Assembly (NCBI GenBank): GCA_036124005.1
Contig: JAZADD010000012.1
Coordinates: forward strand, 1 to 53,306
Length of the DNA stretch: 53,306 nt
Source of the DNA: Thermoplasmatota archaeon
Lineage (GTDB): Archaea > Thermoplasmatota > Poseidoniia > Poseidoniales > Thalassarchaeaceae
Reading direction: 5' to 3'
Position numbers and translations under genes: made by a program
Shown here: positions 1 to 53,306 of the stretch, piece by piece
How positions within the stretch are numbered: position 1 is the first letter of the stretch
How the letters are laid out: the number at the start of each line of letters is the position of its first letter
The notes under the pieces: generated by a model
Databases searched by the model: none
Told to the model about the DNA's origin: nothing
The model's input: only the letters and a program-made list of their open reading frames with translations

Positions 1-605
1 GCATCCATTTGACGACGTAAAGCATGAGCGAATTGAAGTGATTTTTCTGTGGTAAAACGGGCAGGCGGTCCAGCATTTGTATCGACATTATTTTTTGCAT
101 CAACTGCAATTTTAATTGTCACAATAGGTCGCCTATGGTGACACCATCGCATGAAAGCCTGCATTTGTAGTTCTGCTTCTTTTTCTAGCATGCCATAATG
201 GACCTCAATACCCGCTTCTTTGAGAGCGCCAATACCGTGGCCACGGACATTAGGATTTGGATCCTTAGCAGCGATGATTACTGAATCGATTCCCGCCCAT
301 AGTAGAGCTTGTGTGCAGGGGGGCGTTCGTCCAAAGTGATTGCATGGCTCTAGTGTTACGTATGCAGTTGCTCCCTCTGTTGGCTCCCCACGTTCTTCGG
401 CATCCGCAATTGCAGCTTGTTCAGCGTGCAGGTTACCAATACGATCGTGCCAACCTTCTGCTATGATACGACCATCTCGAACAAGAACGCAACCCACTGG
501 CGGATTCGGAGAAACGCGCGCTAGGCCACGTTCTGCAATCTCGATGGCTCTTGCCATGAATCGCACATCCGGCTCCATGTTGGTTGGGGGGGCTGCATCT
601 ATCAT
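1..605 (-). CDS. ribD: Bifunctional riboflavin biosynthesis deaminase/reductase RibD (5' part; runs off the window start)
   Basis: Not in the ORF track. Manual minus-strand translation from ATG 605 gives MIDAAPPTNMEPDVRFMARAIEIAERGLARVSPNPPVGCVLV...HAEQ...TLEPCNHFGRTPPC (Zn deaminase motifs), then RPIVTIKIA (start of the reductase domain). Confidence 0.92.
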   Translation of the reverse strand, partial: MIDAAPPTNMEPDVRFMARAIEIAERGLARVSPNPPVGCVLVRDGRIIAEGWHDRIGNLHAEQAAIADAEERGEPTEGATAYVTLEPCNHFGRTPPCTQALLWAGIDSVIIAAKDPNPNVRGHGIGALKEAGIEVHYGMLEKEAELQMQAFMRWCHHRRPIVTIKIAVDAKNNVDTNAGPPARFTTEKSLQFAHALRRQMD

Positions 606-784
606 GATGGCTTCGCTTTAATCATCAAGCGGTTTAGGATAGAGTTCATGTTGTGAACCCCCTCTCTCAATTCATGGACACTTCCGTTGAACGATTGGTC
701 TTCGAAGCAGATACCTCATCTAAGAAGCGTAGTGGTGTTCATCGCCCAATCTTTGCTCCCTTTTTCACTCAGCCCGCAATTGAC

Positions 785-1711
785 GTGCCTAAGCCTTCCA
801 AAGTACATCTTCTTGTTAATCCATATTCAGGCCGGAAGAAAGGCATCTTGGTTGGCCAAGAGGCAGAACGCCTCCTGATTGAGGCCGGAGTAATCGTTGA
901 AACCCATCATTCAGAATATGCAGGTCATTTCGTTGAAATTGCATCCTCTCTCAATCTTAGCGATGGAGATTGTATTGCCGTAGTTGGCGGAGATGGTACC
1001 TTATCTGAGTCGATTACTGGTCGGATGAGGGCTGAGCCGACAGGAAATCCAATTTTCGCAGTTATACCCGCTGGAACCGGAAATTCCCAAGGAACGGAAC
1101 TAGAAATTTCAGGAGTGGATGATGCAGTATCTCGAATTCTTCGGGGTCGTACTCAAGCAATTGATCTTGCCGAAGTAAATCTTCGTTCAGGGAATCGTAA
1201 GGATCCGGGGCCGGAGATGACCTGGTATAGTCACAATCTTGTGACTTGGGGATTAGGGGTAGACTCGGTTGTTCTAGCAGAGAAGTTACGTTGGATGGGA
1301 CCAATACGTTACGACGTCGGTATTGTCATGATGATGCTTGTCAATCGTCGCCGTCGAGCTACATTGATTCTTGATGGGCATTCAATGGAGGGAGACTATA
1401 CCCTTTTCCTAATCCAGAATACACAACTTGGAGGCTCTGGCTTGAAACTTGGCCCAGGAGCATCAATTGATGATGGTGAGATGGATCTCGGTATACTGCA
1501 GAGAATGAGCCGCCCATCGTTACTCAAGGCATTTGGTATGCTCCAGAAGGAGGGGAGACATGTCTTTCATCCCAGCGTCGTATATCATCGATTCAAGCAT
1601 CTTCGTATCGAGACGGATCAACCCATGGCAATCAACATCGATGGGGAACTCATTGGATGCACACCATTAGAGATGCAGGTAATACCACAGGCAATCCGTC
1701 TAATCGTCTAA
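785..1711 (+). CDS. Diacylglycerol/lipid kinase family protein (YegS/BmrU-like)
   Basis: NPYSG, VVGGDGT, IPAGTGN and IDGE motifs. ORF opens at 653; the in-frame GTG at 785 is the more likely start. Confidence 0.88.
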   Translation: MPKPSKVHLLVNPYSGRKKGILVGQEAERLLIEAGVIVETHHSEYAGHFVEIASSLNLSDGDCIAVVGGDGTLSESITGRMRAEPTGNPIFAVIPAGTGNSQGTELEISGVDDAVSRILRGRTQAIDLAEVNLRSGNRKDPGPEMTWYSHNLVTWGLGVDSVVLAEKLRWMGPIRYDVGIVMMMLVNRRRRATLILDGHSMEGDYTLFLIQNTQLGGSGLKLGPGASIDDGEMDLGILQRMSRPSLLKAFGMLQKEGRHVFHPSVVYHRFKHLRIETDQPMAINIDGELIGCTPLEMQVIPQAIRLIV

Positions 1712-3220
1712 TTAGAAACTGAAATCTGAGAATTCATCATCATCCGAGATACTCGGCCCATCGCGGGTATCGATTTTCGGCTCCGGCTCAGGTTCTGGCT
1801 CTGGGATATCCTCTTTCGGAGTACGAACGGCTCGCTTACGCTTGACAGGCGGGCCTCTACTCACAGGTTCAGGATCAGATTCGGTTACTGCCTCTTCAGA
1901 GGCAATTGAACTCGACATAGTTCTTCGACTCCCCGGGCCTCCTCCAGTCACTCCTCCTCCTTTTCTTCGCCCACTAGGTCCAGAAGAAGGTGAACTAGAT
2001 TCTGCCATTGCGGCCTCCATTACTTCACGTAATTTGTCATCCATCTCAACAGATGCTTCGGTCTGAATTACTCCTGCATTTGGATTATGTGAGACAGAAT
2101 CCAGTGCTTCCATAACAGCCCCTGCCCCTTCTAGAGTTGCAGAGACATCGAACTCTTTGATCTCGACTTTCTTCACACTAGTATCATCGACAACACCTAT
2201 GGATTCGGATTTCTTCCTGTCTTGGTTGATACTTTCAACTTCTTTCTTGTGCTTCTTGAGTTCTTTTACAACTCCTCCAGCGGCTTTGATTTGCTTCTCA
2301 GACATTAGCATCGCTGCTTGTTTCGATGCTGCTGTGCGAATCTGGATTGAGGCGTAGGTAAATGTCCCGAAGGCACCTGCACCACCTCCGATAAGGACAA
2401 TCATCAGATAAAGCGGACCTCCGATAACGGGCATACTACCCATAGAGTATGACTCGGATTCAGATGCAGTAACGCCTCCAATTTCGATGGTTGTGATTAC
2501 CATGTGGGCAGCAAAACGCGTATTTGAACTCAATTCACAGTTCTGTACGGATGTCTCCCAAGAAGGAATATTCCTGAGACCTCCATCAGACCCGTGTAAT
2601 ATGTATCCCTCTAAGGCAATTGGCCGATTCCATTCTTGTAGACCAGCCATGCCATCGAGCACATTTTCATTCGCTGGAATGATACCAATTAGCGCCCAAC
2701 CACGCTTTTGCTCTACGGATTCGTAGTCCTGTCCAAATTGAGCTTCAGCGTAGAGGGGGGTAGCCCATCGTTTGTCTTGGATTCCAGGAACTTCCGTTGC
2801 AGGATTTCTATCGATACCCTTGATGTCTTCAGCATCTTCGATTGGCATCACATCGACGATTATTGCTTCAATGGACGGGCCATCATCATCAGGAAAACTC
2901 TTCGACGTTGCAAGCCATCCTTCGATTCTGATTGGATCTCCACCATGGTCTGCTGCAGTTACATCTCGTGATTTCGCAGGAATAGTTCCATTTTCATTGG
3001 TGTTGCAACCAATAATTGGAGCCTCAACAGCAACGATGTCATTATTTGAGTCACTAGAAAGGCGTTTGTGAATAGTCACACTGGTATCATCATCAGACAT
3101 CTCTACTGAGACCATTCCTTGTCCGGTGCCCCATTCCGCAGGTACTGCAGATAGACATCCAACGAGTGCCAAAGAGAGCATAAGCGCGATGAGGGGAGGT
3201 CCCGATTTGCGCACGCCCAT
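1712..3220 (-). CDS. Hypothetical membrane lipoprotein with internal TM helix and acidic low-complexity C-terminal tail
   Basis: 502-aa ORF; lipobox-like LALVGC; hydrophobic GGPLYLMIVLIGGG segment; charged tail. Confidence 0.75.
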   Translation of the reverse strand: MGVRKSGPPLIALMLSLALVGCLSAVPAEWGTGQGMVSVEMSDDDTSVTIHKRLSSDSNNDIVAVEAPIIGCNTNENGTIPAKSRDVTAADHGGDPIRIEGWLATSKSFPDDDGPSIEAIIVDVMPIEDAEDIKGIDRNPATEVPGIQDKRWATPLYAEAQFGQDYESVEQKRGWALIGIIPANENVLDGMAGLQEWNRPIALEGYILHGSDGGLRNIPSWETSVQNCELSSNTRFAAHMVITTIEIGGVTASESESYSMGSMPVIGGPLYLMIVLIGGGAGAFGTFTYASIQIRTAASKQAAMLMSEKQIKAAGGVVKELKKHKKEVESINQDRKKSESIGVVDDTSVKKVEIKEFDVSATLEGAGAVMEALDSVSHNPNAGVIQTEASVEMDDKLREVMEAAMAESSSPSSGPSGRRKGGGVTGGGPGSRRTMSSSIASEEAVTESDPEPVSRGPPVKRKRAVRTPKEDIPEPEPEPEPKIDTRDGPSISDDDEFSDFSF

Positions 3221-3270
3221 GGTTACGGAGCAACCTCAGCGTTGAATAGATTTCCCGAGTTGAAGGGAGG

Positions 3271-3353
3271 CGCTGACGGAGAGATTCGAACTCCCGAGTC
3301 CAAGGGACACCGGATTTCAAATCCGGCGCAATACCAGGCTATGCGACGTCAGC
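3271..3353 (-). tRNA. tRNA-Ser(TGA)
   Basis: Reverse complement GCTGACG...CCGGA-TTTGAAA-TCCGG, long variable arm, GTTCGAATC T-loop, CGTCAGC-G acceptor end; CCA not encoded. Confidence 0.96.
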
Positions 3354-3397
3354 TACATGTGCTCGAAGCGTAAGGTGGATTTCACGCTTTGTGCATT

Positions 3398-3727
3398 TCA
3401 GATCCAATATCCAGGCCGACACCATGCGGGAAGTTCCGTGGCGGCTCCTGGGCTAGTGAGGCCGATGAAGAAGACCATGACGATGATGAAGAATGCAGGG
3501 AAGAGAGCAGTCATTGTTAGAATCTTAGAATCTGCATCACCATAGAGGTGCATGAAAATCGCTGCAATCATGATGAATTTCGGAATGGCAATTCCGACAA
3601 GAATACTCATCGTGATAGTATCGCCCAATTCTACACCGACAGCAGCCACTTCAATTGCAGTGAGTATCATCAAGCCCCAGAAATTCATCCAGTAGGGATC
3701 TTTTCCGAAAATTGTGTAGTGTGCCAT
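3398..3727 (-). CDS. coxD: Cytochrome c oxidase subunit IV family protein
   Basis: Three hydrophobic helices with LTAIEV, KFIMIAAIFMHL; last gene of the cox operon. GAGGTGA SD overlaps the coxC stop; alternative start 3736. Confidence 0.85.
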   Translation of the reverse strand: MAHYTIFGKDPYWMNFWGLMILTAIEVAAVGVELGDTITMSILVGIAIPKFIMIAAIFMHLYGDADSKILTMTALFPAFFIIVMVFFIGLTSPGAATELPAWCRPGYWI

Positions 3728-3740
3728 ATTTTTCATCACC

Positions 3741-4892
3741 TCAGAACAGATAGAAGAATGGGAAGACGAGCACCCATACCAGATCAACGAAGTGCCAGTA
3801 TAGTCCGAAGTATTCAATTGAAACAGCATTCTTTGGACCATAGCCTCCACGAAGTCCCTTGAAAGTCATGTATGCAAGTCCAATCATCCCCGCGAGAACG
3901 TGGACTCCGTGAGTACCCGTAGTTACGAAGAAGGTCGAAGCACCTACTCGAATATCTGCCATCATTACACCACCCGGGTGTGTTCCTGCAGCCATCATCA
4001 AACCAAGTTCACTATCTTCTGGAATATCTGCGTATTTTGATCCAGTATCGAATGCTTTGTGCTGATATGTGTCTGCATTAATCGTGTAACCCTCAGCGTA
4101 AAGAGAAGCGATTTCGGAGTACCCGTGGTTTAACTCTGTAAGTGGTCCTGGAGTTGGGAAACCAATGAACCATTCAATCATCTTCAGTGTTAGGAAGAGT
4201 GTTGCTAGGAACAAGGTCGCGCCTAGGAACATAGCTACTTTGCGACTTCGATGTGTCTGAACACTTTCCATGTCAACTTCATACTTCTCTGCATACTTTT
4301 TGTCACTCATCTTGGCAGTCTTGAGTGCTAGAACAATGGTGAATGATGAGATAATTAGAGCAAACGTGTTCACTGCTCCTGGTGCGAGATGGAACCAACT
4401 ACTTGCAATTAGGTGTGCTGCGGGCTCAAAGCAGACTACAGATGTACCTTCGATCCATTCTCCAGAGAGGAAGACCTCCTTGCAGTTTGGTATGCCTAGA
4501 CGATAGCGGATATAGGTGCTGAAAAGACTTGTGAAAACCATCATCTCAGACATCAAGAAGATCCACATTGATACTTTGCGAATGTCGATATTGCGGAAAG
4601 GAGCTCCAGTTGCCTTTGGCTCGTAAATCCCATCTGCGGACATATCCTGACGCCACCAAACAAGCAGCCCCATTGTGATGATGATAAGGCCCAACATCAC
4701 ACCACTGAGTGCGCCCAGATCAGCGACCTCTCCACCTACGAAGACATTGGCGAATCCGTATAGGAACATGGCGAATCCTGCACTCATGATCAGTGGTGCA
4801 AACGAGTTGTGCGGTGCACCATGGCTCCAATCATGAGGGCCCCACGGAGAAGCATGGTGGTCATGGTGGTCATGTCCGTAATCTGCGCTCAA
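3741..4892 (-). CDS. coxC: Heme-copper oxidase subunit III
   Basis: WIFLMSEMMVF, TGTHGVHV and GLYWHFVDLVW motifs. Probable TTG start at 4892 after GGAGGTGA, overlapping the coxA stop. Confidence 0.93.
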   Translation of the reverse strand: MSADYGHDHHDHHASPWGPHDWSHGAPHNSFAPLIMSAGFAMFLYGFANVFVGGEVADLGALSGVMLGLIIITMGLLVWWRQDMSADGIYEPKATGAPFRNIDIRKVSMWIFLMSEMMVFTSLFSTYIRYRLGIPNCKEVFLSGEWIEGTSVVCFEPAAHLIASSWFHLAPGAVNTFALIISSFTIVLALKTAKMSDKKYAEKYEVDMESVQTHRSRKVAMFLGATLFLATLFLTLKMIEWFIGFPTPGPLTELNHGYSEIASLYAEGYTINADTYQHKAFDTGSKYADIPEDSELGLMMAAGTHPGGVMMADIRVGASTFFVTTGTHGVHVLAGMIGLAYMTFKGLRGGYGPKNAVSIEYFGLYWHFVDLVWVLVFPFFYLF

Positions 4893-7216
4893 TGGCTCAC
4901 CTCCGAGTCGTCTTCCGGCATCATTAGGCTCTCGAACCATTGTCCGAGACGTGATGGTTCAGATGCAATATGCTCGTTTGCATCTCGAAGAACTGGTGGG
5001 TTATGCGGGTCGAATGAAGGTGTAGGAGGTGGTGAGGCACACATCCATTCAAAGGACCACCCACCCCATGGGTCAGCTGGTGCCTTTTTACCAGAAACCA
5101 CCGTTTTGATCATGTTACCAACAAGAATGAGGTTTGAGAAGAAGAAGAGGAATGCACAAACGCTGATGAACAGATTCCAATCTGCCATTTCTGCAGGGAT
5201 ATTTGCGTAATCATCTGTTGTGATGAACCAAGTGTGATGTCGTCGAGCCATTCCGAGTACCCCAAGTTTGTGCATCGGCCAAAAGATACCATTGAACGAG
5301 ATGAAAGCAGTAAGGAAGTGAAGTAGCCCCCATCTTTCATCCATCATTCGTCCAGACATCTTAGGGAACCAATAGTATACTCCACAAAAGACGCCGAATA
5401 CGGTTCCGCCTACGAATACGTAATGGAAGTGTGCAACGACGAAATATGTCTCATGTAGATGAGTATCCATCGCCATTGAAGGGAAGAACATCCCCGAGAT
5501 TCCACCTAGGGTGAACGTTACGAGGAATCCGAGTGCCCAGAGTGTATGGGTTCGATAGACAAGGGATCCTTTGTGCATCGTCTTGAGCCAGTTGAATATC
5601 TTGATTCCAGTTGGCACAGCGACAAGCATTGTTGTGAGCATCGTCACGAAACGGAGAGTGGGAGACATTCCGGAGGTAAACATGTGGTGACCATATACGA
5701 TGAAAGCAACAATTCCGATACCTGCCATTGCATAGACCATTGATCGATATCCAAAGACAGAGCGTCGGGCTGAGGTAGCAAGAACTTCGGAAATTACACC
5801 GAAAGCAGGAACAATTACCACGTACACTTCAGGGTGGCCGAAGTACCAGAATAGGTGACTCCACAGGAGTGGGTCGCCACCGGATGCTACATGATAGAAT
5901 GCGGTGCCGATGGTTCGATCTAGATAGACCTGAATCAGTCCGACACCCCAAGCAGGAATAGATAGGAAAAGCATCAGATTAGCTATGAAAATAGACCATG
6001 TGAATAACGGCATTTGCATCCAACCCATACCCGGCGCTCTCATACCACAAATCGTGGCTAGGAAATTGATTCCAGTTAGTGTGGAAGACGCTACGAGCAT
6101 AATCTGTCCAGCTGCCCACAGTGTAGTTCCGGTATGTGCGGTTTCAGAGACGATGTAGGGTGCATATCCAGTCCATCCTACATCTGCAGCCTGTCCACTG
6201 AATACACCAGTGAAGATTAGTATGGCTGCGAATGGCTGTAGCCAGAAGGACATTGCGTTAATACGGGGGAGGGCGAGATCATGGGCTCCAATCTGTAGAG
6301 GAATAAGCCAATTAGCGAACCCGTTAATCAACGGCATCGCTGCTAGGAAAATCATAGTCGTCCCATGCATTGTGAAGAACATATTGTATTGATCTTGAGT
6401 GAGGAAATCATTACCTGGAACAGCAAGCTGAATTCGTATTAACAGTGCCATGATGCCCCCCACGCCTAGGAAGAAGAATCCAGCTAGGAAGTAGAGGGTT
6501 CCAATTTTCTTGTGGTCCGTGGATGTAAGCCATTCAACAATCCATGGTGCGAAACTCTCCCAGTTGAAACCGTCCGGACTGACACGATAGAATGTGTAGA
6601 GTATGACAGTAGCAAGTAGTATTCCGGATACGATAATGAGTGTAACTAATACTACGAATGGATCGGCAGATTGGAGTTCCTCAACGGCTGCACCTGTGGA
6701 CGGGCCTTGAACAGTCATCGACATCAAGTTCCACTTATCATCGGCACTTGCTCCTCCATCACCATTGACCGAATTGGTTGCGAGCGTGAATGTTGTAGAA
6801 CCACTTGCAGGAGAGGTCCAATCAACAGTCCATGAGGTCTGATCATTTCCTAGTTCAGTATGTCCGGCCTCGTTGCTACCCCAAATCTGCACATCGTCAC
6901 CAATGTTGGCGAGAGTTCCCGAATCCACTGCGAGGTTGAATCCTCCAAGGTTTTCAGGTGCAGCACTAGTGCCCGACGGCCCTCCAGTGAATGAAATAGT
7001 GAGTGTGTAGGTAGTACTTGCATTGAAACTTGCAGGCAACCCTTCAATTGATGGAGTGACGCCAGCATCAGGAACTGCTCCATGGCATGTACAGCCCTTT
7101 TCACTGAAGCCATTGATTCCAGTTGGTAAGGAATCAGCCTGGGGTGCCATACTGAGAGCTAAGCCGAGAACAGTCAGAAGAACGAGGGTTCGGATGAGGC
7201 CTTTCTGTTGCATCAT
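4889..7216 (-). CDS. coxA: Cytochrome c oxidase subunit I (A1 type) with fused N-terminal extracellular domain
   Basis: TDHKKIG (D-channel), TMHG, FGHPEVY, GHHMF, TGIKIF (K-channel), AHFHY; about 220 extra N-terminal aa. Confidence 0.96.
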   Translation of the reverse strand: MMQQKGLIRTLVLLTVLGLALSMAPQADSLPTGINGFSEKGCTCHGAVPDAGVTPSIEGLPASFNASTTYTLTISFTGGPSGTSAAPENLGGFNLAVDSGTLANIGDDVQIWGSNEAGHTELGNDQTSWTVDWTSPASGSTTFTLATNSVNGDGGASADDKWNLMSMTVQGPSTGAAVEELQSADPFVVLVTLIIVSGILLATVILYTFYRVSPDGFNWESFAPWIVEWLTSTDHKKIGTLYFLAGFFFLGVGGIMALLIRIQLAVPGNDFLTQDQYNMFFTMHGTTMIFLAAMPLINGFANWLIPLQIGAHDLALPRINAMSFWLQPFAAILIFTGVFSGQAADVGWTGYAPYIVSETAHTGTTLWAAGQIMLVASSTLTGINFLATICGMRAPGMGWMQMPLFTWSIFIANLMLFLSIPAWGVGLIQVYLDRTIGTAFYHVASGGDPLLWSHLFWYFGHPEVYVVIVPAFGVISEVLATSARRSVFGYRSMVYAMAGIGIVAFIVYGHHMFTSGMSPTLRFVTMLTTMLVAVPTGIKIFNWLKTMHKGSLVYRTHTLWALGFLVTFTLGGISGMFFPSMAMDTHLHETYFVVAHFHYVFVGGTVFGVFCGVYYWFPKMSGRMMDERWGLLHFLTAFISFNGIFWPMHKLGVLGMARRHHTWFITTDDYANIPAEMADWNLFISVCAFLFFFSNLILVGNMIKTVVSGKKAPADPWGGWSFEWMCASPPPTPSFDPHNPPVLRDANEHIASEPSRLGQWFESLMMPEDDSEVSH

Positions 7217-7229
7217 AATTCATCACCCC

Positions 7230-7958
7230 TTACTTGTGAACATTCACCACAGCAGCCATGTATGCGTGATCATCACCACAGTATTCTGTGCATAGAAGCA
7301 GAGTTGATTCACCTTCAACTCCACCACAATCTGCATCTTCACAGGTCGGAATAATCCATACTTGAGTATCAAGTCCTGGGACCGCATCTTCCTTCACACC
7401 GAATTCCACGAACCAAGGCGCATGGGTTACATCCATTGAAGTAAGATTTGCAAGGTAGAATTCACCTTCTTTTAGAGATAAAACAGGAACCATTGTCCCA
7501 TTCAAATCTTGATATTCAGATGCATCACAAAGTGAAGGACCTAGTTCACGACAATCGAAGGACCAGAACCATTGTTGGGCAGTGATATCGATAGTGTGGT
7601 AGCATTTGTTTGGATCGGCATCTACATTTGTGCAATCGAGACCATATTGACTGTCGGGGTCTGTAGGATCTGCCCAAACGTCAGATAGTGGACCCCATGA
7701 AATCCAAGTCAGGTAGACGATGAGTATGAATGGAATAATCGTCCAAGCCAATTCAAGAGAGATGTTGTCGTTGTGTTTTGGGAAGACACCTACTTCGATT
7801 CCATCGACATCTACCCAATCGTCGTTTTCATCCTTTGAGCGATAGGTCAGTGAGTGGTGTGCTAGCCAAATAAACGTGAAACCGCCAACTATTGCGGACC
7901 ACACTAAGTATTCGTTCCACAGACTGTCGAATGCGGCGCTCGCGATGCCCACTCCCAA
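7230..7958 (-). CDS. coxB: Cytochrome c oxidase subunit II (CuA)
   Basis: Two TM helices, ELAWT, QWFW, DVTH and CuA motif CTEYCGDDHAYM. Confidence 0.93.
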   Translation of the reverse strand: MGVGIASAAFDSLWNEYLVWSAIVGGFTFIWLAHHSLTYRSKDENDDWVDVDGIEVGVFPKHNDNISLELAWTIIPFILIVYLTWISWGPLSDVWADPTDPDSQYGLDCTNVDADPNKCYHTIDITAQQWFWSFDCRELGPSLCDASEYQDLNGTMVPVLSLKEGEFYLANLTSMDVTHAPWFVEFGVKEDAVPGLDTQVWIIPTCEDADCGGVEGESTLLLCTEYCGDDHAYMAAVVNVHK

Positions 7959-8232
7959 CCCTCATTCAAAGCGTCCGGACTCCCGTAGATAAGCATTCGT
8001 GGGTCTCTAACTAGTTCATACTCAAGAGCGGAAGTATAGTGGATAGTTGAGAAAGGAAAGAATCACCCTCACGAGAGCATTTCTATGCTTTGCATTCATG
8101 AACTACCTCGTGAAATTGTTTTTCCAAGGGGGCTTCGACCTTCGGCGTGCCGATAGGGACCGGATAGGTGAGAGAAGGAATTGAATGCCATCCAATTTTG
8201 ATCGTCGGAATCCCCTCGGGGAAGAGTCACTT

Positions 8233-8685
8233 ATGTCCACGGCCCGCGCTCTTGCTCGTGCGAGATTAAGGAATAGGAATCCCATCCAAGGTGGTTCTGG
8301 ATGTCCGATTATTGTCGAGGGTCGCAGAGATCTTGACACTCTTCGTGCCTTAGGTTTCAATGGCCCGATTGAATTGGTTAATCGAGGGTGGGGGCAGAGC
8401 AGATTGATTGCTCACTTCTATGATCAGTATGGGCGGAGGAATCCATTCGATGGGGGTGCATCTGTAATGTTGATGATGGATTGGGATCGGACAGGAGTAC
8501 GCCTTCATGAACGATTACGTGTTAGAATGAGGAGTCTCGATATGCGTGTTGATGATTCAACACGCAGAGTCCTAATGAGATCTATGGCTATGAAAGGGTC
8601 AACCGTTGAGGGATTGAAGACCCACGTGAACGAGTTAATTCCTTTAATCGATACAGTCGATCCTCCACCGGATTCAGGATTTTAA
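8233..8685 (+). CDS. Small stand-alone TOPRIM domain protein (RNase M5/UPF0292-like)
   Basis: IIVEGRRD and DWD..G TOPRIM acidic motifs; ORF opens at 8185, start uncertain. Confidence 0.8.
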   Translation: MSTARALARARLRNRNPIQGGSGCPIIVEGRRDLDTLRALGFNGPIELVNRGWGQSRLIAHFYDQYGRRNPFDGGASVMLMMDWDRTGVRLHERLRVRMRSLDMRVDDSTRRVLMRSMAMKGSTVEGLKTHVNELIPLIDTVDPPPDSGF

Positions 8686-8693
8686 CGGAGAAG

Positions 8694-11561
8694 TTATTCT
8701 TCGATTAAGACCACGATTGGGATGGCTATACTTGCTTGCATAGATTGTCTAATCCTGTCGATTTCCTCGATACGTTCGTTCAATTGTTCATGTAGTCTGT
8801 TGATTATGCCTCGTTTCATTCGTAACCACCGTATATCGACGATTTCATCTCTAATTGTAGCATTCCACTCAGCCTTCTGGATTTGTACTTCTTCAGCTTC
8901 TATTCTTGATTTCCATGCTGCATTGGTGTTAATTGTCAACTCATTCAACAATGGAGCTAATCGATTTCTTTCATGGAATAGTAGTTCTCCATGGAGGCGA
9001 GTCCGGGCTTCTTCTAAGTGTTGAATTAGGGAACGTTCTCCCTTGATTACTTTAGGTATTTCATCAGTATCCATCCATGGATTATGGTCGAGTGTAATAA
9101 TCGGATTAAACTCAGCATCTAGAGCAAGCCAGCGACGAATCCGATGATCATTCAGTCCATGGACCCGCCACTCAATTGCTATGACATATGCTGTTTCGAT
9201 AGGTAGTAAGTCAGTAGATTTCATACTAAGTATTTCAGAAATAACAACGTCTTCACCAAATTCTCTGATTGGTCCTTCGACAGAGATGCGCATCAGAGGA
9301 TGCCAAGGATTCACAAATTCGAGATCTGTTCGTTTACGAGCGATATCTTGACTGTATGTAATTTCAAGCCATTGTGGCCCAGCGCGTTGACTAAGTCGGG
9401 CAACGAGTTCCTTCCAAATTGTCGATCCATATTCGGATGAATCCAATTTCTCTAAGCATTCGTCGGACAGACGAATCATCCAGACGTCATCAGTTGTTTC
9501 ATAGTGTTCGCCTCCATTCGTAATCACCCACCTTTCGACCTGTCGTCGTACATCCTCTGGTTCAACATCCACTCTATGAGTTTCCATCGCGGAGCGCACA
9601 CGTCGTACCCCTGGATCGGCTCCAATGATTTCTCGTTCTTTGAGTGCAGATTCTGTAATCCATCGGTTACGTTCCCGAAGTATTTCTTCAACATCTTCGT
9701 CGTTTTCAATCTCAAGGTAATGGTCAAGATCCATGAATTTGAAACCCGGTTCAACATCTTCTCGGATAGCATTCTGTGCAATTTCGTTTTGAGCGAGGAC
9801 ACGAACAGCTCGACCTAGCATTGGATCTACCATTCCAAGAGATGTTTCGAAAATTTGTATACGAAAGAGTAAGCGTCCAAGGATTGCAGCATCGATTGTA
9901 CCTTGAACACACATATTTGCGATGTTAATCACGGGACTTCTTTGCCCATAACGATCCAATCTACCAATCCGTTGTTCCAATTTCATTGGATTCCAAGGAA
10001 GATCGTAGTTAACGAGTCTGTGGCAGTGTTGTTGGTCAAGTCCCTCGGTGCCAACTTCGCTGCTTAGTAGTACATCCATTTCACCCTGAGCGAATCGTTC
10101 GCGAATCTCATCTCGCTTTGCAAGTGGTGTTTTTCCTGTTAGTAACTCCGCTCTGAGGCCATCATCGTTCAACTTTTTCAGAAGGTGTTCAAGAGTACCA
10201 TGGAACTGAGAGAACAACAGGACTCCTCCATCGCCACCATCTGCCATCTCCTGTTGGAGCCAGCCGATTAGTGCCTCATACTTCGTATCTCGATGTCCAA
10301 GTGTTTCTGCAGCCCGTACCAATTCTTGATGTTCAGGTAAACACCTCCATGCATCGATTATTCGAGCATCCGCCTCTTCATCGTCGGGAGGATTTTCTAA
10401 TGCCTCCTCTATTTTACCAAGGACATGAGATGCATAGGCAGGTAAACACGATGATGCCATCCTCTCAGGCATAATTGATGCCCAATCAAAACTACCATCT
10501 GGATCTTTCAAACGCTGTAGGCGATACGACCAGGCTCGAGCCGCCTTGTACAGTGTCCATTCCTCCTCTGTTAGATTCACATGAAGTATGACAGGGACTC
10601 GTTGAGCGAGATTCATATCGAGATCCTTACGTCTTGTTCGAACGAGCATATCATTCAGAGGCAACATTTCTCTCAACAAGTCTACAAGTTCGCGCTGTGA
10701 TTCCGATGAGAGATGTTCACCTTCAGTTGCTAGAGTTCGGACATCTCTCAATCGGGGGTCGCCCTGCATTGCGACGTAATTGCTTAGTCGAACAATCTCA
10801 TTTCTGAGACGATTACCTTGAATCGGCTTTGTACACGCGGCATCGATAGCACTGTGTATTGTTGCAGTAGGGGCCATTGTAGATCGAAAGGAATGGATAT
10901 CAGGCCATCGATCTGGGGCGATGAGAGAGAGTAGAACAAAGAGATCCTCATTATCGAGATTAACCGGTGTTGCCGTTAGAAGCATCTTCCAGCGTGATGA
11001 GAGGAAGAGCATCTGGATTGCATCATGTAGTCTTGATTTTGGATTTCTAACATGGTGGGCTTCATCTACAATGGTCATTAGGAGATTCATCCTTTGTCCT
11101 ACCATCGCATCAAGAGTCTCGGCTCGTCGGAGAACTCCGTGACTAACAATTACCACGTTGTTAGAACCATTTTGCAGAGCATCTATTTCTTCAAGAAATG
11201 CGGCGCAGGTCGAAGGTGTCTTTGCCTCAAGATCAACTCGATGAGCGAGTTCATTTTTCCATTTTGATCGTAAGCTTCCTGGACAGGCAATGAGAATACC
11301 GCCTTTTTCACCTCTAGCATGAAGCTCACGAATCGAGATCATTGCCGAAATTGTCTTTCCGAGACCTACTTCATCAGCGACTAGAATCCCTCTCCAAGGT
11401 CCTGCGAACATACGAGCGACTGGTAGATGTTGATGAGGCTGATCTTCCCATCGGCCAAAATGGAGAGTCATGTTTTGATCCGAAGCTGGCTGTCTAATTT
11501 TGAGATCTGATTCGATAGCCGACCAGGTCCTTTGTTCAGACAATGGATTTTGCAATGTCAT
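8694..11561 (-). CDS. SNF2/RapA-like SF2 helicase
   Basis: ADEVGLGKT, VDEAHH, LTATP, EGLD, YDLPWNP, QRIGRLDRYGQ; C-terminal coiled coil. Confidence 0.92.
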   Translation of the reverse strand: MTLQNPLSEQRTWSAIESDLKIRQPASDQNMTLHFGRWEDQPHQHLPVARMFAGPWRGILVADEVGLGKTISAMISIRELHARGEKGGILIACPGSLRSKWKNELAHRVDLEAKTPSTCAAFLEEIDALQNGSNNVVIVSHGVLRRAETLDAMVGQRMNLLMTIVDEAHHVRNPKSRLHDAIQMLFLSSRWKMLLTATPVNLDNEDLFVLLSLIAPDRWPDIHSFRSTMAPTATIHSAIDAACTKPIQGNRLRNEIVRLSNYVAMQGDPRLRDVRTLATEGEHLSSESQRELVDLLREMLPLNDMLVRTRRKDLDMNLAQRVPVILHVNLTEEEWTLYKAARAWSYRLQRLKDPDGSFDWASIMPERMASSCLPAYASHVLGKIEEALENPPDDEEADARIIDAWRCLPEHQELVRAAETLGHRDTKYEALIGWLQQEMADGGDGGVLLFSQFHGTLEHLLKKLNDDGLRAELLTGKTPLAKRDEIRERFAQGEMDVLLSSEVGTEGLDQQHCHRLVNYDLPWNPMKLEQRIGRLDRYGQRSPVINIANMCVQGTIDAAILGRLLFRIQIFETSLGMVDPMLGRAVRVLAQNEIAQNAIREDVEPGFKFMDLDHYLEIENDEDVEEILRERNRWITESALKEREIIGADPGVRRVRSAMETHRVDVEPEDVRRQVERWVITNGGEHYETTDDVWMIRLSDECLEKLDSSEYGSTIWKELVARLSQRAGPQWLEITYSQDIARKRTDLEFVNPWHPLMRISVEGPIREFGEDVVISEILSMKSTDLLPIETAYVIAIEWRVHGLNDHRIRRWLALDAEFNPIITLDHNPWMDTDEIPKVIKGERSLIQHLEEARTRLHGELLFHERNRLAPLLNELTINTNAAWKSRIEAEEVQIQKAEWNATIRDEIVDIRWLRMKRGIINRLHEQLNERIEEIDRIRQSMQASIAIPIVVLIEE

Positions 11562-11589
11562 GGAACGACCTCATAGGGCCGAGGACATA

Positions 11590-12054
11590 TCAAGTACCAT
11601 CTTTGAGATTCTTTGGCATTTGTATTCTTGAATCCTTCACTGTATTCAGAACCATATGTGTGTGGGAACGTTCGATGCCATCGATAGAGAGTACAGTTTT
11701 CGTCAAATCGTTGAGGTCTTCTCGATCTTGAGCGAGAGCGATTACCATAGAGTCGTAGTCTCCGGTGACGTCGTACACTGAGATGACTCTCGGGTCTTCT
11801 GCAATCCTCCCTTGAATTTCGAGTAATCGCCCTTTCTCGATTCGTATGCCCACTACGACAGTCATTCTCCATCCGACTTTCTCTGGATTGATGCGTGCGG
11901 TATAGCCGGTGATGACACCAAGGTCTTCCAATCGTTTTACACGGTTGCTGACAGTACCTTGCGACACCCCTATTGCTTCCGCGACGGTTCGATTGGAACG
12001 AGTCCCATCCTCGATTAACTGGGCAATGATTGCACGGTCGGTATCGTCGAGCAT
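11590..12054 (-). CDS. Lrp/AsnC family transcriptional regulator
   Basis: MLDDTDRAII, HTH, RVKRLEDLGVITGY and RAM domain VTGDYD. Confidence 0.95.
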   Translation of the reverse strand: MLDDTDRAIIAQLIEDGTRSNRTVAEAIGVSQGTVSNRVKRLEDLGVITGYTARINPEKVGWRMTVVVGIRIEKGRLLEIQGRIAEDPRVISVYDVTGDYDSMVIALAQDREDLNDLTKTVLSIDGIERSHTHMVLNTVKDSRIQMPKNLKDGT

Positions 12055-12129
12055 ACCACATCGCCTTCGGGGCAGTGCAGTTCGGTCCGCCGCTCTTGAA
12101 GTTTACAGCGAATGGCCCTATTCTAATTG

Positions 12130-13200
12130 CTACTCTTCCTCATTCGTATTAGTTCTCGAGAACCTAAGATCAAGCATCCAGCGGTCATACCCTTCAACTT
12201 CCATTCTGATTGTGCAGGGTTCATCATGTTCGATTGCCCGTAATTTCCGAATTTGAATTTCCACTTCCTCATTTGGTTCTAATCGAATCGGAAGATTTCG
12301 CCGTGCGACCATTCGCCATGATTTTCCACCTTCTATGCCATCAATTACGACGCTTGATTTGCCTGCTTGCACATGGATTCTGTGCTGGAGATTATCGCCA
12401 CTACCTATCATGATTGGACGGATTTTAGGCATTGATTGCTGACGTTGTTTTTCTCCTATGAATGCCGATCCTAGGGCAAGAATACCAATACCCATCAGGA
12501 GGCTTGCAGTCGCAGTACTCCTTGCACTACTATCAGCCACACGTGCATCGAGATGCCCAATTCCGGATGCATGAATCAAATGGTTTTCCATCGAAATTAG
12601 GTTGGTTACAATTCGTACTTCATCCCCTGGTTCGATGCCCCAATCCAACAATGTATTTGGTTGCACTACATGAGTCCAGACTTCATTTGCTCCTTCGCTG
12701 CGGTTGAAGGTCGAGGTCCATGCGTGGTAGGCGACCACATTCAGATCTTCAGGAGCCAGAGGATGGTTTGAAACAGGGGTAGATGGGCGCAGAATCAACC
12801 ATCGAATAATCACCTCGTCTTGAACCGTATCGTTGAGTTCCATTTGAGCTTCGATGACAATATCTCCTGTCTCCGCCCATCGGGCTTGGACTTGAATTTC
12901 TTTCCCAGATTGAATCTCTCCCTGTGAGGACATTCCATCGTATCGAACTTCACCAGTTGAGACATTTAGAGCAGTAGCTCGCTGTTCTGCTGCTAGGATA
13001 TTCAAAGAATCGTTTTCTTCGGGGTGCCATGAGATGAGGATGGCATCACCTGTTTGCACTTCTTCGAGGAGAGCCTCATCTACAATGTCATGAACAGTGC
13101 CTCCATCCGCTACGAACACCTCAATCAATGGGACTGCCTGTACCGTTGGTATCAGAAACAGAGTCAAGAATATACTCGATATGAAGCACCGCATTTTCAT
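12130..13200 (-). CDS. Hypothetical membrane-anchored protein
   Basis: Signal peptide MKMRCFISSIFLTLFL, one internal TM; ATG at 13200 overlaps the upstream stop (ATGA). Confidence 0.7.
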   Translation of the reverse strand: MKMRCFISSIFLTLFLIPTVQAVPLIEVFVADGGTVHDIVDEALLEEVQTGDAILISWHPEENDSLNILAAEQRATALNVSTGEVRYDGMSSQGEIQSGKEIQVQARWAETGDIVIEAQMELNDTVQDEVIIRWLILRPSTPVSNHPLAPEDLNVVAYHAWTSTFNRSEGANEVWTHVVQPNTLLDWGIEPGDEVRIVTNLISMENHLIHASGIGHLDARVADSSARSTATASLLMGIGILALGSAFIGEKQRQQSMPKIRPIMIGSGDNLQHRIHVQAGKSSVVIDGIEGGKSWRMVARRNLPIRLEPNEEVEIQIRKLRAIEHDEPCTIRMEVEGYDRWMLDLRFSRTNTNEEE

Positions 13201-14834
13201 TGAATCACATCCTTGAATCGATCCAATATGATGAGGGCTTCTGTATCCTTCCACATCCCTGTGACACGTTCGCCTACCCACACAGGCAATCTCCACTCAA
13301 TCCCATCCATTTCACATCTAAGTACATGCCCGCCTGAATCATATCCGTCTTCGTTTTCGGAGGGCCCCTCTTGTTTGAGTATTCGCAACAAGGTTTCGGG
13401 CGTCACCTCGTGGATTCTATGGCCGCCCATTCCAAGTGGGATACTATGCATCGCTTCAGAAGAAAGGCGAATGTTTCTTCCTCCGCGATTCTCCCAGCCT
13501 CGGATTCCCACATGGACGATGTTCAATGGAGACCATTGTTTTCCTAGATGTATTCTATCAGGTCGTGAATAGGTATTCATTTTCCATACTCGCTCCTCCA
13601 TTGCTTGACTAGCCCAGAGTATTCTTTTTCCCCGTTTCCAGATTGAAGCATTGGAGAAAATTGGTGCGTGATCTTTCTGGATGATATCAAGGATATTTTC
13701 ATCTACAGGGGACGGATGAAGCCCCTTTCGTTTTGGATTTGGAGGAATTTCACGAGCATCAGGTTGGATATCGAACGCAGCATCTGATTTTTTGCGTAAA
13801 ATTGCAAAGAAGAATCCACCTTGCCCCGTGTCTTGTTGAATTAATCGAACACATTTGTCAAGCGAATCCCTAATTCCAGAGTCATGTGGGGGGCCTCCTT
13901 GGCTGCTTGGATTAACCACCATATTGTCATCAAATACTTTCCATTCAGTCATTCCGGGACGATAAATTAGGCCAGGTGTTCGGGCTGGTTCGAATTGAAT
14001 AAGCGTGATATCATCCCTCTTTTCGAGAATACGTGCAATTACAGCTTCGTTTTCCACAGGATCAATTGAACACGTCGAGTAGACTACGGTACCACCTGGC
14101 CGGAGAACATCAATCGCTCGATTCAGCAGAGATACCTGCAATTTGTGTAATTCTAGACCAGCTGAGGGGCGCCATCTTCTCCAAACATCTGGATTCTTTC
14201 TAGTGGTTGCCGATCCGGTACAAGGAGCATCGACAAGCACAGCATCGTATCCTAGCCCGGTGCATCTAGGTACATGTCTACCGTCGTGTTGAATCACCAT
14301 CAGATTAGGACACGCAGATCGTTGAGCGTTTGCGACTAATGTGTTGGTACGCGAACGAGAAACGTCGTTAGCAATTACTCCCCCCATTCCAGCAAGTATC
14401 TCAGCGAGATGTGTGCTTTTTGAACCAGGTGATGCACACATGTCGAGAATAATATCTTCTGAATTTAGATCAAACATCATCGGTGGAAGCATTGAGACCG
14501 CTTCTTGTCTAGTGATACGACCCGTTTCATGTAAGGCATTGAACAAGGGCTTGATTTCCGCGGGGGTTTCACCTCGTTTCCATGGCATGACATAGGCATT
14601 AGGTACCCAACCGAGAGGCTCCCCTCCCATTTCTTCAATTCGTTTTCTAACCCAGACGTATTCCCTACGCAGAGGGTTTACTCGTAAGGTTTCATTCAAC
14701 CTAGGCAGAGCAGCCTCAAGCCAGGCCTCAGATTCCCCATGCCATGACTCCATAGCGACGAGCAGTAGACTTTCCTCGGCCTGCTGCCTCCATGGTCGTT
14801 GGTCGTCACCCACAACTACCCGTTCGGCAACCAT
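13197..14834 (-). CDS. RsmB/NOP2/NSUN family RNA (cytosine-C5) methyltransferase, NSUN2/Trm4-like
   Basis: DMCASPGSKS, DAPCTG and YSTCSIDPVENE motifs, with both catalytic cysteines present. Confidence 0.93.
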   Translation of the reverse strand: MVAERVVVGDDQRPWRQQAEESLLLVAMESWHGESEAWLEAALPRLNETLRVNPLRREYVWVRKRIEEMGGEPLGWVPNAYVMPWKRGETPAEIKPLFNALHETGRITRQEAVSMLPPMMFDLNSEDIILDMCASPGSKSTHLAEILAGMGGVIANDVSRSRTNTLVANAQRSACPNLMVIQHDGRHVPRCTGLGYDAVLVDAPCTGSATTRKNPDVWRRWRPSAGLELHKLQVSLLNRAIDVLRPGGTVVYSTCSIDPVENEAVIARILEKRDDITLIQFEPARTPGLIYRPGMTEWKVFDDNMVVNPSSQGGPPHDSGIRDSLDKCVRLIQQDTGQGGFFFAILRKKSDAAFDIQPDAREIPPNPKRKGLHPSPVDENILDIIQKDHAPIFSNASIWKRGKRILWASQAMEERVWKMNTYSRPDRIHLGKQWSPLNIVHVGIRGWENRGGRNIRLSSEAMHSIPLGMGGHRIHEVTPETLLRILKQEGPSENEDGYDSGGHVLRCEMDGIEWRLPVWVGERVTGMWKDTEALIILDRFKDVIQ

Positions 14835-14896
14835 CGAATGATTGTAACGACAGACTTCCGCACGGTTCAATGCCTTGTGTGTGAAGAGCCCCACTG

Positions 14897-15961
14897 ATGG
14901 GCATCGAAGACCTACTTCTCATCCAAGTCCTCATTTTGCCTCTGATTTGGCTTGGGCCAGCCATTGGTAGACGCTTTGGAATTGAAGCAGAACGTATCGA
15001 GCGACCACTTCTCTTTCTTCCAGTTGTTTTACTTGGCTCTGCTATTCTTCTTGCCGTAAATGGTCATCGAGGCATCCCCACTCATAATCATGCGAATTTA
15101 TGGGGTGTGTCCGACTCTATGCTCGCAGCAGTCCAACATTTTGCGGGAGGGCCTGAAGGTGGCATGTTGGTATGTGCATTTGTGGGATCGGTATGGATTC
15201 TGATTAGTAAAGAGAGACGTGGTACAGGTGCATGGATATTGATGACTGCTCACCTCCTACCTCTTATCGCAGTAGGTACATCATCCGGGGCCTTCACTCC
15301 CGTAGTATCTTCTAATTCAGTATCGTCTTTTGTGCCGAACCCATCGTTTATTTCATTGATAACGAATTCAGTGCAAGGATTCCTCATTGCTGAACTTCTG
15401 ATTAGGACTTCATCCTCGATGAATTGCAGAAGGGTACGTAAGTATGATGCATATCTAGGATTTTCAATTGCTCTCATGATTACATTACTATCCTTTAGGC
15501 CCGATCCAGTCTTGGAACTTGAGCCAGTAGTTCGAGCCCACCATCTAGTAGTCGTTCTCGTAATGTTCTTGGCCTCAGATATGTTAGGGGGTTTGGCTGA
15601 ATCTAACCGTCATTCTAGTGGAATGACTTGGCCATCTTTTGGCATCACGTTACTATCACTGGTTGGACCAGGTGTAGCTGTATTCATTGGGGGCGAGAAT
15701 AATCTCTCAGTTCTCTGGACGGTTGGCATAGTATCTGGCCTCGGAGCCTTAGGTTCACAATTACCTCGTATTGGGATGGATCTCAGGAATCGGTCGGCGC
15801 ATCGTGGAGCGTTATTTGGTGGTTTTTCTGGCGTTGTTCTTGTGATTCTTATATCAGAATCTAGCTTTACTATTCTATTGGGTAGCATTCCTCTCCTCTT
15901 AGTATCCATAACTTGGAATTCTCTAGATCAACGCCTTGGCTCCGAATTTTCTTTCTCTTAA
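14897..15961 (+). CDS. Multi-pass membrane protein of unknown function
   Basis: 354-aa ORF with many hydrophobic helices; promoter-like TTCAAT 31 nt upstream. Confidence 0.72.
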   Translation: MGIEDLLLIQVLILPLIWLGPAIGRRFGIEAERIERPLLFLPVVLLGSAILLAVNGHRGIPTHNHANLWGVSDSMLAAVQHFAGGPEGGMLVCAFVGSVWILISKERRGTGAWILMTAHLLPLIAVGTSSGAFTPVVSSNSVSSFVPNPSFISLITNSVQGFLIAELLIRTSSSMNCRRVRKYDAYLGFSIALMITLLSFRPDPVLELEPVVRAHHLVVVLVMFLASDMLGGLAESNRHSSGMTWPSFGITLLSLVGPGVAVFIGGENNLSVLWTVGIVSGLGALGSQLPRIGMDLRNRSAHRGALFGGFSGVVLVILISESSFTILLGSIPLLLVSITWNSLDQRLGSEFSFS

Positions 15962-16046
15962 ATGGCACATCAATCGTTAATTTGCAATCATGATTAAATA
16001 TCTATTTTCATGATTCGGTGTATCGACCTGCAAAGGTCGGGATGGG

Positions 16047-16421
16047 ATGGAAATGCAAGAACAGATTAGCCGAAGGTCATCGAGATACGCTAAGGACGAA
16101 GGTCGATTGATTCGTACAAACACGAATGAGACGGTACGTAAATTACGTTCTTTGACCGATAGAGCCCGTCTATATGGTCGCGCAGAAGGTGCATTAGTGC
16201 CAGTCGAGGCTCTAGTAACCATAGAGACGGATCACTGGGTCTGGCAGACAGTCGACCGTTCTACACTTTCCAAACTCACTCATCGCTTAGTGCTACAAAT
16301 GAAAGATGGACGTCGCCGTGAACTCTTCATGACTCATACTCTTGATGCAGCGGTAGAATCCGCTTCTCGTATCGTTGAATTCCACGACGGAGTCGTTTTA
16401 GTTGAAGCTTTAGCTCCTTGA
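16047..16421 (+). CDS. Hypothetical protein
   Basis: 124-aa ORF filling the gap, co-oriented with both neighbours. Confidence 0.65.
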   Translation: MEMQEQISRRSSRYAKDEGRLIRTNTNETVRKLRSLTDRARLYGRAEGALVPVEALVTIETDHWVWQTVDRSTLSKLTHRLVLQMKDGRRRELFMTHTLDAAVESASRIVEFHDGVVLVEALAP

Positions 16422-16484
16422 TTGAGGCTAATTTGGTGGGCGTCACGGTCAAATATACCCCCTTGGTCGGGAGGAATGGTTCTC

Positions 16485-16673
16485 ATGGCGAAGAAGAAGG
16501 ATAACAGCGGCATCCAGCAAGCCGCTGGACTTATTCGATACTTCGATGAAGAGTCCGAAGATGCACTTCAGATTCCTAAGGGTGCGGTATATGCAGCATG
16601 CTTTGCACTTTCAATTGTTATCTATCTAGCAAACCACGGCGTCTGGCAGTGGATTTGGGAAAAGATTGGTTGA
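16485..16673 (+). CDS. secG: Preprotein translocase subunit Sec61beta (archaeal SecG)
   Basis: MAKKK...AGLIRYFDEE followed by a single C-terminal TM; GGAGG upstream. Confidence 0.9.
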   Translation: MAKKKDNSGIQQAAGLIRYFDEESEDALQIPKGAVYAACFALSIVIYLANHGVWQWIWEKIG

Positions 16674-17426
16674 TTATTCCTCACCGGTCAAATCGACATA
16701 GGGTATCTCTTCTTCATTCTCTTCGACTTTGTCAATATCTGATCTAGTATCCGGATCAGCAAGGATGAGATTTTTTTCAGCACGGGCCATTGCACGCATA
16801 GCGGAAGGAAGATTTCGTTCAAGTAGTGCTTTTCTCGCTCGTCCAATGTCGTCTCTTGCTTCTTCAAGATGGGTTTTACCAATAACATCACTTCTAGCCT
16901 GAAACTTTCGTGCTCGATCCTCAAGTAGATTGATTGCTTCCTCCATCGCTTCTTTACCTGAATCGGCTAACTCAGACCATTTTAATCGATTTTCTTGGAT
17001 TGATAGATTGGCACGTCGTCTGAAAGCCCAACCAAATGCCGCATTCCATGGGTTATGACCGAGGCTAGCCAAGACGTCCATAACGAGTTGACCAACTTCA
17101 CTACGTTCACCAACGATTTCGATTCGATTTAGATAACATCGAGCGAGTAGCGCAAATCCCCAGTATGATTCGCTGCGGATAATTATCTGTAAGCCACTAG
17201 AGGAAGCAGCCAAGGTCCATCGCTGTTCGTCGAATCCAGGTTGTTCAATGAATTCAGGTGGTGCATGTGGTCCGAGGGCGCTAAGAAATGAACTTGCTAC
17301 ATCACCGAGATACACGATCCCTCCGCCATCAGGCCAGTGTTTTGGACGAAGGAAACCTTCAGCGTCAATTCGCATTCTTGGAGAGCCACTTCGCACCTGA
17401 GCCCACAGGATGAAACGGTCGTCCAT
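16674..17426 (-). CDS. Hypothetical protein with C-terminal helical region
   Basis: 250-aa ORF whose stop abuts the secG stop. Confidence 0.7.
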   Translation of the reverse strand: MDDRFILWAQVRSGSPRMRIDAEGFLRPKHWPDGGGIVYLGDVASSFLSALGPHAPPEFIEQPGFDEQRWTLAASSSGLQIIIRSESYWGFALLARCYLNRIEIVGERSEVGQLVMDVLASLGHNPWNAAFGWAFRRRANLSIQENRLKWSELADSGKEAMEEAINLLEDRARKFQARSDVIGKTHLEEARDDIGRARKALLERNLPSAMRAMARAEKNLILADPDTRSDIDKVEENEEEIPYVDLTGEE

Positions 17427-17481
17427 GAAGATTGGATTTCACCCACCGGTCATCATTCATCCGGTCTAATGTAGCGTGATG

Positions 17482-17487
17482 TTCATA
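17482..17487 (+). promoter_or_regulatory. Putative degenerate TATA box (TTCATA) of a leaderless transcript
   Basis: Begins 30 nt before ATG 17512; the same motif and spacing occur at six other genes in the window. Confidence 0.5.
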
Positions 17488-17511
17488 CACGGCCGAGAAT
17501 CCAAACTATTC

Positions 17512-17883
17512 ATGGCGAAGCCAAGCAAGAAGGTGATTGAGGCATTGACAGCCATCCCTGGTGTTGGGGAAGCAACGGCGAAGAAGTTGGCCGGTGCTGG
17601 CATGAAGACTAAGGCAGATGTTGCAAAGGCAGGTCTCAAGGGTCTCAAGGCAGCGGGTATTAGTGCTGGAACAGCAACTAAGATTGCCAAAGCAGTCGCA
17701 TCTAGTGCAGTCACCAAGGCCAAGGAGAAGATGAGTAAGCCGAAGGCTGCACCAAAGGCACCATCTTCTAAGTCCACTATTAGTGATACTGAGAGCGGTG
17801 TCCGCGGCGATCAAATCGGCAAAAAATTGAGTGCGCCTAAGAGCGTTAAGGATATGATGAAGCGGATCCGACGCTCGGATTGA
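17512..17883 (+). CDS. Helix-hairpin-helix protein, Lys/Ala-rich
   Basis: LTAIPGVGEATAKKL plus a second HhH-like AGISAGTATKI; TTCATA 30 nt upstream of ATG 17512. Confidence 0.82.
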   Translation: MAKPSKKVIEALTAIPGVGEATAKKLAGAGMKTKADVAKAGLKGLKAAGISAGTATKIAKAVASSAVTKAKEKMSKPKAAPKAPSSKSTISDTESGVRGDQIGKKLSAPKSVKDMMKRIRRSD

Positions 17884-17922
17884 CCGCATTCACTATCGCC
17901 CCTCAACATTGGGAATTGAATT

Positions 17923-18120
17923 ATGCCGAGGCGTAAGTACGGGCGACTAACGAAGCCTCTTGAGATTCCTCCTAAGGACAACTGCTCCCGTTGCCGCTCT
18001 GGAAAGCACTGCCCCATCCCGGGTCATGCCGGCAATGATGTTCGAGCATCTAAGGACTGGACCGGTCCAGAGGATATTGACAAGCGTGAGAACAAGAAGC
18101 GACCAGGTAGGAAGCGATAA
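17923..18120 (+). CDS. Small basic Cys/His protein (putative zinc finger)
   Basis: 65 aa, CSRC-x4-HC-x4-H pattern, Arg/Lys-rich ends; stop abuts the xerA stop. Confidence 0.65.
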   Translation: MPRRKYGRLTKPLEIPPKDNCSRCRSGKHCPIPGHAGNDVRASKDWTGPEDIDKRENKKRPGRKR

Positions 18121-19173
18121 TTACTCTTCTAGGGATGCACTTTGGGCCCGATGATAGATTTCTCTCAAAGTCTGGTCACTGATGTCTAGATAGATTCGTG
18201 TAGTTTGGATGTTGGAATGTCCAAGAAGTCGCTGGATAGACACAAGATCCACACCTCGTTCAAGGAGGCCGGTTGCGAAGTTGTGCCTTAGCGTATGGGG
18301 CGTTAGGCGCGATCTCGGAATGAGAGCATCATCAGCAATGGCATCCATCATCTTTTGGACATAGCGAGTGCTAATTCGTGCAACTCGATTTGTTAGGAAA
18401 ACGGCATCTACGTCGTCGTTAGGGGGATTCTTTCGTTGGACTAAAAGTCGCCGAGTTCCAAACCAAGCTTCCATTGCTTCTACTGAGCGCTCAGTGAATA
18501 GGACGGTACGGTCTTTGTTGCCTTTACCTCCATAGACTCTTGCAGAACGATCAGCCAAATCCATGGCTCCAATCTCAAGAGCACATAATTCGGAGACTCT
18601 CATTCCAGTATCAAGTAGCAGTGTGATGATGGGATGGGCAAGTGGATTCTCAGAATCTTGAGCCGTTCTGCGAACACGCATTACCTCATCCCTCGTGAGA
18701 GTCCTTGGTAGAGGTCGAGATGCGGCGGGGCGATGTACCCAGTCAGGGATTCGGTGCCCGATATAACGGAACAGATGACTCAATGCAGCAATCCGTGCGT
18801 TGATTGTTGCAGGTCTTAGATTAGCGATGGCTTGGATGAATAGGTCTAGTCGACCATTGTTCGGATTGCATCGATTATGCATTTCTGAGATTGAGATTTC
18901 CTCGATATCGATGTCCTCTTCTCCTGGAAGAATAGTGGCCGAGAATCGCCGTGCTGTAGATAAGTATGAACGAATTGTGTGATTACTTTTCTTCTCCGTT
19001 CTTAGTTGAGTTTCCCATAGTGGAAGACAAGCAAGATGCTGGATTCGAACTAGACGTGCAGGGAGGACTTGGTTATTGCCTGTGACAGATAAATCGAAGG
19101 GAGTAGCGATGCGGCCCGCTGGACTATCTGCAGCCCATCCGCTCCGCTGTCGTTGGTCGTCCATGGGTCCCAT
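18121..19173 (-). CDS. xerA: Tyrosine recombinase, XerA-like
   Basis: GMRVSEL, GKGNKDR, PHTLRH, LGHS and TRIY: full catalytic set. Confidence 0.88.
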   Translation of the reverse strand: MGPMDDQRQRSGWAADSPAGRIATPFDLSVTGNNQVLPARLVRIQHLACLPLWETQLRTEKKSNHTIRSYLSTARRFSATILPGEEDIDIEEISISEMHNRCNPNNGRLDLFIQAIANLRPATINARIAALSHLFRYIGHRIPDWVHRPAASRPLPRTLTRDEVMRVRRTAQDSENPLAHPIITLLLDTGMRVSELCALEIGAMDLADRSARVYGGKGNKDRTVLFTERSVEAMEAWFGTRRLLVQRKNPPNDDVDAVFLTNRVARISTRYVQKMMDAIADDALIPRSRLTPHTLRHNFATGLLERGVDLVSIQRLLGHSNIQTTRIYLDISDQTLREIYHRAQSASLEE

Positions 19174-19258
19174 CCCATCCCCGAAGGGTAGATGTGGAAC
19201 GGGGTGTCGGGTTTGAACCCTCTCATGACATTAGGAGGTGAAGGAGCGTGATTAACGG

Positions 19259-20422
19259 TCAGAACCTTTCTTCCGAAGGTGTATCGCGTCTTTGCATATG
19301 GGCACGAATTGAAGCGATTTCACCGTAGAGTACTAACTCATCGTTTGGTTGTAGTACTAGATTTTCATCGGGAGACCAGATGTATTCTTTGCCACGTAGC
19401 ACCGTCAAAGCGCGTGAATCTTCCATTCGTACATCTTTGATTCGTCGTCCGATGAACTCAGGCCAATCCTTGATTCGGACAGTCAATGCACCATGTCCAG
19501 AGTGACGACGGAGAACGTCCTGCAGATTTGTGGATTGAATCTTATGTCGCTGTGAAATCATATCGATGATTTTCCCTGCAACATTCACTTTCGATGCCTT
19601 CTCGATACCTTCGAGTCCGGGACTTGAATTCACTTCTAGGAGAATTGGGCCATTTCGTCCTTCAAGGAGATCGACGCCGCCGACCTCAATGCCAAGGAGG
19701 TTTGCAGCACGAATAGCAATCTTAGCATAATCTTCCTTCAATTCAATCGCTTCTACCTGACCCCCAAGATGGAAGTTAGAACGGAATTCACGCCCTCTTG
19801 CAACGCGGCGCATCGCTGCAACGACTTCACCTCCAGCTACAATCACTCGTACATCTCTTCCGTGACTTTCTCGAATATATTCCTGAACGAGAACCGTTTC
19901 TCGATTTGCGAGTAAACGGTAGACGTGTTCGTTGGCATCCCTAATTGATCGAGCTAGATGAACCGAGTTACCTTGAGTTCCTTGACTTGCTTTAATGACA
20001 CAAGGTACACCACCAACTCTCGATATCGCCCTTCCAGTATCTCGCCAGGACGTCACGAGTGCGGTCCGAGGGACAGGGATTCCTTGATGCGATAGAATCT
20101 GAGATGCCGTTAGTTTGTCACGGCTACGAAGGATTGAATCAGCTGAGTTGGCAACATAGACACCTTGAGATTCAAATTGACGGACGACACGCACTCCTTC
20201 GGATGTCACCGAGTAACCTATTCTTGGAATCACTGCGTCGGCTTCAATGGGCCAACCTCGGTGGATAACCGCTCCATTTTGTTCACCAAGGGCAAGGCTG
20301 GTTTCTAACGGATCAACAATTTCAACTTCGGCGCCGCGTTTTTCTGCTTCAATCACGAGACGCCTTGTGCTGTACAGCTGGGGGCCGCGGGAGAGTATAC
20401 ACAGTCTCATCGCCCTCATCAT
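19259..20422 (-). CDS. rimK: RimK family ATP-grasp alpha-L-glutamate ligase with C-terminal TrkA-C/RCK-C-like domain
   Basis: LYSTRRL, VIPRIG, RDKL, FRSNFHLGG, EVNSSPGLEGIE; tail ...GRRIKD...VLRG...PDENLVLQPNDELVLYG. Start lies between 20410 and 20434. Confidence 0.88.
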   Translation of the reverse strand: MMRAMRLCILSRGPQLYSTRRLVIEAEKRGAEVEIVDPLETSLALGEQNGAVIHRGWPIEADAVIPRIGYSVTSEGVRVVRQFESQGVYVANSADSILRSRDKLTASQILSHQGIPVPRTALVTSWRDTGRAISRVGGVPCVIKASQGTQGNSVHLARSIRDANEHVYRLLANRETVLVQEYIRESHGRDVRVIVAGGEVVAAMRRVARGREFRSNFHLGGQVEAIELKEDYAKIAIRAANLLGIEVGGVDLLEGRNGPILLEVNSSPGLEGIEKASKVNVAGKIIDMISQRHKIQSTNLQDVLRRHSGHGALTVRIKDWPEFIGRRIKDVRMEDSRALTVLRGKEYIWSPDENLVLQPNDELVLYGEIASIRAHMQRRDTPSEERF

Positions 20423-20519
20423 TCGCCGAGCCACCCGTTCCCATCTTCAAATCATCCCTTTAGAGGGTCTACCAGAGATATGGGTTCGATTGAAATCGAA
20501 GCCCACCATCGGTTAAGTC

Positions 20520-21839
20520 ATGCAACCCGGGAATACATCCGCGAGAGAAGCATCTTCAGCAGAGGAATCCAACTCTGTTCAAGGCCCATCAATGGCGCCT
20601 CCTAATGGTCCGACATCCGCTCCAGCGGCGGCATTCGACCCTATCTCTGAGATGGAAGATAGAAGGAATCGAAAGGAGCAGCGGGAAAAGCAATTGAGTA
20701 ATCTAAAGGATAATCGTTCCAGTAAGCGAATGAATGTCTATCTTGTTCTTGGAATCCTTACAATCTTATTCACGTTCTCGTTTTTCCCTGTTACACAAGG
20801 TGATTTCTCAGAGAACCCTCATCAGAACCTCAGTGCAATAGAGGTCGAATCGTGGATGGATACTTCGGATGCGAATCCTAATCCTCATTGGTCACAGGAG
20901 CAGATAGATGATCGAGCAGAGAACAAAATCTGGGATGGGAGCGATTCTAATGCAGGTTCGTTTGAGCAAGATTTGAATCAATTGATGCTTGGTTTACCAG
21001 TCCTTGATCTTGGACCAATTAATGATGTTCAAGTAAAAGTGAGTCTCAAAGGGCACCGTTTCGATGGTGGAAACACTTCTTTCCGTCTAGGATTATTTGA
21101 GGCGCCAAACGGTTGTGCGATGTTGCCTTCTGCACTTCCTTGGGAATCATCTACAGGGTTGACAGATATCACGACAGAATCCCAAGTAATTCGTTATGAC
21201 CGATCAGATGCACCAGCTCTTCCATCAGGCCAAGAGGTAGAATTTGCTCTTACTGTGAAGCCGGGTAGACATTGCCTTGTGTTCCAGTATATCGAAGGTC
21301 AACGATTGTCATCTGACCAATGGGATGGCACTGATTATCAGTGGAAGGCTACAGTGGATGCACAGGCCCAGATGTTTTGGCCACGTGCCTTACTGCTTCC
21401 AATATGCCTCCTTCTTTTGCCACTACTAGTGGCTACTATCATTGGTGCACAGAAGGCTGGCGTTGCGTACAAGAATGTCAGATATCCAGAGGCATCTAAC
21501 AAGTCAACAGAGGAACAGGTGCTTGATGCAGCCGATGCCGAGCGTGAACTTGGTATGGATCTTGCTACTGGTGCTGAGAACACTGATGCCACCGAGGAAA
21601 GTACTGTAATGTCTGAGGATATGTCATCCGAGGACGAATCTTTGACAGATACTATTGTTGAGGCTGAGGAAGAAGCCAATGAGGTCATCGAAGAACAGAA
21701 TTCTGTTAACGAGGCCCAGCAAAGTGATGACAATAACAACTCAGTAAACACACAGATTAGTCAGTACACTGATGAACAACTCCTTGCTGCAGGATGGTCT
21801 GTTGAACAAATCGAACAATACCGCGGCGGTCAATCATAG
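20520..21839 (+). CDS. Hypothetical two-TM membrane protein with extracellular domain and acidic tail
   Basis: 439-aa ORF with two hydrophobic segments flanking a ~195-aa soluble domain. Confidence 0.75.
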   Translation: MQPGNTSAREASSAEESNSVQGPSMAPPNGPTSAPAAAFDPISEMEDRRNRKEQREKQLSNLKDNRSSKRMNVYLVLGILTILFTFSFFPVTQGDFSENPHQNLSAIEVESWMDTSDANPNPHWSQEQIDDRAENKIWDGSDSNAGSFEQDLNQLMLGLPVLDLGPINDVQVKVSLKGHRFDGGNTSFRLGLFEAPNGCAMLPSALPWESSTGLTDITTESQVIRYDRSDAPALPSGQEVEFALTVKPGRHCLVFQYIEGQRLSSDQWDGTDYQWKATVDAQAQMFWPRALLLPICLLLLPLLVATIIGAQKAGVAYKNVRYPEASNKSTEEQVLDAADAERELGMDLATGAENTDATEESTVMSEDMSSEDESLTDTIVEAEEEANEVIEEQNSVNEAQQSDDNNNSVNTQISQYTDEQLLAAGWSVEQIEQYRGGQS

Positions 21840-21929
21840 GGGCTCAAATCTTAATCCGTTACACCCCACGTCCAACGGTTTGATAGTGGCGACGGGGACG
21901 TCAACATAGGGAAAGGGGGGTGTGAGCCG

Positions 21930-23990
21930 ATGAAGCGAAGTGATCTCGAGAAGAGAACAGTCGCTGATCTGAAGGTTCTTCTTGAAGCGATGGGGCTTCC
22001 ACGTTCAGGCAAAAAGTCAGAATTAATTGATCGAATTATCGACTCTCTTCGACTCGATAGTCAGGATATTGAGGAAGAAGATGAAGTCGAGGAAGATGAG
22101 GGCTTTCTAATCCTTGAAGAAGAAGAGGTTGAATCGATTGAATCTCCTTCTTCAGTTGAAATCGAAGTCGAACAGGGCACTACCGAGGTTCTGGAAGCGA
22201 CTATTCTTGAAGCGGTCATAGTAGATTCAACTGAATCGAAGCCTAGACCTGAACCTCGCGGTAGGTCAAACGAATCAGTATCCTCGGATGATAGAAAGAA
22301 GTCCAATCGAGCCTTTTTCCTCGGTACTATTCTTCTCGTAGCCGCCTTGGCTGGTGGGGGATACTGGTGGACTTGGATGCAGGATCAACAGGCTTTCTCT
22401 GTTGAACCAGCACGCTATGGTGACAGCATGGATTTCACCATGACAGGTGGATCAGTTCAAGTCAACGGGAATGACATGGTTGCTCTACTCCGTGACAACA
22501 CTGGTTCTGCGCTGGAGAAGGCTTGTGGAGATCTTGCAATTACGATGAATGGTGTGTCTAGTATTGCCTATCGTGATGCCCCGACATCAGAAATTGGTGA
22601 CCCAACGGATCGGGACAATGCTGGAGCTACTGAGACTAGGGATGCTTATGGCCGCATCCATCTTGCTGCTGAACGGTCTCTTTCTTACGAACTTCTAGCA
22701 GACCTATCAGGAAGGACTTGGACTACGGACGGTAGTCGTTGTAGTAGTAGCCTCACATGGGAAATGAATGCGAATTCAGTAGATATCTCAGTTACTTCGT
22801 GGGAGGAGTTGACTGAAGCAACAACCATTCGCTCTGAAGCGACGATGGATTTCGTCACTCCTGATGGCGATCGAAGCATGTTACAGAACACGGCTTTTGG
22901 AGGAACAGGCATCGCAGCCATAGACGAAGTCCTTCCGCTTCTTTTGCAACCCGCGGTTCCATTGGATTTACGCTCTACTTTTGGCTCCATTTTACTTGAG
23001 GAGGGTTTGACTGGGACTACAGATGGCTGGGACTATACGGTTGAGCCTACGCAGCGTGTGAATGGCGAACTTCTCGTCCCAATCAAGATGGAGCAACCTA
23101 GTATTGCTACATGTCTTGGTCATGCAAAGATCGATCTTCTTGTACGTGAGGCGACGCCATGGCCTGTAGAGCAGAAGGTGGACATACTCATTGACAAGGC
23201 ACGCGAATCTAGTGATTGTAGTTGGCATGAATCCGCAGCCCTTGATTTCGCAGTACCTGATGGCCAATTGGTGATTACTTACACTCTTCGCGAATCTACT
23301 TTCACTGCGGGTGAACGTACCATTGTTTGGGGTGACCTATACAATAGCCGACCAGGTGCAGGTGAAGGAATACCGAATACACAAATACAGTGGGATGGTC
23401 ATATGCCAGATGAATCGACAGTTCATTCTTTTACTGTTGAGGAAGCAGTTGAATGCCTCATGAATTCGAGTGCAGGAAATGGAGTACGTTCTGCTCTCAA
23501 TAATGATGGCTACCTATACAGGATGCACCATACGAATGATGGCGCCGAGGAATCATGGAACCTCAGTTGGGTAGATCCTGATTCCGACGCAGGATGGACG
23601 TTGGTACGTTCTTCAGGAAGTGACTGTGAAGTTTTGGATGATGGTACCTTAGCCCCATCGGATGCACCGGAGTACAATCTCAATGCAATTCCCAATACAT
23701 TGTCAATTGCTGAAATGCAATCGAGGATGATGGATACGTCGGATTTCCTAGGGGCCACTCAAGTGTTGATGGATGGAGGCACACTGCGTTCAGATGTTGA
23801 ATTAACATCACGTCTTGTAGTTACACAAGATACAGGCCTCCTCGACTTTATTGATGATATTGACGAAGGCGAGGTCACCTTCACAGCTTCAAGGTCATGG
23901 ACAGATGATGCTTCTGAACATTCTTTCAATCTGATTATGGATGCAGAACGGGGTCGTATGGTGGGCTGGCTTCAAACTACAACTGAATGA
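21930..23990 (+). CDS. SAP-domain, single-TM protein with large C-terminal (probably extracellular) domain
   Basis: LEKRTVADLKVLLEAMGLPRSGKKSELIDRI matches the SAP consensus; acidic linker; TM AFFLGTILLVAALAGGGYWW; SD-like GGGGTGTGA upstream. Confidence 0.85.
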   Translation: MKRSDLEKRTVADLKVLLEAMGLPRSGKKSELIDRIIDSLRLDSQDIEEEDEVEEDEGFLILEEEEVESIESPSSVEIEVEQGTTEVLEATILEAVIVDSTESKPRPEPRGRSNESVSSDDRKKSNRAFFLGTILLVAALAGGGYWWTWMQDQQAFSVEPARYGDSMDFTMTGGSVQVNGNDMVALLRDNTGSALEKACGDLAITMNGVSSIAYRDAPTSEIGDPTDRDNAGATETRDAYGRIHLAAERSLSYELLADLSGRTWTTDGSRCSSSLTWEMNANSVDISVTSWEELTEATTIRSEATMDFVTPDGDRSMLQNTAFGGTGIAAIDEVLPLLLQPAVPLDLRSTFGSILLEEGLTGTTDGWDYTVEPTQRVNGELLVPIKMEQPSIATCLGHAKIDLLVREATPWPVEQKVDILIDKARESSDCSWHESAALDFAVPDGQLVITYTLRESTFTAGERTIVWGDLYNSRPGAGEGIPNTQIQWDGHMPDESTVHSFTVEEAVECLMNSSAGNGVRSALNNDGYLYRMHHTNDGAEESWNLSWVDPDSDAGWTLVRSSGSDCEVLDDGTLAPSDAPEYNLNAIPNTLSIAEMQSRMMDTSDFLGATQVLMDGGTLRSDVELTSRLVVTQDTGLLDFIDDIDEGEVTFTASRSWTDDASEHSFNLIMDAERGRMVGWLQTTTE

Positions 23991-24026
23991 ATCGCCACTC
24001 CAACACTTACTCGTCCGTCACCTTGA

Positions 24027-25007
24027 ATGCCTCAGGCATTCGCTGAGGTCTCGATGGGTTCCGATGAATATCCGGTTGCGGACATATCGTCCATTGATGA
24101 CAACCTCATCACCGATGTCGCATTTACTGAGGTTGAACACTCAATCGAACCCGAGTCATTCGATACTAAAGCCAGACCTCGCGAGTCTATCGAATTACCT
24201 AGGGCTGAACCAACAGCCACAGGTCTTGCGCGTGTCGTCACCGTGACCAATCAGAAAGGTGGTGTTGGAAAGACTACCTCTGTGATCAATATTGCAGCTC
24301 ATGTTGCGATGCGAGGGGGGCGCGTTCTCGTTGTAGATTGTGATGCTCAGGGAAACTGCGCCTCCGGTTTAGGCATTGACAAGTCACGTGTTAACATCAC
24401 AACAAGAGATGTTGTGCTTACGCCCGCGATGGCGACACAAGCACGCCATGCGACTGCTGTTGATGGACTTCATCTAATCGTTGGTGATAGAAATCTCATT
24501 GGATTGGAAGAGGCACTTGCATCACAGTTAGGGCGAGAGGGCCGCCTTAGCGAAGCCCTTGAACCGCTCAAGCCACATTACGATCTGATTCTAATCGATA
24601 CTGCGCCTTCATTGAGTATTGTGTCAATCAATGCATTGACTGCTTCAGATGCAGTTTTGATTCCAGTGCAAACAGAGTACCTTGCTCTAGAGGGAGTTGC
24701 ATTGTTGACGGGGACTCTCAACGAAGTACGCCGTTTACTCAACCCACGTCTTGGTGTGGATGGTGTGATTATGACGATGCATGCACCAACCCTTCTGAAT
24801 ACACAGGTCGCAGGCCATCTCAGAGAGGTATTCGGTGATCTTGTCATCGAGCCAGCTATTCGGCGTAATATTCGTCTTGCAGAATCACCGAGTCAGGGTG
24901 TTCCGATTCAATTCCATGCTCCACAGAGTCATGGTGGTCAAGATTATGCTGCATTAGCTACAGAACTAGAAGCACTCTGGTTCCCAGGAGGCCTTCGTAA
25001 TGAGTAA
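24027..25007 (+). CDS. parA: ParA/Soj family ATPase
   Basis: NQKGGVGKTT deviant Walker A, DCDAQGN, IDTAPS, PVQTEYLALEG, IRRNIRLAESPS; alternative start 24054. Confidence 0.95.
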   Translation: MPQAFAEVSMGSDEYPVADISSIDDNLITDVAFTEVEHSIEPESFDTKARPRESIELPRAEPTATGLARVVTVTNQKGGVGKTTSVINIAAHVAMRGGRVLVVDCDAQGNCASGLGIDKSRVNITTRDVVLTPAMATQARHATAVDGLHLIVGDRNLIGLEEALASQLGREGRLSEALEPLKPHYDLILIDTAPSLSIVSINALTASDAVLIPVQTEYLALEGVALLTGTLNEVRRLLNPRLGVDGVIMTMHAPTLLNTQVAGHLREVFGDLVIEPAIRRNIRLAESPSQGVPIQFHAPQSHGGQDYAALATELEALWFPGGLRNE

Positions 25008-25446
25008 TGATAGACGTCGACTTGGTCGCGGGCTAGACGACCTTATGGCTCAGAATGAGATGGATTTGCCCTTTCTTTCCGCTTATGGCCCTGCATCTGA
25101 GGCGGAAGAGGACATCTCTCAAGCCAAGATTCCTCCTGAGGAGATTTTTGATGCAGTCATACGACATCTTCGATCACTTGGATGTAAAATAGAATCCGTA
25201 GAGGGGGGTAAACTCACAGTTCAAGGATTGACCGTGGTGATTGATGAAGACGCAGTTCAACTCATCTTTGAGAACGCGGTCCGCCTTCCGTTTGTCCCCA
25301 GTGATCTTGCATCACCAGGGTTGAGCGAGGGCCAAATCGATGCAGATGGTTGTAGAGCTTGTGTGATGATTCAAGCTTGGGGGATAGAAGCAAGACGTTG
25401 CTTGTCTCGATTTATCGAACACGTTACCATCAATGATGACGAATGA
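25000..25446 (+). CDS. Small parA-coupled protein with ParB-type N-terminal LGRGL motif
   Basis: Starts MSNDRRRLGRGLDDLM; overlaps the parA 3' end by 8 nt; CAGGAGG SD upstream. Confidence 0.8.
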   Translation: MSNDRRRLGRGLDDLMAQNEMDLPFLSAYGPASEAEEDISQAKIPPEEIFDAVIRHLRSLGCKIESVEGGKLTVQGLTVVIDEDAVQLIFENAVRLPFVPSDLASPGLSEGQIDADGCRACVMIQAWGIEARRCLSRFIEHVTINDDE

Positions 25447-26002
25447 TTGCTGCTATTACGAGTACTGAGATTATTCCAGCGAGTCCCACTGTGGGGACAG
25501 TACTAGTATCTTCAGTATTGTTTTCAACGCAACTATCGCCACCTTCGTAGGCTTCACCGCCCCAACCATCGCCATCGTTCCAGCAATCGGACCAAACTTT
25601 CCAGCCGAATCCAGTATCAGGGATTTTCTTCTGTTCTTCAGAGGCATTTTCAAGCATGAGATTCCAATTCACGTAGGTCTGATCCGTCATGGAGGATACT
25701 GTGCTAGTCCATGTGATATTATCTTCAGTTACCATCTCAATCTGTTCAGGAGGATAGCAGAGTCCGGTGTTTACGCAAATTTGAGTGGTTACGTATACTT
25801 TCACTGCGTCTGAGCTTTCATTGAGATTTACACGGATTACAAAATCCTCCTTTTGACTAAAGATTGAAGGCGAATCCACACTATCAATTCCAGTGTCTGA
25901 AAGGTCGCTAAATGATTCGTTGACGCCACCTTTCGACGCAGCCGCAACAGTGGTGGCGGAGACGATTATCATAATCATTGCAAGTGCAACCAGCGCCCTC
26001 AT
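25430..26002 (-). CDS. Secreted protein with C-terminal TM anchor (PGF-CTERM-like)
   Basis: Signal peptide MRALVALAMIMII; ends VPTVGLAGIISVLVIAAIIRHH. Confidence 0.72.
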   Translation of the reverse strand: MRALVALAMIMIIVSATTVAAASKGGVNESFSDLSDTGIDSVDSPSIFSQKEDFVIRVNLNESSDAVKVYVTTQICVNTGLCYPPEQIEMVTEDNITWTSTVSSMTDQTYVNWNLMLENASEEQKKIPDTGFGWKVWSDCWNDGDGWGGEAYEGGDSCVENNTEDTSTVPTVGLAGIISVLVIAAIIRHH

Positions 26003-26062
26003 GCACATATTCGTGTTACTCGACCTATTCAACGATTTTCCATTCCTGTTGCTAGACTGTTG

Positions 26063-26581
26063 TTAACTCTCAACTTCCCACAAATCATCACCAATCCAGT
26101 GTATTGTTCTGAGTGCCTTACCTTTAGTGGAAGTCTTCATCTCTTCAGCATCTAATAATGACCAGCCCATTGCAATTGGTTTTCCATGTTCTTCATCTCG
26201 AATCCAGATTAAATCGCCACGTTTGATGGCCGGGTCTACCATCTGTACACCCGCTGCCATACAGTCTGCGCCATTCATTAGAAATGGAATTGCACCTCTA
26301 TCGACAGCACACCATCCAACCTCAAGATTCCAGCGTAAGAGCCCACGAAGCGTGGGAAAGATCACTGATTCAACATCGCCTAGATCCTCCGGACGATCGA
26401 TTGTCATCACGAGGGGAATACGATCTCCGAGAAGGAGATTCAAATCTCCAAATTCAGCGATTTCAAGGAATACATCTGAGAAGTTATCCTCGATATTCAG
26501 ATTCTCATTCAGAGAATCAAGGATGCGTCGTACGACCTTCAGTCGTACGGGCTTCCTCTTCCTCATCCTACGCTTTGCCAT
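26063..26581 (-). CDS. PUA-domain RNA-binding protein (MCT-1/Tma20-like)
   Basis: FPTLR, VDRGAIPFLMNGADCMAAGV, KGKA...HWIGDDLW. Confidence 0.9.
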   Translation of the reverse strand: MAKRRMRKRKPVRLKVVRRILDSLNENLNIEDNFSDVFLEIAEFGDLNLLLGDRIPLVMTIDRPEDLGDVESVIFPTLRGLLRWNLEVGWCAVDRGAIPFLMNGADCMAAGVQMVDPAIKRGDLIWIRDEEHGKPIAMGWSLLDAEEMKTSTKGKALRTIHWIGDDLWEVES

Positions 26582-26637
26582 GCCCCTGCCTCTTTTTGAC
26601 GTCCAATGAATGTCCCGCCTTCACCGCAATACCTGTA

Positions 26638-27261
26638 ATGCAGTTCCCCACGGTTATTGGCATGGCAATGGGCTGGGGTGTCCTACGGAACTATCATGCC
26701 CATGCGGAGGAGATGGGTTCAGAACCATCGAACAATCCTCTATTCTTCCTTATGCCTCCTGCAAGTATTCTCTCATTTGACGACGGTTTTGGTGAAATAA
26801 GTCATCCTAATCCAAAATGTACTATTCATCATGAAGTAGAGTTAGTGTTTAGGATTGGTGAAAATGGCTTTCCAGATGCAGTATGTGTCGGCATAGATCT
26901 AACAAATCGTACCGAACAGGCGATTGCAAAACGGGATGGTTTACCATGGAGCGATGCCAAAGGCTTCCCCAATTCGGCACCCCATGGTACATGGAGCACC
27001 TACAATGCCGGGGTATTCGAATTGCAGTTGTCTGTCAACGGAGAAATACGGCAACAAGGTTCGAGCATGATGATGATTCACAGTATCGATCGTATACTCG
27101 AAGCACTTGGGAACCGCTTCAATCCACAGCCTGGCGACCTTGTTTTTACCGGCACGCCAAGTGGTGTGGGACCAATTGAATCAGGAGATGAAATCGTTGC
27201 AGAATTACATCAGGATGGCCGATGTATCAGTCGTCTACATCTCCATATTAGCGCTCAATAG
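26638..27261 (+). CDS. Fumarylacetoacetate hydrolase family protein
   Basis: NYHAHAEEM, HHEVEL, GIDLT, AKGF, GDLVFTGTPSGVG. The ORF extension to 26284 overlaps the divergent gene and is not used. Confidence 0.9.
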   Translation: MQFPTVIGMAMGWGVLRNYHAHAEEMGSEPSNNPLFFLMPPASILSFDDGFGEISHPNPKCTIHHEVELVFRIGENGFPDAVCVGIDLTNRTEQAIAKRDGLPWSDAKGFPNSAPHGTWSTYNAGVFELQLSVNGEIRQQGSSMMMIHSIDRILEALGNRFNPQPGDLVFTGTPSGVGPIESGDEIVAELHQDGRCISRLHLHISAQ

Positions 27262-27329
27262 TAGATAGTGTTGCAACGCTTCTTTGAAATAAGGGGAGTC
27301 GGTCGGCCGATTCCGGAGGCGATGAACTC

Positions 27330-27722
27330 ATGGCACAATGGCACGGCATCTCTCGACGCAAGCCCAGCGGAGCTCGTCTCAAGCGTCCTAACCGTTACCG
27401 TGGTAAGCGCCGCAGTGAGATTTCCAGTGAGAAACAATTTGCGTTCATCGATGAAAATCGCCAGACCAAGGTCTATCGCAAGCGTAGTGGCAATGTTACC
27501 GTTCGTGTGCTGAAGGAGAATATGATCAATGTCTCCGATTCTTCTGGAAAGACTCAGCGTGTTGAGATGACCAATGTTGTCGAGAACGGAGCAGATCCAA
27601 ACTATGTTCGACGTAATATCTTGACTAAGGGGGCGATTGTTGAGACTGAACTTGGTCGAGTACGTATCACGAGCCGCCCTGGTATGGACGGCGTAATCAG
27701 CGGCGTCGTAATCGACGAATGA
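27330..27722 (+). CDS. rps8e: 30S ribosomal protein S8e
   Basis: MAQWHGISRRKPSG, NYVRRNILTKGAIVET, TSRPGMDG; GGAGG SD. Confidence 0.97.
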   Translation: MAQWHGISRRKPSGARLKRPNRYRGKRRSEISSEKQFAFIDENRQTKVYRKRSGNVTVRVLKENMINVSDSSGKTQRVEMTNVVENGADPNYVRRNILTKGAIVETELGRVRITSRPGMDGVISGVVIDE

Positions 27723-27772
27723 GCGAAGACCTCATGATGGTCGTCGAATACATTCCAAACAGAGTTGATTGA

Positions 27773-28216
27773 ATGAGTGGCGATGCATCTCGAATTCGGG
27801 TCTGGACCGGATACTTCGATGTACGCCTATCTCGTTCAGAAGGCCGCCGTGTCAGTGTCAAAAACGCGATTCCTAAACCAGATCTTGATTCCATCGCTTT
27901 AGCAGCTCGCTCTCTCGGGATTCGTAAGATGAAGCGTGAAGCGAATTACTCGCATCCGAAGCGCCCAAGAGCGAAGGAAGGTTACCTAGTTCTGTCTACC
28001 AAAGATGCACATTCTGCTGCAGGTACGAATAGTAAGGAGGAGTTGATGGGGGCTATTGGCTCTCGATTAGCTGCCACATACCAAGAAGCCAAGGAGAAGG
28101 CGGATGAGGAACGTAAGCGTGGACCTAGGAAGGGCGATCGCTCAGCACGTTCACAGAGGAAGGCAAAGAAGAGGTCTCATCCCAAGAAGAACAAGCGTCG
28201 TCAGAACCGTCGTTGA
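27773..28216 (+). CDS. srp19: Signal recognition particle 19 kDa protein with basic C-terminal extension
   Basis: VWTGYFD..LSRSEGRRV...P; directly downstream of rps8e. Confidence 0.88.
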   Translation: MSGDASRIRVWTGYFDVRLSRSEGRRVSVKNAIPKPDLDSIALAARSLGIRKMKREANYSHPKRPRAKEGYLVLSTKDAHSAAGTNSKEELMGAIGSRLAATYQEAKEKADEERKRGPRKGDRSARSQRKAKKRSHPKKNKRRQNRR

Positions 28217-28217
28217 A

Positions 28218-29237
28218 TCATACTTCAACAGTTCTAATCCATCCATGTTGATCATGTGCACGTTTCAACTGGATGTCCACTAAAGCATCGTAGAGTTTTC
28301 TTGTTACAGGACCGACGTCTCCGTTGCAATAGTGTGCCATTTTATGTCCATGTTCTATGCTACCGATGGGAGAGATTACAGCAGCAGTCCCTGCACAGAA
28401 TGCTTCATCAGCATCTAGGGCCATATCTACATCTACGCGTTCTTCGCGTACTTCATGTCCTAAATCACGAGCGATTTGAATCACACTAGCTCGAGTGATT
28501 CCAGGCAAGATTGTCCCAGTCAAATCTGGAGTGTAGATGATATCATCCTTGACGCAGAAGAAGTTCGCAGCACCCACCTCTTCGACATATCTATGCTCGA
28601 CAGCGTCAAGATAGATGATTTCGGCATATCCCTCGTTCTTTGCCATTTTCGAAGGCATCATTCCAGGTGCATAGTTTCCAATTGCCTTAACTCCACCCGA
28701 GCCACCTGGAGCAGCGCGATGGTATTCGTCAGAGACTTTGAGGTTAATCGGAGACATACCTCCCTTGAAGTAAGGTCCCACGGGGCACACGTAGACCATA
28801 AAGGTGAATTCTGGAGCAGGAGCTACGCCTAGAATAGCTCCACTTCCCCAAAGCACAGGTCGAATGTAAAGCGCCCCACGCCCAGTAGGGGGAACCCACC
28901 GATGGTTAGCTTTCACCACTGATTCCACAGCATTAAGGAACAATGATTCAGGGACTGGAGGCATACCGAGACGCTTTGCACCTTCTGCGAATCGTGCCGC
29001 ATTCTTGTCAGGACGGAAGAGGACAATGTTTCCATCATCTGCTCGTTGAGCCTTCATTCCCTCAAAGATGCCTTGGCCGTAATTCAGGACCCCTGCCGCC
29101 GGAGAGATCTCAATGTCGCCAAAGGGAATTAATTCCCCTCCGCCCCATTCTTCACCTGCAGGCACTACGTTTCGATACATAGTATCGGTAGCAGTGAATG
29201 AAAATGTGAGACTGTCCCAATCAAATTCCATTATCAT
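28218..29237 (-). CDS. ilvE: Branched-chain amino acid aminotransferase (group II, bacterial/plant-like)
   Basis: LNYGQGIFEGMKA, LYIRP, VKAIGNY (PLP lysine), ILPGITR, GTAAVISP. Confidence 0.95.
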   Translation of the reverse strand: MIMEFDWDSLTFSFTATDTMYRNVVPAGEEWGGGELIPFGDIEISPAAGVLNYGQGIFEGMKAQRADDGNIVLFRPDKNAARFAEGAKRLGMPPVPESLFLNAVESVVKANHRWVPPTGRGALYIRPVLWGSGAILGVAPAPEFTFMVYVCPVGPYFKGGMSPINLKVSDEYHRAAPGGSGGVKAIGNYAPGMMPSKMAKNEGYAEIIYLDAVEHRYVEEVGAANFFCVKDDIIYTPDLTGTILPGITRASVIQIARDLGHEVREERVDVDMALDADEAFCAGTAAVISPIGSIEHGHKMAHYCNGDVGPVTRKLYDALVDIQLKRAHDQHGWIRTVEV

Positions 29238-29328
29238 GACCTACTCAAGCGGTGAGCCTGTTACTCGAGGTGAAGGCTAGTGTCTATCAACGATTCCCTG
29301 AGATAAATTCCATTTGAATCCGGGTAGG

Positions 29329-29334
29329 TTCATG
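29329..29334 (+). promoter_or_regulatory. Putative degenerate TATA box (TTCATG) upstream of polB
   Basis: Begins 29 nt before the in-frame ATG at 29358. Confidence 0.45.
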
Positions 29335-29348
29335 ACTGCCCGCGTTTA

Positions 29349-31979
29349 ATGGAGTCCATGGGCGATGAAGAGACGGTGTGGCAGGGCCGTATCTGTATCA
29401 TCGATGTATCCTATCAAGCTCAGAGTGGAGGGGGCACCGTTCTTGTGGCTCACGCTCGGGCTGAAGCCGGCCATTCAGTGACGTTGTTAGTCCATGGTCT
29501 CCATCCATTCGTAGTCATTTCAGCACCCGATAACACTCCTCAAGATCGTTTGGAATCGTGGTTGGAAGAAGTTCGAAAGGATAGGCGAGTTGTGGGTATC
29601 CATGATTCTGAGATTTTGTGGTGTGAAGAAGGGTCACGGCCGCACTGGAGAGTGGATGTAACTCAGCCTAATGTAGTCCCGAAGTTACGCGACCTACTTG
29701 CGGAGCGCTGGCTTGTTACGAGTGCGGACATCGTCTTCCCCATGCGTCTTTTCCTCGACCTTGATCTTGGGCCTCATATGGCCGTATCAGGTTCTGTTAT
29801 TCATGCCAGAGGCCGTGCACCCAAAGACCTCGTCTCTAGATTTGGTGATGTTGATGCATTACAGGCGGCCAATTCTATCCGCAATTCAGGTGGAAGTGGC
29901 CTTTATTCGACAGATATTGTGATTCAATGCGAAATAGGTGACTTGAGAGATACAGAGCCGTTTAGAGCACCCTTTGTCACAGCCTCCTTTGACCTTGAGA
30001 CGAGCGTAATTGAATCGAAGATTCTGTGTGCTGCGATAGTTATTGATCGTGCGGGGATACAAACAGAGCACACTTTCCAAGGAAATGAACGAGACATCCT
30101 TGCAGGGATGACACGTCTCATCCGTGATGAGGACCCTGATATTCTAACAGGGTACAATATTGATAATTTCGATTTACCAAGAATCGACCAACGTGCTGAA
30201 GATATCTCTGGCAAAGACCCGGGTTTATTTTTGGATATGTTTGGATGGGGCCGTGACCCTGTAGCGGATGGTTCGACGCGAGCGATTCCGTCGCGTTCGC
30301 AGTCAAGAAGGTGGTCGATTAGTGGACGGACGGTGATGGATGCTTGGTGGGAAGCGAGAATGGCACTGAGGCCTCAGCGTGAATCGTTACGTTTCGTTTC
30401 TGAACTCTTGTTCCCAGATCGTCCTGAACTGCGTAAGATGGACATTGATGCAAGTAGAATGGATGAGGAGTGGGCCCAACGGCCCGATGAGGTACTCCGT
30501 TATTGTGTAATGGACACAATCCTCCCGATTCAAATTCTTGATGCAATTCATGCGATTCGAAGTAAGGAGGCACTGGCTTCAGTAGCCCGTATACCGTTCC
30601 AACGCGCAGTTGGTGGAACTACAAGTCAGTGGATTGATTCTCTGATGATCCGACTCGCAGACCGAGAGAAAGTTGCAATTCCACGTACTCGCACTGGTCC
30701 ACGGCGTGATCAAATTGTTGGTGGCCATGTCCAAGATGTGGATTCAGGATTGCACCCTTGGATTGCTGTGCTCGATTTCAAGTCGATGTATCCATCGATA
30801 ATGATTGAGAAAAACATCTGCTTCACCACCCGAATTGATACTAAGGATGCACCATCAGATGATGTATATGTTGCACCCGATGGAACAGCATACCTTGGAC
30901 GTAGCCATCGAAGTGGCCTTGTGCCACGTCTTCTACAACAATTGATGGAAGAGCGTGATCGGCAGAAAGAAGCCATGAAAGTGGCCCGAAGTGAGGGTGA
31001 CGAGATGACAGCCTTCTTTCACGATCGCCTACAATTCGCTGTAAAGATCCTGATGAACTCATTCTATGGCGTCTTCGCCTCATCCTTTTATCGATTCACG
31101 CACCAAGATATTGGTGCATCGATTACTGCGTGGGCACGTTCCAATATTCGGGGTGTAATCGCCACTTTGGAAGAGGAAGAGCAACGAGTAGTATACGGTG
31201 ATACTGATTCGATTTTCATTTCGGCCCCCATCGATTCAGAAATTCCTACCCGCATCCCAAAATTAGGCGAAGAGGGCCGAGAATTGTTTGAGGGAGCCCG
31301 TAACAAGACTGTTGATTTCGGACAGTCCTTAGCTAGACGATTCACAAAGGCAGGTGCAGAACTTGAGTTCGAAGCAGCTCTTTCAGCGATGTTCAGTCAT
31401 GGGGCGAAGAAGCGATACTTCGGCCAAGTGGTTTGGCCTGAGGAGGATCTACTCATTCGCGGTTATGAGGTTCGGCGCTCGGATTCTTTCGTAATTCTAA
31501 CGAATTGTATGACTTCTTCCTTCGAAAGTATTCTCGCCGGTGAGACTATACAGGCGGTCGAAGATATCCGTGCCTTGATTGAACGTGTTCGTAACCGTGA
31601 TGTCGCTCCTAAGGATCTTGTCATTAGCCGTTCCTGTAAGGGGCATCTCAGAAAGGATGGTTCAGTGTATTTCACACGTGCTTACAAGAATCCAGATGGC
31701 CTACCTTATGTTTCAGCGGCAAAACAACGCCAAAAACGAGGTCTCAATTTCACCCCTGGTATGAAAGTAGGATATCTCGTTATTGATGGAAATAGTAGCC
31801 CTATGTCGGTTGTGGATTGGCATGAAGATGAAACAGGAGAGATACAAACTGATTTCGATCCGGAATATTATGCTAAGAGAATAGCAACAGCGATGGGCCG
31901 AATCACTGAGGTATTTGGTTGGAATGAGAAGGAACTACTCCAAGGATCAAAGCAAGGAACGCTGGATTCATGGATGTAA
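29349..31979 (+). CDS. polB: Family B DNA polymerase
   Basis: Exonuclease FDLET and GYNIDNFD; polymerase DFKSMYPS, KILMNSFYG, YGDTDS, KKRY; C-terminal PIP box QGTLDSWM. True start may be 29358. Confidence 0.96.
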   Translation: MESMGDEETVWQGRICIIDVSYQAQSGGGTVLVAHARAEAGHSVTLLVHGLHPFVVISAPDNTPQDRLESWLEEVRKDRRVVGIHDSEILWCEEGSRPHWRVDVTQPNVVPKLRDLLAERWLVTSADIVFPMRLFLDLDLGPHMAVSGSVIHARGRAPKDLVSRFGDVDALQAANSIRNSGGSGLYSTDIVIQCEIGDLRDTEPFRAPFVTASFDLETSVIESKILCAAIVIDRAGIQTEHTFQGNERDILAGMTRLIRDEDPDILTGYNIDNFDLPRIDQRAEDISGKDPGLFLDMFGWGRDPVADGSTRAIPSRSQSRRWSISGRTVMDAWWEARMALRPQRESLRFVSELLFPDRPELRKMDIDASRMDEEWAQRPDEVLRYCVMDTILPIQILDAIHAIRSKEALASVARIPFQRAVGGTTSQWIDSLMIRLADREKVAIPRTRTGPRRDQIVGGHVQDVDSGLHPWIAVLDFKSMYPSIMIEKNICFTTRIDTKDAPSDDVYVAPDGTAYLGRSHRSGLVPRLLQQLMEERDRQKEAMKVARSEGDEMTAFFHDRLQFAVKILMNSFYGVFASSFYRFTHQDIGASITAWARSNIRGVIATLEEEEQRVVYGDTDSIFISAPIDSEIPTRIPKLGEEGRELFEGARNKTVDFGQSLARRFTKAGAELEFEAALSAMFSHGAKKRYFGQVVWPEEDLLIRGYEVRRSDSFVILTNCMTSSFESILAGETIQAVEDIRALIERVRNRDVAPKDLVISRSCKGHLRKDGSVYFTRAYKNPDGLPYVSAAKQRQKRGLNFTPGMKVGYLVIDGNSSPMSVVDWHEDETGEIQTDFDPEYYAKRIATAMGRITEVFGWNEKELLQGSKQGTLDSWM

Positions 31980-32032
31980 TCGGAACGACATATTTGGGTA
32001 TCTATGAATCGAATGCCTGATAGGGACCGGGA

Positions 32033-33235
32033 ATGCACGCAGGTATGATGAGCCGTCTTCTTCGCGCATCTATGCTTGCTTTGCTCGTGGTATGTCTGCC
32101 TCTTGCAGGTTGTCTTGAGAGCCTTTCGTCTAACTCGCCTCCTACGGTTGCAATGAACATCACTCCATCTGGAACTGTTAAGGCTCAGGAATCCGTTACT
32201 TTCGATGCAGCGGGAAGCAGTGATCCGGATGGTGATTCTCTAACTTTCACTTGGGATTTCGGTGATGGTGACGTAGGTACGGGACTCACCACGAGTCATA
32301 TTTACACCACTTCTGGAACATACACGGTCACTCTTACCGTTGCAGATACTCAATACGAAGCATCGCTAACGAAGGACATCACTGTCGCAGATTCCAATGC
32401 TCGCCTCCCACATGCAGAAATCAATGGTCAGAAAGACGGTGATTGTGAAGGAGAAGATGCTAAGACTGGAACGTACATTCTCCAATGGGTATGTGAGCCC
32501 GACCGAGAGATATCAGATCGAGACGTCGATATATCGACAACTCTCATTCTTGATGGGAGCGCATCTTGGGCTGGTTGTGATCCAGACGATTCCGATTGTT
32601 ATGCAGAGGAGTACTTGACGGATTATGCATGGGACCTTGATGCCTACACTGACTCTGATGGCGACGGAGACCCAATGAATGATGCTGATGCGTCAGGCGA
32701 GACTTATGATTGGATGTCCATGTCAGCTGGTGAGCACAAGATATCACTTACCGTGACCGATAACAATGGTTTCACTGACCAAGACACATCTCTAGTGTAC
32801 ATCAATTACAGAGGCGTATGGAGTGATTTTGAATTAGATCGTAGGGGGAGCTCTGGAAATGTGTCCTCATTCGATTTCCCTGTTGTTGATGACGATGAAG
32901 TGAAGAACACAATTCGATATGTCAAACTCAAGATTACTTATCCAATCGAGGACGATGATTTCGTTACCTGTACCAATAATGTGTGCCACAATCGCTTCGA
33001 TTTATTCGTCAAGAATGAGACTGGTGAAGAGGTTCGTGACACTACTGGGGTTACAGATGAGCAAATGACGTATGGAGACGATTGTGACACTGGGAACAAT
33101 CGATGCCTCTGGCTCCAACTTACTGGTGGGGATTTTGAGGAGTATCTTGATGGAGAATATACAGTAGAGGTTCGTAATCAGAGAACCCACGCGGCAGATG
33201 TAATCAATTTCGCCATCGAACTCATTTACAAGTGA
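32033..33235 (+). CDS. PKD-domain lipoprotein
   Basis: Lipobox LAGC; [20 protein letters not shown]...G.YTVTLTV; a second PKD-like module with DSDGDGD. Confidence 0.88.
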
Positions 33236-33345
33236 CTTGGCGTTAGCAGTAACCCCATTTCAGGCCCTTAAATTACGGATATCCGATGATAGGCTTGATA
33301 TACGCCCCCACTGTCGCCGCGTTGCTTAACACAGGAGTGAACCAC

Positions 33346-34653
33346 ATGGGATCGCAATGGGAAGACAAAAACAAGCCACACTTGAACATCGTTTTTATTG
33401 GTCACGTCGACCATGGGAAGTCCACGACCGTCGGTCGTCTTCTCCTCGACAGCGGCCACATCGAGCAACACGTCATTGACAAGAATGAGAAGCTTGCAGC
33501 TGAGTCTGGAAAGGCTGGCTTCGGCCTCGCTTATGTCATGGACGGTCTCAAGGAGGAGCGCGAGCGTGGAATCACAATCGACGTCGCTCACAAGGAGTTC
33601 TTCACACCTAACTGGTACTATACCATCATCGACGCACCTGGTCACCGTGACTTCGTCAAGAATATGATTACCGGAACCAGTCAGGCTGATGCTGCAGTTC
33701 TCCTATGTGCTGCAAATGACGGTGTTAACGCGCAGACAAAGGAGCACGCCTTCCTTGCTCGCGTTCTCGGTGTCAAGCAACTTATTGTTAACGTCAATAA
33801 GATGGACATCAGCGGTGTTGATTATTCTGAGGATAAGTACAAGCAGGTCTGCGACGAGGTCGATGGCCTCCTCAAGATGGCAGGTTTCAATCCTGCAGAT
33901 GTTCCAAAGATTCCTTGTTCTTCATTCAATGGAGAGAATCTCTACAACGTCTCTGAGAATATGGGCTGGTGGAAGGGAACCACCTTCAATGGCAAGGATG
34001 TCAAGACCATCTTCGAAGCAATCGATGCTGTGCAGCAGCCTTCTAAGCCTGTTGACAAGCCTCTCCGCCTTCCGATTCAAGATGTTTACAAGATTAGTGG
34101 AATCGGTACTGTGCCTGTTGGAAAGATCGAGACCGGTGTTCTGAACGTCGGTAAGAACGTTGTATTCAACCCGTCCCAGAAGTCCGCTGAGGTCAAGTCG
34201 ATTGAGATGCACCACACGCAGGTTGCAAAGGCAGAGCCTGGTGACAACGTTGGTTTCAACGTCCGTGGACTCGCAGCAACCGACATCCGCCGTGGTGACG
34301 TTGCTGGATACGCAGACAGTGAGCCAACCTTCGTTCGTCATGACGAGACCTTTGTCGGACAGATTCAGCTCATGGATATCCCCAAGGCAATTGGTGCCGG
34401 TTATACACCTGTATTCCACGCACACACTGCTCAGGTCGCAGTTCGCTTCGCTGAACTTCTTGAGAATGCCAAGACCAAGGAGAAGAACCCGGCTTTCCTA
34501 AAGTCAGGTGATGCTGCTCTTATTCGATTCGCTCCGACCAAGCCTATGGCTATCGAAGAGATGGGCTCATTCCCAGAACTTGCTCGCTTCGCAATCCGTG
34601 ACATGGGTAAGACCGTCGCTGCTGGCGTCTGCATGAAGATTGAGAAGAAGTGA
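33346..34653 (+). CDS. tuf: Translation elongation factor aEF-1alpha
   Basis: GHVDHGKST, ERERGITI, DAPGHRDF, NKMD, GTVPVG; CAGGAGTGA SD before ATG 33346. Confidence 0.98.
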   Translation: MGSQWEDKNKPHLNIVFIGHVDHGKSTTVGRLLLDSGHIEQHVIDKNEKLAAESGKAGFGLAYVMDGLKEERERGITIDVAHKEFFTPNWYYTIIDAPGHRDFVKNMITGTSQADAAVLLCAANDGVNAQTKEHAFLARVLGVKQLIVNVNKMDISGVDYSEDKYKQVCDEVDGLLKMAGFNPADVPKIPCSSFNGENLYNVSENMGWWKGTTFNGKDVKTIFEAIDAVQQPSKPVDKPLRLPIQDVYKISGIGTVPVGKIETGVLNVGKNVVFNPSQKSAEVKSIEMHHTQVAKAEPGDNVGFNVRGLAATDIRRGDVAGYADSEPTFVRHDETFVGQIQLMDIPKAIGAGYTPVFHAHTAQVAVRFAELLENAKTKEKNPAFLKSGDAALIRFAPTKPMAIEEMGSFPELARFAIRDMGKTVAAGVCMKIEKK

Positions 34654-34689
34654 ATGATTGGTCAATGAGGAGTTCGGAGTCGGATTCCC

Positions 34690-35019
34690 ATGCCTATTAT
34701 CACTGCGATTAAGTTGACCGGCGAGGACCATGCTGCGGTCGACAAAGTTGCAAATGTTGTCAAAGAGATTAGTGATCGAACAGGTGTCAAGATGAGAGGG
34801 CCAATTCCTCTCCCGACTCGTCGTCTTACGGTTCCTTGCAGAAAGTCACCAGATGGTGAGGGTTCTGAGACGTATGATCATTGGGAGATGCGCATTCATC
34901 GCCGCCTTATTGAGCTCAGGACGAATTCCTCAAAAGATGAGAACGCAATTCGAGAGATTATCAAGATTCCAATTCCAGATTCAGTTACTATAGAAATTAA
35001 TCTACGTCAAGTCAATTGA
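34690..35019 (+). CDS. rpsJ: 30S ribosomal protein S10 (uS10)
   Basis: GPIPLPT, RKSPDGEGSET, WEMRIHRRLI; follows tuf. Confidence 0.97.
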   Translation: MPIITAIKLTGEDHAAVDKVANVVKEISDRTGVKMRGPIPLPTRRLTVPCRKSPDGEGSETYDHWEMRIHRRLIELRTNSSKDENAIREIIKIPIPDSVTIEINLRQVN

Positions 35020-35025
35020 TTAGAA

Positions 35026-35838
35026 TCACAAATCCGCTGGTTCTGCCATTCCGCCACCAATTAATGCGTCAGCCAACAAGTTTGGACACACGTGAACGTC
35101 TCCTACTGAGAGATCAACAGGTTTGTCATCAGGTCCGAGTATTGGCTCGGGAAGATCTTGTAACATCCGAATTCGACGAAATCCATCTGGGACTGATGAA
35201 GTAGGCTGCAAATCATCGTCATCTTCCCATCCCTCGTCAATGTGGATTTCAGGAGGTGGTGCCAAATCTTCTTTCAAGGATTCAGTTGCAACGGTCTGTT
35301 CGTTCACATCTTCTTGAATGAAATCAGTCAATGGAGCGACGCCAGAATTGGGGACTTCGATAATTGGCGTAGTGATTCCATTTTGTAAGGTGTCCCAATC
35401 GATGTCCTTTTGGAAAATCTCGATGGAGCGACAGACGCTTTCGTAGAATGCACGTTCTGCAGGTCCATGTTGTTCCCAATTTGGTTCAGGAGCGTTTCCT
35501 TCTCGTTGGAGTAAGGTTCGCATGGTGGCTAGTCGAGCAAATCCGTTCAGACGATGTTGAGTAAGGGATCCTATAGCCCAGCGGATAGTACGCATTCGTT
35601 TGCGGATTAGGTCAGTTTTCGTGTTCCAACCCTCTTTCCTACGCGCCTCATCCATTTCAATCTCGATTTTCTGAGTTAATTGGGTTACCAATTCCCAGAA
35701 TTTGGAGTTGGGTAAAGGGAGCGGGAGCTCTTTGTCTGCCTGTGATCGTTGGAGACTGATGAGCCTTGATTCAATCTCTTGAGCGGCTTGGTCGCTCAAC
35801 GGGGAAACGACCCCGGTGTCAGAACTAGTGACCGCCAT
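35026..35838 (-). CDS. DNA replication factor GINS (Gins15/Gins51-like, A-B domain order)
   Basis: Helical N-domain with ERAFY, acidic linker, and B-domain-like RIRMLQDLP..LGPD....L..GDV......ADALI..G.AE. Confidence 0.75.
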   Translation of the reverse strand: MAVTSSDTGVVSPLSDQAAQEIESRLISLQRSQADKELPLPLPNSKFWELVTQLTQKIEIEMDEARRKEGWNTKTDLIRKRMRTIRWAIGSLTQHRLNGFARLATMRTLLQREGNAPEPNWEQHGPAERAFYESVCRSIEIFQKDIDWDTLQNGITTPIIEVPNSGVAPLTDFIQEDVNEQTVATESLKEDLAPPPEIHIDEGWEDDDDLQPTSSVPDGFRRIRMLQDLPEPILGPDDKPVDLSVGDVHVCPNLLADALIGGGMAEPADL

Positions 35839-35937
35839 CCATTTGCAGTCAATCCGCCCGACTCATGAACCATTCGTTCTTAGTTCAAGAGAACGCAAGG
35901 CCGGACGATTGAAACGATTGTGGATGGCTAGCCTACC

Positions 35938-38900
35938 ATGGACCCCACACGCGGGAAGGCATCTGCGCTTTCTCTCGTGGCCCTCATGGTGATGATGAGT
36001 CTAGGCCCAATGGCCTCAGTTGTCTCTGCTGGTGATGTTCCTTGGACGGGTCCAGGAAGTATGCTATTGGATGATGCAACCGTTGAAGGGTTTAGCATTG
36101 AGACTAATGGAACAGTAACCAATGCATGGGTTACAGTAGATTCGGATGGGAGTGATATCTTCACCGTTCCTAGTTGGGAGAGTGACGTTCCTGGCCGAAA
36201 TTTCTCTCATGGTTCGCATCATAATGCATCATCTTCGTTATTCACCGGAGATCTAAGTCTATCGAACGCTGACAATCATGGTAGAATTCACGACTTTGAG
36301 AACCTTCATCGCCGCTTCGAGGCTTGGGTTCCTGGTGGAACAACCAGTGTTTGGGAAATCACTGATGTATCTACTCTAAATGGAACTGTAGTCAACATCA
36401 ACAATTCTGTCGGGCAGTCAATGACTGCACGGACCAATGGAGGAGGTCATGCCCCAAGATTCGCTTCAGACGGTACATTTGTTGCCATGACTCAACCGAA
36501 TCTCGGTATCAGTCCAGGTACACATTCGTGGTTAACCGGTCCGGACTGGACACTTCCAGCACATGTGGAGAATCTAACTTTCACAATGGACCACTGGTTC
36601 CATCTTTGGACTGATTCTGATGAGGCTGGGGCCGGAGCAGGAGCTTGGGTAGAGGTTTCTTTTGATGGTGGTTCTAATTGGTCTTGGATTGAACCTGAGC
36701 AGGGTTATGGGAACACAGTATCGACCTCTGCCCCGATTCCAAATGGAGCGAACGGCTCTGGATTCCCAGCATGGGCTTCTATTAATGCGAGTGGTTGGGT
36801 TCGTTCCTCTTTCGTTTTAGATGAACATCCGGACATTGTCAATGCAAGCACGTTTCGTTTCCGACTTGTGGTGTGGACGCCGATTACACAGTCCATCGAT
36901 CGACCTGGATGGTTCGTAGATCGCCTTCAGGTGAGTAACGACGGCTATGCACCAGGGGCATGGTTCCATGGCAACTTGAACGGGGAATATGCTGCTGATG
37001 CAAATGCTGCTTTGGTCATGGAAGCAGACCTCTCTTCTGTCAATGGCCCCATTGTTCTCCAGTATGCTGCAGATTTTGACATGGAAGGGGACATTTACGA
37101 CAATTGGCATGTTGAGATGAGTACAGATGGAATCAATTGGACAGGCATAACTCCACTGATTGGACTTCCTGGACACGGCGTCTATGTGAATGGAACTACT
37201 ATCATCGATGATTCGAACGGTTGGGTATCACTTCAGCATGCGATTCCGAATGGATATAACACAACGGTATCGATACGCTTCCGCTTCCAATCTGATCCAA
37301 CTGGAGGCACTGGTTTTGGTGGCTTGACAATCGACCCTCCAGAAGGACTCATGTTGGATGATGTCAGAATTGTCGAGATTTCCGGTCAGACGGAAATTGA
37401 ACATGCAGTATGGAGGTTTAACGACACCTCAACTGCAAATCATTCCTCTGTTGTTCTTGGTAAGGTGAACCAGTGGAGACATATCTCAAATCAAGGGATG
37501 AATGGTCCGTGGGCAGAGACTGAATCCTTTGAGGATGCAAAATTGTTGCCGATAGATTGGAACATTAGGACCGAGGCTGGATATGGTTGGGAATTTGGTG
37601 AACTGAATAGTACTGGACCAGACCCTACATCATTCCCTGGTGGCGGTAATGGAGCTGGTATTCTGTTGAATGCGGCCTATCGACAGAATTCGTATTCTCA
37701 TTTAGAATCACCATCAATTCCTATCCCTTACGGGAGTCGAGCAACTCTACGATTTGATCACTTCATTTGTGCTGAGAGCGGTTGGGATGGTGGTGCGCTC
37801 TACATCTCGACTGACCATGGACACTCTTGGTCTCATTTCGGGTCCCATATTGTCGATTGGTATGATTCAATGCAGTACAACAACACCCTCAGTCCATTTT
37901 ATGGACAGATGGCTTGGGATGGCTCTCGAGTCAAAGGTGGTGGTTGTGGAACTAACACTAGTTTTGTTACCAAAACAGCAGATATGAGCCATTTAGCAGG
38001 CCAGAGTGTGATGCTCCGATTCACATTTTTTTCAGATACCTACTTTGAATCCAGTGGGTGGTATGTGGATAACGTCGGCATTACAGTAGATGTGTTCCGA
38101 GAGAATGGTACGTGGACCTCACCATTGATTCAAGCCCCTGATTCCTTAGGATGGGGGTCAGTTGATGTTCTAGGAAGCGTGCCGAATAGAACATCTGTCA
38201 AGGCATCTATACTTGATTCACAGGGCATACCGATTCTCGGAATGGAGAATCGGTCCCTTCCAGTTCATCTTGCTGATCTTTACGGATTGACATCTTTCAA
38301 CTCGAGTTTAGGCATTCATGTCCGAATTGAAATGGAGACGATGGATGAGCACCGGACACCACGTATCGAACAGGTGGCGATTAACGGCAGCCGCTTCCTT
38401 ACAGGTCAAGCTGCATCTGCAACAGGATGGGATGTAAGCCCTCCTTTGATTGTGCATGAAGTGGAGGGGAGGATTGAGAATCCGACTTTCATGACACATC
38501 GCGTTGAGGGTCCAACTATCGTTTCTGAGCGTCGCATCGAATCTTTCTATCTTGAATCAATTTCTGCAGGAGTAATGATCGAGGTCTTTGCAGACGGAAT
38601 TTCCGTACACTCTTCGATGATTAATAATGGCACAGTTTCCCTCTTCAGGCCTGCCACCACTCTTGCATTTGTGTTAGATTTCCAACCGGGTTCGGATTTA
38701 GAGCAATTGATAGTATATCCTCATCTTACGACCCCTTCTTTCGGTCCTGAGATTGATGTTCTGTCTGATGGTTTTGTTGAGTGGTCTTGGCCCGCTGATG
38801 ATTCAGATAATGCTCTTCCATATGGATTGACACAGGGATCGAGTCTGGAATCAAACGCATCGTCGATTAATGGTACAATTCGCATGAGTTTAGTCGATAA

Positions 38901-41900
38901 TGCTGATTGGCGTTCAGCGACTATGATGATGCGCGCTCATACCGGTACTGATGTTACGATGACGGTAAATCTCGGTCAACGATCATGGTCGAGGACTATG
39001 TCGGCTGGTGATTTCTCCATGATTAGTATGAGCGGCGCTGAACTCCGTCAGGGTCAATCATCTTCCGTTGGACAATTGGTACTCGGCCCCTCTCATCAAA
39101 TGCCGCTTCGAGATGTTGTTTTTCAGATTACAGCGGATCAGGAGTTTACGGGTTCAGTAACCTTGCTTAGAGTGGATCAGCACATAATCTCAAACATATC
39201 CAATCTCGGCCCTTCAATAGAGAATTACCGTCTCGCAGAAATAGCTAATGCAGCATCTTCAGGGTCTAATCTTTCCTCCAAGCTGCCTATTCCAGTTCAA
39301 ATCGCACAAGAAGGTGGTGGAGGACTGATTCTCGATGGCCATGTAATACAGAGTCCTCTCATGACTGATGAAATCCTCCTTCATCCTACTACAATTGTTC
39401 CAGAGGTATCCTTTGATGTCGTGACTGAGCATCACCACCTTTTCGATGTAGATGAAATCGATAGAATCCATCTTGAATTGGAGATTAGTGGAATTTCATC
39501 TCGACCATCCTTCGTTCTTGATCCGTTGAATATAGAATCGGTTCAAACAATCGAGTCTTCAGGATTCACGATTTCCACTCCTATAGTGGAGCATCGCCCT
39601 TTCAGCTACCGTATTACTTGGCCCTTGACTATGGATTGGAGTATTGATGATGCGGAGTGGGTCAGAATTCATGCGAAAGCCTTCGATTCATTGAACCGGA
39701 CTTGGGGGCCTGATGTAGCGACCATAGGTCTTGGTGGATTGAATGGAATTGAAAACGATATGGAAATAGTTGGCTTAACTGCTGTTGACTCACTTGATCG
39801 TAGCCTCATGGATTCAGGTGTATACGGATATCCTCTTCATCTCAGTCCTCTCTCACCAATAGAGGTGAGCGGATTGGTAAGGTTTGAGGGCATAGTAGGA
39901 GATATTCCCGAATCTTCTGCTGCGGTGGCTGTAACGATTGAGATGGAGGATTATAATTGGTCTTTCCCGGCAGGTCCTGTCGAGACTGATGGTTCATGGT
40001 CTGCGATTATCTCTATTCCTGATGTTGAGGGTGGATCATCTGAATCTGTTTGGAATATCAGCGCTCGTATGACACGGGTAGGCCCGGCTCAAGAGATTCG
40101 CAACCAAGCTTTGGATAACACGCTAATAGATCGCCCGGGCCAGTTCCGGATTGATCGAGGTGCACCTTTGATTGGGCGCCTTCTTGCTGATATTAGTGGT
40201 ATACAACGTCCTCTCGACCAAGACATTTGGTCGTTATCACGTCCTTTGGTGATGAGTGTAGAGGTTGACGAGGATGAATCACTTTCCCGTACAATCCAAA
40301 TCCATTCATGGATTGAGAATACTAACGATCTAGATGGAGATGGAATCCCTCAACCCGATGAATACAATTCTCGTCCTATTGCCGTTCCATTCAATGCTCA
40401 TGAAATCGGACGAATTGATCTTGGTATTTTGGATATAACTATGGGTGCCGATGGAGCAATTGTATCCGTCTATTTGACAGGATTGGATGCCTCTGGACGC
40501 TCGTTCATCGGGGGAGGTAGCCCTGGTCTCCACGCTGATCTTGCAACCTTTACACTCGCTGAAGATCGGCCGACTCGTATAGAAAGAAACGAGATATCCA
40601 TGGATCATATCGAGGGTTCCCTCTTACATGCCTCAACTCATACGGTGAGCCTTGTAGTAGAGGATGAGAACGGCTTCACATCTATTGACGAGATTCATTT
40701 TTGGCTATCTGGAGCAGGTGAAGAAGCCGGCCATTTGCTATATCGTCCCCTCCTTGGAGAATTGTTAGCACCTGCAAGCAGCACTCTCATACCGATGGGT
40801 AGTGAGTTCATACCAAGCGATTCTTCGGGGAATCGTGGATTGTTGAATCTCAGTTTTGCTATTGGAGAAAATGCTCCGTTTGACTGGACTTTGTCCAGCA
40901 GTGTGCCTAGTATCACAGTAATTGAGGATGAACAGACTCTAGATTTAGGTCTCCTAACTCTTGCTGATCTTACTTGGATCTTAGATCAGCGAACATCTTG
41001 GCAGGTAATCGAAGTTCAAGATCTAACTGCTCCATTCGGTCGCATCAATTCCGGCGTTATACACGCATGGGATGGAGATGCTCTATTGTGTCGACTTCAG
41101 ATGGTACATGAGCGTAATGGAGCTCCACTTTCGGCTCCACCTGTGGGCCGCAATGTCTTGGTAGACCCACATTTTGATGATAATCTTGAGACAACCCCTG
41201 GAGTCACTGTTAATGGTACAGTCGATGAGAATGGCATTGTCGAATTCGTCGTCGTTCTTCCTCAGATGGAAATCGATTCTGAAGGCGTAATTCGTATTCG
41301 TTTGGACTCTACGGGGCAAATTGCATGGGGTAGCCATGACATCGACGTTGTTGTCGATCGCACAGCCCCTCGAATTGAATTCCTTCAGACCAGTTTGGCT
41401 GCAGTCCAGACAAATGGTCTCAAAACACAACAGGTATCCTTCTCTATTCTTGATGAAGGAGGGGTTGCTGAGGAGGAGATTGATTTACATTGGACTTTCA
41501 GGCGATTTGGAGTTGATTTACCCGGTTCCGTGGGTTACGAATCGATTGGTCCGGTTCAGCGACAAGGCCCGGTCTATGGTGTATCTGAATCCGTTGATAT
41601 TTCCACAATTGATCCAGCGAATCTTGAGGATGGGGACCAATTAGTAGTCTGGTTGACGTTTACAGATCTTGCTGGCAATCCTGTAGAAGGTATTGGAAGC
41701 CAGTACGAGCCACGGGCACCTGTTCTCAGAGTGGTTTGGTTTGATCCTAAGATTGAACCCATTTCCGTTAATCCTCAGCCTGCACATCTCAACCGTTTTG
41801 TAGATGTCAATCTATGGATTCGTGATACTGGAAATGAAGGTGGATCAGTCGAAGTAACTCTCTTGGCTTGGAAGCAAGATGGTCCAATTGAACGATGGAT

Positions 41901-42303
41901 TGAGCAGAATCGAACTACGATTGAATTGATGCCTGGAGGTTCTGTTCGTGAATCTTTTGAGGTGGAAACATGGGCAGTTGGTCAAATGCTCTTACTTGCA
42001 GTCCTTGATGGTGACATCGAGAATGGAACTATGATTCCAGCCATCGAGGTGGTGGACCCCGATTCTCAACGTGGCTTTTTTGATTCTGTTGTTGAAGGAG
42101 ATTTGAATTCAATTGGCTTACTTGTGATAGTGTTCACAGGCTTTGGTTTCCTTATTGGTATAGTTGTGCAAAGAAATCCTGCTGCAGAGGATTGGGATGA
42201 CGATGATGAAGATGACATACCGTTACCAGAAACCCCACCGGCTCGACCTAAATCTTGGCCGGCGCCTCCAAATCGATTTCCAGACGATGATGATGAGGAA
42301 TAA
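35938..42303 (+). CDS. Giant membrane-anchored extracellular protein (repeated jelly-roll/Asp-box modules, Ig-like stalk)
   Basis: 2121 aa; signal peptide; SFDGGSNW, STDGINW, STDHGHSW motifs; C-terminal TM plus acidic/Pro-rich tail. Confidence 0.85.
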   Translation: MDPTRGKASALSLVALMVMMSLGPMASVVSAGDVPWTGPGSMLLDDATVEGFSIETNGTVTNAWVTVDSDGSDIFTVPSWESDVPGRNFSHGSHHNASSSLFTGDLSLSNADNHGRIHDFENLHRRFEAWVPGGTTSVWEITDVSTLNGTVVNINNSVGQSMTARTNGGGHAPRFASDGTFVAMTQPNLGISPGTHSWLTGPDWTLPAHVENLTFTMDHWFHLWTDSDEAGAGAGAWVEVSFDGGSNWSWIEPEQGYGNTVSTSAPIPNGANGSGFPAWASINASGWVRSSFVLDEHPDIVNASTFRFRLVVWTPITQSIDRPGWFVDRLQVSNDGYAPGAWFHGNLNGEYAADANAALVMEADLSSVNGPIVLQYAADFDMEGDIYDNWHVEMSTDGINWTGITPLIGLPGHGVYVNGTTIIDDSNGWVSLQHAIPNGYNTTVSIRFRFQSDPTGGTGFGGLTIDPPEGLMLDDVRIVEISGQTEIEHAVWRFNDTSTANHSSVVLGKVNQWRHISNQGMNGPWAETESFEDAKLLPIDWNIRTEAGYGWEFGELNSTGPDPTSFPGGGNGAGILLNAAYRQNSYSHLESPSIPIPYGSRATLRFDHFICAESGWDGGALYISTDHGHSWSHFGSHIVDWYDSMQYNNTLSPFYGQMAWDGSRVKGGGCGTNTSFVTKTADMSHLAGQSVMLRFTFFSDTYFESSGWYVDNVGITVDVFRENGTWTSPLIQAPDSLGWGSVDVLGSVPNRTSVKASILDSQGIPILGMENRSLPVHLADLYGLTSFNSSLGIHVRIEMETMDEHRTPRIEQVAINGSRFLTGQAASATGWDVSPPLIVHEVEGRIENPTFMTHRVEGPTIVSERRIESFYLESISAGVMIEVFADGISVHSSMINNGTVSLFRPATTLAFVLDFQPGSDLEQLIVYPHLTTPSFGPEIDVLSDGFVEWSWPADDSDNALPYGLTQGSSLESNASSINGTIRMSLVDNADWRSATMMMRAHTGTDVTMTVNLGQRSWSRTMSAGDFSMISMSGAELRQGQSSSVGQLVLGPSHQMPLRDVVFQITADQEFTGSVTLLRVDQHIISNISNLGPSIENYRLAEIANAASSGSNLSSKLPIPVQIAQEGGGGLILDGHVIQSPLMTDEILLHPTTIVPEVSFDVVTEHHHLFDVDEIDRIHLELEISGISSRPSFVLDPLNIESVQTIESSGFTISTPIVEHRPFSYRITWPLTMDWSIDDAEWVRIHAKAFDSLNRTWGPDVATIGLGGLNGIENDMEIVGLTAVDSLDRSLMDSGVYGYPLHLSPLSPIEVSGLVRFEGIVGDIPESSAAVAVTIEMEDYNWSFPAGPVETDGSWSAIISIPDVEGGSSESVWNISARMTRVGPAQEIRNQALDNTLIDRPGQFRIDRGAPLIGRLLADISGIQRPLDQDIWSLSRPLVMSVEVDEDESLSRTIQIHSWIENTNDLDGDGIPQPDEYNSRPIAVPFNAHEIGRIDLGILDITMGADGAIVSVYLTGLDASGRSFIGGGSPGLHADLATFTLAEDRPTRIERNEISMDHIEGSLLHASTHTVSLVVEDENGFTSIDEIHFWLSGAGEEAGHLLYRPLLGELLAPASSTLIPMGSEFIPSDSSGNRGLLNLSFAIGENAPFDWTLSSSVPSITVIEDEQTLDLGLLTLADLTWILDQRTSWQVIEVQDLTAPFGRINSGVIHAWDGDALLCRLQMVHERNGAPLSAPPVGRNVLVDPHFDDNLETTPGVTVNGTVDENGIVEFVVVLPQMEIDSEGVIRIRLDSTGQIAWGSHDIDVVVDRTAPRIEFLQTSLAAVQTNGLKTQQVSFSILDEGGVAEEEIDLHWTFRRFGVDLPGSVGYESIGPVQRQGPVYGVSESVDISTIDPANLEDGDQLVVWLTFTDLAGNPVEGIGSQYEPRAPVLRVVWFDPKIEPISVNPQPAHLNRFVDVNLWIRDTGNEGGSVEVTLLAWKQDGPIERWIEQNRTTIELMPGGSVRESFEVETWAVGQMLLLAVLDGDIENGTMIPAIEVVDPDSQRGFFDSVVEGDLNSIGLLVIVFTGFGFLIGIVVQRNPAAEDWDDDDEDDIPLPETPPARPKSWPAPPNRFPDDDDEE

Positions 42304-42345
42304 CTTCGCAACCCTCAAGCGTGATGCCGTTTGAACGAAGCATGC

Positions 42346-42427
42346 GCAGGGGTACCCGAGTGGTCAAAGGGGGCGGGCTCAAGATCCGCTGCAGAATGCT
42401 TCGCAGGTTCGAATCCTGCTCCCTGCA
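42346..42427 (+). tRNA. tRNA-Leu(CAA)
   Basis: GCAGGGG...GCGGG-CTCAAGA-TCCGC, variable arm, GTTCGAATC, TCCCTGC-A. Confidence 0.96.
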
Positions 42428-42438
42428 CTCTCTACAAA

Positions 42439-42918
42439 TCAGTTGCAGCCGCAGCCTGGGCCGCAATCATCCGGGAGCTCTTGCTGAGTTGCATCTCGTA
42501 CATCCATAACTTCGACATTGAAGGTAAGTGTCTTTCCAGCCATTTGGTGGTTGAAATCAATTGTAATCTCATCTCCGTTGATTTCAGAGATTGTCAAGGG
42601 CATTGGACCTTGATCAGTTTGTGTCATCATCATAAGTCCTGGTTTGAGATCCAAATCCGGTGGAAACTGGTCTCGTTTAACCTTCATAATTGCAGCATCG
42701 TCACGCTCCCCATAGGCTCTCTCAGGTGGTAGAGTGAATTCACGAGTTTCACCAGCCGCAGCGCCCATTAACTCCTCTTCAAACCCTGGAATCATTCTTT
42801 TATGTCCGACGAGAAAAGTCATCGGTTCACCATCTCGGCTGCTGTCGAATACTTCTCCATCAGGAAGAGTTCCAGTGTAGTGGACGGTAGCCACTGTGTC
42901 CTTCGCGATTGCGCTCAT
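42439..42918 (-). CDS. slyD: FKBP-type peptidyl-prolyl isomerase, SlyD-like
   Basis: VHYTG, FDSS, IPGFEE, AYG, DFNHQMAGKTLTF; tail DDCGPGCGCN. Confidence 0.93.
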   Translation of the reverse strand: MSAIAKDTVATVHYTGTLPDGEVFDSSRDGEPMTFLVGHKRMIPGFEEELMGAAAGETREFTLPPERAYGERDDAAIMKVKRDQFPPDLDLKPGLMMMTQTDQGPMPLTISEINGDEITIDFNHQMAGKTLTFNVEVMDVRDATQQELPDDCGPGCGCN

Positions 42919-42976
42919 GAGTATAGGCCAACATTACTTCTTATTGAAGGAGAGGGTGAATCGAGGTTTTATTTCC

Positions 42977-44011
42977 TCAGATAATTGTCACACCTTCATC
43001 GTCGTCGGACTCAAGTGTCTCAATCAACCGAGTTACAATGTTCTCAAATGCTGAAGCAGCAGCTCCATCTGGTTCTGAGATGATTCGGTGTACTCCATCA
43101 TCTCCCCCTCGGACGAATCCTGGATCAAATGGTAGCGACCCAAGGAAAGGCACATCCATCTCTTTGGCTGCCGCTTCACCTCCGCCCGATTTGAACAAGT
43201 CAAGGTTCACAGTCCATTCTCCGTCGTTCCCTGTCACAGTCTCGATAGTTTGTCCAGATGGGCCGGCTACATCGATGTTGATTTTTCTGAGTGGTTCACC
43301 ATCGCTATCTCTTGCCGTTCCCGAGAGTGAATAACCACGCATATTTTCGACGACGCCTAGTACGGGGAGATTGATAGTTTTCGAGAAGTTGATGCTCTTT
43401 CTAGAATCAAGCAAAGCGACGTCTTGAGGTGTCGTAACAATAACGACACCATCCATGTCAGGCAAGGACTGGGTCACAGTCAATGGTTCATCACTGGTTC
43501 CTGGTGGGAAGTCAATGATGAGATGGTCAAGTTCGCCCCAGGCAACATCTCCGATGAATTGCTGAATAGCACCGAGTTTGATAGGTCCTCTCCAGATTAC
43601 CGGTTTGTCAGGATCCTCAAGAAGAAAGGCCATCGAAATGACCTTCACACCATGAGGGCCAATTGCGGGATGGATTTGTCCATCTTCAACGTGGAGTTGT
43701 ATACCTTCAAGGCCAAGCATTTTGGGAACATTTGGACCAGTGATGTCGATATCGAGAAGACCGACCTTGAGGCCCATGCGAGCGAGTGCGAGTGCGAGAC
43801 CTGTAGCGACTGTGGATTTGCCAACCCCTCCTTTTCCAGAGAGTACCATAAATTTGTGACGAACACCTTCCGCGAGTTGTGACATCCGCATCTTTCGCCG
43901 CATTTGTTGGTATGCTTGCTCCATCTGTGCTTTCTGTTCTGCATTCACCGGTGCATCTTCGCCCCCATCATTGTCAGAGGGGTTGTGGGTAGATACTGGT
44001 GAATCTGCCAT
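42977..44011 (-). CDS. mrp: Mrp/NBP35 (ApbC) family P-loop ATPase lacking the CxxC motif
   Basis: SGKGGVGKST, DIDITGP, VIWRGP, DFPPGTSD, VTTPQ, GVVENM. Confidence 0.9.
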   Translation of the reverse strand: MADSPVSTHNPSDNDGGEDAPVNAEQKAQMEQAYQQMRRKMRMSQLAEGVRHKFMVLSGKGGVGKSTVATGLALALARMGLKVGLLDIDITGPNVPKMLGLEGIQLHVEDGQIHPAIGPHGVKVISMAFLLEDPDKPVIWRGPIKLGAIQQFIGDVAWGELDHLIIDFPPGTSDEPLTVTQSLPDMDGVVIVTTPQDVALLDSRKSINFSKTINLPVLGVVENMRGYSLSGTARDSDGEPLRKINIDVAGPSGQTIETVTGNDGEWTVNLDLFKSGGGEAAAKEMDVPFLGSLPFDPGFVRGGDDGVHRIISEPDGAAASAFENIVTRLIETLESDDDEGVTII

Positions 44012-44104
44012 GATACTACGATGCGAGTACATTACTTCAATCCGTGTGATGATTCAATACAATATATTGGAACGATTCATATCAGGTGATACAGAAGATT
44101 GGCC

Positions 44105-44467
44105 ATGAACCTCTTATTCGTATGTGTTGGCAATACCTGTAGGAGTCAAATGGCGGAAGCCTTGGCTCGACATTATGGCCATAATGCAGCATCCGCTGGC
44201 ACTCATCCTGGCACTGCTGTAGCTGCGAATTCTCTAACGGTACTGGAAGAATTAGGAGTTAGTACTGATGGACTAAGGCCAAAATCCGTTGATGAAATTG
44301 ATACTGAAGGGTGGGATATGATCATCAGCATGGGTTGTGGAGTTGAATGTCCAATGTTGCCAATTGCAGAGGATTGGGGTCTAGAAGACCCAGTTGGATT
44401 GCCCATCGAAGTATACCGAAATACCAGAGACACCATCATTGAGAACCTAGAGAGGCTCTCCACATAG
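44105..44467 (+). CDS. Low-molecular-weight phosphatase / arsenate reductase (ArsC) family protein
   Basis: CVGNTCRSQMAE P-loop, SAGT, CGVECP, WGLEDP. Confidence 0.9.
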   Translation: MNLLFVCVGNTCRSQMAEALARHYGHNAASAGTHPGTAVAANSLTVLEELGVSTDGLRPKSVDEIDTEGWDMIISMGCGVECPMLPIAEDWGLEDPVGLPIEVYRNTRDTIIENLERLST

Positions 44468-44511
44468 TTAACCGATGGATAGAAGAATGCGGGCCATTTC
44501 GATGACACGCC

Positions 44512-44583
44512 GCGAGTGTAGTGTAGTGGTTATCACCCGACGTTGCCAACGTCGGAACCCGGGTTCAAATCCCGGCACTCGCA
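44512..44583 (+). tRNA. tRNA-Gly(GCC)
   Basis: GCGAGTG...CGACG-TTGCCAA-CGTCG...GTTCAAATC...CACTCGC-A. Confidence 0.96.
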
Positions 44584-44620
44584 TTCCAAATTGATTCTTA
44601 ATGAGGATTTAATGAGAAAT

Positions 44621-47600
44621 TCATAGTGCCTCATCGCTGAACTCGGCCCCTCGAAGGCTGACGAATACGCCAACTCCTCCAATCGCAAGAAGTGCAATTA
44701 TTGCAATCATCACGAGAATACCAGTTTGAATAGTCCATCCACCCACTATTTCTGAATCTGTATCAGAGAGGGTAACCGAGAAGATGCGGTCATCACCAGG
44801 TGTAGGCTCAAGGAAGTTGTCAATTCCTCGGATTTCGATATCCATTGTTCCTATGGGCATAGTGGAACGTGTCATCACTGCGACACTGTAATTCCCATCA
44901 CCTGCCACTAGATCTCCGTTGGTTCCATCATCGACAAGTCGAGTCCAATCGTCGCCTTCTCCAATAGCTGCTAAGGTACCGAGACGTGCTTGGACCGCTG
45001 AAATACCATCGGGGTCTGTGACGTGAATGGAGATAATGTGTTCAATCGAATCCTCTCCAACATCAGGTACGAGAAGGGCATCTACGGCTTTAGCATCTCG
45101 AAGGATCACTAAATCATTGAGAGCTGGCCCCTCATTTAGAATAGTGAACTGGGGCGCGGTTTCACTGCCCCCTGAAAACCCTGTAATGAAATCGGTTATT
45201 CGACTTGCACCTTCTTCATCGACGAGAGTAAATGTCAATCGATTGAGTCCAGGAGACATCCCTGGTGGAACTACAATAGAACCCGACCATTTTCCATTAG
45301 CGCCTTGTACTAAATTGGTCAAATTTCCACCTTTGCTTTGCAAATCAATTGATACGGATGCAACACCATGGAGATCCTCGGCTTCAATTGTGACGTCCAT
45401 TGAATCGCCTCTTCGGACTACTTGTGGTTCATACTCCACGCTTTTCAGACGTGGAGCAAAATTGTCAATCGTGACATTATCTTGATCGACAATTGTAGAC
45501 CATCCATCCGAGATAGTTACGTTCAGATTGAATTCGCCATATTCTATTCCAAGATGTTGGATATGTGCTGTCCATATGTCGTCATGGACTGTGTCATCAC
45601 CGTCTGATCCGATGTCGTTTAACACCACGGTTCCGAGGCCAATTGAAGATAAATCAACCTGGACTGATTTAACGTTCCAATCAGGGTCTGATACGACGAC
45701 TTCGATATGAGCTTCTCCACCTTCAGCGTTCAACCTACCTTCTTGGAAGCGAACCTCTTCTAGAGTCGGTGGTGTATTCTCTGCTTCAGTAACTATAGAT
45801 GGAGCGAGAATCCGTTCAAGTGCTTGTGTTTCTGTGAATGTGAGGTTTGTTTCTTCAAGTTCAATTTCAACTTGTCTTGTTACATTAGCGATAAGTCCGG
45901 CTAGGATACCTTCGTTGATGATACTCCCTGTAGCAATCCCACCTTCTTCGAAAGTACCGTTCCAGATTGTTACAGGGAGTACATGTCCATCGAGGTTAAC
46001 GGTCGAGACAGACACTGCTTCTACATGCAGAACTAAGGTGTCGCCTGTATCAAGAGTTAATGCGTCACCAGGTACTAGAGTCGCCGGTGCGTATCCAAGT
46101 TCCCGACTGATGTTAACACTCCCTAAAATGGACTCGTTGGAAGGTTCGGGTAAGTCCTGAGGGATAGGACTGCGTTCTGGATACTCATTGTTGACTTGCC
46201 CCCCGTCTTCGACGTATCGATATCGCACAGTTCTGTTTCGCCAGTGTTCCTCAGGAACTTGATAATCGAAGGTGAGATTATGTTCAGCCTCGATATCAAG
46301 ATTTGATCCAATACCTGTAACTTGGGTGATGTTCAGCCATGATTCGCTTCGAATAACGTTCACATCGAAGGTTTCACCAGTTGCATTTTGTTGAGGTCCT
46401 TGTTCGACTATTTCGACAATTAGGCCAATCCTTCCGTCGATATCTCCGCTGATATCTCCATCCATATGGATTGTGTTTACGGTTGTCAAACCGTTCTGAG
46501 ATTCAAGCCAGAATACAGGCACTGTTCCGTTCACGACGATGGTTGCTCCATCTTCAGATTCAGCAAAGTCGAAACTCCCATCTCCTTTGATTCTTGAGAG
46601 TTGTTCGATTTGTTCTCCATCCTCCCATCGTTCGACAAGAATGAATTCATCGAGATCAATTTGGAATCGATCGTTGTTATCGATAAGGAGCATTTCTGCG
46701 AATGCTTCGAGTCTGTAATTCGAGTTTGTGACTTGCCCATCTACGGTTTCAAGTTCGAAGAGGAAGACTGCTACCTCTCCAGTGATATTGATTGATTCCC
46801 CATCGTTAGCTCCGTTTGAGTTTAGATTCCCACTGCCCTCAATTCGAACGGTTTCTGATGGGATTCCGTTAGCGATAGTTCGTACTATGTAGGAATCCCT
46901 AACATCGATATGTGCGACGGTCTCAGAACCTATTTCATCGACTAGGATGAAGGTTGTCGAGCCGTTACCATGCATCTCAAAGGTTTGCTCGTTGAGTACA
47001 GTATCAGTCATTGTCTCATTCAACCAGACACGGCTGAGTTCGAGCTCAGTTTCAGTTCGAGTATCACCGTCATCGGTGATAATGGTAATATTCCCTGAAC
47101 CGAGTTCATTAGCGGTCAGAAGGTTACCGTCACGTTGTTGCCAACCTTGTCCAACAAAATCGAGATAATATTCTTCGTTAGATACGCCGTTTTGTTCAAG
47201 ACTCCAAGAAGTTGCACGTGTTATTTCGTGATCTGCAGTTGGTTGATTCCAATAGGTGACTTCTATGGCCCTTGAACACAATGTTGTGCGTTGTTCTAGT
47301 GGAGTTAGGTTCGATTCTGCTCCAATTACATCGATTAGGATTGTCTCGGATAGATTCACGCCGGTGGGTAGCACAATGCGGTGTTCACTTAGGTTCAGAT
47401 CAATTGTGGAATTATCCTGATGAATAACATTCGTAGAATTTTCGTGAGACCATTTAATTTCAGCCCATTGGATATCGATAGATGTTGAACCGTCGAATAC
47501 AATTCGGTAGGCGTGCTCGAAGGAGACACCATCACTCCAATCAACAAATACAGTGCAGGGGTTTTCAGCACTCGCATCCTCAGCGGAGAGTAGCGTTTGT

Positions 47601-47656
47601 GGCGAGAGCCCCATTGCTAGGATTCCGACCATGAGAAGCGCAATGCTTCGGCGCAT
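44621..47656 (-). CDS. Large acidic surface protein with Asp-rich 'L.D.G..GD....D..[WY]' modules (choice-of-anchor X-like) and C-terminal TM
   Basis: Signal peptide MRRSIALLMVGIL; LNDIGSDGDDTVHDDIWT and LVDDGTNGDLVAGDGNYS; terminal TM. Confidence 0.8.
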   Translation of the reverse strand: MRRSIALLMVGILAMGLSPQTLLSAEDASAENPCTVFVDWSDGVSFEHAYRIVFDGSTSIDIQWAEIKWSHENSTNVIHQDNSTIDLNLSEHRIVLPTGVNLSETILIDVIGAESNLTPLEQRTTLCSRAIEVTYWNQPTADHEITRATSWSLEQNGVSNEEYYLDFVGQGWQQRDGNLLTANELGSGNITIITDDGDTRTETELELSRVWLNETMTDTVLNEQTFEMHGNGSTTFILVDEIGSETVAHIDVRDSYIVRTIANGIPSETVRIEGSGNLNSNGANDGESINITGEVAVFLFELETVDGQVTNSNYRLEAFAEMLLIDNNDRFQIDLDEFILVERWEDGEQIEQLSRIKGDGSFDFAESEDGATIVVNGTVPVFWLESQNGLTTVNTIHMDGDISGDIDGRIGLIVEIVEQGPQQNATGETFDVNVIRSESWLNITQVTGIGSNLDIEAEHNLTFDYQVPEEHWRNRTVRYRYVEDGGQVNNEYPERSPIPQDLPEPSNESILGSVNISRELGYAPATLVPGDALTLDTGDTLVLHVEAVSVSTVNLDGHVLPVTIWNGTFEEGGIATGSIINEGILAGLIANVTRQVEIELEETNLTFTETQALERILAPSIVTEAENTPPTLEEVRFQEGRLNAEGGEAHIEVVVSDPDWNVKSVQVDLSSIGLGTVVLNDIGSDGDDTVHDDIWTAHIQHLGIEYGEFNLNVTISDGWSTIVDQDNVTIDNFAPRLKSVEYEPQVVRRGDSMDVTIEAEDLHGVASVSIDLQSKGGNLTNLVQGANGKWSGSIVVPPGMSPGLNRLTFTLVDEEGASRITDFITGFSGGSETAPQFTILNEGPALNDLVILRDAKAVDALLVPDVGEDSIEHIISIHVTDPDGISAVQARLGTLAAIGEGDDWTRLVDDGTNGDLVAGDGNYSVAVMTRSTMPIGTMDIEIRGIDNFLEPTPGDDRIFSVTLSDTDSEIVGGWTIQTGILVMIAIIALLAIGGVGVFVSLRGAEFSDEAL

Positions 47657-47726
47657 GGTTTGGATTCCTCTCCGGTCCGTATTCAATCCATTGGGGGTAT
47701 GATCCTAATGATGGACGTGATGACGC

Positions 47727-48125
47727 TTAGAAGAGCGGTTCGTTGTCATCATGTTCGAATCCAGCTTGTTCTCTCCAAATATCTGTTGGTACCTCATCAT
47801 AGAGGCCAGCATATGGATCAATCTCTTCCTCAACTGCAGTAGGGTGAGCAATCTCACTCACTCGCTTTGGCTTGAATTTCCAATAATGAATCCTCCATTC
47901 TCGACCATCCCAAAGTGTGGTCTCTTCGGATTCTGTGGTGAGAAGTTCGTAGTCCTGAAGTTGATAGAACAAGTTTCTGTCTGTTGGTTCCAATGCGTTG
48001 TCAATGATGCGGTCAGAGAATCCGAAGAAGCCAAGGGCGTGTTCAGCAATGCTCTCTGCAACGTTCTCCTCCATCTCCTCGTCAACGCGACTTCGAATTG
48101 CATCGGTAAGCGTTTTCAATGTCAT
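47727..48125 (-). CDS. Conserved Thermoplasmatota protein (DUF6015-like)
   Basis: FFGFSDRIIDNALEP.DR.LFY.L....LL....EETTL.DGREWRIHYW, recognised from memory of the family; TTAAATA box upstream. Confidence 0.7.
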   Translation of the reverse strand: MTLKTLTDAIRSRVDEEMEENVAESIAEHALGFFGFSDRIIDNALEPTDRNLFYQLQDYELLTTESEETTLWDGREWRIHYWKFKPKRVSEIAHPTAVEEEIDPYAGLYDEVPTDIWREQAGFEHDDNEPLF

Positions 48126-48264
48126 TCCACCGATTTCAATCCCTCCGCAGCACTGTATTATTGGAGGCCGCACTATTTAACCAATCACACGATTTAGGCC
48201 TTTGAAACCGTAATGCCTCCTATTTGAACGCCATGTTCTTCTCTGAGTGCTCGCCCCTCGGGCT

Positions 48265-49185
48265 ATGGTGGAACGAATGACATTCCTCGGTCTCGATGAG
48301 CCTCAAGGCCATCCGGATGTTGTGATTTTACCAATTCCATACGAACTCACAACATCCTATGGGCAAGGTACTGCGAATGGGCCGATGGCGACTATTGAGG
48401 CCTCATCACAGGTTGAGGTGTTTGATTCACGTCTCTCTCAAGACCTTCCTGCTGGGGCCCGCTTCCAAACATTGGCTCCTTGGTCATCTGAGGCCGGGAC
48501 GCTCACGGAGCAACTTACAGAGATTGAAGAACATCTTCGTCCATGGTTGACGAATAATGACATATTTCCATTAATTCTTGGAGGTGAACACGGTCTTCTT
48601 CCGGTGCAGATGAAGGCGATAATCTCTCATCCTGCTTTGGAAGGCGGTCTTTCCAACTTAACAATCGTTCAGTTTGATGCCCATGCAGATCTAAGAGACA
48701 ATCTCGATGGTGAACAGTGGAGCCATGCTTGTGCAGCGCGGAGATCCTTGGACCTAGGTGTTGGCAGAATTATCCAGATTGGAGTTCGTGCTTGGTCGCG
48801 TGAGGAGGCATCACTTTCAGATTCTGATAATCGAATCGAGACACATTTGGCATCCGACTTACTTTCTGTATCTTCAGGTAAATCGAATTGGTCCAATCTT
48901 CTAGATTCTCTACGTTCTATTCGCGGTCCTGTTTGGATTACGGTGGATATTGATGCGTTAGATGCGTCTCTTGTTCCGTCCACGGGCACCCCTGTACCTG
49001 GAGGTTTGTCTTGGTGGCATCTCGAGGAGGCTATGGCTACGATTTTTGAAGCGGCAGATGCAGATGTTCTCGGAGCCGATGTTGTCGAAATAGTTCCAGA
49101 TTCAACAGGTGTTCTAACACCATTTACGGCTGCTCTCATCGCGACTCGCCTCATAGGCGGTCATCTTTTGACACGGATTCGATGA
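48265..49185 (+). CDS. speB: Agmatinase / ureohydrolase
   Basis: GGEH, FDAHADL, SHAC, DIDALD, TGTPVPGG. Confidence 0.9.
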   Translation: MVERMTFLGLDEPQGHPDVVILPIPYELTTSYGQGTANGPMATIEASSQVEVFDSRLSQDLPAGARFQTLAPWSSEAGTLTEQLTEIEEHLRPWLTNNDIFPLILGGEHGLLPVQMKAIISHPALEGGLSNLTIVQFDAHADLRDNLDGEQWSHACAARRSLDLGVGRIIQIGVRAWSREEASLSDSDNRIETHLASDLLSVSSGKSNWSNLLDSLRSIRGPVWITVDIDALDASLVPSTGTPVPGGLSWWHLEEAMATIFEAADADVLGADVVEIVPDSTGVLTPFTAALIATRLIGGHLLTRIR

Positions 49186-49194
49186 AATACGAGA

Positions 49195-49632
49195 ATGAAA
49201 TCGATAAGACCCATGTCGAGTACATCGGATGGCAAGGGGCTAATCCCTCGTGGCTTCCATGTACACCTTGATTGCGTGGGTTACATACCTCCTGTTCCTG
49301 ACGACCATCGTTGGATTCTCGAATTAATTCGTGAGGCTGTACAGAATAGCCATGCTCGTGAAGTTCATGCTCACGTTGTTCCATTTGATGGTTCAGTAAG
49401 TCCCCCTGGATTTGCTGCAGTTGTCCTTATCGATGAAAGTCATGTTACAGCCCACTGCTATTCAGATCGTGGTTTGTTGGCAATTGATGCCTTTACTTGT
49501 GGGAAGACGGAACCGGAGACAGTCATTGATTACCTTCTACAATCGCTTCTCAAGGAGATTCCAACTCTCCAAGTTGTGAATAGAAATCGTATTGCACGCT
49601 TCCTTCACGATTACAACATCGAATCTTCCTGA
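49195..49632 (+). CDS. Pyruvoyl-dependent decarboxylase, S-adenosylmethionine decarboxylase (SpeD/SpeH) family
   Basis: ESH self-cleavage motif (IDESHVTAHCY) and IDAFTCG; substrate not determinable from motifs alone. Confidence 0.88.
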   Translation: MKSIRPMSSTSDGKGLIPRGFHVHLDCVGYIPPVPDDHRWILELIREAVQNSHAREVHAHVVPFDGSVSPPGFAAVVLIDESHVTAHCYSDRGLLAIDAFTCGKTEPETVIDYLLQSLLKEIPTLQVVNRNRIARFLHDYNIESS

Positions 49633-49641
49633 GGTATAGAT

Positions 49642-50571
49642 ATGGATATTCGCTCGTTCATGGAGTCACATTATCGTCATTTTAACGCAGGTGAACTCAC
49701 TCGTTGTACTCGTTCTTTAATCGAGTTCTTGAATGAGGATGGTCAACTTGTACTTGCTCTCGCTGGAGCTCTGTCCACAGCCCAGATTGGGCATTCTCTT
49801 GCACCTGCAATTCGAGCAGGAAAAGTCCATGCTATATCTTGCACAGGCGCCAATCTTGAGGAGGATTTGTTCCTTCTCATCGCTGGAGATGATTACGAGA
49901 GGGTGGAGGATTGGCGAGGTCAGAGCTTAGAGCAGGACCACCATCTATTCCAGCGTGGAATGAACCGTGTGACTGATGTTTGTATCCCTGAGGAGGAGGC
50001 GATTCGTCGTGTAGAATCGATGATGCTTGAGGTTTGGAAGGAAGAGCCAAGATTGCCACATGAGCATCTCTATGCATTGTTGGATCGTATAGACCTCGGA
50101 TCTCGCGCCGAATCATCATGGCTTATTGCAGCGAAAGAAATGGGTATCCCCCTTCTAGTTCCTGGATGGGAGGATTCCACCTTAGGCAACCTGTTTGCTG
50201 CAGCCTGTATCCGTGGTGATATGTCTGTAGATATGATGCGCACCGGTATCGATTACATGGTTGGTTTTGCGGATTGGTATCGTTCCCAAACCAACCCTGT
50301 AGGATTCTTGCAGGTGGGAGGCGGCATTGCAGGAGACTTTCCAATTTGTGTCGTCCCGATGTTGAATCAGGATCTCGGTGCGAAAGTACCACTCTGGTCT
50401 TGGTATGGTCAAATCTCGGAATCATCTACATCATACGGTGGTTATTCTGGAGCTCCTCCCAACGAGAAGATTACATGGGGCAAGATTGGACTTGATACCT
50501 CTAGATTCGTAATCGAGTCAGATGCCACCATTGTTTTGCCACTGATTCTCACCTGTCTTTTAGAATCCTGA
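49642..50571 (+). CDS. Deoxyhypusine synthase-like protein, bacterial (SpeY-like) type
   Basis: HFNA, SCTGANLEED, NRVTD, PGWEDSTLGN, GGGIAGDFPICVVP, YSGAPPNEKITWGK, ESDATIV. Confidence 0.9.
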   Translation: MDIRSFMESHYRHFNAGELTRCTRSLIEFLNEDGQLVLALAGALSTAQIGHSLAPAIRAGKVHAISCTGANLEEDLFLLIAGDDYERVEDWRGQSLEQDHHLFQRGMNRVTDVCIPEEEAIRRVESMMLEVWKEEPRLPHEHLYALLDRIDLGSRAESSWLIAAKEMGIPLLVPGWEDSTLGNLFAAACIRGDMSVDMMRTGIDYMVGFADWYRSQTNPVGFLQVGGGIAGDFPICVVPMLNQDLGAKVPLWSWYGQISESSTSYGGYSGAPPNEKITWGKIGLDTSRFVIESDATIVLPLILTCLLES

Positions 50572-50620
50572 AGACATTAGTCGATGCATAATCTCAAATC
50601 CACATTACCACACCTTCGGT

Positions 50621-51976
50621 GTGATGCGCGGGTTTGCAGTGTTTCTTGCGTTCATCATTACAGCTCCTGTAGTCGTTGCTGCCGACGAAGGAGAATGGCC
50701 TGGATGGCCTGTAGACAACCATGTCCACATGACTTGGGCCGCGATGACAATTGAAGTCAATAACTGGGCAGATGATAATCCAGACATTGTTGACTTAGTT
50801 GATATTGGTAATTCTGAACTTGGAAAAACGCTCTGGGTAGTTCGTTTATCCGATTGGTCTATGGAAACAAAAACCGACGGAAGTCCGAAAGAAGTCATCT
50901 ACATTGATGGAGGACATCATGGCAACGAGTACCTAGGAACTGCTCTAGCATGGCTGTCTGCAAAATGGTATATTGATGGTTGGAACGATGGGAATGAAGA
51001 AGCGATACAAGTATTGCAGAATTCAGAGATTCATGTCCTCATTATGCTCAATCCAGATGGGAACGACTTCGATACGCGTTGGAATATCAACCAAGTCGAT
51101 TTAAATCGAAATTACGATCATTATTGGAACACTTGTCCGACGACGCAACCCGGAACAAGTGCATTTAGTGAATCTGAAACGCTTGCAAATTCGATTTACA
51201 TGAATACGGAAGTTCCGGATGCTGATCTATATGTGACCATGCATACCGGGGTTTGGATTATGCTTTACCCATGGGGTAAATGGCCTGAACAGCCTTCTGA
51301 CTGGGAGTTGTTTCACCAGATTCGCGACGATGTCCATGCAAACATCTCAGATATACCCATTCAAAATGCAAATCAGGGGCTATACCCCAATTGTGGAACA
51401 AGTCGAGATTATGGATATGGTGTTATGGGATTTCCAACATTTACTTTTGAGACCGATGATGAACAGTTTATTCCGGTTTCAGCTGAAGCACTAAATGAAC
51501 GGCTAGAAGAAGAGATGGATGTGATGCGATATCTTATCGAAAATGTATGGTATTGGCGGGCTCGTCTTTCTGTGACTATGCTTGATGTGACTATTGGTGA
51601 GACCGTGTCTCTGGCAGTGGATAATTTGGGCCAAGCCACAACCCTGAATGCTTCGTTGCACTACGAATCTCCCTCTGGAGAGGTCCTTTGGCATTCTGAT
51701 AGTAGATTCGCAGTCAATGCCACCAATTCAACGACATTGACCTTCGATGCATCTAATCTCACTTTAACAGAGGATGGTGGTTTCGTCCTTCACTATCAGA
51801 AGCGGGTCATAGATTCCTCAATGTGGGTTAGTGAACCAGTCAATTCTTCAGTCGTATCCGTGATGGAGCCCGAAATAGGAGGTTTTCTTCCAGGTCCTTC
51901 AGTACTCATCGTCATCACTGGATTCGCTCTAGCAGCTCATCGTCGAGCCTCAGAGTTTGAAGGCGATGTTTTGTAA
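50621..51976 (+). CDS. Secreted M14 zinc carboxypeptidase with C-terminal TM anchor
   Basis: HHGNE (HxxE), NPDG, DLNRN, TMHTG, YPWG, TFE; ends LPGPSVLIVITGFALAAHRR... Confidence 0.92.
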   Translation: MMRGFAVFLAFIITAPVVVAADEGEWPGWPVDNHVHMTWAAMTIEVNNWADDNPDIVDLVDIGNSELGKTLWVVRLSDWSMETKTDGSPKEVIYIDGGHHGNEYLGTALAWLSAKWYIDGWNDGNEEAIQVLQNSEIHVLIMLNPDGNDFDTRWNINQVDLNRNYDHYWNTCPTTQPGTSAFSESETLANSIYMNTEVPDADLYVTMHTGVWIMLYPWGKWPEQPSDWELFHQIRDDVHANISDIPIQNANQGLYPNCGTSRDYGYGVMGFPTFTFETDDEQFIPVSAEALNERLEEEMDVMRYLIENVWYWRARLSVTMLDVTIGETVSLAVDNLGQATTLNASLHYESPSGEVLWHSDSRFAVNATNSTTLTFDASNLTLTEDGGFVLHYQKRVIDSSMWVSEPVNSSVVSVMEPEIGGFLPGPSVLIVITGFALAAHRRASEFEGDVL

Positions 51977-52000
51977 GCCGATTCAGAGAACCTTAGTTCC

Positions 52001-53306
52001 ATGGAATGGAAGGTCACGGATCGCGAAGATACTGGAGATGTAATGCTGTTGCCCTTTTGGCAGTCGAAGTCAAAGCCCCCCCATAATTCATTGAATGGCC
52101 TTACTCGTTCGGCGATAACGAATGTGAAGCGTGCCCTTTCTGGCCAGCGATTCGATGGAAAGGTGGGGTCCACCTTGTCGCTTTGGTCTGATGATTGCCG
52201 CGTGATTCTTATTGGAATGGGGGAGATAGATAATCTGACTCACAAGATCGCTCGTGATGCTGGTGCAAAAGCCATAGCTGGGTTGTCAAAGAAGGATGGA
52301 ACAAATCTTACGGTTCGTTTCACTACAGGATGGAATCTAGAGGCTATGAAGTGGTTTGTCGAGGGTATGATGCTTCGTGACTACGCCTTCCTAAAGTATC
52401 GAAAGAAGGATCGTGAGGAGGCCGAAGAGAAGGGTAACTGGAACCTAACAATTCAGTCTTCTGAGCGTTATCTAACAGATTTGCAGGCAGATATCAAGAC
52501 GATCTCTGCTCGTGTCGAGGGGGTCCATCTCGCACGCGATCTCGGTAATGAGCCCCCAAACCATCTCTATCCAATGACATATGCTGCACGTGCTCAGAAT
52601 TGGGCTAAGGGTAAGAACAACGTAAAAGTCGAGGTTTACGATTGGGAACGCCTCCAAGAGGAAGGTATGGGTGGATTAATCAATGTCGGTAAGGGCAGTT
52701 CTCGAAAGCCTTGCATGGTGATATTCACAGTTAATCCCAATGTGGATCCAAAGGCCAAGGTGCCTTGTATTGTTGGTAAGGGGATTACTTTCGATACTGG
52801 AGGTATTTCGCTTAAACCAGGGGCATCAATGGACGAAATGAAGTATGATATGCATGGGGCTGCCACTGTTTTCGGTCTGATGCACGCACTTCATGCGTCT
52901 GGTCACCGTGGTCGTGTTCACGGTATCGCATGTTTGGCGGAGAACATGCCAAGTGCAGAGGCTTACCGGCCAGGAGATGTCATTCCAACTTATTCAGGTA
53001 AGACAATTGAGGTTCTCAACACTGACGCTGAGGGACGAAATGTTCTCGCGGATGGCCTTTGGAAGTCAGGTGAACTAAATCCAGAGTATGTCATTGATCT
53101 TGCAACATTAACCGGAGCTGTCGTCGTTGCTCTTGGACATGAGGCGACAGGCTTGTGGTCTAACGATGATGACTTGCAGGAGCGTATCCACAAGGCAGGT
53201 AACGCAGAAGATGAAATCGCTTGGAAGATGCCTCTACTGCCTGCCTTCGAGAAGGAGATGACAGGATCGAAGATTGCAGATGTCCGCAATCTTGGCAAGA
53301 GCCGAT
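52001..53306 (+). CDS. pepA: Leucyl aminopeptidase, M17 family (3' end outside the window)
   Basis: Not in the ORF track. Frame from ATG 52001 contains GKGITFDTGG.SLK, MKYDM, NTDAEGR and DLATLTGA. Confidence 0.95.
   Translation, partial: MEWKVTDREDTGDVMLLPFWQSKSKPPHNSLNGLTRSAITNVKRALSGQRFDGKVGSTLSLWSDDCRVILIGMGEIDNLTHKIARDAGAKAIAGLSKKDGTNLTVRFTTGWNLEAMKWFVEGMMLRDYAFLKYRKKDREEAEEKGNWNLTIQSSERYLTDLQADIKTISARVEGVHLARDLGNEPPNHLYPMTYAARAQNWAKGKNNVKVEVYDWERLQEEGMGGLINVGKGSSRKPCMVIFTVNPNVDPKAKVPCIVGKGITFDTGGISLKPGASMDEMKYDMHGAATVFGLMHALHASGHRGRVHGIACLAENMPSAEAYRPGDVIPTYSGKTIEVLNTDAEGRNVLADGLWKSGELNPEYVIDLATLTGAVVVALGHEATGLWSNDDDLQERIHKAGNAEDEIAWKMPLLPAFEKEMTGSKIADVRNLGKSR

Follow-up and report, generated by a model that had tools for sequence, protein, structure and literature searches.

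In the window analysed here, a stretch of 53,306 nucleotides from a Thermoplasmatota archaeon of the order Poseidoniales (contig JAZADD010000012.1), subunit I of an A-type cytochrome c oxidase (CoxI) is preceded, within the same open frame, by an exported domain with a CxCH motif. Two questions follow from this arrangement. Is the fusion a genuine feature of these organisms, and what would such a domain do on subunit I? We propose that the N-terminal domain of CoxI is most likely a c-type cytochrome, given the heme binding that its features point to, and that it may be the missing electron link of the respiratory chain.

Architecture of the fused gene and its neighbours

The fused gene occupies positions 4889–7216 on the reverse strand and encodes 775 amino acids in one open frame: a signal peptide, a choice_anch_V/Reeler-like CxCH domain, an extra transmembrane (TM) helix and an A-type CoxI. 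A first-pass annotation of the window had read a signal peptide, a GCTCHG motif, a Gly/Ser/Thr-rich domain and an additional TM helix ahead of CoxI in the segment 6550–7216 (aa 1–222), and this order was borne out by translation of the open reading frame, hydropathy and profile searches. The hydrophobic stretch at aa 5–25 is read as a Sec signal, and the predicted signal peptide (aa 1–29, 7130–7216), which has no twin-arginine motif, would be cleaved after A-D-S; in 20 of the 24 fused orthologues captured by the search pattern, a conserved (A/V/L)-x-(S/A) precedes x-P-x-G-I. The predicted mature N-terminal arm, LPTGINGFSEKGCTCH (aa 30–45, 7082–7129), ends in the CTCH of the GCTCHG motif (C42, C44 and H45, codons 7082–7093), the proposed attachment site and proximal ligand of a heme c. 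Hence a CXnCH motif (CTCH, aa 42–45) of the kind expected of a c-type cytochrome is found in the exported part of the protein, following a predicted Sec signal.

The choice_anch_V domain proper (aa 22–165, 6722–7153) is predicted to be a beta sandwich (AF2 pLDDT 91.8), and its Gly/Ser/Thr-rich sequence contains the motifs GGFNL, GHT, WTSP and NSVNGDG. Within it lies a nearly invariant histidine, H119 (codon 6860–6862), a candidate for the sixth (distal) heme ligand. The extra TM helix (aa 181–213, 6578–6676), assigned by hydropathy, would bring the chain back to the cytoplasmic side ahead of CoxI helix 1, a topology that rests on the N-in orientation of CoxI. The canonical core (aa 229–775, 4889–6532) opens with WLTSTDHK (aa 229–236), followed by CoxI helix 1 at aa 238–268. 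The COX1 profile PF00115 matches aa 237–690 with an E-value of 2.9e-139 over profile positions 1–436 of 436, that is, over the whole 12-helix core, as is expected of an A-type oxidase subunit I; the TIGR02891 score of 620.6 bits lies under the equivalog cut-off of 670.75.

The remaining cox genes of the locus lie on the same strand. The gene for coxII (7230–7958, 242 aa; PF00116, E 9.6e-8) encodes the CuA motif C-x-E-x-C-x3-H-x2-M, the CuA residues being invariant in 23 orthologues, together with QQWFWSF, which we take to be the electron-entry tryptophan region known from Paracoccus. CoxII consists of COX2 domains only and ends with the CuA domain, without any cytochrome c domain. The coxIII gene (3741–4940; PF00510, E 1.4e-12) encodes a 399-aa protein whose N-terminus is rich in His and which contains a long insertion, and a coxIV-like gene for a small membrane protein (3398–3850; PF03626, E 1.5e-10) has its true start probably downstream of the listed GTG.

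Spread of the fusion and of the domain family

The fusion is neither an artefact of assembly nor unique to this genome, two of the possibilities on which the first-pass reading could have foundered. In a sample of the order Poseidoniales it was matched in 119 of 121 genomes and in all 21 genera, and the listed best matches in the order begin at query residues 2–19, with a few exceptions that are contig-end cuts or two-piece splits. Moreover, a contig of 1294 nt from another study's run covers positions 5900–7118 with 4 differences and thereby crosses the junction between the domain and CoxI. A database search with aa 1–225 returned 101 matches, 75 of which contain the CoxI start motif; CxCH is found within the first 130 aa of 73 of these 75, the exceptions being P0003, a mis-started or truncated call, and P0065, with a different N-terminus. 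Two short contigs from metatranscriptome libraries fall on 6494–6655 and 6749–6913, which is no proof of transcription.

The association also occurs in relatives. Genome G171, from another family of the phylum, encodes two fused CoxI proteins. In G146, a related archaeon, a second operon with the gene order coxIII-coxII-coxI contains an unfused coxI of 503 aa, and directly after it, with a 4-bp overlap, lies a stand-alone gene for a 204-aa domain protein with CICH and a C-terminal anchor. Taken together, the 119 genomes, the occurrence in other families and the separate gene within the cox operon of G146 make the association of the domain with CoxI tight and old. No prior description of the fusion, or of the family as a cytochrome, was found in the literature searched, which leaves out most subscription journals.

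The domain belongs to a large family. NCBIfam NF041895 (choice_anch_V) matches aa 22–165 with 82 bits against a cut-off of 42 (E 4.4e-23, profile positions 4–147 of 150), and the family comprises 689 representative clusters at E-values up to 0.001, with six choice_anch_V domains in this genome. By both sequence and fold the domain belongs to the Reeler superfamily, the relation being one at superfamily level: 43 of 125 relatives match PF02014 (Reeler; best E 3.1e-7), whereas the window protein itself gives no match at E up to 1; the family profile matches the F-spondin reeler with an E-value of 0.008; and the best Foldseek matches of the domain are F-spondin reeler domains (E 2e-6). The label given by the first-pass annotation, Reeler/choice-of-anchor V-like, is thus sustained. 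PF02014 covers F-spondin, the reelin N-terminus, insect reeler proteins and ferric-chelate reductase 1; the eukaryotic domains matched align only past the CxCH arm and, in F-spondin, have no histidine at the position of H119. A sequence search of the PDB with the single domain gave chance-level matches only. A search for proteins of similar length with the domain alone returned 13 matches, mostly fragments, and an Atlas look-up led to bacterial clusters (Bacteroidota, Ignavibacteriota) that combine Reeler with Por_Secre_tail. In genome G000 the domain also heads large surface proteins of 869, 571 and 879 aa with acidic or PKD-like repeats, and in the tree these surface-protein copies group with the CoxI-fused clade and not with the complex III clade.

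The complex III paralogue, of 268–323 aa with CxCH and a C-terminal TM helix, is encoded in G000 just upstream of the genes for the Rieske protein, cytochrome b and a cytochrome b-C/Fe-S protein, so that it occupies the place where cytochrome c1 or f would be. The same position upstream of Rieske/cytochrome b was found at 29 of 30 Rieske loci of the order, the sole miss being cut by a contig end. For MGII, cytochrome b and Rieske genes but no canonical bc1 complex have been reported (PMC6336850).

Motif, fold and maturation machinery

How does the motif behave across the family? Aligned with the 148 best representatives of the family, the query gives a set of 149 sequences, of which 130 have CxCH in the motif column, 4 have CxxCH, 6 have Cx4CH, 4 have Cx5-8CH (P0211, P0215, P0227 and P0242) and 1 has a single-cysteine xxCH (P0219), the remaining 4 being truncated or motif-less (P0153, P0154, P0239 and P0206). 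Spacings between the cysteines of n = 1, 2, 4, 5, 6 and 8 therefore meet in one alignment column in which the CH is fixed, and a fixed CH with a floating Cys-Cys spacing means that the motif acts like a heme c site. The conservation asked for by the first-pass annotation, of both cysteines, the histidine next to them and the distal histidine, was found: C42, C44, H45 and H119 do not vary among 24 fused orthologues, and their conservation across 125 family members is at least 90%, a level that H119 reaches in one further alignment as well. One RR-like motif was counted among the signals of 24 fused proteins and one among those of 25 paralogues, and so Sec-type export fits a protein that is given its cofactor outside the cell.

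The contracted motif has one precedent that we consider close. In a tetraheme cytochrome of Kuenenia stuttgartiensis, CKCH is a proven heme site and shows that C-x-C-H can carry a functional covalent heme (PMC7096707). That site is one heme of a multiheme, alpha-helical bacterial protein, whereas here CxCH is the majority form of a monoheme beta-sandwich family. Maturation of CxCH would here be carried out by an archaeal Ccm system, whereas Kuenenia is said to use a different maturation system. The Ccm system of E. coli is reported to handle a CXCH variant poorly, which counts against the heme reading.

A comparison of predicted models with 48,161 structures by VIA-align brought out a resemblance to cytochrome f. 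For the CoxI domain, two cytochrome f structures took ranks 2–3, tied with a cohesin, with Z 9.5 (134 aligned residues) and Z 9.3 (139 aligned), and for the paralogue (pLDDT 85.5) cytochrome f took ranks 1–2, with Z 10.4 (150 aligned) and Z 10.2 (152 aligned) against 8.3 for the next row, values to be read with the caveat that a Z of about 10 between beta sandwiches is possible without homology. The two cytochrome f rows of the CoxI domain are its longest alignments and cover the CxCH arm; they begin at model residue 8, where the mature protein is predicted to start, whereas most other rows begin past the arm, at residues 24–32; a few begin earlier (a reeler at 13, two at 15, others at 1, 5, 12 or 18) with fewer residues aligned. 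The alignments of the paralogue with cytochrome f begin at residues 34–36, again the predicted mature N-terminus, and its ligand histidine lies at mature position 22–31, mostly 23. In cytochrome f the ligand histidine is at position 25.

At the level of fold, the predicted models thus resemble the beta sandwich of the large domain of cytochrome f (PetA), the proposed heme motif being carried on a short arm close to where the mature protein begins. The complex III paralogue has two further features in common with cytochrome f, a TM anchor at the C-terminus and a gene that adjoins Rieske/cytochrome b. The domain differs from cytochrome f in its CxCH instead of CxxCH and in an identity of 12–16%, and H119 has no known counterpart there. 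With a domain of about 140 residues, about 150 of 250 cytochrome f residues align and the small domain is missing, and therefore we do not class the domain as a cytochrome f. By hhalign, the family against 78 cyanobacterial PetA sequences scored 39.8 (Prob 61.6, E 7.8e-5, 48 columns), a weak and mostly motif-driven similarity, with maxima of 33.8 in 45 column shuffles that kept CANCH and 20.7 in 45 full shuffles. Run in global mode, hhalign gave no useful signal against cytochrome f. Of the 85 families matched by the relatives, the 25 most frequent include no cytochrome f family of Pfam.

An apparatus for attaching heme is encoded as well. This genome contains a CcmF-like gene, CcmC with a CcmA/B-like ABC protein, and CcmE, and PF01578 (Ccm) was found in 121 of 121 genomes of the order. 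The class-I cytochrome c profiles PF00034 and PF13442, in turn, each matched in 0 of 41 genomes of the order. The CxxCH reading frames inspected in G000 are thioredoxin-like or zinc-ribbon-like, or place the motif in a tail on the cytoplasmic side. G027, a relative assembled in a single contig, has 5 reading frames of the family, each with CxCH; among its 19 CxxCH reading frames of 80 aa or more, 5 have hydrophobic N-termini, and these 5 matched no cytochrome family in Pfam. Two exported proteins of G027, of 743 aa and 418 aa, each contain a single CxxCH and may be Ccm clients, which counts against the heme reading. Across a phylum sample of 151 genomes, PF01578 occurs in 61 of 65 genomes with the domain versus 25 of 86 without it, a co-occurrence confounded by phylogeny and aerobic lifestyle. 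By our reading of the list, every genome with a strong domain match (E below 1e-15) has PF01578; among the four domain-positive genomes without it, three have weak domain matches, and the fourth, G246, has a match at 2.6e-11 in a genome 78% complete.

Proposed electron entry and its alternatives

From these observations we consider it probable, with ample room for doubt, that the first 180 residues of CoxI fold into a c-type cytochrome which resembles cytochrome f, is exported but tethered to the membrane, and serves as the built-in electron acceptor of the oxidase. According to this proposal, Sec would export the domain and the signal peptide would be cut before L30, after which C42 and C44 in the contracted C-x-C-H would be linked covalently to heme by the archaeal Ccm system, with H45 as proximal ligand. 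For the sixth ligand there are two candidates that we place on an equal footing, H119 and, as in cytochrome f, the amino group of the new N-terminus, the latter not raised in the first-pass annotation. The helix at aa 181–213 would hold the domain at the outer face, adjacent to the CuA domain of CoxII, where its heme could act as the oxidase's own acceptor and pass electrons to CuA, heme a and finally heme a3/CuB. The donor would be the paralogous CxCH cytochrome of the Rieske/cytochrome b operon, acting either directly in a supercomplex or through a blue copper protein that is anchored in the membrane. As it could also feed CuA directly, the existence of this blue copper protein counts against the proposal. 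The tight link to CoxI, combined with a paralogue in complex III, is most simply read as a heme tethered next to CuA.

Known oxidases offer two points of comparison. In the caa3 oxidases of Thermus and Bacillus, a cytochrome c on subunit II does the job proposed here for the CoxI domain, and in both cases the oxidase would have its own tethered c-type heme on the outer face by CuA, so that no soluble cytochrome c is needed for the last step. Unlike in caa3, the extra domain is joined through an additional TM helix to the start of subunit I, next to a CoxII of 242 aa, and is a beta sandwich with CxCH rather than an alpha-helical class-I cytochrome c with CxxCH. The enzyme is not itself of the caa3 type, as CoxII carries no class-I cytochrome c and PF00034 and PF13442 are without a match in the 41 genomes. 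In the actinobacterial bcc-aa3 supercomplex, membrane-anchored c-type hemes, those of the di-heme cytochrome cc QcrC, bridge the Rieske/cytochrome b complex and CuA. We propose it as an analogy for a chain without soluble cytochrome c, although it differs in fold and in the subunit that carries the hemes.

Would the domain need a heme at all? One could take it for a cofactor-free structural or adhesive Reeler-like sandwich which stabilises the oxidase or ties it to a surface layer, the cysteines being structural or binding a stray metal. Its best relatives by sequence and by Foldseek are indeed reeler domains, in which to our knowledge no heme has been described, and 'choice-of-anchor' families typically head surface proteins. 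We nevertheless hold this to be improbable, as it leaves too much without explanation: the invariant CH with a second cysteine at spacings from 1 to 8, the conserved mature N-terminus, a nearly invariant H119 with no equivalent histidine in F-spondin, the strict occurrence in respiratory operons, and the universal Ccm system without a class-I cytochrome c family; besides, a C-x-C disulfide is strained and rare. A different cofactor would be copper, with C42, C44 and H45 delivering it to CuB or CuA in the manner of Cox11, Sco or PCuAC. The domain lies on the side of CuA assembly, Cox11 likewise combines an Ig-like beta domain and a CFCF site for copper with a single TM helix as anchor, and no Cox11 (PF04442) match was found anywhere in the genome, which is 80% complete. 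That same result, with the domain matching another family, means that the domain is not Cox11/CtaG itself. A chelating site would not tolerate cysteine spacings of 1, 2, 4, 5, 6 and 8 or the loss of one cysteine, the paralogue sits in a Rieske/cytochrome b operon where no copper is needed, and the genome already has at least three Sco homologues that score over the cut-off. No Cox11, Sco or PCuAC structure appeared among the 50 best rows for either model, apo copper-binding YcnI reaching only Z 6.4–6.8. A built-in copper chaperone is therefore quite unlikely. More far-fetched still is a Rieske-like or other iron-sulfur cluster held by C42, C44, H45 and H119. Two cysteines and two histidines are nearly invariant, CxCH resembles Rieske box II, and the Rieske protein of the same genome has CICH; yet the spacing of the cysteines varies, there is no equivalent of box I, and the signals are of the Sec and not the Tat type by the RR-like counts given above, whereas exported Fe-S proteins fold before export.

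A further question is what a heme would be used for. A bound heme c might serve purposes other than entry to CuA, such as docking to the Rieske/cytochrome b complex, redox sensing, detoxification of peroxide or NO at the outer face, or extracellular iron reduction, which the large surface proteins might likewise perform with the domain at their tip. A more general role at the surface would fit the presence of the domain at the head of proteins of 571–879 aa without a respiratory partner, copies that group with the CoxI-fused clade rather than with that of complex III; the blue copper protein could serve CuA directly, and eukaryotic Reeler domains occur in ferric reductases. Against such roles stand the constancy of the fusion in 119 of 121 genomes and in other families, the separate gene within the G146 cox operon and the paralogue at 29 of 30 complex III loci, and we rate them as rather unlikely. 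The first-pass annotation had left the choice between a heme- or metal-binding module and between electron entry and cofactor delivery. We favour heme c and electron entry on account of the variable CXnCH with its fixed CH, the universal Ccm system without class-I cytochrome c, the location of a paralogue in the operon of Rieske/cytochrome b and the resemblance of the fold to cytochrome f, and the same evidence speaks against copper delivery.

A wider interpretation can be put forward only tentatively, and we doubt it more than we trust it. The prokaryotic choice_anch_V/Reeler-like family might be a large, unrecognised class of beta-sandwich c-type cytochromes, kin of cytochrome f, from which Poseidoniales and some other Thermoplasmatota would build their whole high-potential chain, with CxCH as the native and preferred substrate of the archaeal Ccm system and the heme-less eukaryotic Reeler domains as derived forms. 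One copy would then be the equivalent of the c1/f subunit and one would be fused or adjacent to CoxI, and electrons would pass from heme to heme without soluble cytochrome c. If the main reading, that of heme c and electron entry, is right, the contracted CxCH would go from a single curiosity to the rule for a family of 689 clusters, and the family would provide the first candidate relatives of cytochrome f, for whose origin we know of no explanation. Marine Group II archaea, which have yet to be cultured, rank with the most abundant heterotrophs of the surface ocean. For these organisms, the clients of the Ccm machinery and the missing high-potential carriers would be identified, and a cytochrome on subunit I would be a new wiring of the heme-copper oxidase.

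The fused coxI gene and its distribution

The fused coxI is an open reading frame for 775 residues on the minus strand of the window (4889–7216), and is part of an operon in the order coxII-coxI-coxIII-coxIV. Its product has a hydrophobic N-terminus (residues 5–25), the segment LPTGINGFSEKGCTCH (residues 30–45), a Gly/Ser/Thr-rich domain and a second hydrophobic helix (residues 181–213), ahead of the canonical CoxI start WLTSTDHK (residues 229–236), and the whole Pfam COX1 profile is covered by residues 237–690 (E = 2.9e-139). The first-pass annotation, which had described a signal peptide, a GCTCHG motif, a beta domain, an extra transmembrane helix and CoxI in one frame, is correct in all details. 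The N-terminus of CoxI is normally cytoplasmic, so that a cleaved signal, a domain outside and one extra helix make a consistent topology. CoxII (242 aa) keeps its CuA motif and showed no cytochrome c domain in the Pfam domain search.

The fusion is real and old. Among the 101 database proteins that match residues 1–225, 75 contain the CoxI start motif, and 73 of these have CxCH within the first 130 residues; of the remaining two, one is a mis-started call and the other has a different N-terminus. Source names among the matches include Poseidoniales, Thalassarchaeaceae and Euryarchaeota MAGs, in line with the Marine Group II affiliation assumed in the first-pass annotation. The fusion is matched in 119 of 121 sampled genomes of the order Poseidoniales, covering all 21 of 21 genera, with the best matches listed beginning at query residues 2–19 except where cut by a contig end or split in two, and several of these genomes carry a second fused paralogue of about 40% identity. 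Fused forms were also found beyond the order, in genome G146 of the same class and G171 of another family of the phylum, and none was found in the outside genomes G136 and G179. The domain/CoxI junction is bridged by a contig from another study (5900–7118, four differences), and near-identical DNA is present in 18 DNA runs (20 DNA and RNA runs together, from 12 studies). The fusion is thus neither an assembly artefact nor peculiar to this genome, and its conservation across Marine Group II (MGII), which the first-pass annotation had left to be checked, is established.

Some neighbouring genes are also unusual. CoxIII (3741–4940, minus strand) has 399 residues, far more than usual; its N-terminus is rich in His (DYGHDHHDHHASPWGPHDWSHGAPH), it contains a long insertion, and Pfam COX3 matches only two stretches of it, the better being residues 333–398. 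Not more than about 12 kb from the cox operon are a 955-residue SNF2-family helicase (8694–11561, minus strand) and a tyrosine recombinase (18121–19173, minus strand; Phage_integrase, E = 5.5e-38), and several nearby ORFs have no Pfam match; this region may represent an island of mobile or defence-related genes. Two further ORFs, one of 2121 residues (35938–42303, plus strand) whose sole Pfam match is an InhA-like MAM domain and one of 1021 residues (44621–47686, minus strand) with no Pfam match, probably belong to the surface proteins or peptidases that are typical of MGII.

Family and predicted fold of the CxCH domain

Residues 22–165 score 82 bits on NCBIfam NF041895 (choice_anch_V), whose cut-off is 42. 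Pfam Reeler is matched by 43 of 125 relatives of the domain, the F-spondin reeler by the family profile (E = 0.008), and the best Foldseek matches are reeler domains (E = 2e-6). Because of these Reeler matches, the domain is placed in the Reeler superfamily as a prokaryotic branch, in agreement with the affiliation first suggested for it; by sequence it belongs to choice_anch_V/Reeler, a family without assigned function. Scanning all 1.84 billion representatives gave 689 clusters at E up to 0.001, the best 150 of which are mostly proteins of 200–230 residues consisting of a signal, the domain and a C-terminal anchor. The profile search found six copies in the genome carrying the window, G000, all with CxCH soon after the signal peptide. 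Residues invariant in 24 fused orthologues include G41, C42, C44, H45, G91, G92, F93, H119, G123, N124, D125, W129, W133, D160 and W162; the positions of C42, C44, H45 and H119 are at least 90% conserved across 125 family members.

Cytochrome f is a beta-sandwich cytochrome with a C-terminal anchor, in which C21, C24 and H25 hold the heme and the N-terminal amino group supplies the sixth ligand. For the CoxI domain, AF2 gave a confident model (pLDDT 91.8), and its comparison with 48,161 PDB representatives placed two cytochrome f chains (Z 9.5 over 134 aligned residues and Z 9.3 over 139) at the top, tied with cohesin. Their alignments, longer than any others, start at model residue 8, the predicted mature N-terminus, and therefore include the CxCH arm; most other rows begin past the arm, at residues 24–32, and the few that begin earlier (reeler at 13; others at 1, 5, 12, 15 and 18) align fewer residues. 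As a replicate, we modelled the complex III paralogue, a C-terminally anchored CxCH protein at the head of the Rieske/cytochrome b operon (pLDDT 85.5). Here cytochrome f ranks first and second (Z 10.4 over 150 residues and Z 10.2 over 152), about 2 Z units above the reeler domain and cohesin, with alignments beginning at residues 34–36, the predicted cleavage site. The predicted ligand histidine falls at mature position 22–31, mostly 23, in the complex III paralogue and at 15–18 in the CoxI-fused form. When the family was compared by hhalign with 78 PetA sequences collected by motif pattern, GC-TCH was placed on VCANCH together with the next strands (Prob 61.6, E = 7.8e-5), with a score of 39.8 against up to 33.8 in 45 shuffles preserving the CANCH block; the link at sequence level is weak. 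By predicted fold, cytochrome f is the closest structural system, although its defining small domain is absent from the CxCH domain; we claim for the modelled domain a cytochrome f-like architecture, a claim that covers architecture and not homology.

Motif variation, maturation genes and a probable heme c

The strongest single result pointing to heme c is the behaviour of the motif column in 149 aligned sequences: 130 have CxCH, 4 CxxCH, 6 Cx4CH, 4 Cx5-8CH and 1 a single-Cys xxCH, while in 4 the motif is missing or the sequence truncated. Such a pattern, with a constant Cys-His and a second Cys at varying distance, characterises heme c attachment sites and disfavours a disulfide or a metal chelate, neither of which would tolerate a floating Cys-Cys spacing with a fixed CH. 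With CxCH, the Ccm system of E. coli reportedly gives a negative or weak result. A functional heme on C-x-C-H has been demonstrated for one Kuenenia cytochrome (PMC7096707).

Ccm genes are present in G000 (a CcmF-like gene, CcmC adjoining a CcmA/B-like ABC protein, and CcmE), and the Ccm-system marker PF01578 occurs in all 121 of 121 genomes of the order. The class-I cytochrome c families PF00034 and PF13442, usual clients of this machinery, were each found in 0 of 41 genomes of the order. None of the inspected CxxCH ORFs of G000 (80% complete) is a cytochrome: they resemble thioredoxins or zinc ribbons, or have the motif in a tail on the cytoplasmic side. In G027, a relative assembled as a single contig, CxCH is present in all 5 family ORFs; 19 ORFs of 80 aa or more contain CxxCH, of which the 5 with hydrophobic N-termini matched no cytochrome Pfam family, and two exported CxxCH proteins without family assignment (743 and 418 aa) could be Ccm clients. 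The signal peptides are of the Sec type, which fits, since the cofactor would be acquired outside the cell. Across a phylum sample of 151 genomes, PF01578 was found in 61 of 65 domain-positive against 25 of 86 domain-negative genomes, the four positives without it being three weak domain matches and one incomplete genome; this co-occurrence is supportive, kinship and lifestyle being confounders.

Exported thioredoxin-like proteins with CxxCH-looking active sites (CSNCH, CGGCH, CQGCH) are encoded in G000 (C32, 6531–7598; C93, 13232–13849) and G027 (715316–716782; 158781–159452). Rather than being cytochromes, they probably form the thiol-reducing arm of cytochrome c maturation. To the CSNCH copy at C32 a membrane domain is fused that reads as CcdA-like by sequence, without Pfam support.

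Respiratory contexts and a proposed electron path

Two gene contexts connect the CxCH domain with the respiratory chain. In G000, the complex III paralogue (288–301 aa; signal, CxCH domain and C-terminal transmembrane helix) is followed by a small membrane protein, Rieske, cytochrome b and a cytochrome b-C/4Fe-4S/CCG fusion, and so has the operon place and topology of cytochrome c1 or f. The paralogue-Rieske-cytochrome b arrangement holds at 29 of 30 Rieske loci in 30 genomes across the order, the sole miss being truncated by a contig end. MGII genomes are described as having cytochrome b and Rieske and lacking a canonical bc1 (PMC6336850). The second context is in G146, where a more compact cox operon (C44, 2153–5740, minus strand; coxIII 240 aa, coxII 248 aa, coxI 503 aa) shares the contig with the fused coxI. 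Its coxI is unfused, and 3′ of it, with a 4-bp overlap, lies a stand-alone CICH domain gene (204 aa, C-terminal anchor); hence the domain is part of CoxI in one operon and has its own gene beside coxI in the other. This copy falls on the CoxI-fused side of a 100/100 split that sets off the complex III paralogues in the tree.

The last gene of the G000 Rieske/cytochrome b operon (C88, 7969–10797, plus strand) encodes a 942-residue protein with a membrane N-terminus, a long middle region, a transmembrane segment, a 4Fe-4S dicluster domain and two CCG (HdrD/GlpC-like) domains. By our reading, the membrane N-terminus, for which Pfam gives no match, occupies the position of subunit IV, the counterpart of the C-terminal part of cytochrome b. 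Read in this way, the gene would couple a quinol-oxidising complex to an HdrD-like module in the cytoplasm, which is unusual, and the complex may be the 'MGII-specific complex III' of earlier authors. A 187-residue blue copper protein is encoded elsewhere in G000 (C14, 1297–1860, minus strand); it combines a signal peptide and a type-1 copper motif (C-x2-H-x4-M) with an acidic linker and a transmembrane anchor at the C-terminus, and is a candidate for shuttling electrons from complex III to the oxidase.

We propose that Sec would export the domain, with the signal cleaved before L30, and that Ccm would attach heme to C42 and C44, with H45 as a ligand and H119 or the new amino terminus as the sixth. 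The extra helix would tether the domain beside the CuA domain, and electrons would pass from heme c to CuA, heme a and heme a3/CuB; the paralogous CxCH cytochrome at the Rieske/cytochrome b complex would be the donor, with or without the membrane-anchored blue copper protein as intermediary. The cofactor, ligands, distances and partners are what we infer from sequence-level facts. As an oxidase with a built-in cytochrome, the caa3 oxidase would be the closest functional system, but the present fusion differs in its partner (subunit I, at the N-terminus, with an extra helix), fold and motif.

The blue copper protein could itself make a heme entry point unnecessary. A more general role of the domain on the outer face is also possible, because the same domain heads large surface proteins. 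Three of these, of 879, 869 and 571 aa, are encoded in G000 (C73, 8449–11088; C28, 3325–5934; and C28, 1–1713), each opening with the CxCH domain ahead of long acidic Asp-rich (DxDxDG-like) or PKD-like repeat arrays.

In the literature covered, most subscription journals lying outside it, we found neither an account of the fusion nor one that treats the family as a cytochrome. The chance is realistic that the family constitutes a new class of c-type cytochromes with kinship to cytochrome f. The three large surface proteins would be cytochrome-tipped surface fibres if their domain binds heme.

Follow-up and report, generated by a model that had tools for sequence, protein, structure and literature searches.

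A ParB-type N-terminal tail on a small protein otherwise unrelated to ParB: a candidate ParA partner in Candidatus Poseidoniales

Introduction

ParA/MinD ATPases are responsible for positioning chromosomes, plasmids and protein machines. Their partners are not easily recognised, however, and a large number of ParAs are referred to as orphans. The locus described here raises the question of what the exact ParB address peptide is doing outside the ParB family, at the start of a 148-aa protein of uncultured and globally abundant marine archaea. The window, i.e., the whole stretch of DNA that was analysed (53,306 nucleotides), carries this small gene immediately after a gene for a Soj-type ParA, referred to as ParA1 (Table 1). 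The original prediction, made from the letters alone, had described an LGRGL N-terminus in the place where parB normally lies, on a protein with no ParB CTPase or HTH domain and no frameshifted continuation, and had proposed an adaptor linking ParA to a cargo through an unrelated C-terminal domain.

Table 1. Position of the features discussed, in the numbering of the window
Feature	Position	Strand	Basis or remark
686-aa membrane protein, candidate cargo or anchor	21930..23990	+	Pfam SAP 7.3e-11; AF2 model
ParA1, Soj-type deviant Walker A ATPase	24027..25007	+	Pfam AAA_31 5.7e-51
148-aa ParA-partner candidate	25000..25446	+	predicted disordered tail and alpha/beta sandwich; stop codon 25444-25446
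Tail motif 1, L8-G9-R10-G11-L12-D13-D14-L15-M16, ParB-type ParA-binding motif by sequence	25021..25047	+	spacing match to M. xanthus ParB
Tail motif 2, D22-L-P-F-L-S-A-Y-G30, second conserved linear motif	25063..25089	+	alignment A2
Folded domain, residues 45-148	25132..25443	+	AF2 pLDDT 96-98
Convergent 200-aa gene, hydrophobic N- and C-terminal segments	25430..26032	-	bounds the 148-aa gene; syntenic in relatives

Gene Context and Extent of the 148-aa Protein

The 148-aa protein begins with MSNDRRRLGRGLDDLM, and its ATG lies 8 nt inside the 3' end of the parA ORF, an overlap identical to that of the annotated soj/spo0J pair of Bacillus thuringiensis. At the other end, the convergent ORF overlaps the stop codon by 17 nt and, because this ORF bounds the gene, a longer frame is ruled out. 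Homologues are similarly short (110-185 aa, as seen for 42 homologues in one search and 40 representative clusters in another), and none longer than this range was found, which is weak evidence in itself. The predicted position of the LGRGL N-terminus right after parA and the predicted lack of a frameshifted continuation are thereby borne out.

The family is restricted to Candidatus Poseidoniales, where the protein was found in 87 of 89 genomes of f2 and in 0 of 48 genomes of those f1 genera in which no family member was found. Judging by its dN/dS of 0.14, the gene is under purifying selection. A tblastn search of plasmids with the 35-aa tail gave no match, comparison of the family profile with PDB sequences returned only noise (E about 1), and the relatives of the protein in the ESM Atlas are uncharacterised Thermoplasmatota clusters only.

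Two Conserved Motifs in a Disordered Tail

The first conserved motif of the tail reproduces the spacing of the ParA-binding peptide of Myxococcus xanthus ParB: L8, R10, L12, L15 and M16 correspond to L11, R13, L15, L18 and I19 of that protein, in the pattern i, i+2, i+4, i+7, i+8. These five ParB residues were shown to be necessary for ParA binding, according to the available text of the study (PMC12462528), and LG-R/K-GL is described as the canonical ParB motif in the consulted part of another (PMC12260392); annotated Spo0J N-termini carry GLGRGI or GLGKGI. Of the sequences in the diverse alignment A2, 0.89 keep R10, 0.89 keep L12 and 0.96 keep L15. Among six-frame ORFs of at least 60 aa in the window's own genome, LG[RK]G[LIVM] at most 20 residues from a possible start occurs in 4 of 6148, and the 148-aa ORF is the sole credible one among those four and the sole one beside a ParA.

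A second motif follows, in which F25 and L26 are invariant in A2 and L23 is found in 0.96 of the sequences. This motif is unique within the window's own genome, is retained in genomes without ParA1 and appears as GPDLSSFV on the tagged EamA proteins described below. ParB has no counterpart of it, which counts against a simple ParA adaptor. Residues 1-44 are disordered in the AlphaFold model (pLDDT 52-59), and the first 12 of them include four Arg and one Asp. Although predicted to be disordered, residues 8-30 are the best-conserved part of the protein, with a conservation of 0.71-0.78, whereas the fold reaches 0.42 and the linker 0.27.

The Folded Domain and Its Relation to ParB

Residues 45-148 are confidently predicted to form a two-layer alpha/beta sandwich, arranged in the AF2 model as a helix, four strands, a short helix, two strands and a long helix; long helices are confined to 46-59 and 129-146, with six strands between them. 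In alignment A1, R55, H56, R132, R133 and R137 do not vary. The Z scores returned by VIA-align, all in the range that the tool labels as a common arrangement, were highest for YdhG-like 9t2w (8.4), YjbR 2fki (8.1) and the C-terminal domain of T4 MotA (5jlt, 7.5), followed by frataxins (6-6.6) and the double-wing domain of Escherichia coli YdcD (5.0); type III secretion chaperones, at 4.4-6.4, rank under the YdhG-like and YjbR matches at 8.1-8.4. The best Foldseek match was SycT (E 5.9e-3), with YbjN and MotA also among the matches and TM values of 0.34-0.52. Neither list contains a ParB, RHH or HTH partition protein, an absence that does not amount to exclusion.

Similarity to ParB is confined to the tail. 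Pfam and NCBIfam searches with the full 148 aa, at E up to 0.1, gave no match, the ParB_N CTPase domain (PF02195, GxRRxxA box) included, and for residues 41-148 Pfam gave nothing of note even with an E cut-off of 1. When the family profile was aligned by hhalign with an annotated Priestia ParB, only 13 columns were matched (residues 5-17 vs ParB 2-14, E 0.08), and BLASTP found no match to B. thuringiensis Spo0J. With respect to the parS-binding HTH and C-terminal dimerisation domains of ParB, nothing outside the tail aligned and the model is without an HTH. The original prediction was right, as far as these searches and the predicted fold go, that the body of the protein is not that of a ParB, and the model of its C-terminal part shows an alpha/beta sandwich instead.

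ParA1, ParA2 and the Dependence of the Tail on an Adjacent ParA

ParA1 carries the deviant Walker A sequence NQKGGVGKTT, invariant in alignment A3, and is extended at its N-terminus by a conserved, acidic stretch of about 65 aa; judging from the alignment, the conserved start probably lies at M10 (24054). Its nearest solved relatives are M. xanthus ParA (8RAY, 1.9e-53) and Thermus thermophilus Soj (1WCV, 2.3e-51). At the pocket positions V116, L150, L152, L155, L187 and L192 of M. xanthus ParA, which were probed by mutagenesis according to the accessible text of PMC12462528, ParA1 has E162, L196, I198, I201, E233 and L238. Four of the six are thus hydrophobic, T. thermophilus Soj likewise has E at the L187 position, and the ParA1 family consensus at the four direct-contact positions is L, G, L, L. 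The position of Soj R189, which we take to be its DNA-binding arginine, is occupied by P in ParA1 and by Q in ParA2, a point to be listed against the ParA-adaptor explanation insofar as nucleoid binding is concerned.

ParA2 is a separate Soj-like protein, present in every genome checked, encoded at a distance from the module and accompanied by an RHH-like neighbour gene. ParA1 adjoins the small gene at 22 loci of a first sample, where exact LGRGL was found in 19 of the 22 orthologues. In a second sample of 31 loci on genome contigs, drawn with patterns favouring intact tails, ParA1 adjoins the gene at 19, of which 15 have exact LGRGL, and at the other 12 the gene directly follows the SAP gene with ParA1 absent between them, the exact motif being kept in 10. 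The motif is, therefore, independent of an adjacent ParA1. An association of exact LGRGL with ParA1 adjacency, suggested by the first sample (19/22 vs 0/9), is contradicted by these ParA1-less loci. Five of their genomes were checked, and all five hold a ParA2-grade match only. The f2 genera g14, g15, g16, g17 and g20 also have no ParA1-grade match, and there exact LGRGL occurs at 1 of 29 loci and the core R[GD]LDHL[MI] at 28 of 29; since this pattern possibly stems from one single loss, it is not independent evidence.

The Same Tail on EamA Proteins

In sister genera, f1 genera in which the 148-aa protein was not found, the gene directly after ParA1 encodes a protein with a Pfam EamA domain. 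At 14 of 28 such loci its N-terminus reads LGRGL, LGRSL or LGRNL, and GPDLSSFV comes after a further 10-12 residues; both motifs are constant and the spacer between them varies. All 107 database clusters with this tag region carry an EamA domain, and the tagged proteins are named 'DMT family transporter' or DMT-like permease. With an unrelated protein beginning with this tail in the gene slot that follows parA, the sequences fit a ParB-type tail that serves as a portable tag for ParA, carried by two bodies that are unrelated to each other. The tag is absent from the other 14 EamA proteins after ParA1 (6/6 loci of g4, 3/3 of g5, 3/6 of g6 and 2/3 of g7), and their genomes still hold ParA1, which counts against a simple ParA1 adaptor. 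When four tag-less genomes were scanned for a tag at a second site with a degenerate DNA pattern (LG[RS]G[LF], then DL), the matches stayed at chance level.

The SAP-Domain Membrane Protein

The module has a conserved order, namely the gene of a SAP-domain membrane protein, ParA1 and the 148-aa gene, and in most loci examined the SAP gene is directly followed by ParA1 or the small gene; in genus g14 it no longer adjoins the small gene. The SAP domain (PF02037) scored 41.8 bits vs a gathering cut-off of 23.9, which was also passed in two orthologues. Within the 686-aa protein it occupies residues 5-41; after it come a linker that is acidic and disordered (42-124), a single transmembrane helix (123-151) and a C-terminal part rich in beta structure (about 160-686). 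The AF2 pLDDT is 83-89 in the SAP domain, stays under 50 in the linker and reaches 80-95 in the C-terminal part. The protein was found in 62 of 66 genomes of f1, 88 of 89 of f2 and 0 of 43 of f3. Foldseek matched its model only to beta-barrels of low TM (0.16 or less), such as TbpB, Fsa2 and GH43 enzymes, and the ESM Atlas relates the C-terminal part to uncharacterised Thermoplasmatota clusters only. Literature searches on the SAP domain with archaea and ParA, on ParA in Marine Group II and on LGRGL yielded nothing relevant.

A Proposed ParA Adaptor and the Alternatives

The explanation that we favour, at a probability of roughly 0.55, is that the 148-aa protein serves a Soj-type ParA of Candidatus Poseidoniales as its partner (adaptor), combining a ParB-type tail with a cargo-holding sandwich. 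The flexible tail, i.e., the first 44 or so residues, would present LGRGLxxLM to ParA, and residues 45-148, unrelated to ParB, would hold the cargo. The likeliest cargo would be the single-pass SAP-domain membrane protein, so that the system could link DNA with the membrane, and the tail would act as a portable tag that in sister genera appears fused straight onto the EamA transporter. We infer both ParA binding and ATPase activation, as well as the identity of the cargo and the ParA served, which may be ParA1, ParA2 or both. This explanation builds on the motif match, the position after parA and the closeness of ParA1 to Soj/ParA proteins activated by this motif. It draws further on a tail that is conserved though disordered, the tag on EamA proteins, purifying selection and the pattern of partner proteins, since partners of ParA/MinD ATPases generally have a charged disordered N-terminus and a remainder that binds cargo, according to the available part of PMC10241942. 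The adaptor that the original prediction proposed is partly supported, by its conserved motif, its own fold and the parallel of the EamA tag, while its tie to the adjacent ParA proves looser than proposed, the protein being kept without ParA1 and half of the EamA proteins being tag-less.

As a tentative and on the whole doubtful extension of the adaptor explanation, the three genes might form a three-part 'split ParB', composed of the SAP protein as DNA and membrane anchor, the adaptor gripping its linker and a ParA reading the tail, and serving to position nucleoid or envelope. The chaperone-like sandwich would grip the disordered cytoplasmic linker of the SAP protein and display the ParB tail. 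The nucleoid would be tethered or positioned relative to the envelope, or envelope proteins would be positioned along the nucleoid, and the tail would be a naturally portable address label, transferred in the course of evolution to a membrane transporter.

A part of the same evidence may be read without ParA. The protein could be an accessory or chaperone-like partner of the SAP membrane protein, its LGRGL likeness being convergent or incidental and its tail binding something else. The two proteins co-occur order-wide, their genes are direct neighbours where ParA1 is missing, and the small protein is retained in ParA1-less genomes; moreover, its fold weakly matches those of binders of extended polypeptides, namely YbjN and the type III secretion chaperones, the SAP protein offers an 80-residue disordered linker, and the most conserved element of the small protein is motif 2, which is not ParB-like. 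We nevertheless regard this role as unlikely, given that the nine-residue motif agrees with ParB at all 5 mapped positions, that ParA1 sits exactly between both genes in many lineages, that a Soj-like ParA2 accompanies them in every genome checked, that the EamA fusions keep the tail with the folded domain gone, and that the SAP gene is not adjacent in g14.

Two further explanations keep the link with DNA segregation. In one, which appears improbable, the protein is a functional ParB analogue comparable to ParG, SegB and HpaB, with a double-wing or YjbR-like sheet binding centromere-like DNA and a tail activating ParA. The matches to the DNA-binding MotA domain, YjbR and YdcD suggest it, although their Z scores stay within the common-arrangement range, and so do the invariant Arg and His residues of the domain and the archaeal HpaB-type partners, which, according to PMC13722703, are small proteins (about 150 aa) that bind DNA and use their N-terminus to bind ParA. 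On the other hand, repeats within 20000-26100 comprise short two-copy families only, with no parS-like site or array, the tail also heads a membrane transporter without a DNA-binding part, and ParA2 with its RHH-like neighbour already resembles a DNA-segregation pair. The acidity of the domain (pI 4.64) was dropped as an argument against DNA binding and carries little weight, as 29% of the genome's long ORFs are at least equally acidic and the proteome median pI is 5.05. The other explanation, in which the gene is a remnant of a decayed bacterial-type parB with only its 5' end left, would account for the N-terminal motif and for the position after parA with a soj/spo0J-like overlap. It is hardly credible, being contradicted by the well-defined fold of residues 45-148, their conservation across two families of the order, the dN/dS value, the restriction of the ParB alignment to 13 tail residues with no Pfam ParB domain, and the similar shortness of all homologues. 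The decayed ParB fragment under relaxed selection that the original prediction had named as an alternative to its adaptor is therefore not what was found, and neither is a motif that orthologues fail to conserve.

Comparison with Known Partners of ParA

The 148-aa protein shares with ParB/Spo0J (type Ia; M. xanthus ParB residues 1-20) the series L, G, R, G, L, x, x, L, hydrophobic within the first 16 residues, an unstructured N-terminus and a gene directly after a Soj-type parA. In contrast to ParB, of about 285 aa, it has an archaeal host, 148 aa, an alpha/beta sandwich body without ParB_N CTPase, HTH or ParB C-terminal domain, and the extra tail motif DLPFLSAYG. ParT of the Streptomyces plasmid SCP2, a CTP-independent protein, likewise has no CTPase domain and a flexible N-terminal peptide, which in ParT activates ParA; however, it is described in the consulted text of PMC12260392 as having the ParB HTH and C-terminal dimerisation domains, parS binding and an SRR motif, whereas in the 148-aa protein the ParB motif LG-R/K-GL is kept and the ParB body is absent.

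A parallel in architecture may be drawn with non-ParB partners such as McdB, CheW-type proteins and PomX, in which a charged disordered N-terminus acts as a 'luggage tag' for the ATPase and the rest serves the cargo. These tags are system-specific and unlike that of ParB, as far as the available part of PMC10241942 goes, whereas the tag found here is the canonical ParB motif, and the two bodies that carry it, one a soluble sandwich domain and the other a multi-pass EamA transporter, are unrelated. SegB of Sulfolobus and HpaB of Haloferax are also small archaeal proteins encoded after a bacterial-type ParA, which their N-terminus contacts; they bind DNA by RHH or HTH, neither of which is predicted in the 148-aa protein, and the accessible portions of their descriptions report no LG-R/K-GL motif. 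The three-part AspA-ParB-ParA system of pNOB8 is comparable as well; an adaptor between a DNA binder and ParA is mentioned for pNOB8 in PMC13722703.

If the tail acts on ParA, this would be a natural case of the portable tag proposed by synthetic biologists, and LG-R/K-GL-x-x-L-hydrophobic near the start of a protein encoded beside a ParA would become a handle for non-ParB partners. It would, moreover, point to an archaeal nucleoid-membrane link through the SAP-domain membrane protein, of which the literature searches gave no description.

Further Observations on the Locus

In three long assemblies, a distance of about 150-520 kb separates the module from Orc1/Cdc6 genes and, therefore, the locus is not origin-adjacent. 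Promoter-like and terminator-like sites around it were not above the shuffled expectation. A third RNA run had no contigs placed on the locus; metatranscriptome contigs from two runs of one sample, possibly representing DNA carry-over, span 25276-25536 and parts of the SAP gene. Wherever the small protein is named in public records, it is called 'hypothetical protein'.

A ParB-Type Tail on a Non-ParB Body

The product of the small gene behind ParA1, the Soj-type ATPase of the window, is probably an adaptor-type ParA partner. The gene directly follows that of ParA1, as originally noted, and its start codon lies 8 nt within the 3' end of the upstream ORF, an overlap also seen in an annotated Bacillus thuringiensis soj/spo0J pair. 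Since the convergent ORF crosses the small-gene stop and is syntenic in relatives, there is no longer reading frame for this gene, and the claim that no frameshifted continuation exists holds.

Features of the window around the ParA1 module
Feature	Position	Strand	Description
439-aa protein	20520–21839	+	acidic, two hydrophobic segments
SAP protein	21930–23990	+	686 aa; SAP domain (Pfam 7.3e-11)
Palindrome	24025–24041		perfect, 17 nt, GAATGCCTCAGGCATTC
ParA1	24027–25007	+	ParA-type ATPase (Pfam AAA_31 5.7e-51); deviant Walker A NQKGGVGKTT invariant
Acidic extension of ParA1	24027–24230	+	residues 1–68
Small gene	25000–25446	+	148 aa; N-terminus MSNDRRRLGRGLDDLM
Convergent ORF	25430–26032	−	200 aa; 17-nt overlap with small-gene stop

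The canonical ParB motif is described as LG-R/K-GL (PMC12260392), and in M. xanthus ParB the residues L11, L15, L18 and I19, together with a central R13, are reported as required for ParA engagement (PMC12462528). The N-terminal tail of the small protein (residues 1–44) has the same spacing, with L8, L12, L15, M16 and R10 placed at i, i+4, i+7, i+8 and i+2 in motif 1 (residues 8–16, LGRGLxxLM), while annotated Spo0J/ParB proteins begin with VAKGLGRGINVFF and MAKGLGKGINALF. The window's own genome, translated in six frames, gives 6148 ORFs with a minimum length of 60 aa; four carry LG[RK]G[LIVM] at most 20 residues from a possible start, and only the small gene adjoins a ParA; the other three are a MutL-like gene whose true start lies past the motif, an apparently spurious ORF, and an ORF with the motif at residue 20.

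Despite this ParB-like tail, the small protein fails on the CTPase, HTH and C-terminal domains and is not a ParB, in line with the original observation. Neither Pfam nor NCBIfam matched the full protein, Pfam returned nothing of note for residues 41–148, BLASTP found no match to Spo0J, and a profile search of PDB sequences with the family was empty; against annotated ParB, the family profile aligned over just 13 columns, all in the tail (5–17 to ParB 2–14, E 0.08). In an AlphaFold2 model built from 28 diverse homologues (mean pLDDT 84.8), residues 1–44 reach pLDDT 52–59 with a short helix at 13–16, and residues 45–148 reach 96–98, with a helix (46–59), four strands, a short helix (100–104), two strands and a final helix (129–146). 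VIA-align matched this model to a YdhG-like protein (9t2w, Z 8.4), YjbR (2fki, 8.1), the T4 MotA C-terminal domain (5jlt, 7.5), DUF419 (2a1v, 7.4), frataxins (6–6.6) and type III secretion chaperones (4.4–6.4), where Z below 8 may mean no more than a common arrangement, and Foldseek placed SycT first (best E 5.9e-3), followed by YbjN-family proteins and MotA. The modeled body is a two-layer alpha/beta sandwich of the frataxin/YjbR/double-wing/chaperone kind, unlike ParB, and no family is claimed because of the limited meaning of such Z values.

The best-conserved part of the protein in a diverse alignment is the stretch 8–30, predicted to be disordered, where the mean share of the commonest residue is 0.71 in motif 1 and 0.78 in motif 2 (residues 22–30), compared with 0.42 in the folded domain (45–148) and 0.27 in the linker (31–44). 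The small gene has a dN/dS of 0.052/0.373 = 0.14 between two close relatives, and the tail is clearly under selection.

Distribution and Three Forms of the Gene Module

Searches yielded 42 homologues in a set of 5.8 billion clustered proteins and 40 representative clusters in another of 1.84 billion; full-length members span 110–185 aa, shorter entries are seemingly fragments, and sources that name family members give 'hypothetical protein'. Across 201 sampled genomes of the class, the small protein was found in 18/66 genomes of the window's own family (f1), 87/89 of the sister family (f2) and 0/45 of f3 and f4, and the SAP-domain membrane protein encoded upstream of ParA1 in 62/66, 88/89 and 0/45, respectively. 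At two loci, L080 and L087, the small gene accompanies the SAP gene on contigs that had been assigned to bins of a Deltaproteobacteria member and of Yoonia; both are probably mis-binned Poseidoniales contigs.

The module takes three forms. In the window's own form, the SAP gene, ParA1 and the small gene follow one another (f1 genera g1, g2, g3, g8, g10 and g11; f2 genera g18, g19 and g21). In the second, found in f1 genera with small genomes (g4–g7, g9, g12, g13), the small protein was not found (0/48 genomes) and ParA1 is followed by a gene for a protein of ~320 aa with EamA domains (Pfam). As forms 1 and 2 are split by one branch of the ParA1 tree (support 80/95), their difference is compatible with a single swap. 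The third form lacks ParA1 and has the small gene directly after the SAP gene (f2 genera g14–g17 and g20); in three g14 loci read, the small gene keeps its downstream neighbors and the SAP gene is not adjacent.

Half of the EamA proteins (14/28 loci) bear the tail themselves, as LGRGL (12 loci), LGRSL or LGRNL with GPDLSSFV 10–12 residues on, the two motifs being constant and the spacer variable. All 107 clusters sharing this tag region at E ≤1 have an EamA domain and, where named by sources, are a DMT family transporter or DMT-like permease. EamA/DMT proteins have their N-terminus on the cytoplasmic side, and these fusions demonstrate that a membrane protein can itself bear the tail.

Does the Tail Track ParA1?

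The small protein had been proposed as an adaptor for the adjacent ParA, with LGRGL expected to be conserved in its orthologues. In the first sample this was so, exact LGRGL being present in 19/22 small genes beside ParA1 versus 0/9 without it. Among 20 further ParA1-less f2 loci, one had it. Nevertheless, a species-representative collection of 31 loci, drawn by peptide patterns that favor intact tails and overlapping in species with the first sample, includes 12 in which no ParA1 separates the SAP gene from the small gene, and 10 of them retain exact MARKLGRGLDDLL (or MGRKLGRGLDELL); the five such genomes checked had a ParA2-grade match only. Of the 29 ParA1-less f2 loci, 28 keep R[GD]LDHL[MI], a core that includes the arginine along with three of the four hydrophobic residues. 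The EamA protein beside ParA1 is tail-less in the other 14 loci (g4 6/6, g5 3/3, g6 3/6, g7 2/3), and a search of four genomes with this combination detected no tag at another site, so that ParA1 can persist without a recognizable tagged neighbor. The tie to the adjacent ATPase is less strict than had been proposed, and the tail may address ParA2, a second, distant ParA, either in addition to ParA1 or in its place. No statistics were drawn from these patterns, because all may rest on few evolutionary events.

The Two ParA Proteins and a Predicted Peptide Pocket

ParA2, also present in every genome checked, is ~41% identical to ParA1 over residues 144–313 and lies 30–58 kb from the ParA1 module in long assemblies, downstream of aIF5B-like and MoxR-like genes. 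In genome G000 it is a Soj-like protein at ~52246–53232 of contig C77 (L041 5247–6233). The small ORF after it had no Pfam match and looks ribbon-helix-helix-like from its sequence pattern, and the two are probably a DNA-segregation pair of the SegAB/HpaAB kind. ParA1-grade matches occur in f1 genomes and in just 8/89 f2 genomes; 64/66 f1 genomes gave a match at E ≤1e-30, three of the 64 (G148, G152, G167) at ParA2 level only. In L006 (G002:C11) the ParA1 match falls into two pieces lacking residues 128–213, a gap that may reflect a deletion, masking of the sequence or faulty assembly.

Both proteins match best M. xanthus ParA (8RAY) and T. thermophilus Soj. The 8RAY entry comprises residues 21–274 with D60A (PMC12462528), and its residue numbers are obtained by adding 19 to the chain index, an offset checked on 13 residues named in that paper. 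The six pocket positions mutated there, V116, L150, L152, L155, L187 and L192, correspond to E162, L196, I198, I201, E233 and L238 of the window's ParA1, of which four are hydrophobic; an E likewise occupies the L187 position in T. thermophilus Soj. At the direct-contact positions L150, G151, L152 and L192, the ParA1 family consensus is L, G, L, L and ParA2 has L, G, L, V; on this comparison, a ParB-peptide pocket is plausibly present in both. Where Soj has R189, the DNA-binding arginine, ParA1 has P and ParA2 has Q.

ParA1 also carries ~65 additional N-terminal residues, conserved and acidic (LPE..APLVIDVEFTEEE ... LELP..PTP.GRARVV, pI 4.05), which are missing in ParA2 and in aligned bacterial Soj proteins. 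The palindrome in the table lies just 5' of the conserved ParA1 start, four relatives (L022–L025) have a different one, CGAGCGCCGnAGGCGCTCG, at the same place, and a common motif of the type CGTCAnnnTCAAnA occurs upstream, in the SAP–ParA intergenic region; this arrangement may represent an operator or RNA element.

Proposed Mechanism, Candidate Cargo and Known Systems

Partners of ParA/MinD ATPases are described as generally addressing the ATPase with a disordered tail and leaving the remainder for cargo (PMC10241942), a rule that the small-protein architecture matches. The tail would engage the ATP-bound ParA dimer and trigger hydrolysis, and the folded domain would hold the cargo, for which the SAP-domain membrane protein is the leading candidate. 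In its model, an acidic linker (42–124) is disordered (pLDDT <50), one transmembrane helix spans 123–151, and the C-terminal part is beta-rich (pLDDT 80–95); such a long linker in the cytoplasm would be a fitting target for a sandwich domain of chaperone-like type. A structure search with this model gave no convincing relative, and Pfam gave no match beyond the SAP domain. It is an observation in its own right that a eukaryote-type DNA-binding SAP domain is borne by a single-pass archaeal membrane protein conserved across the order.

The principle of tailed ParA partners is already established. ParT, which is without the CTPase domain, is described as keeping the ParB body and using another motif (PMC12260392), SegB and HpaB are described as archaeal DNA-binding ParA partners, and McdB-type partners as using other tags (PMC10241942). 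A literature search found no account of the small-protein family, the SAP–ParA module or EamA transporters with a ParB motif, and in the passages covered of the SegAB preprint a term search met neither Thermoplasmatota nor Poseidoniales. What is new, and directly testable, is that non-ParB bodies in an archaeal order bear the exact ParB motif within a conserved membrane-linked module.

Elsewhere in G000 (80% complete), a stand-alone 131-aa ORF on contig C89 (L001 1501–1896) matches ParB_N at the exact Pfam cut-off (26.3 bits); it is the sole ParB_N match in the genome and is not next to a ParA. The 439-aa protein, whose gene precedes the SAP gene in the same orientation, gave no more than a weak SAM_SMF match (Pfam). 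Neighboring genes in the window are of archaeal type, coding for S8e, SRP19 and a PUA-domain protein (Pfam), and related contigs are assigned to Candidatus Poseidoniales, Thalassarchaeaceae and Poseidoniaceae. Expression evidence is weak, consisting of RNA-library contigs from one sample that span 25276–25536 and parts of the SAP gene. The stretch, whole or partial, was found in 20 seawater or marine metagenome runs, with at least half of the sampled words present in 18 of them.
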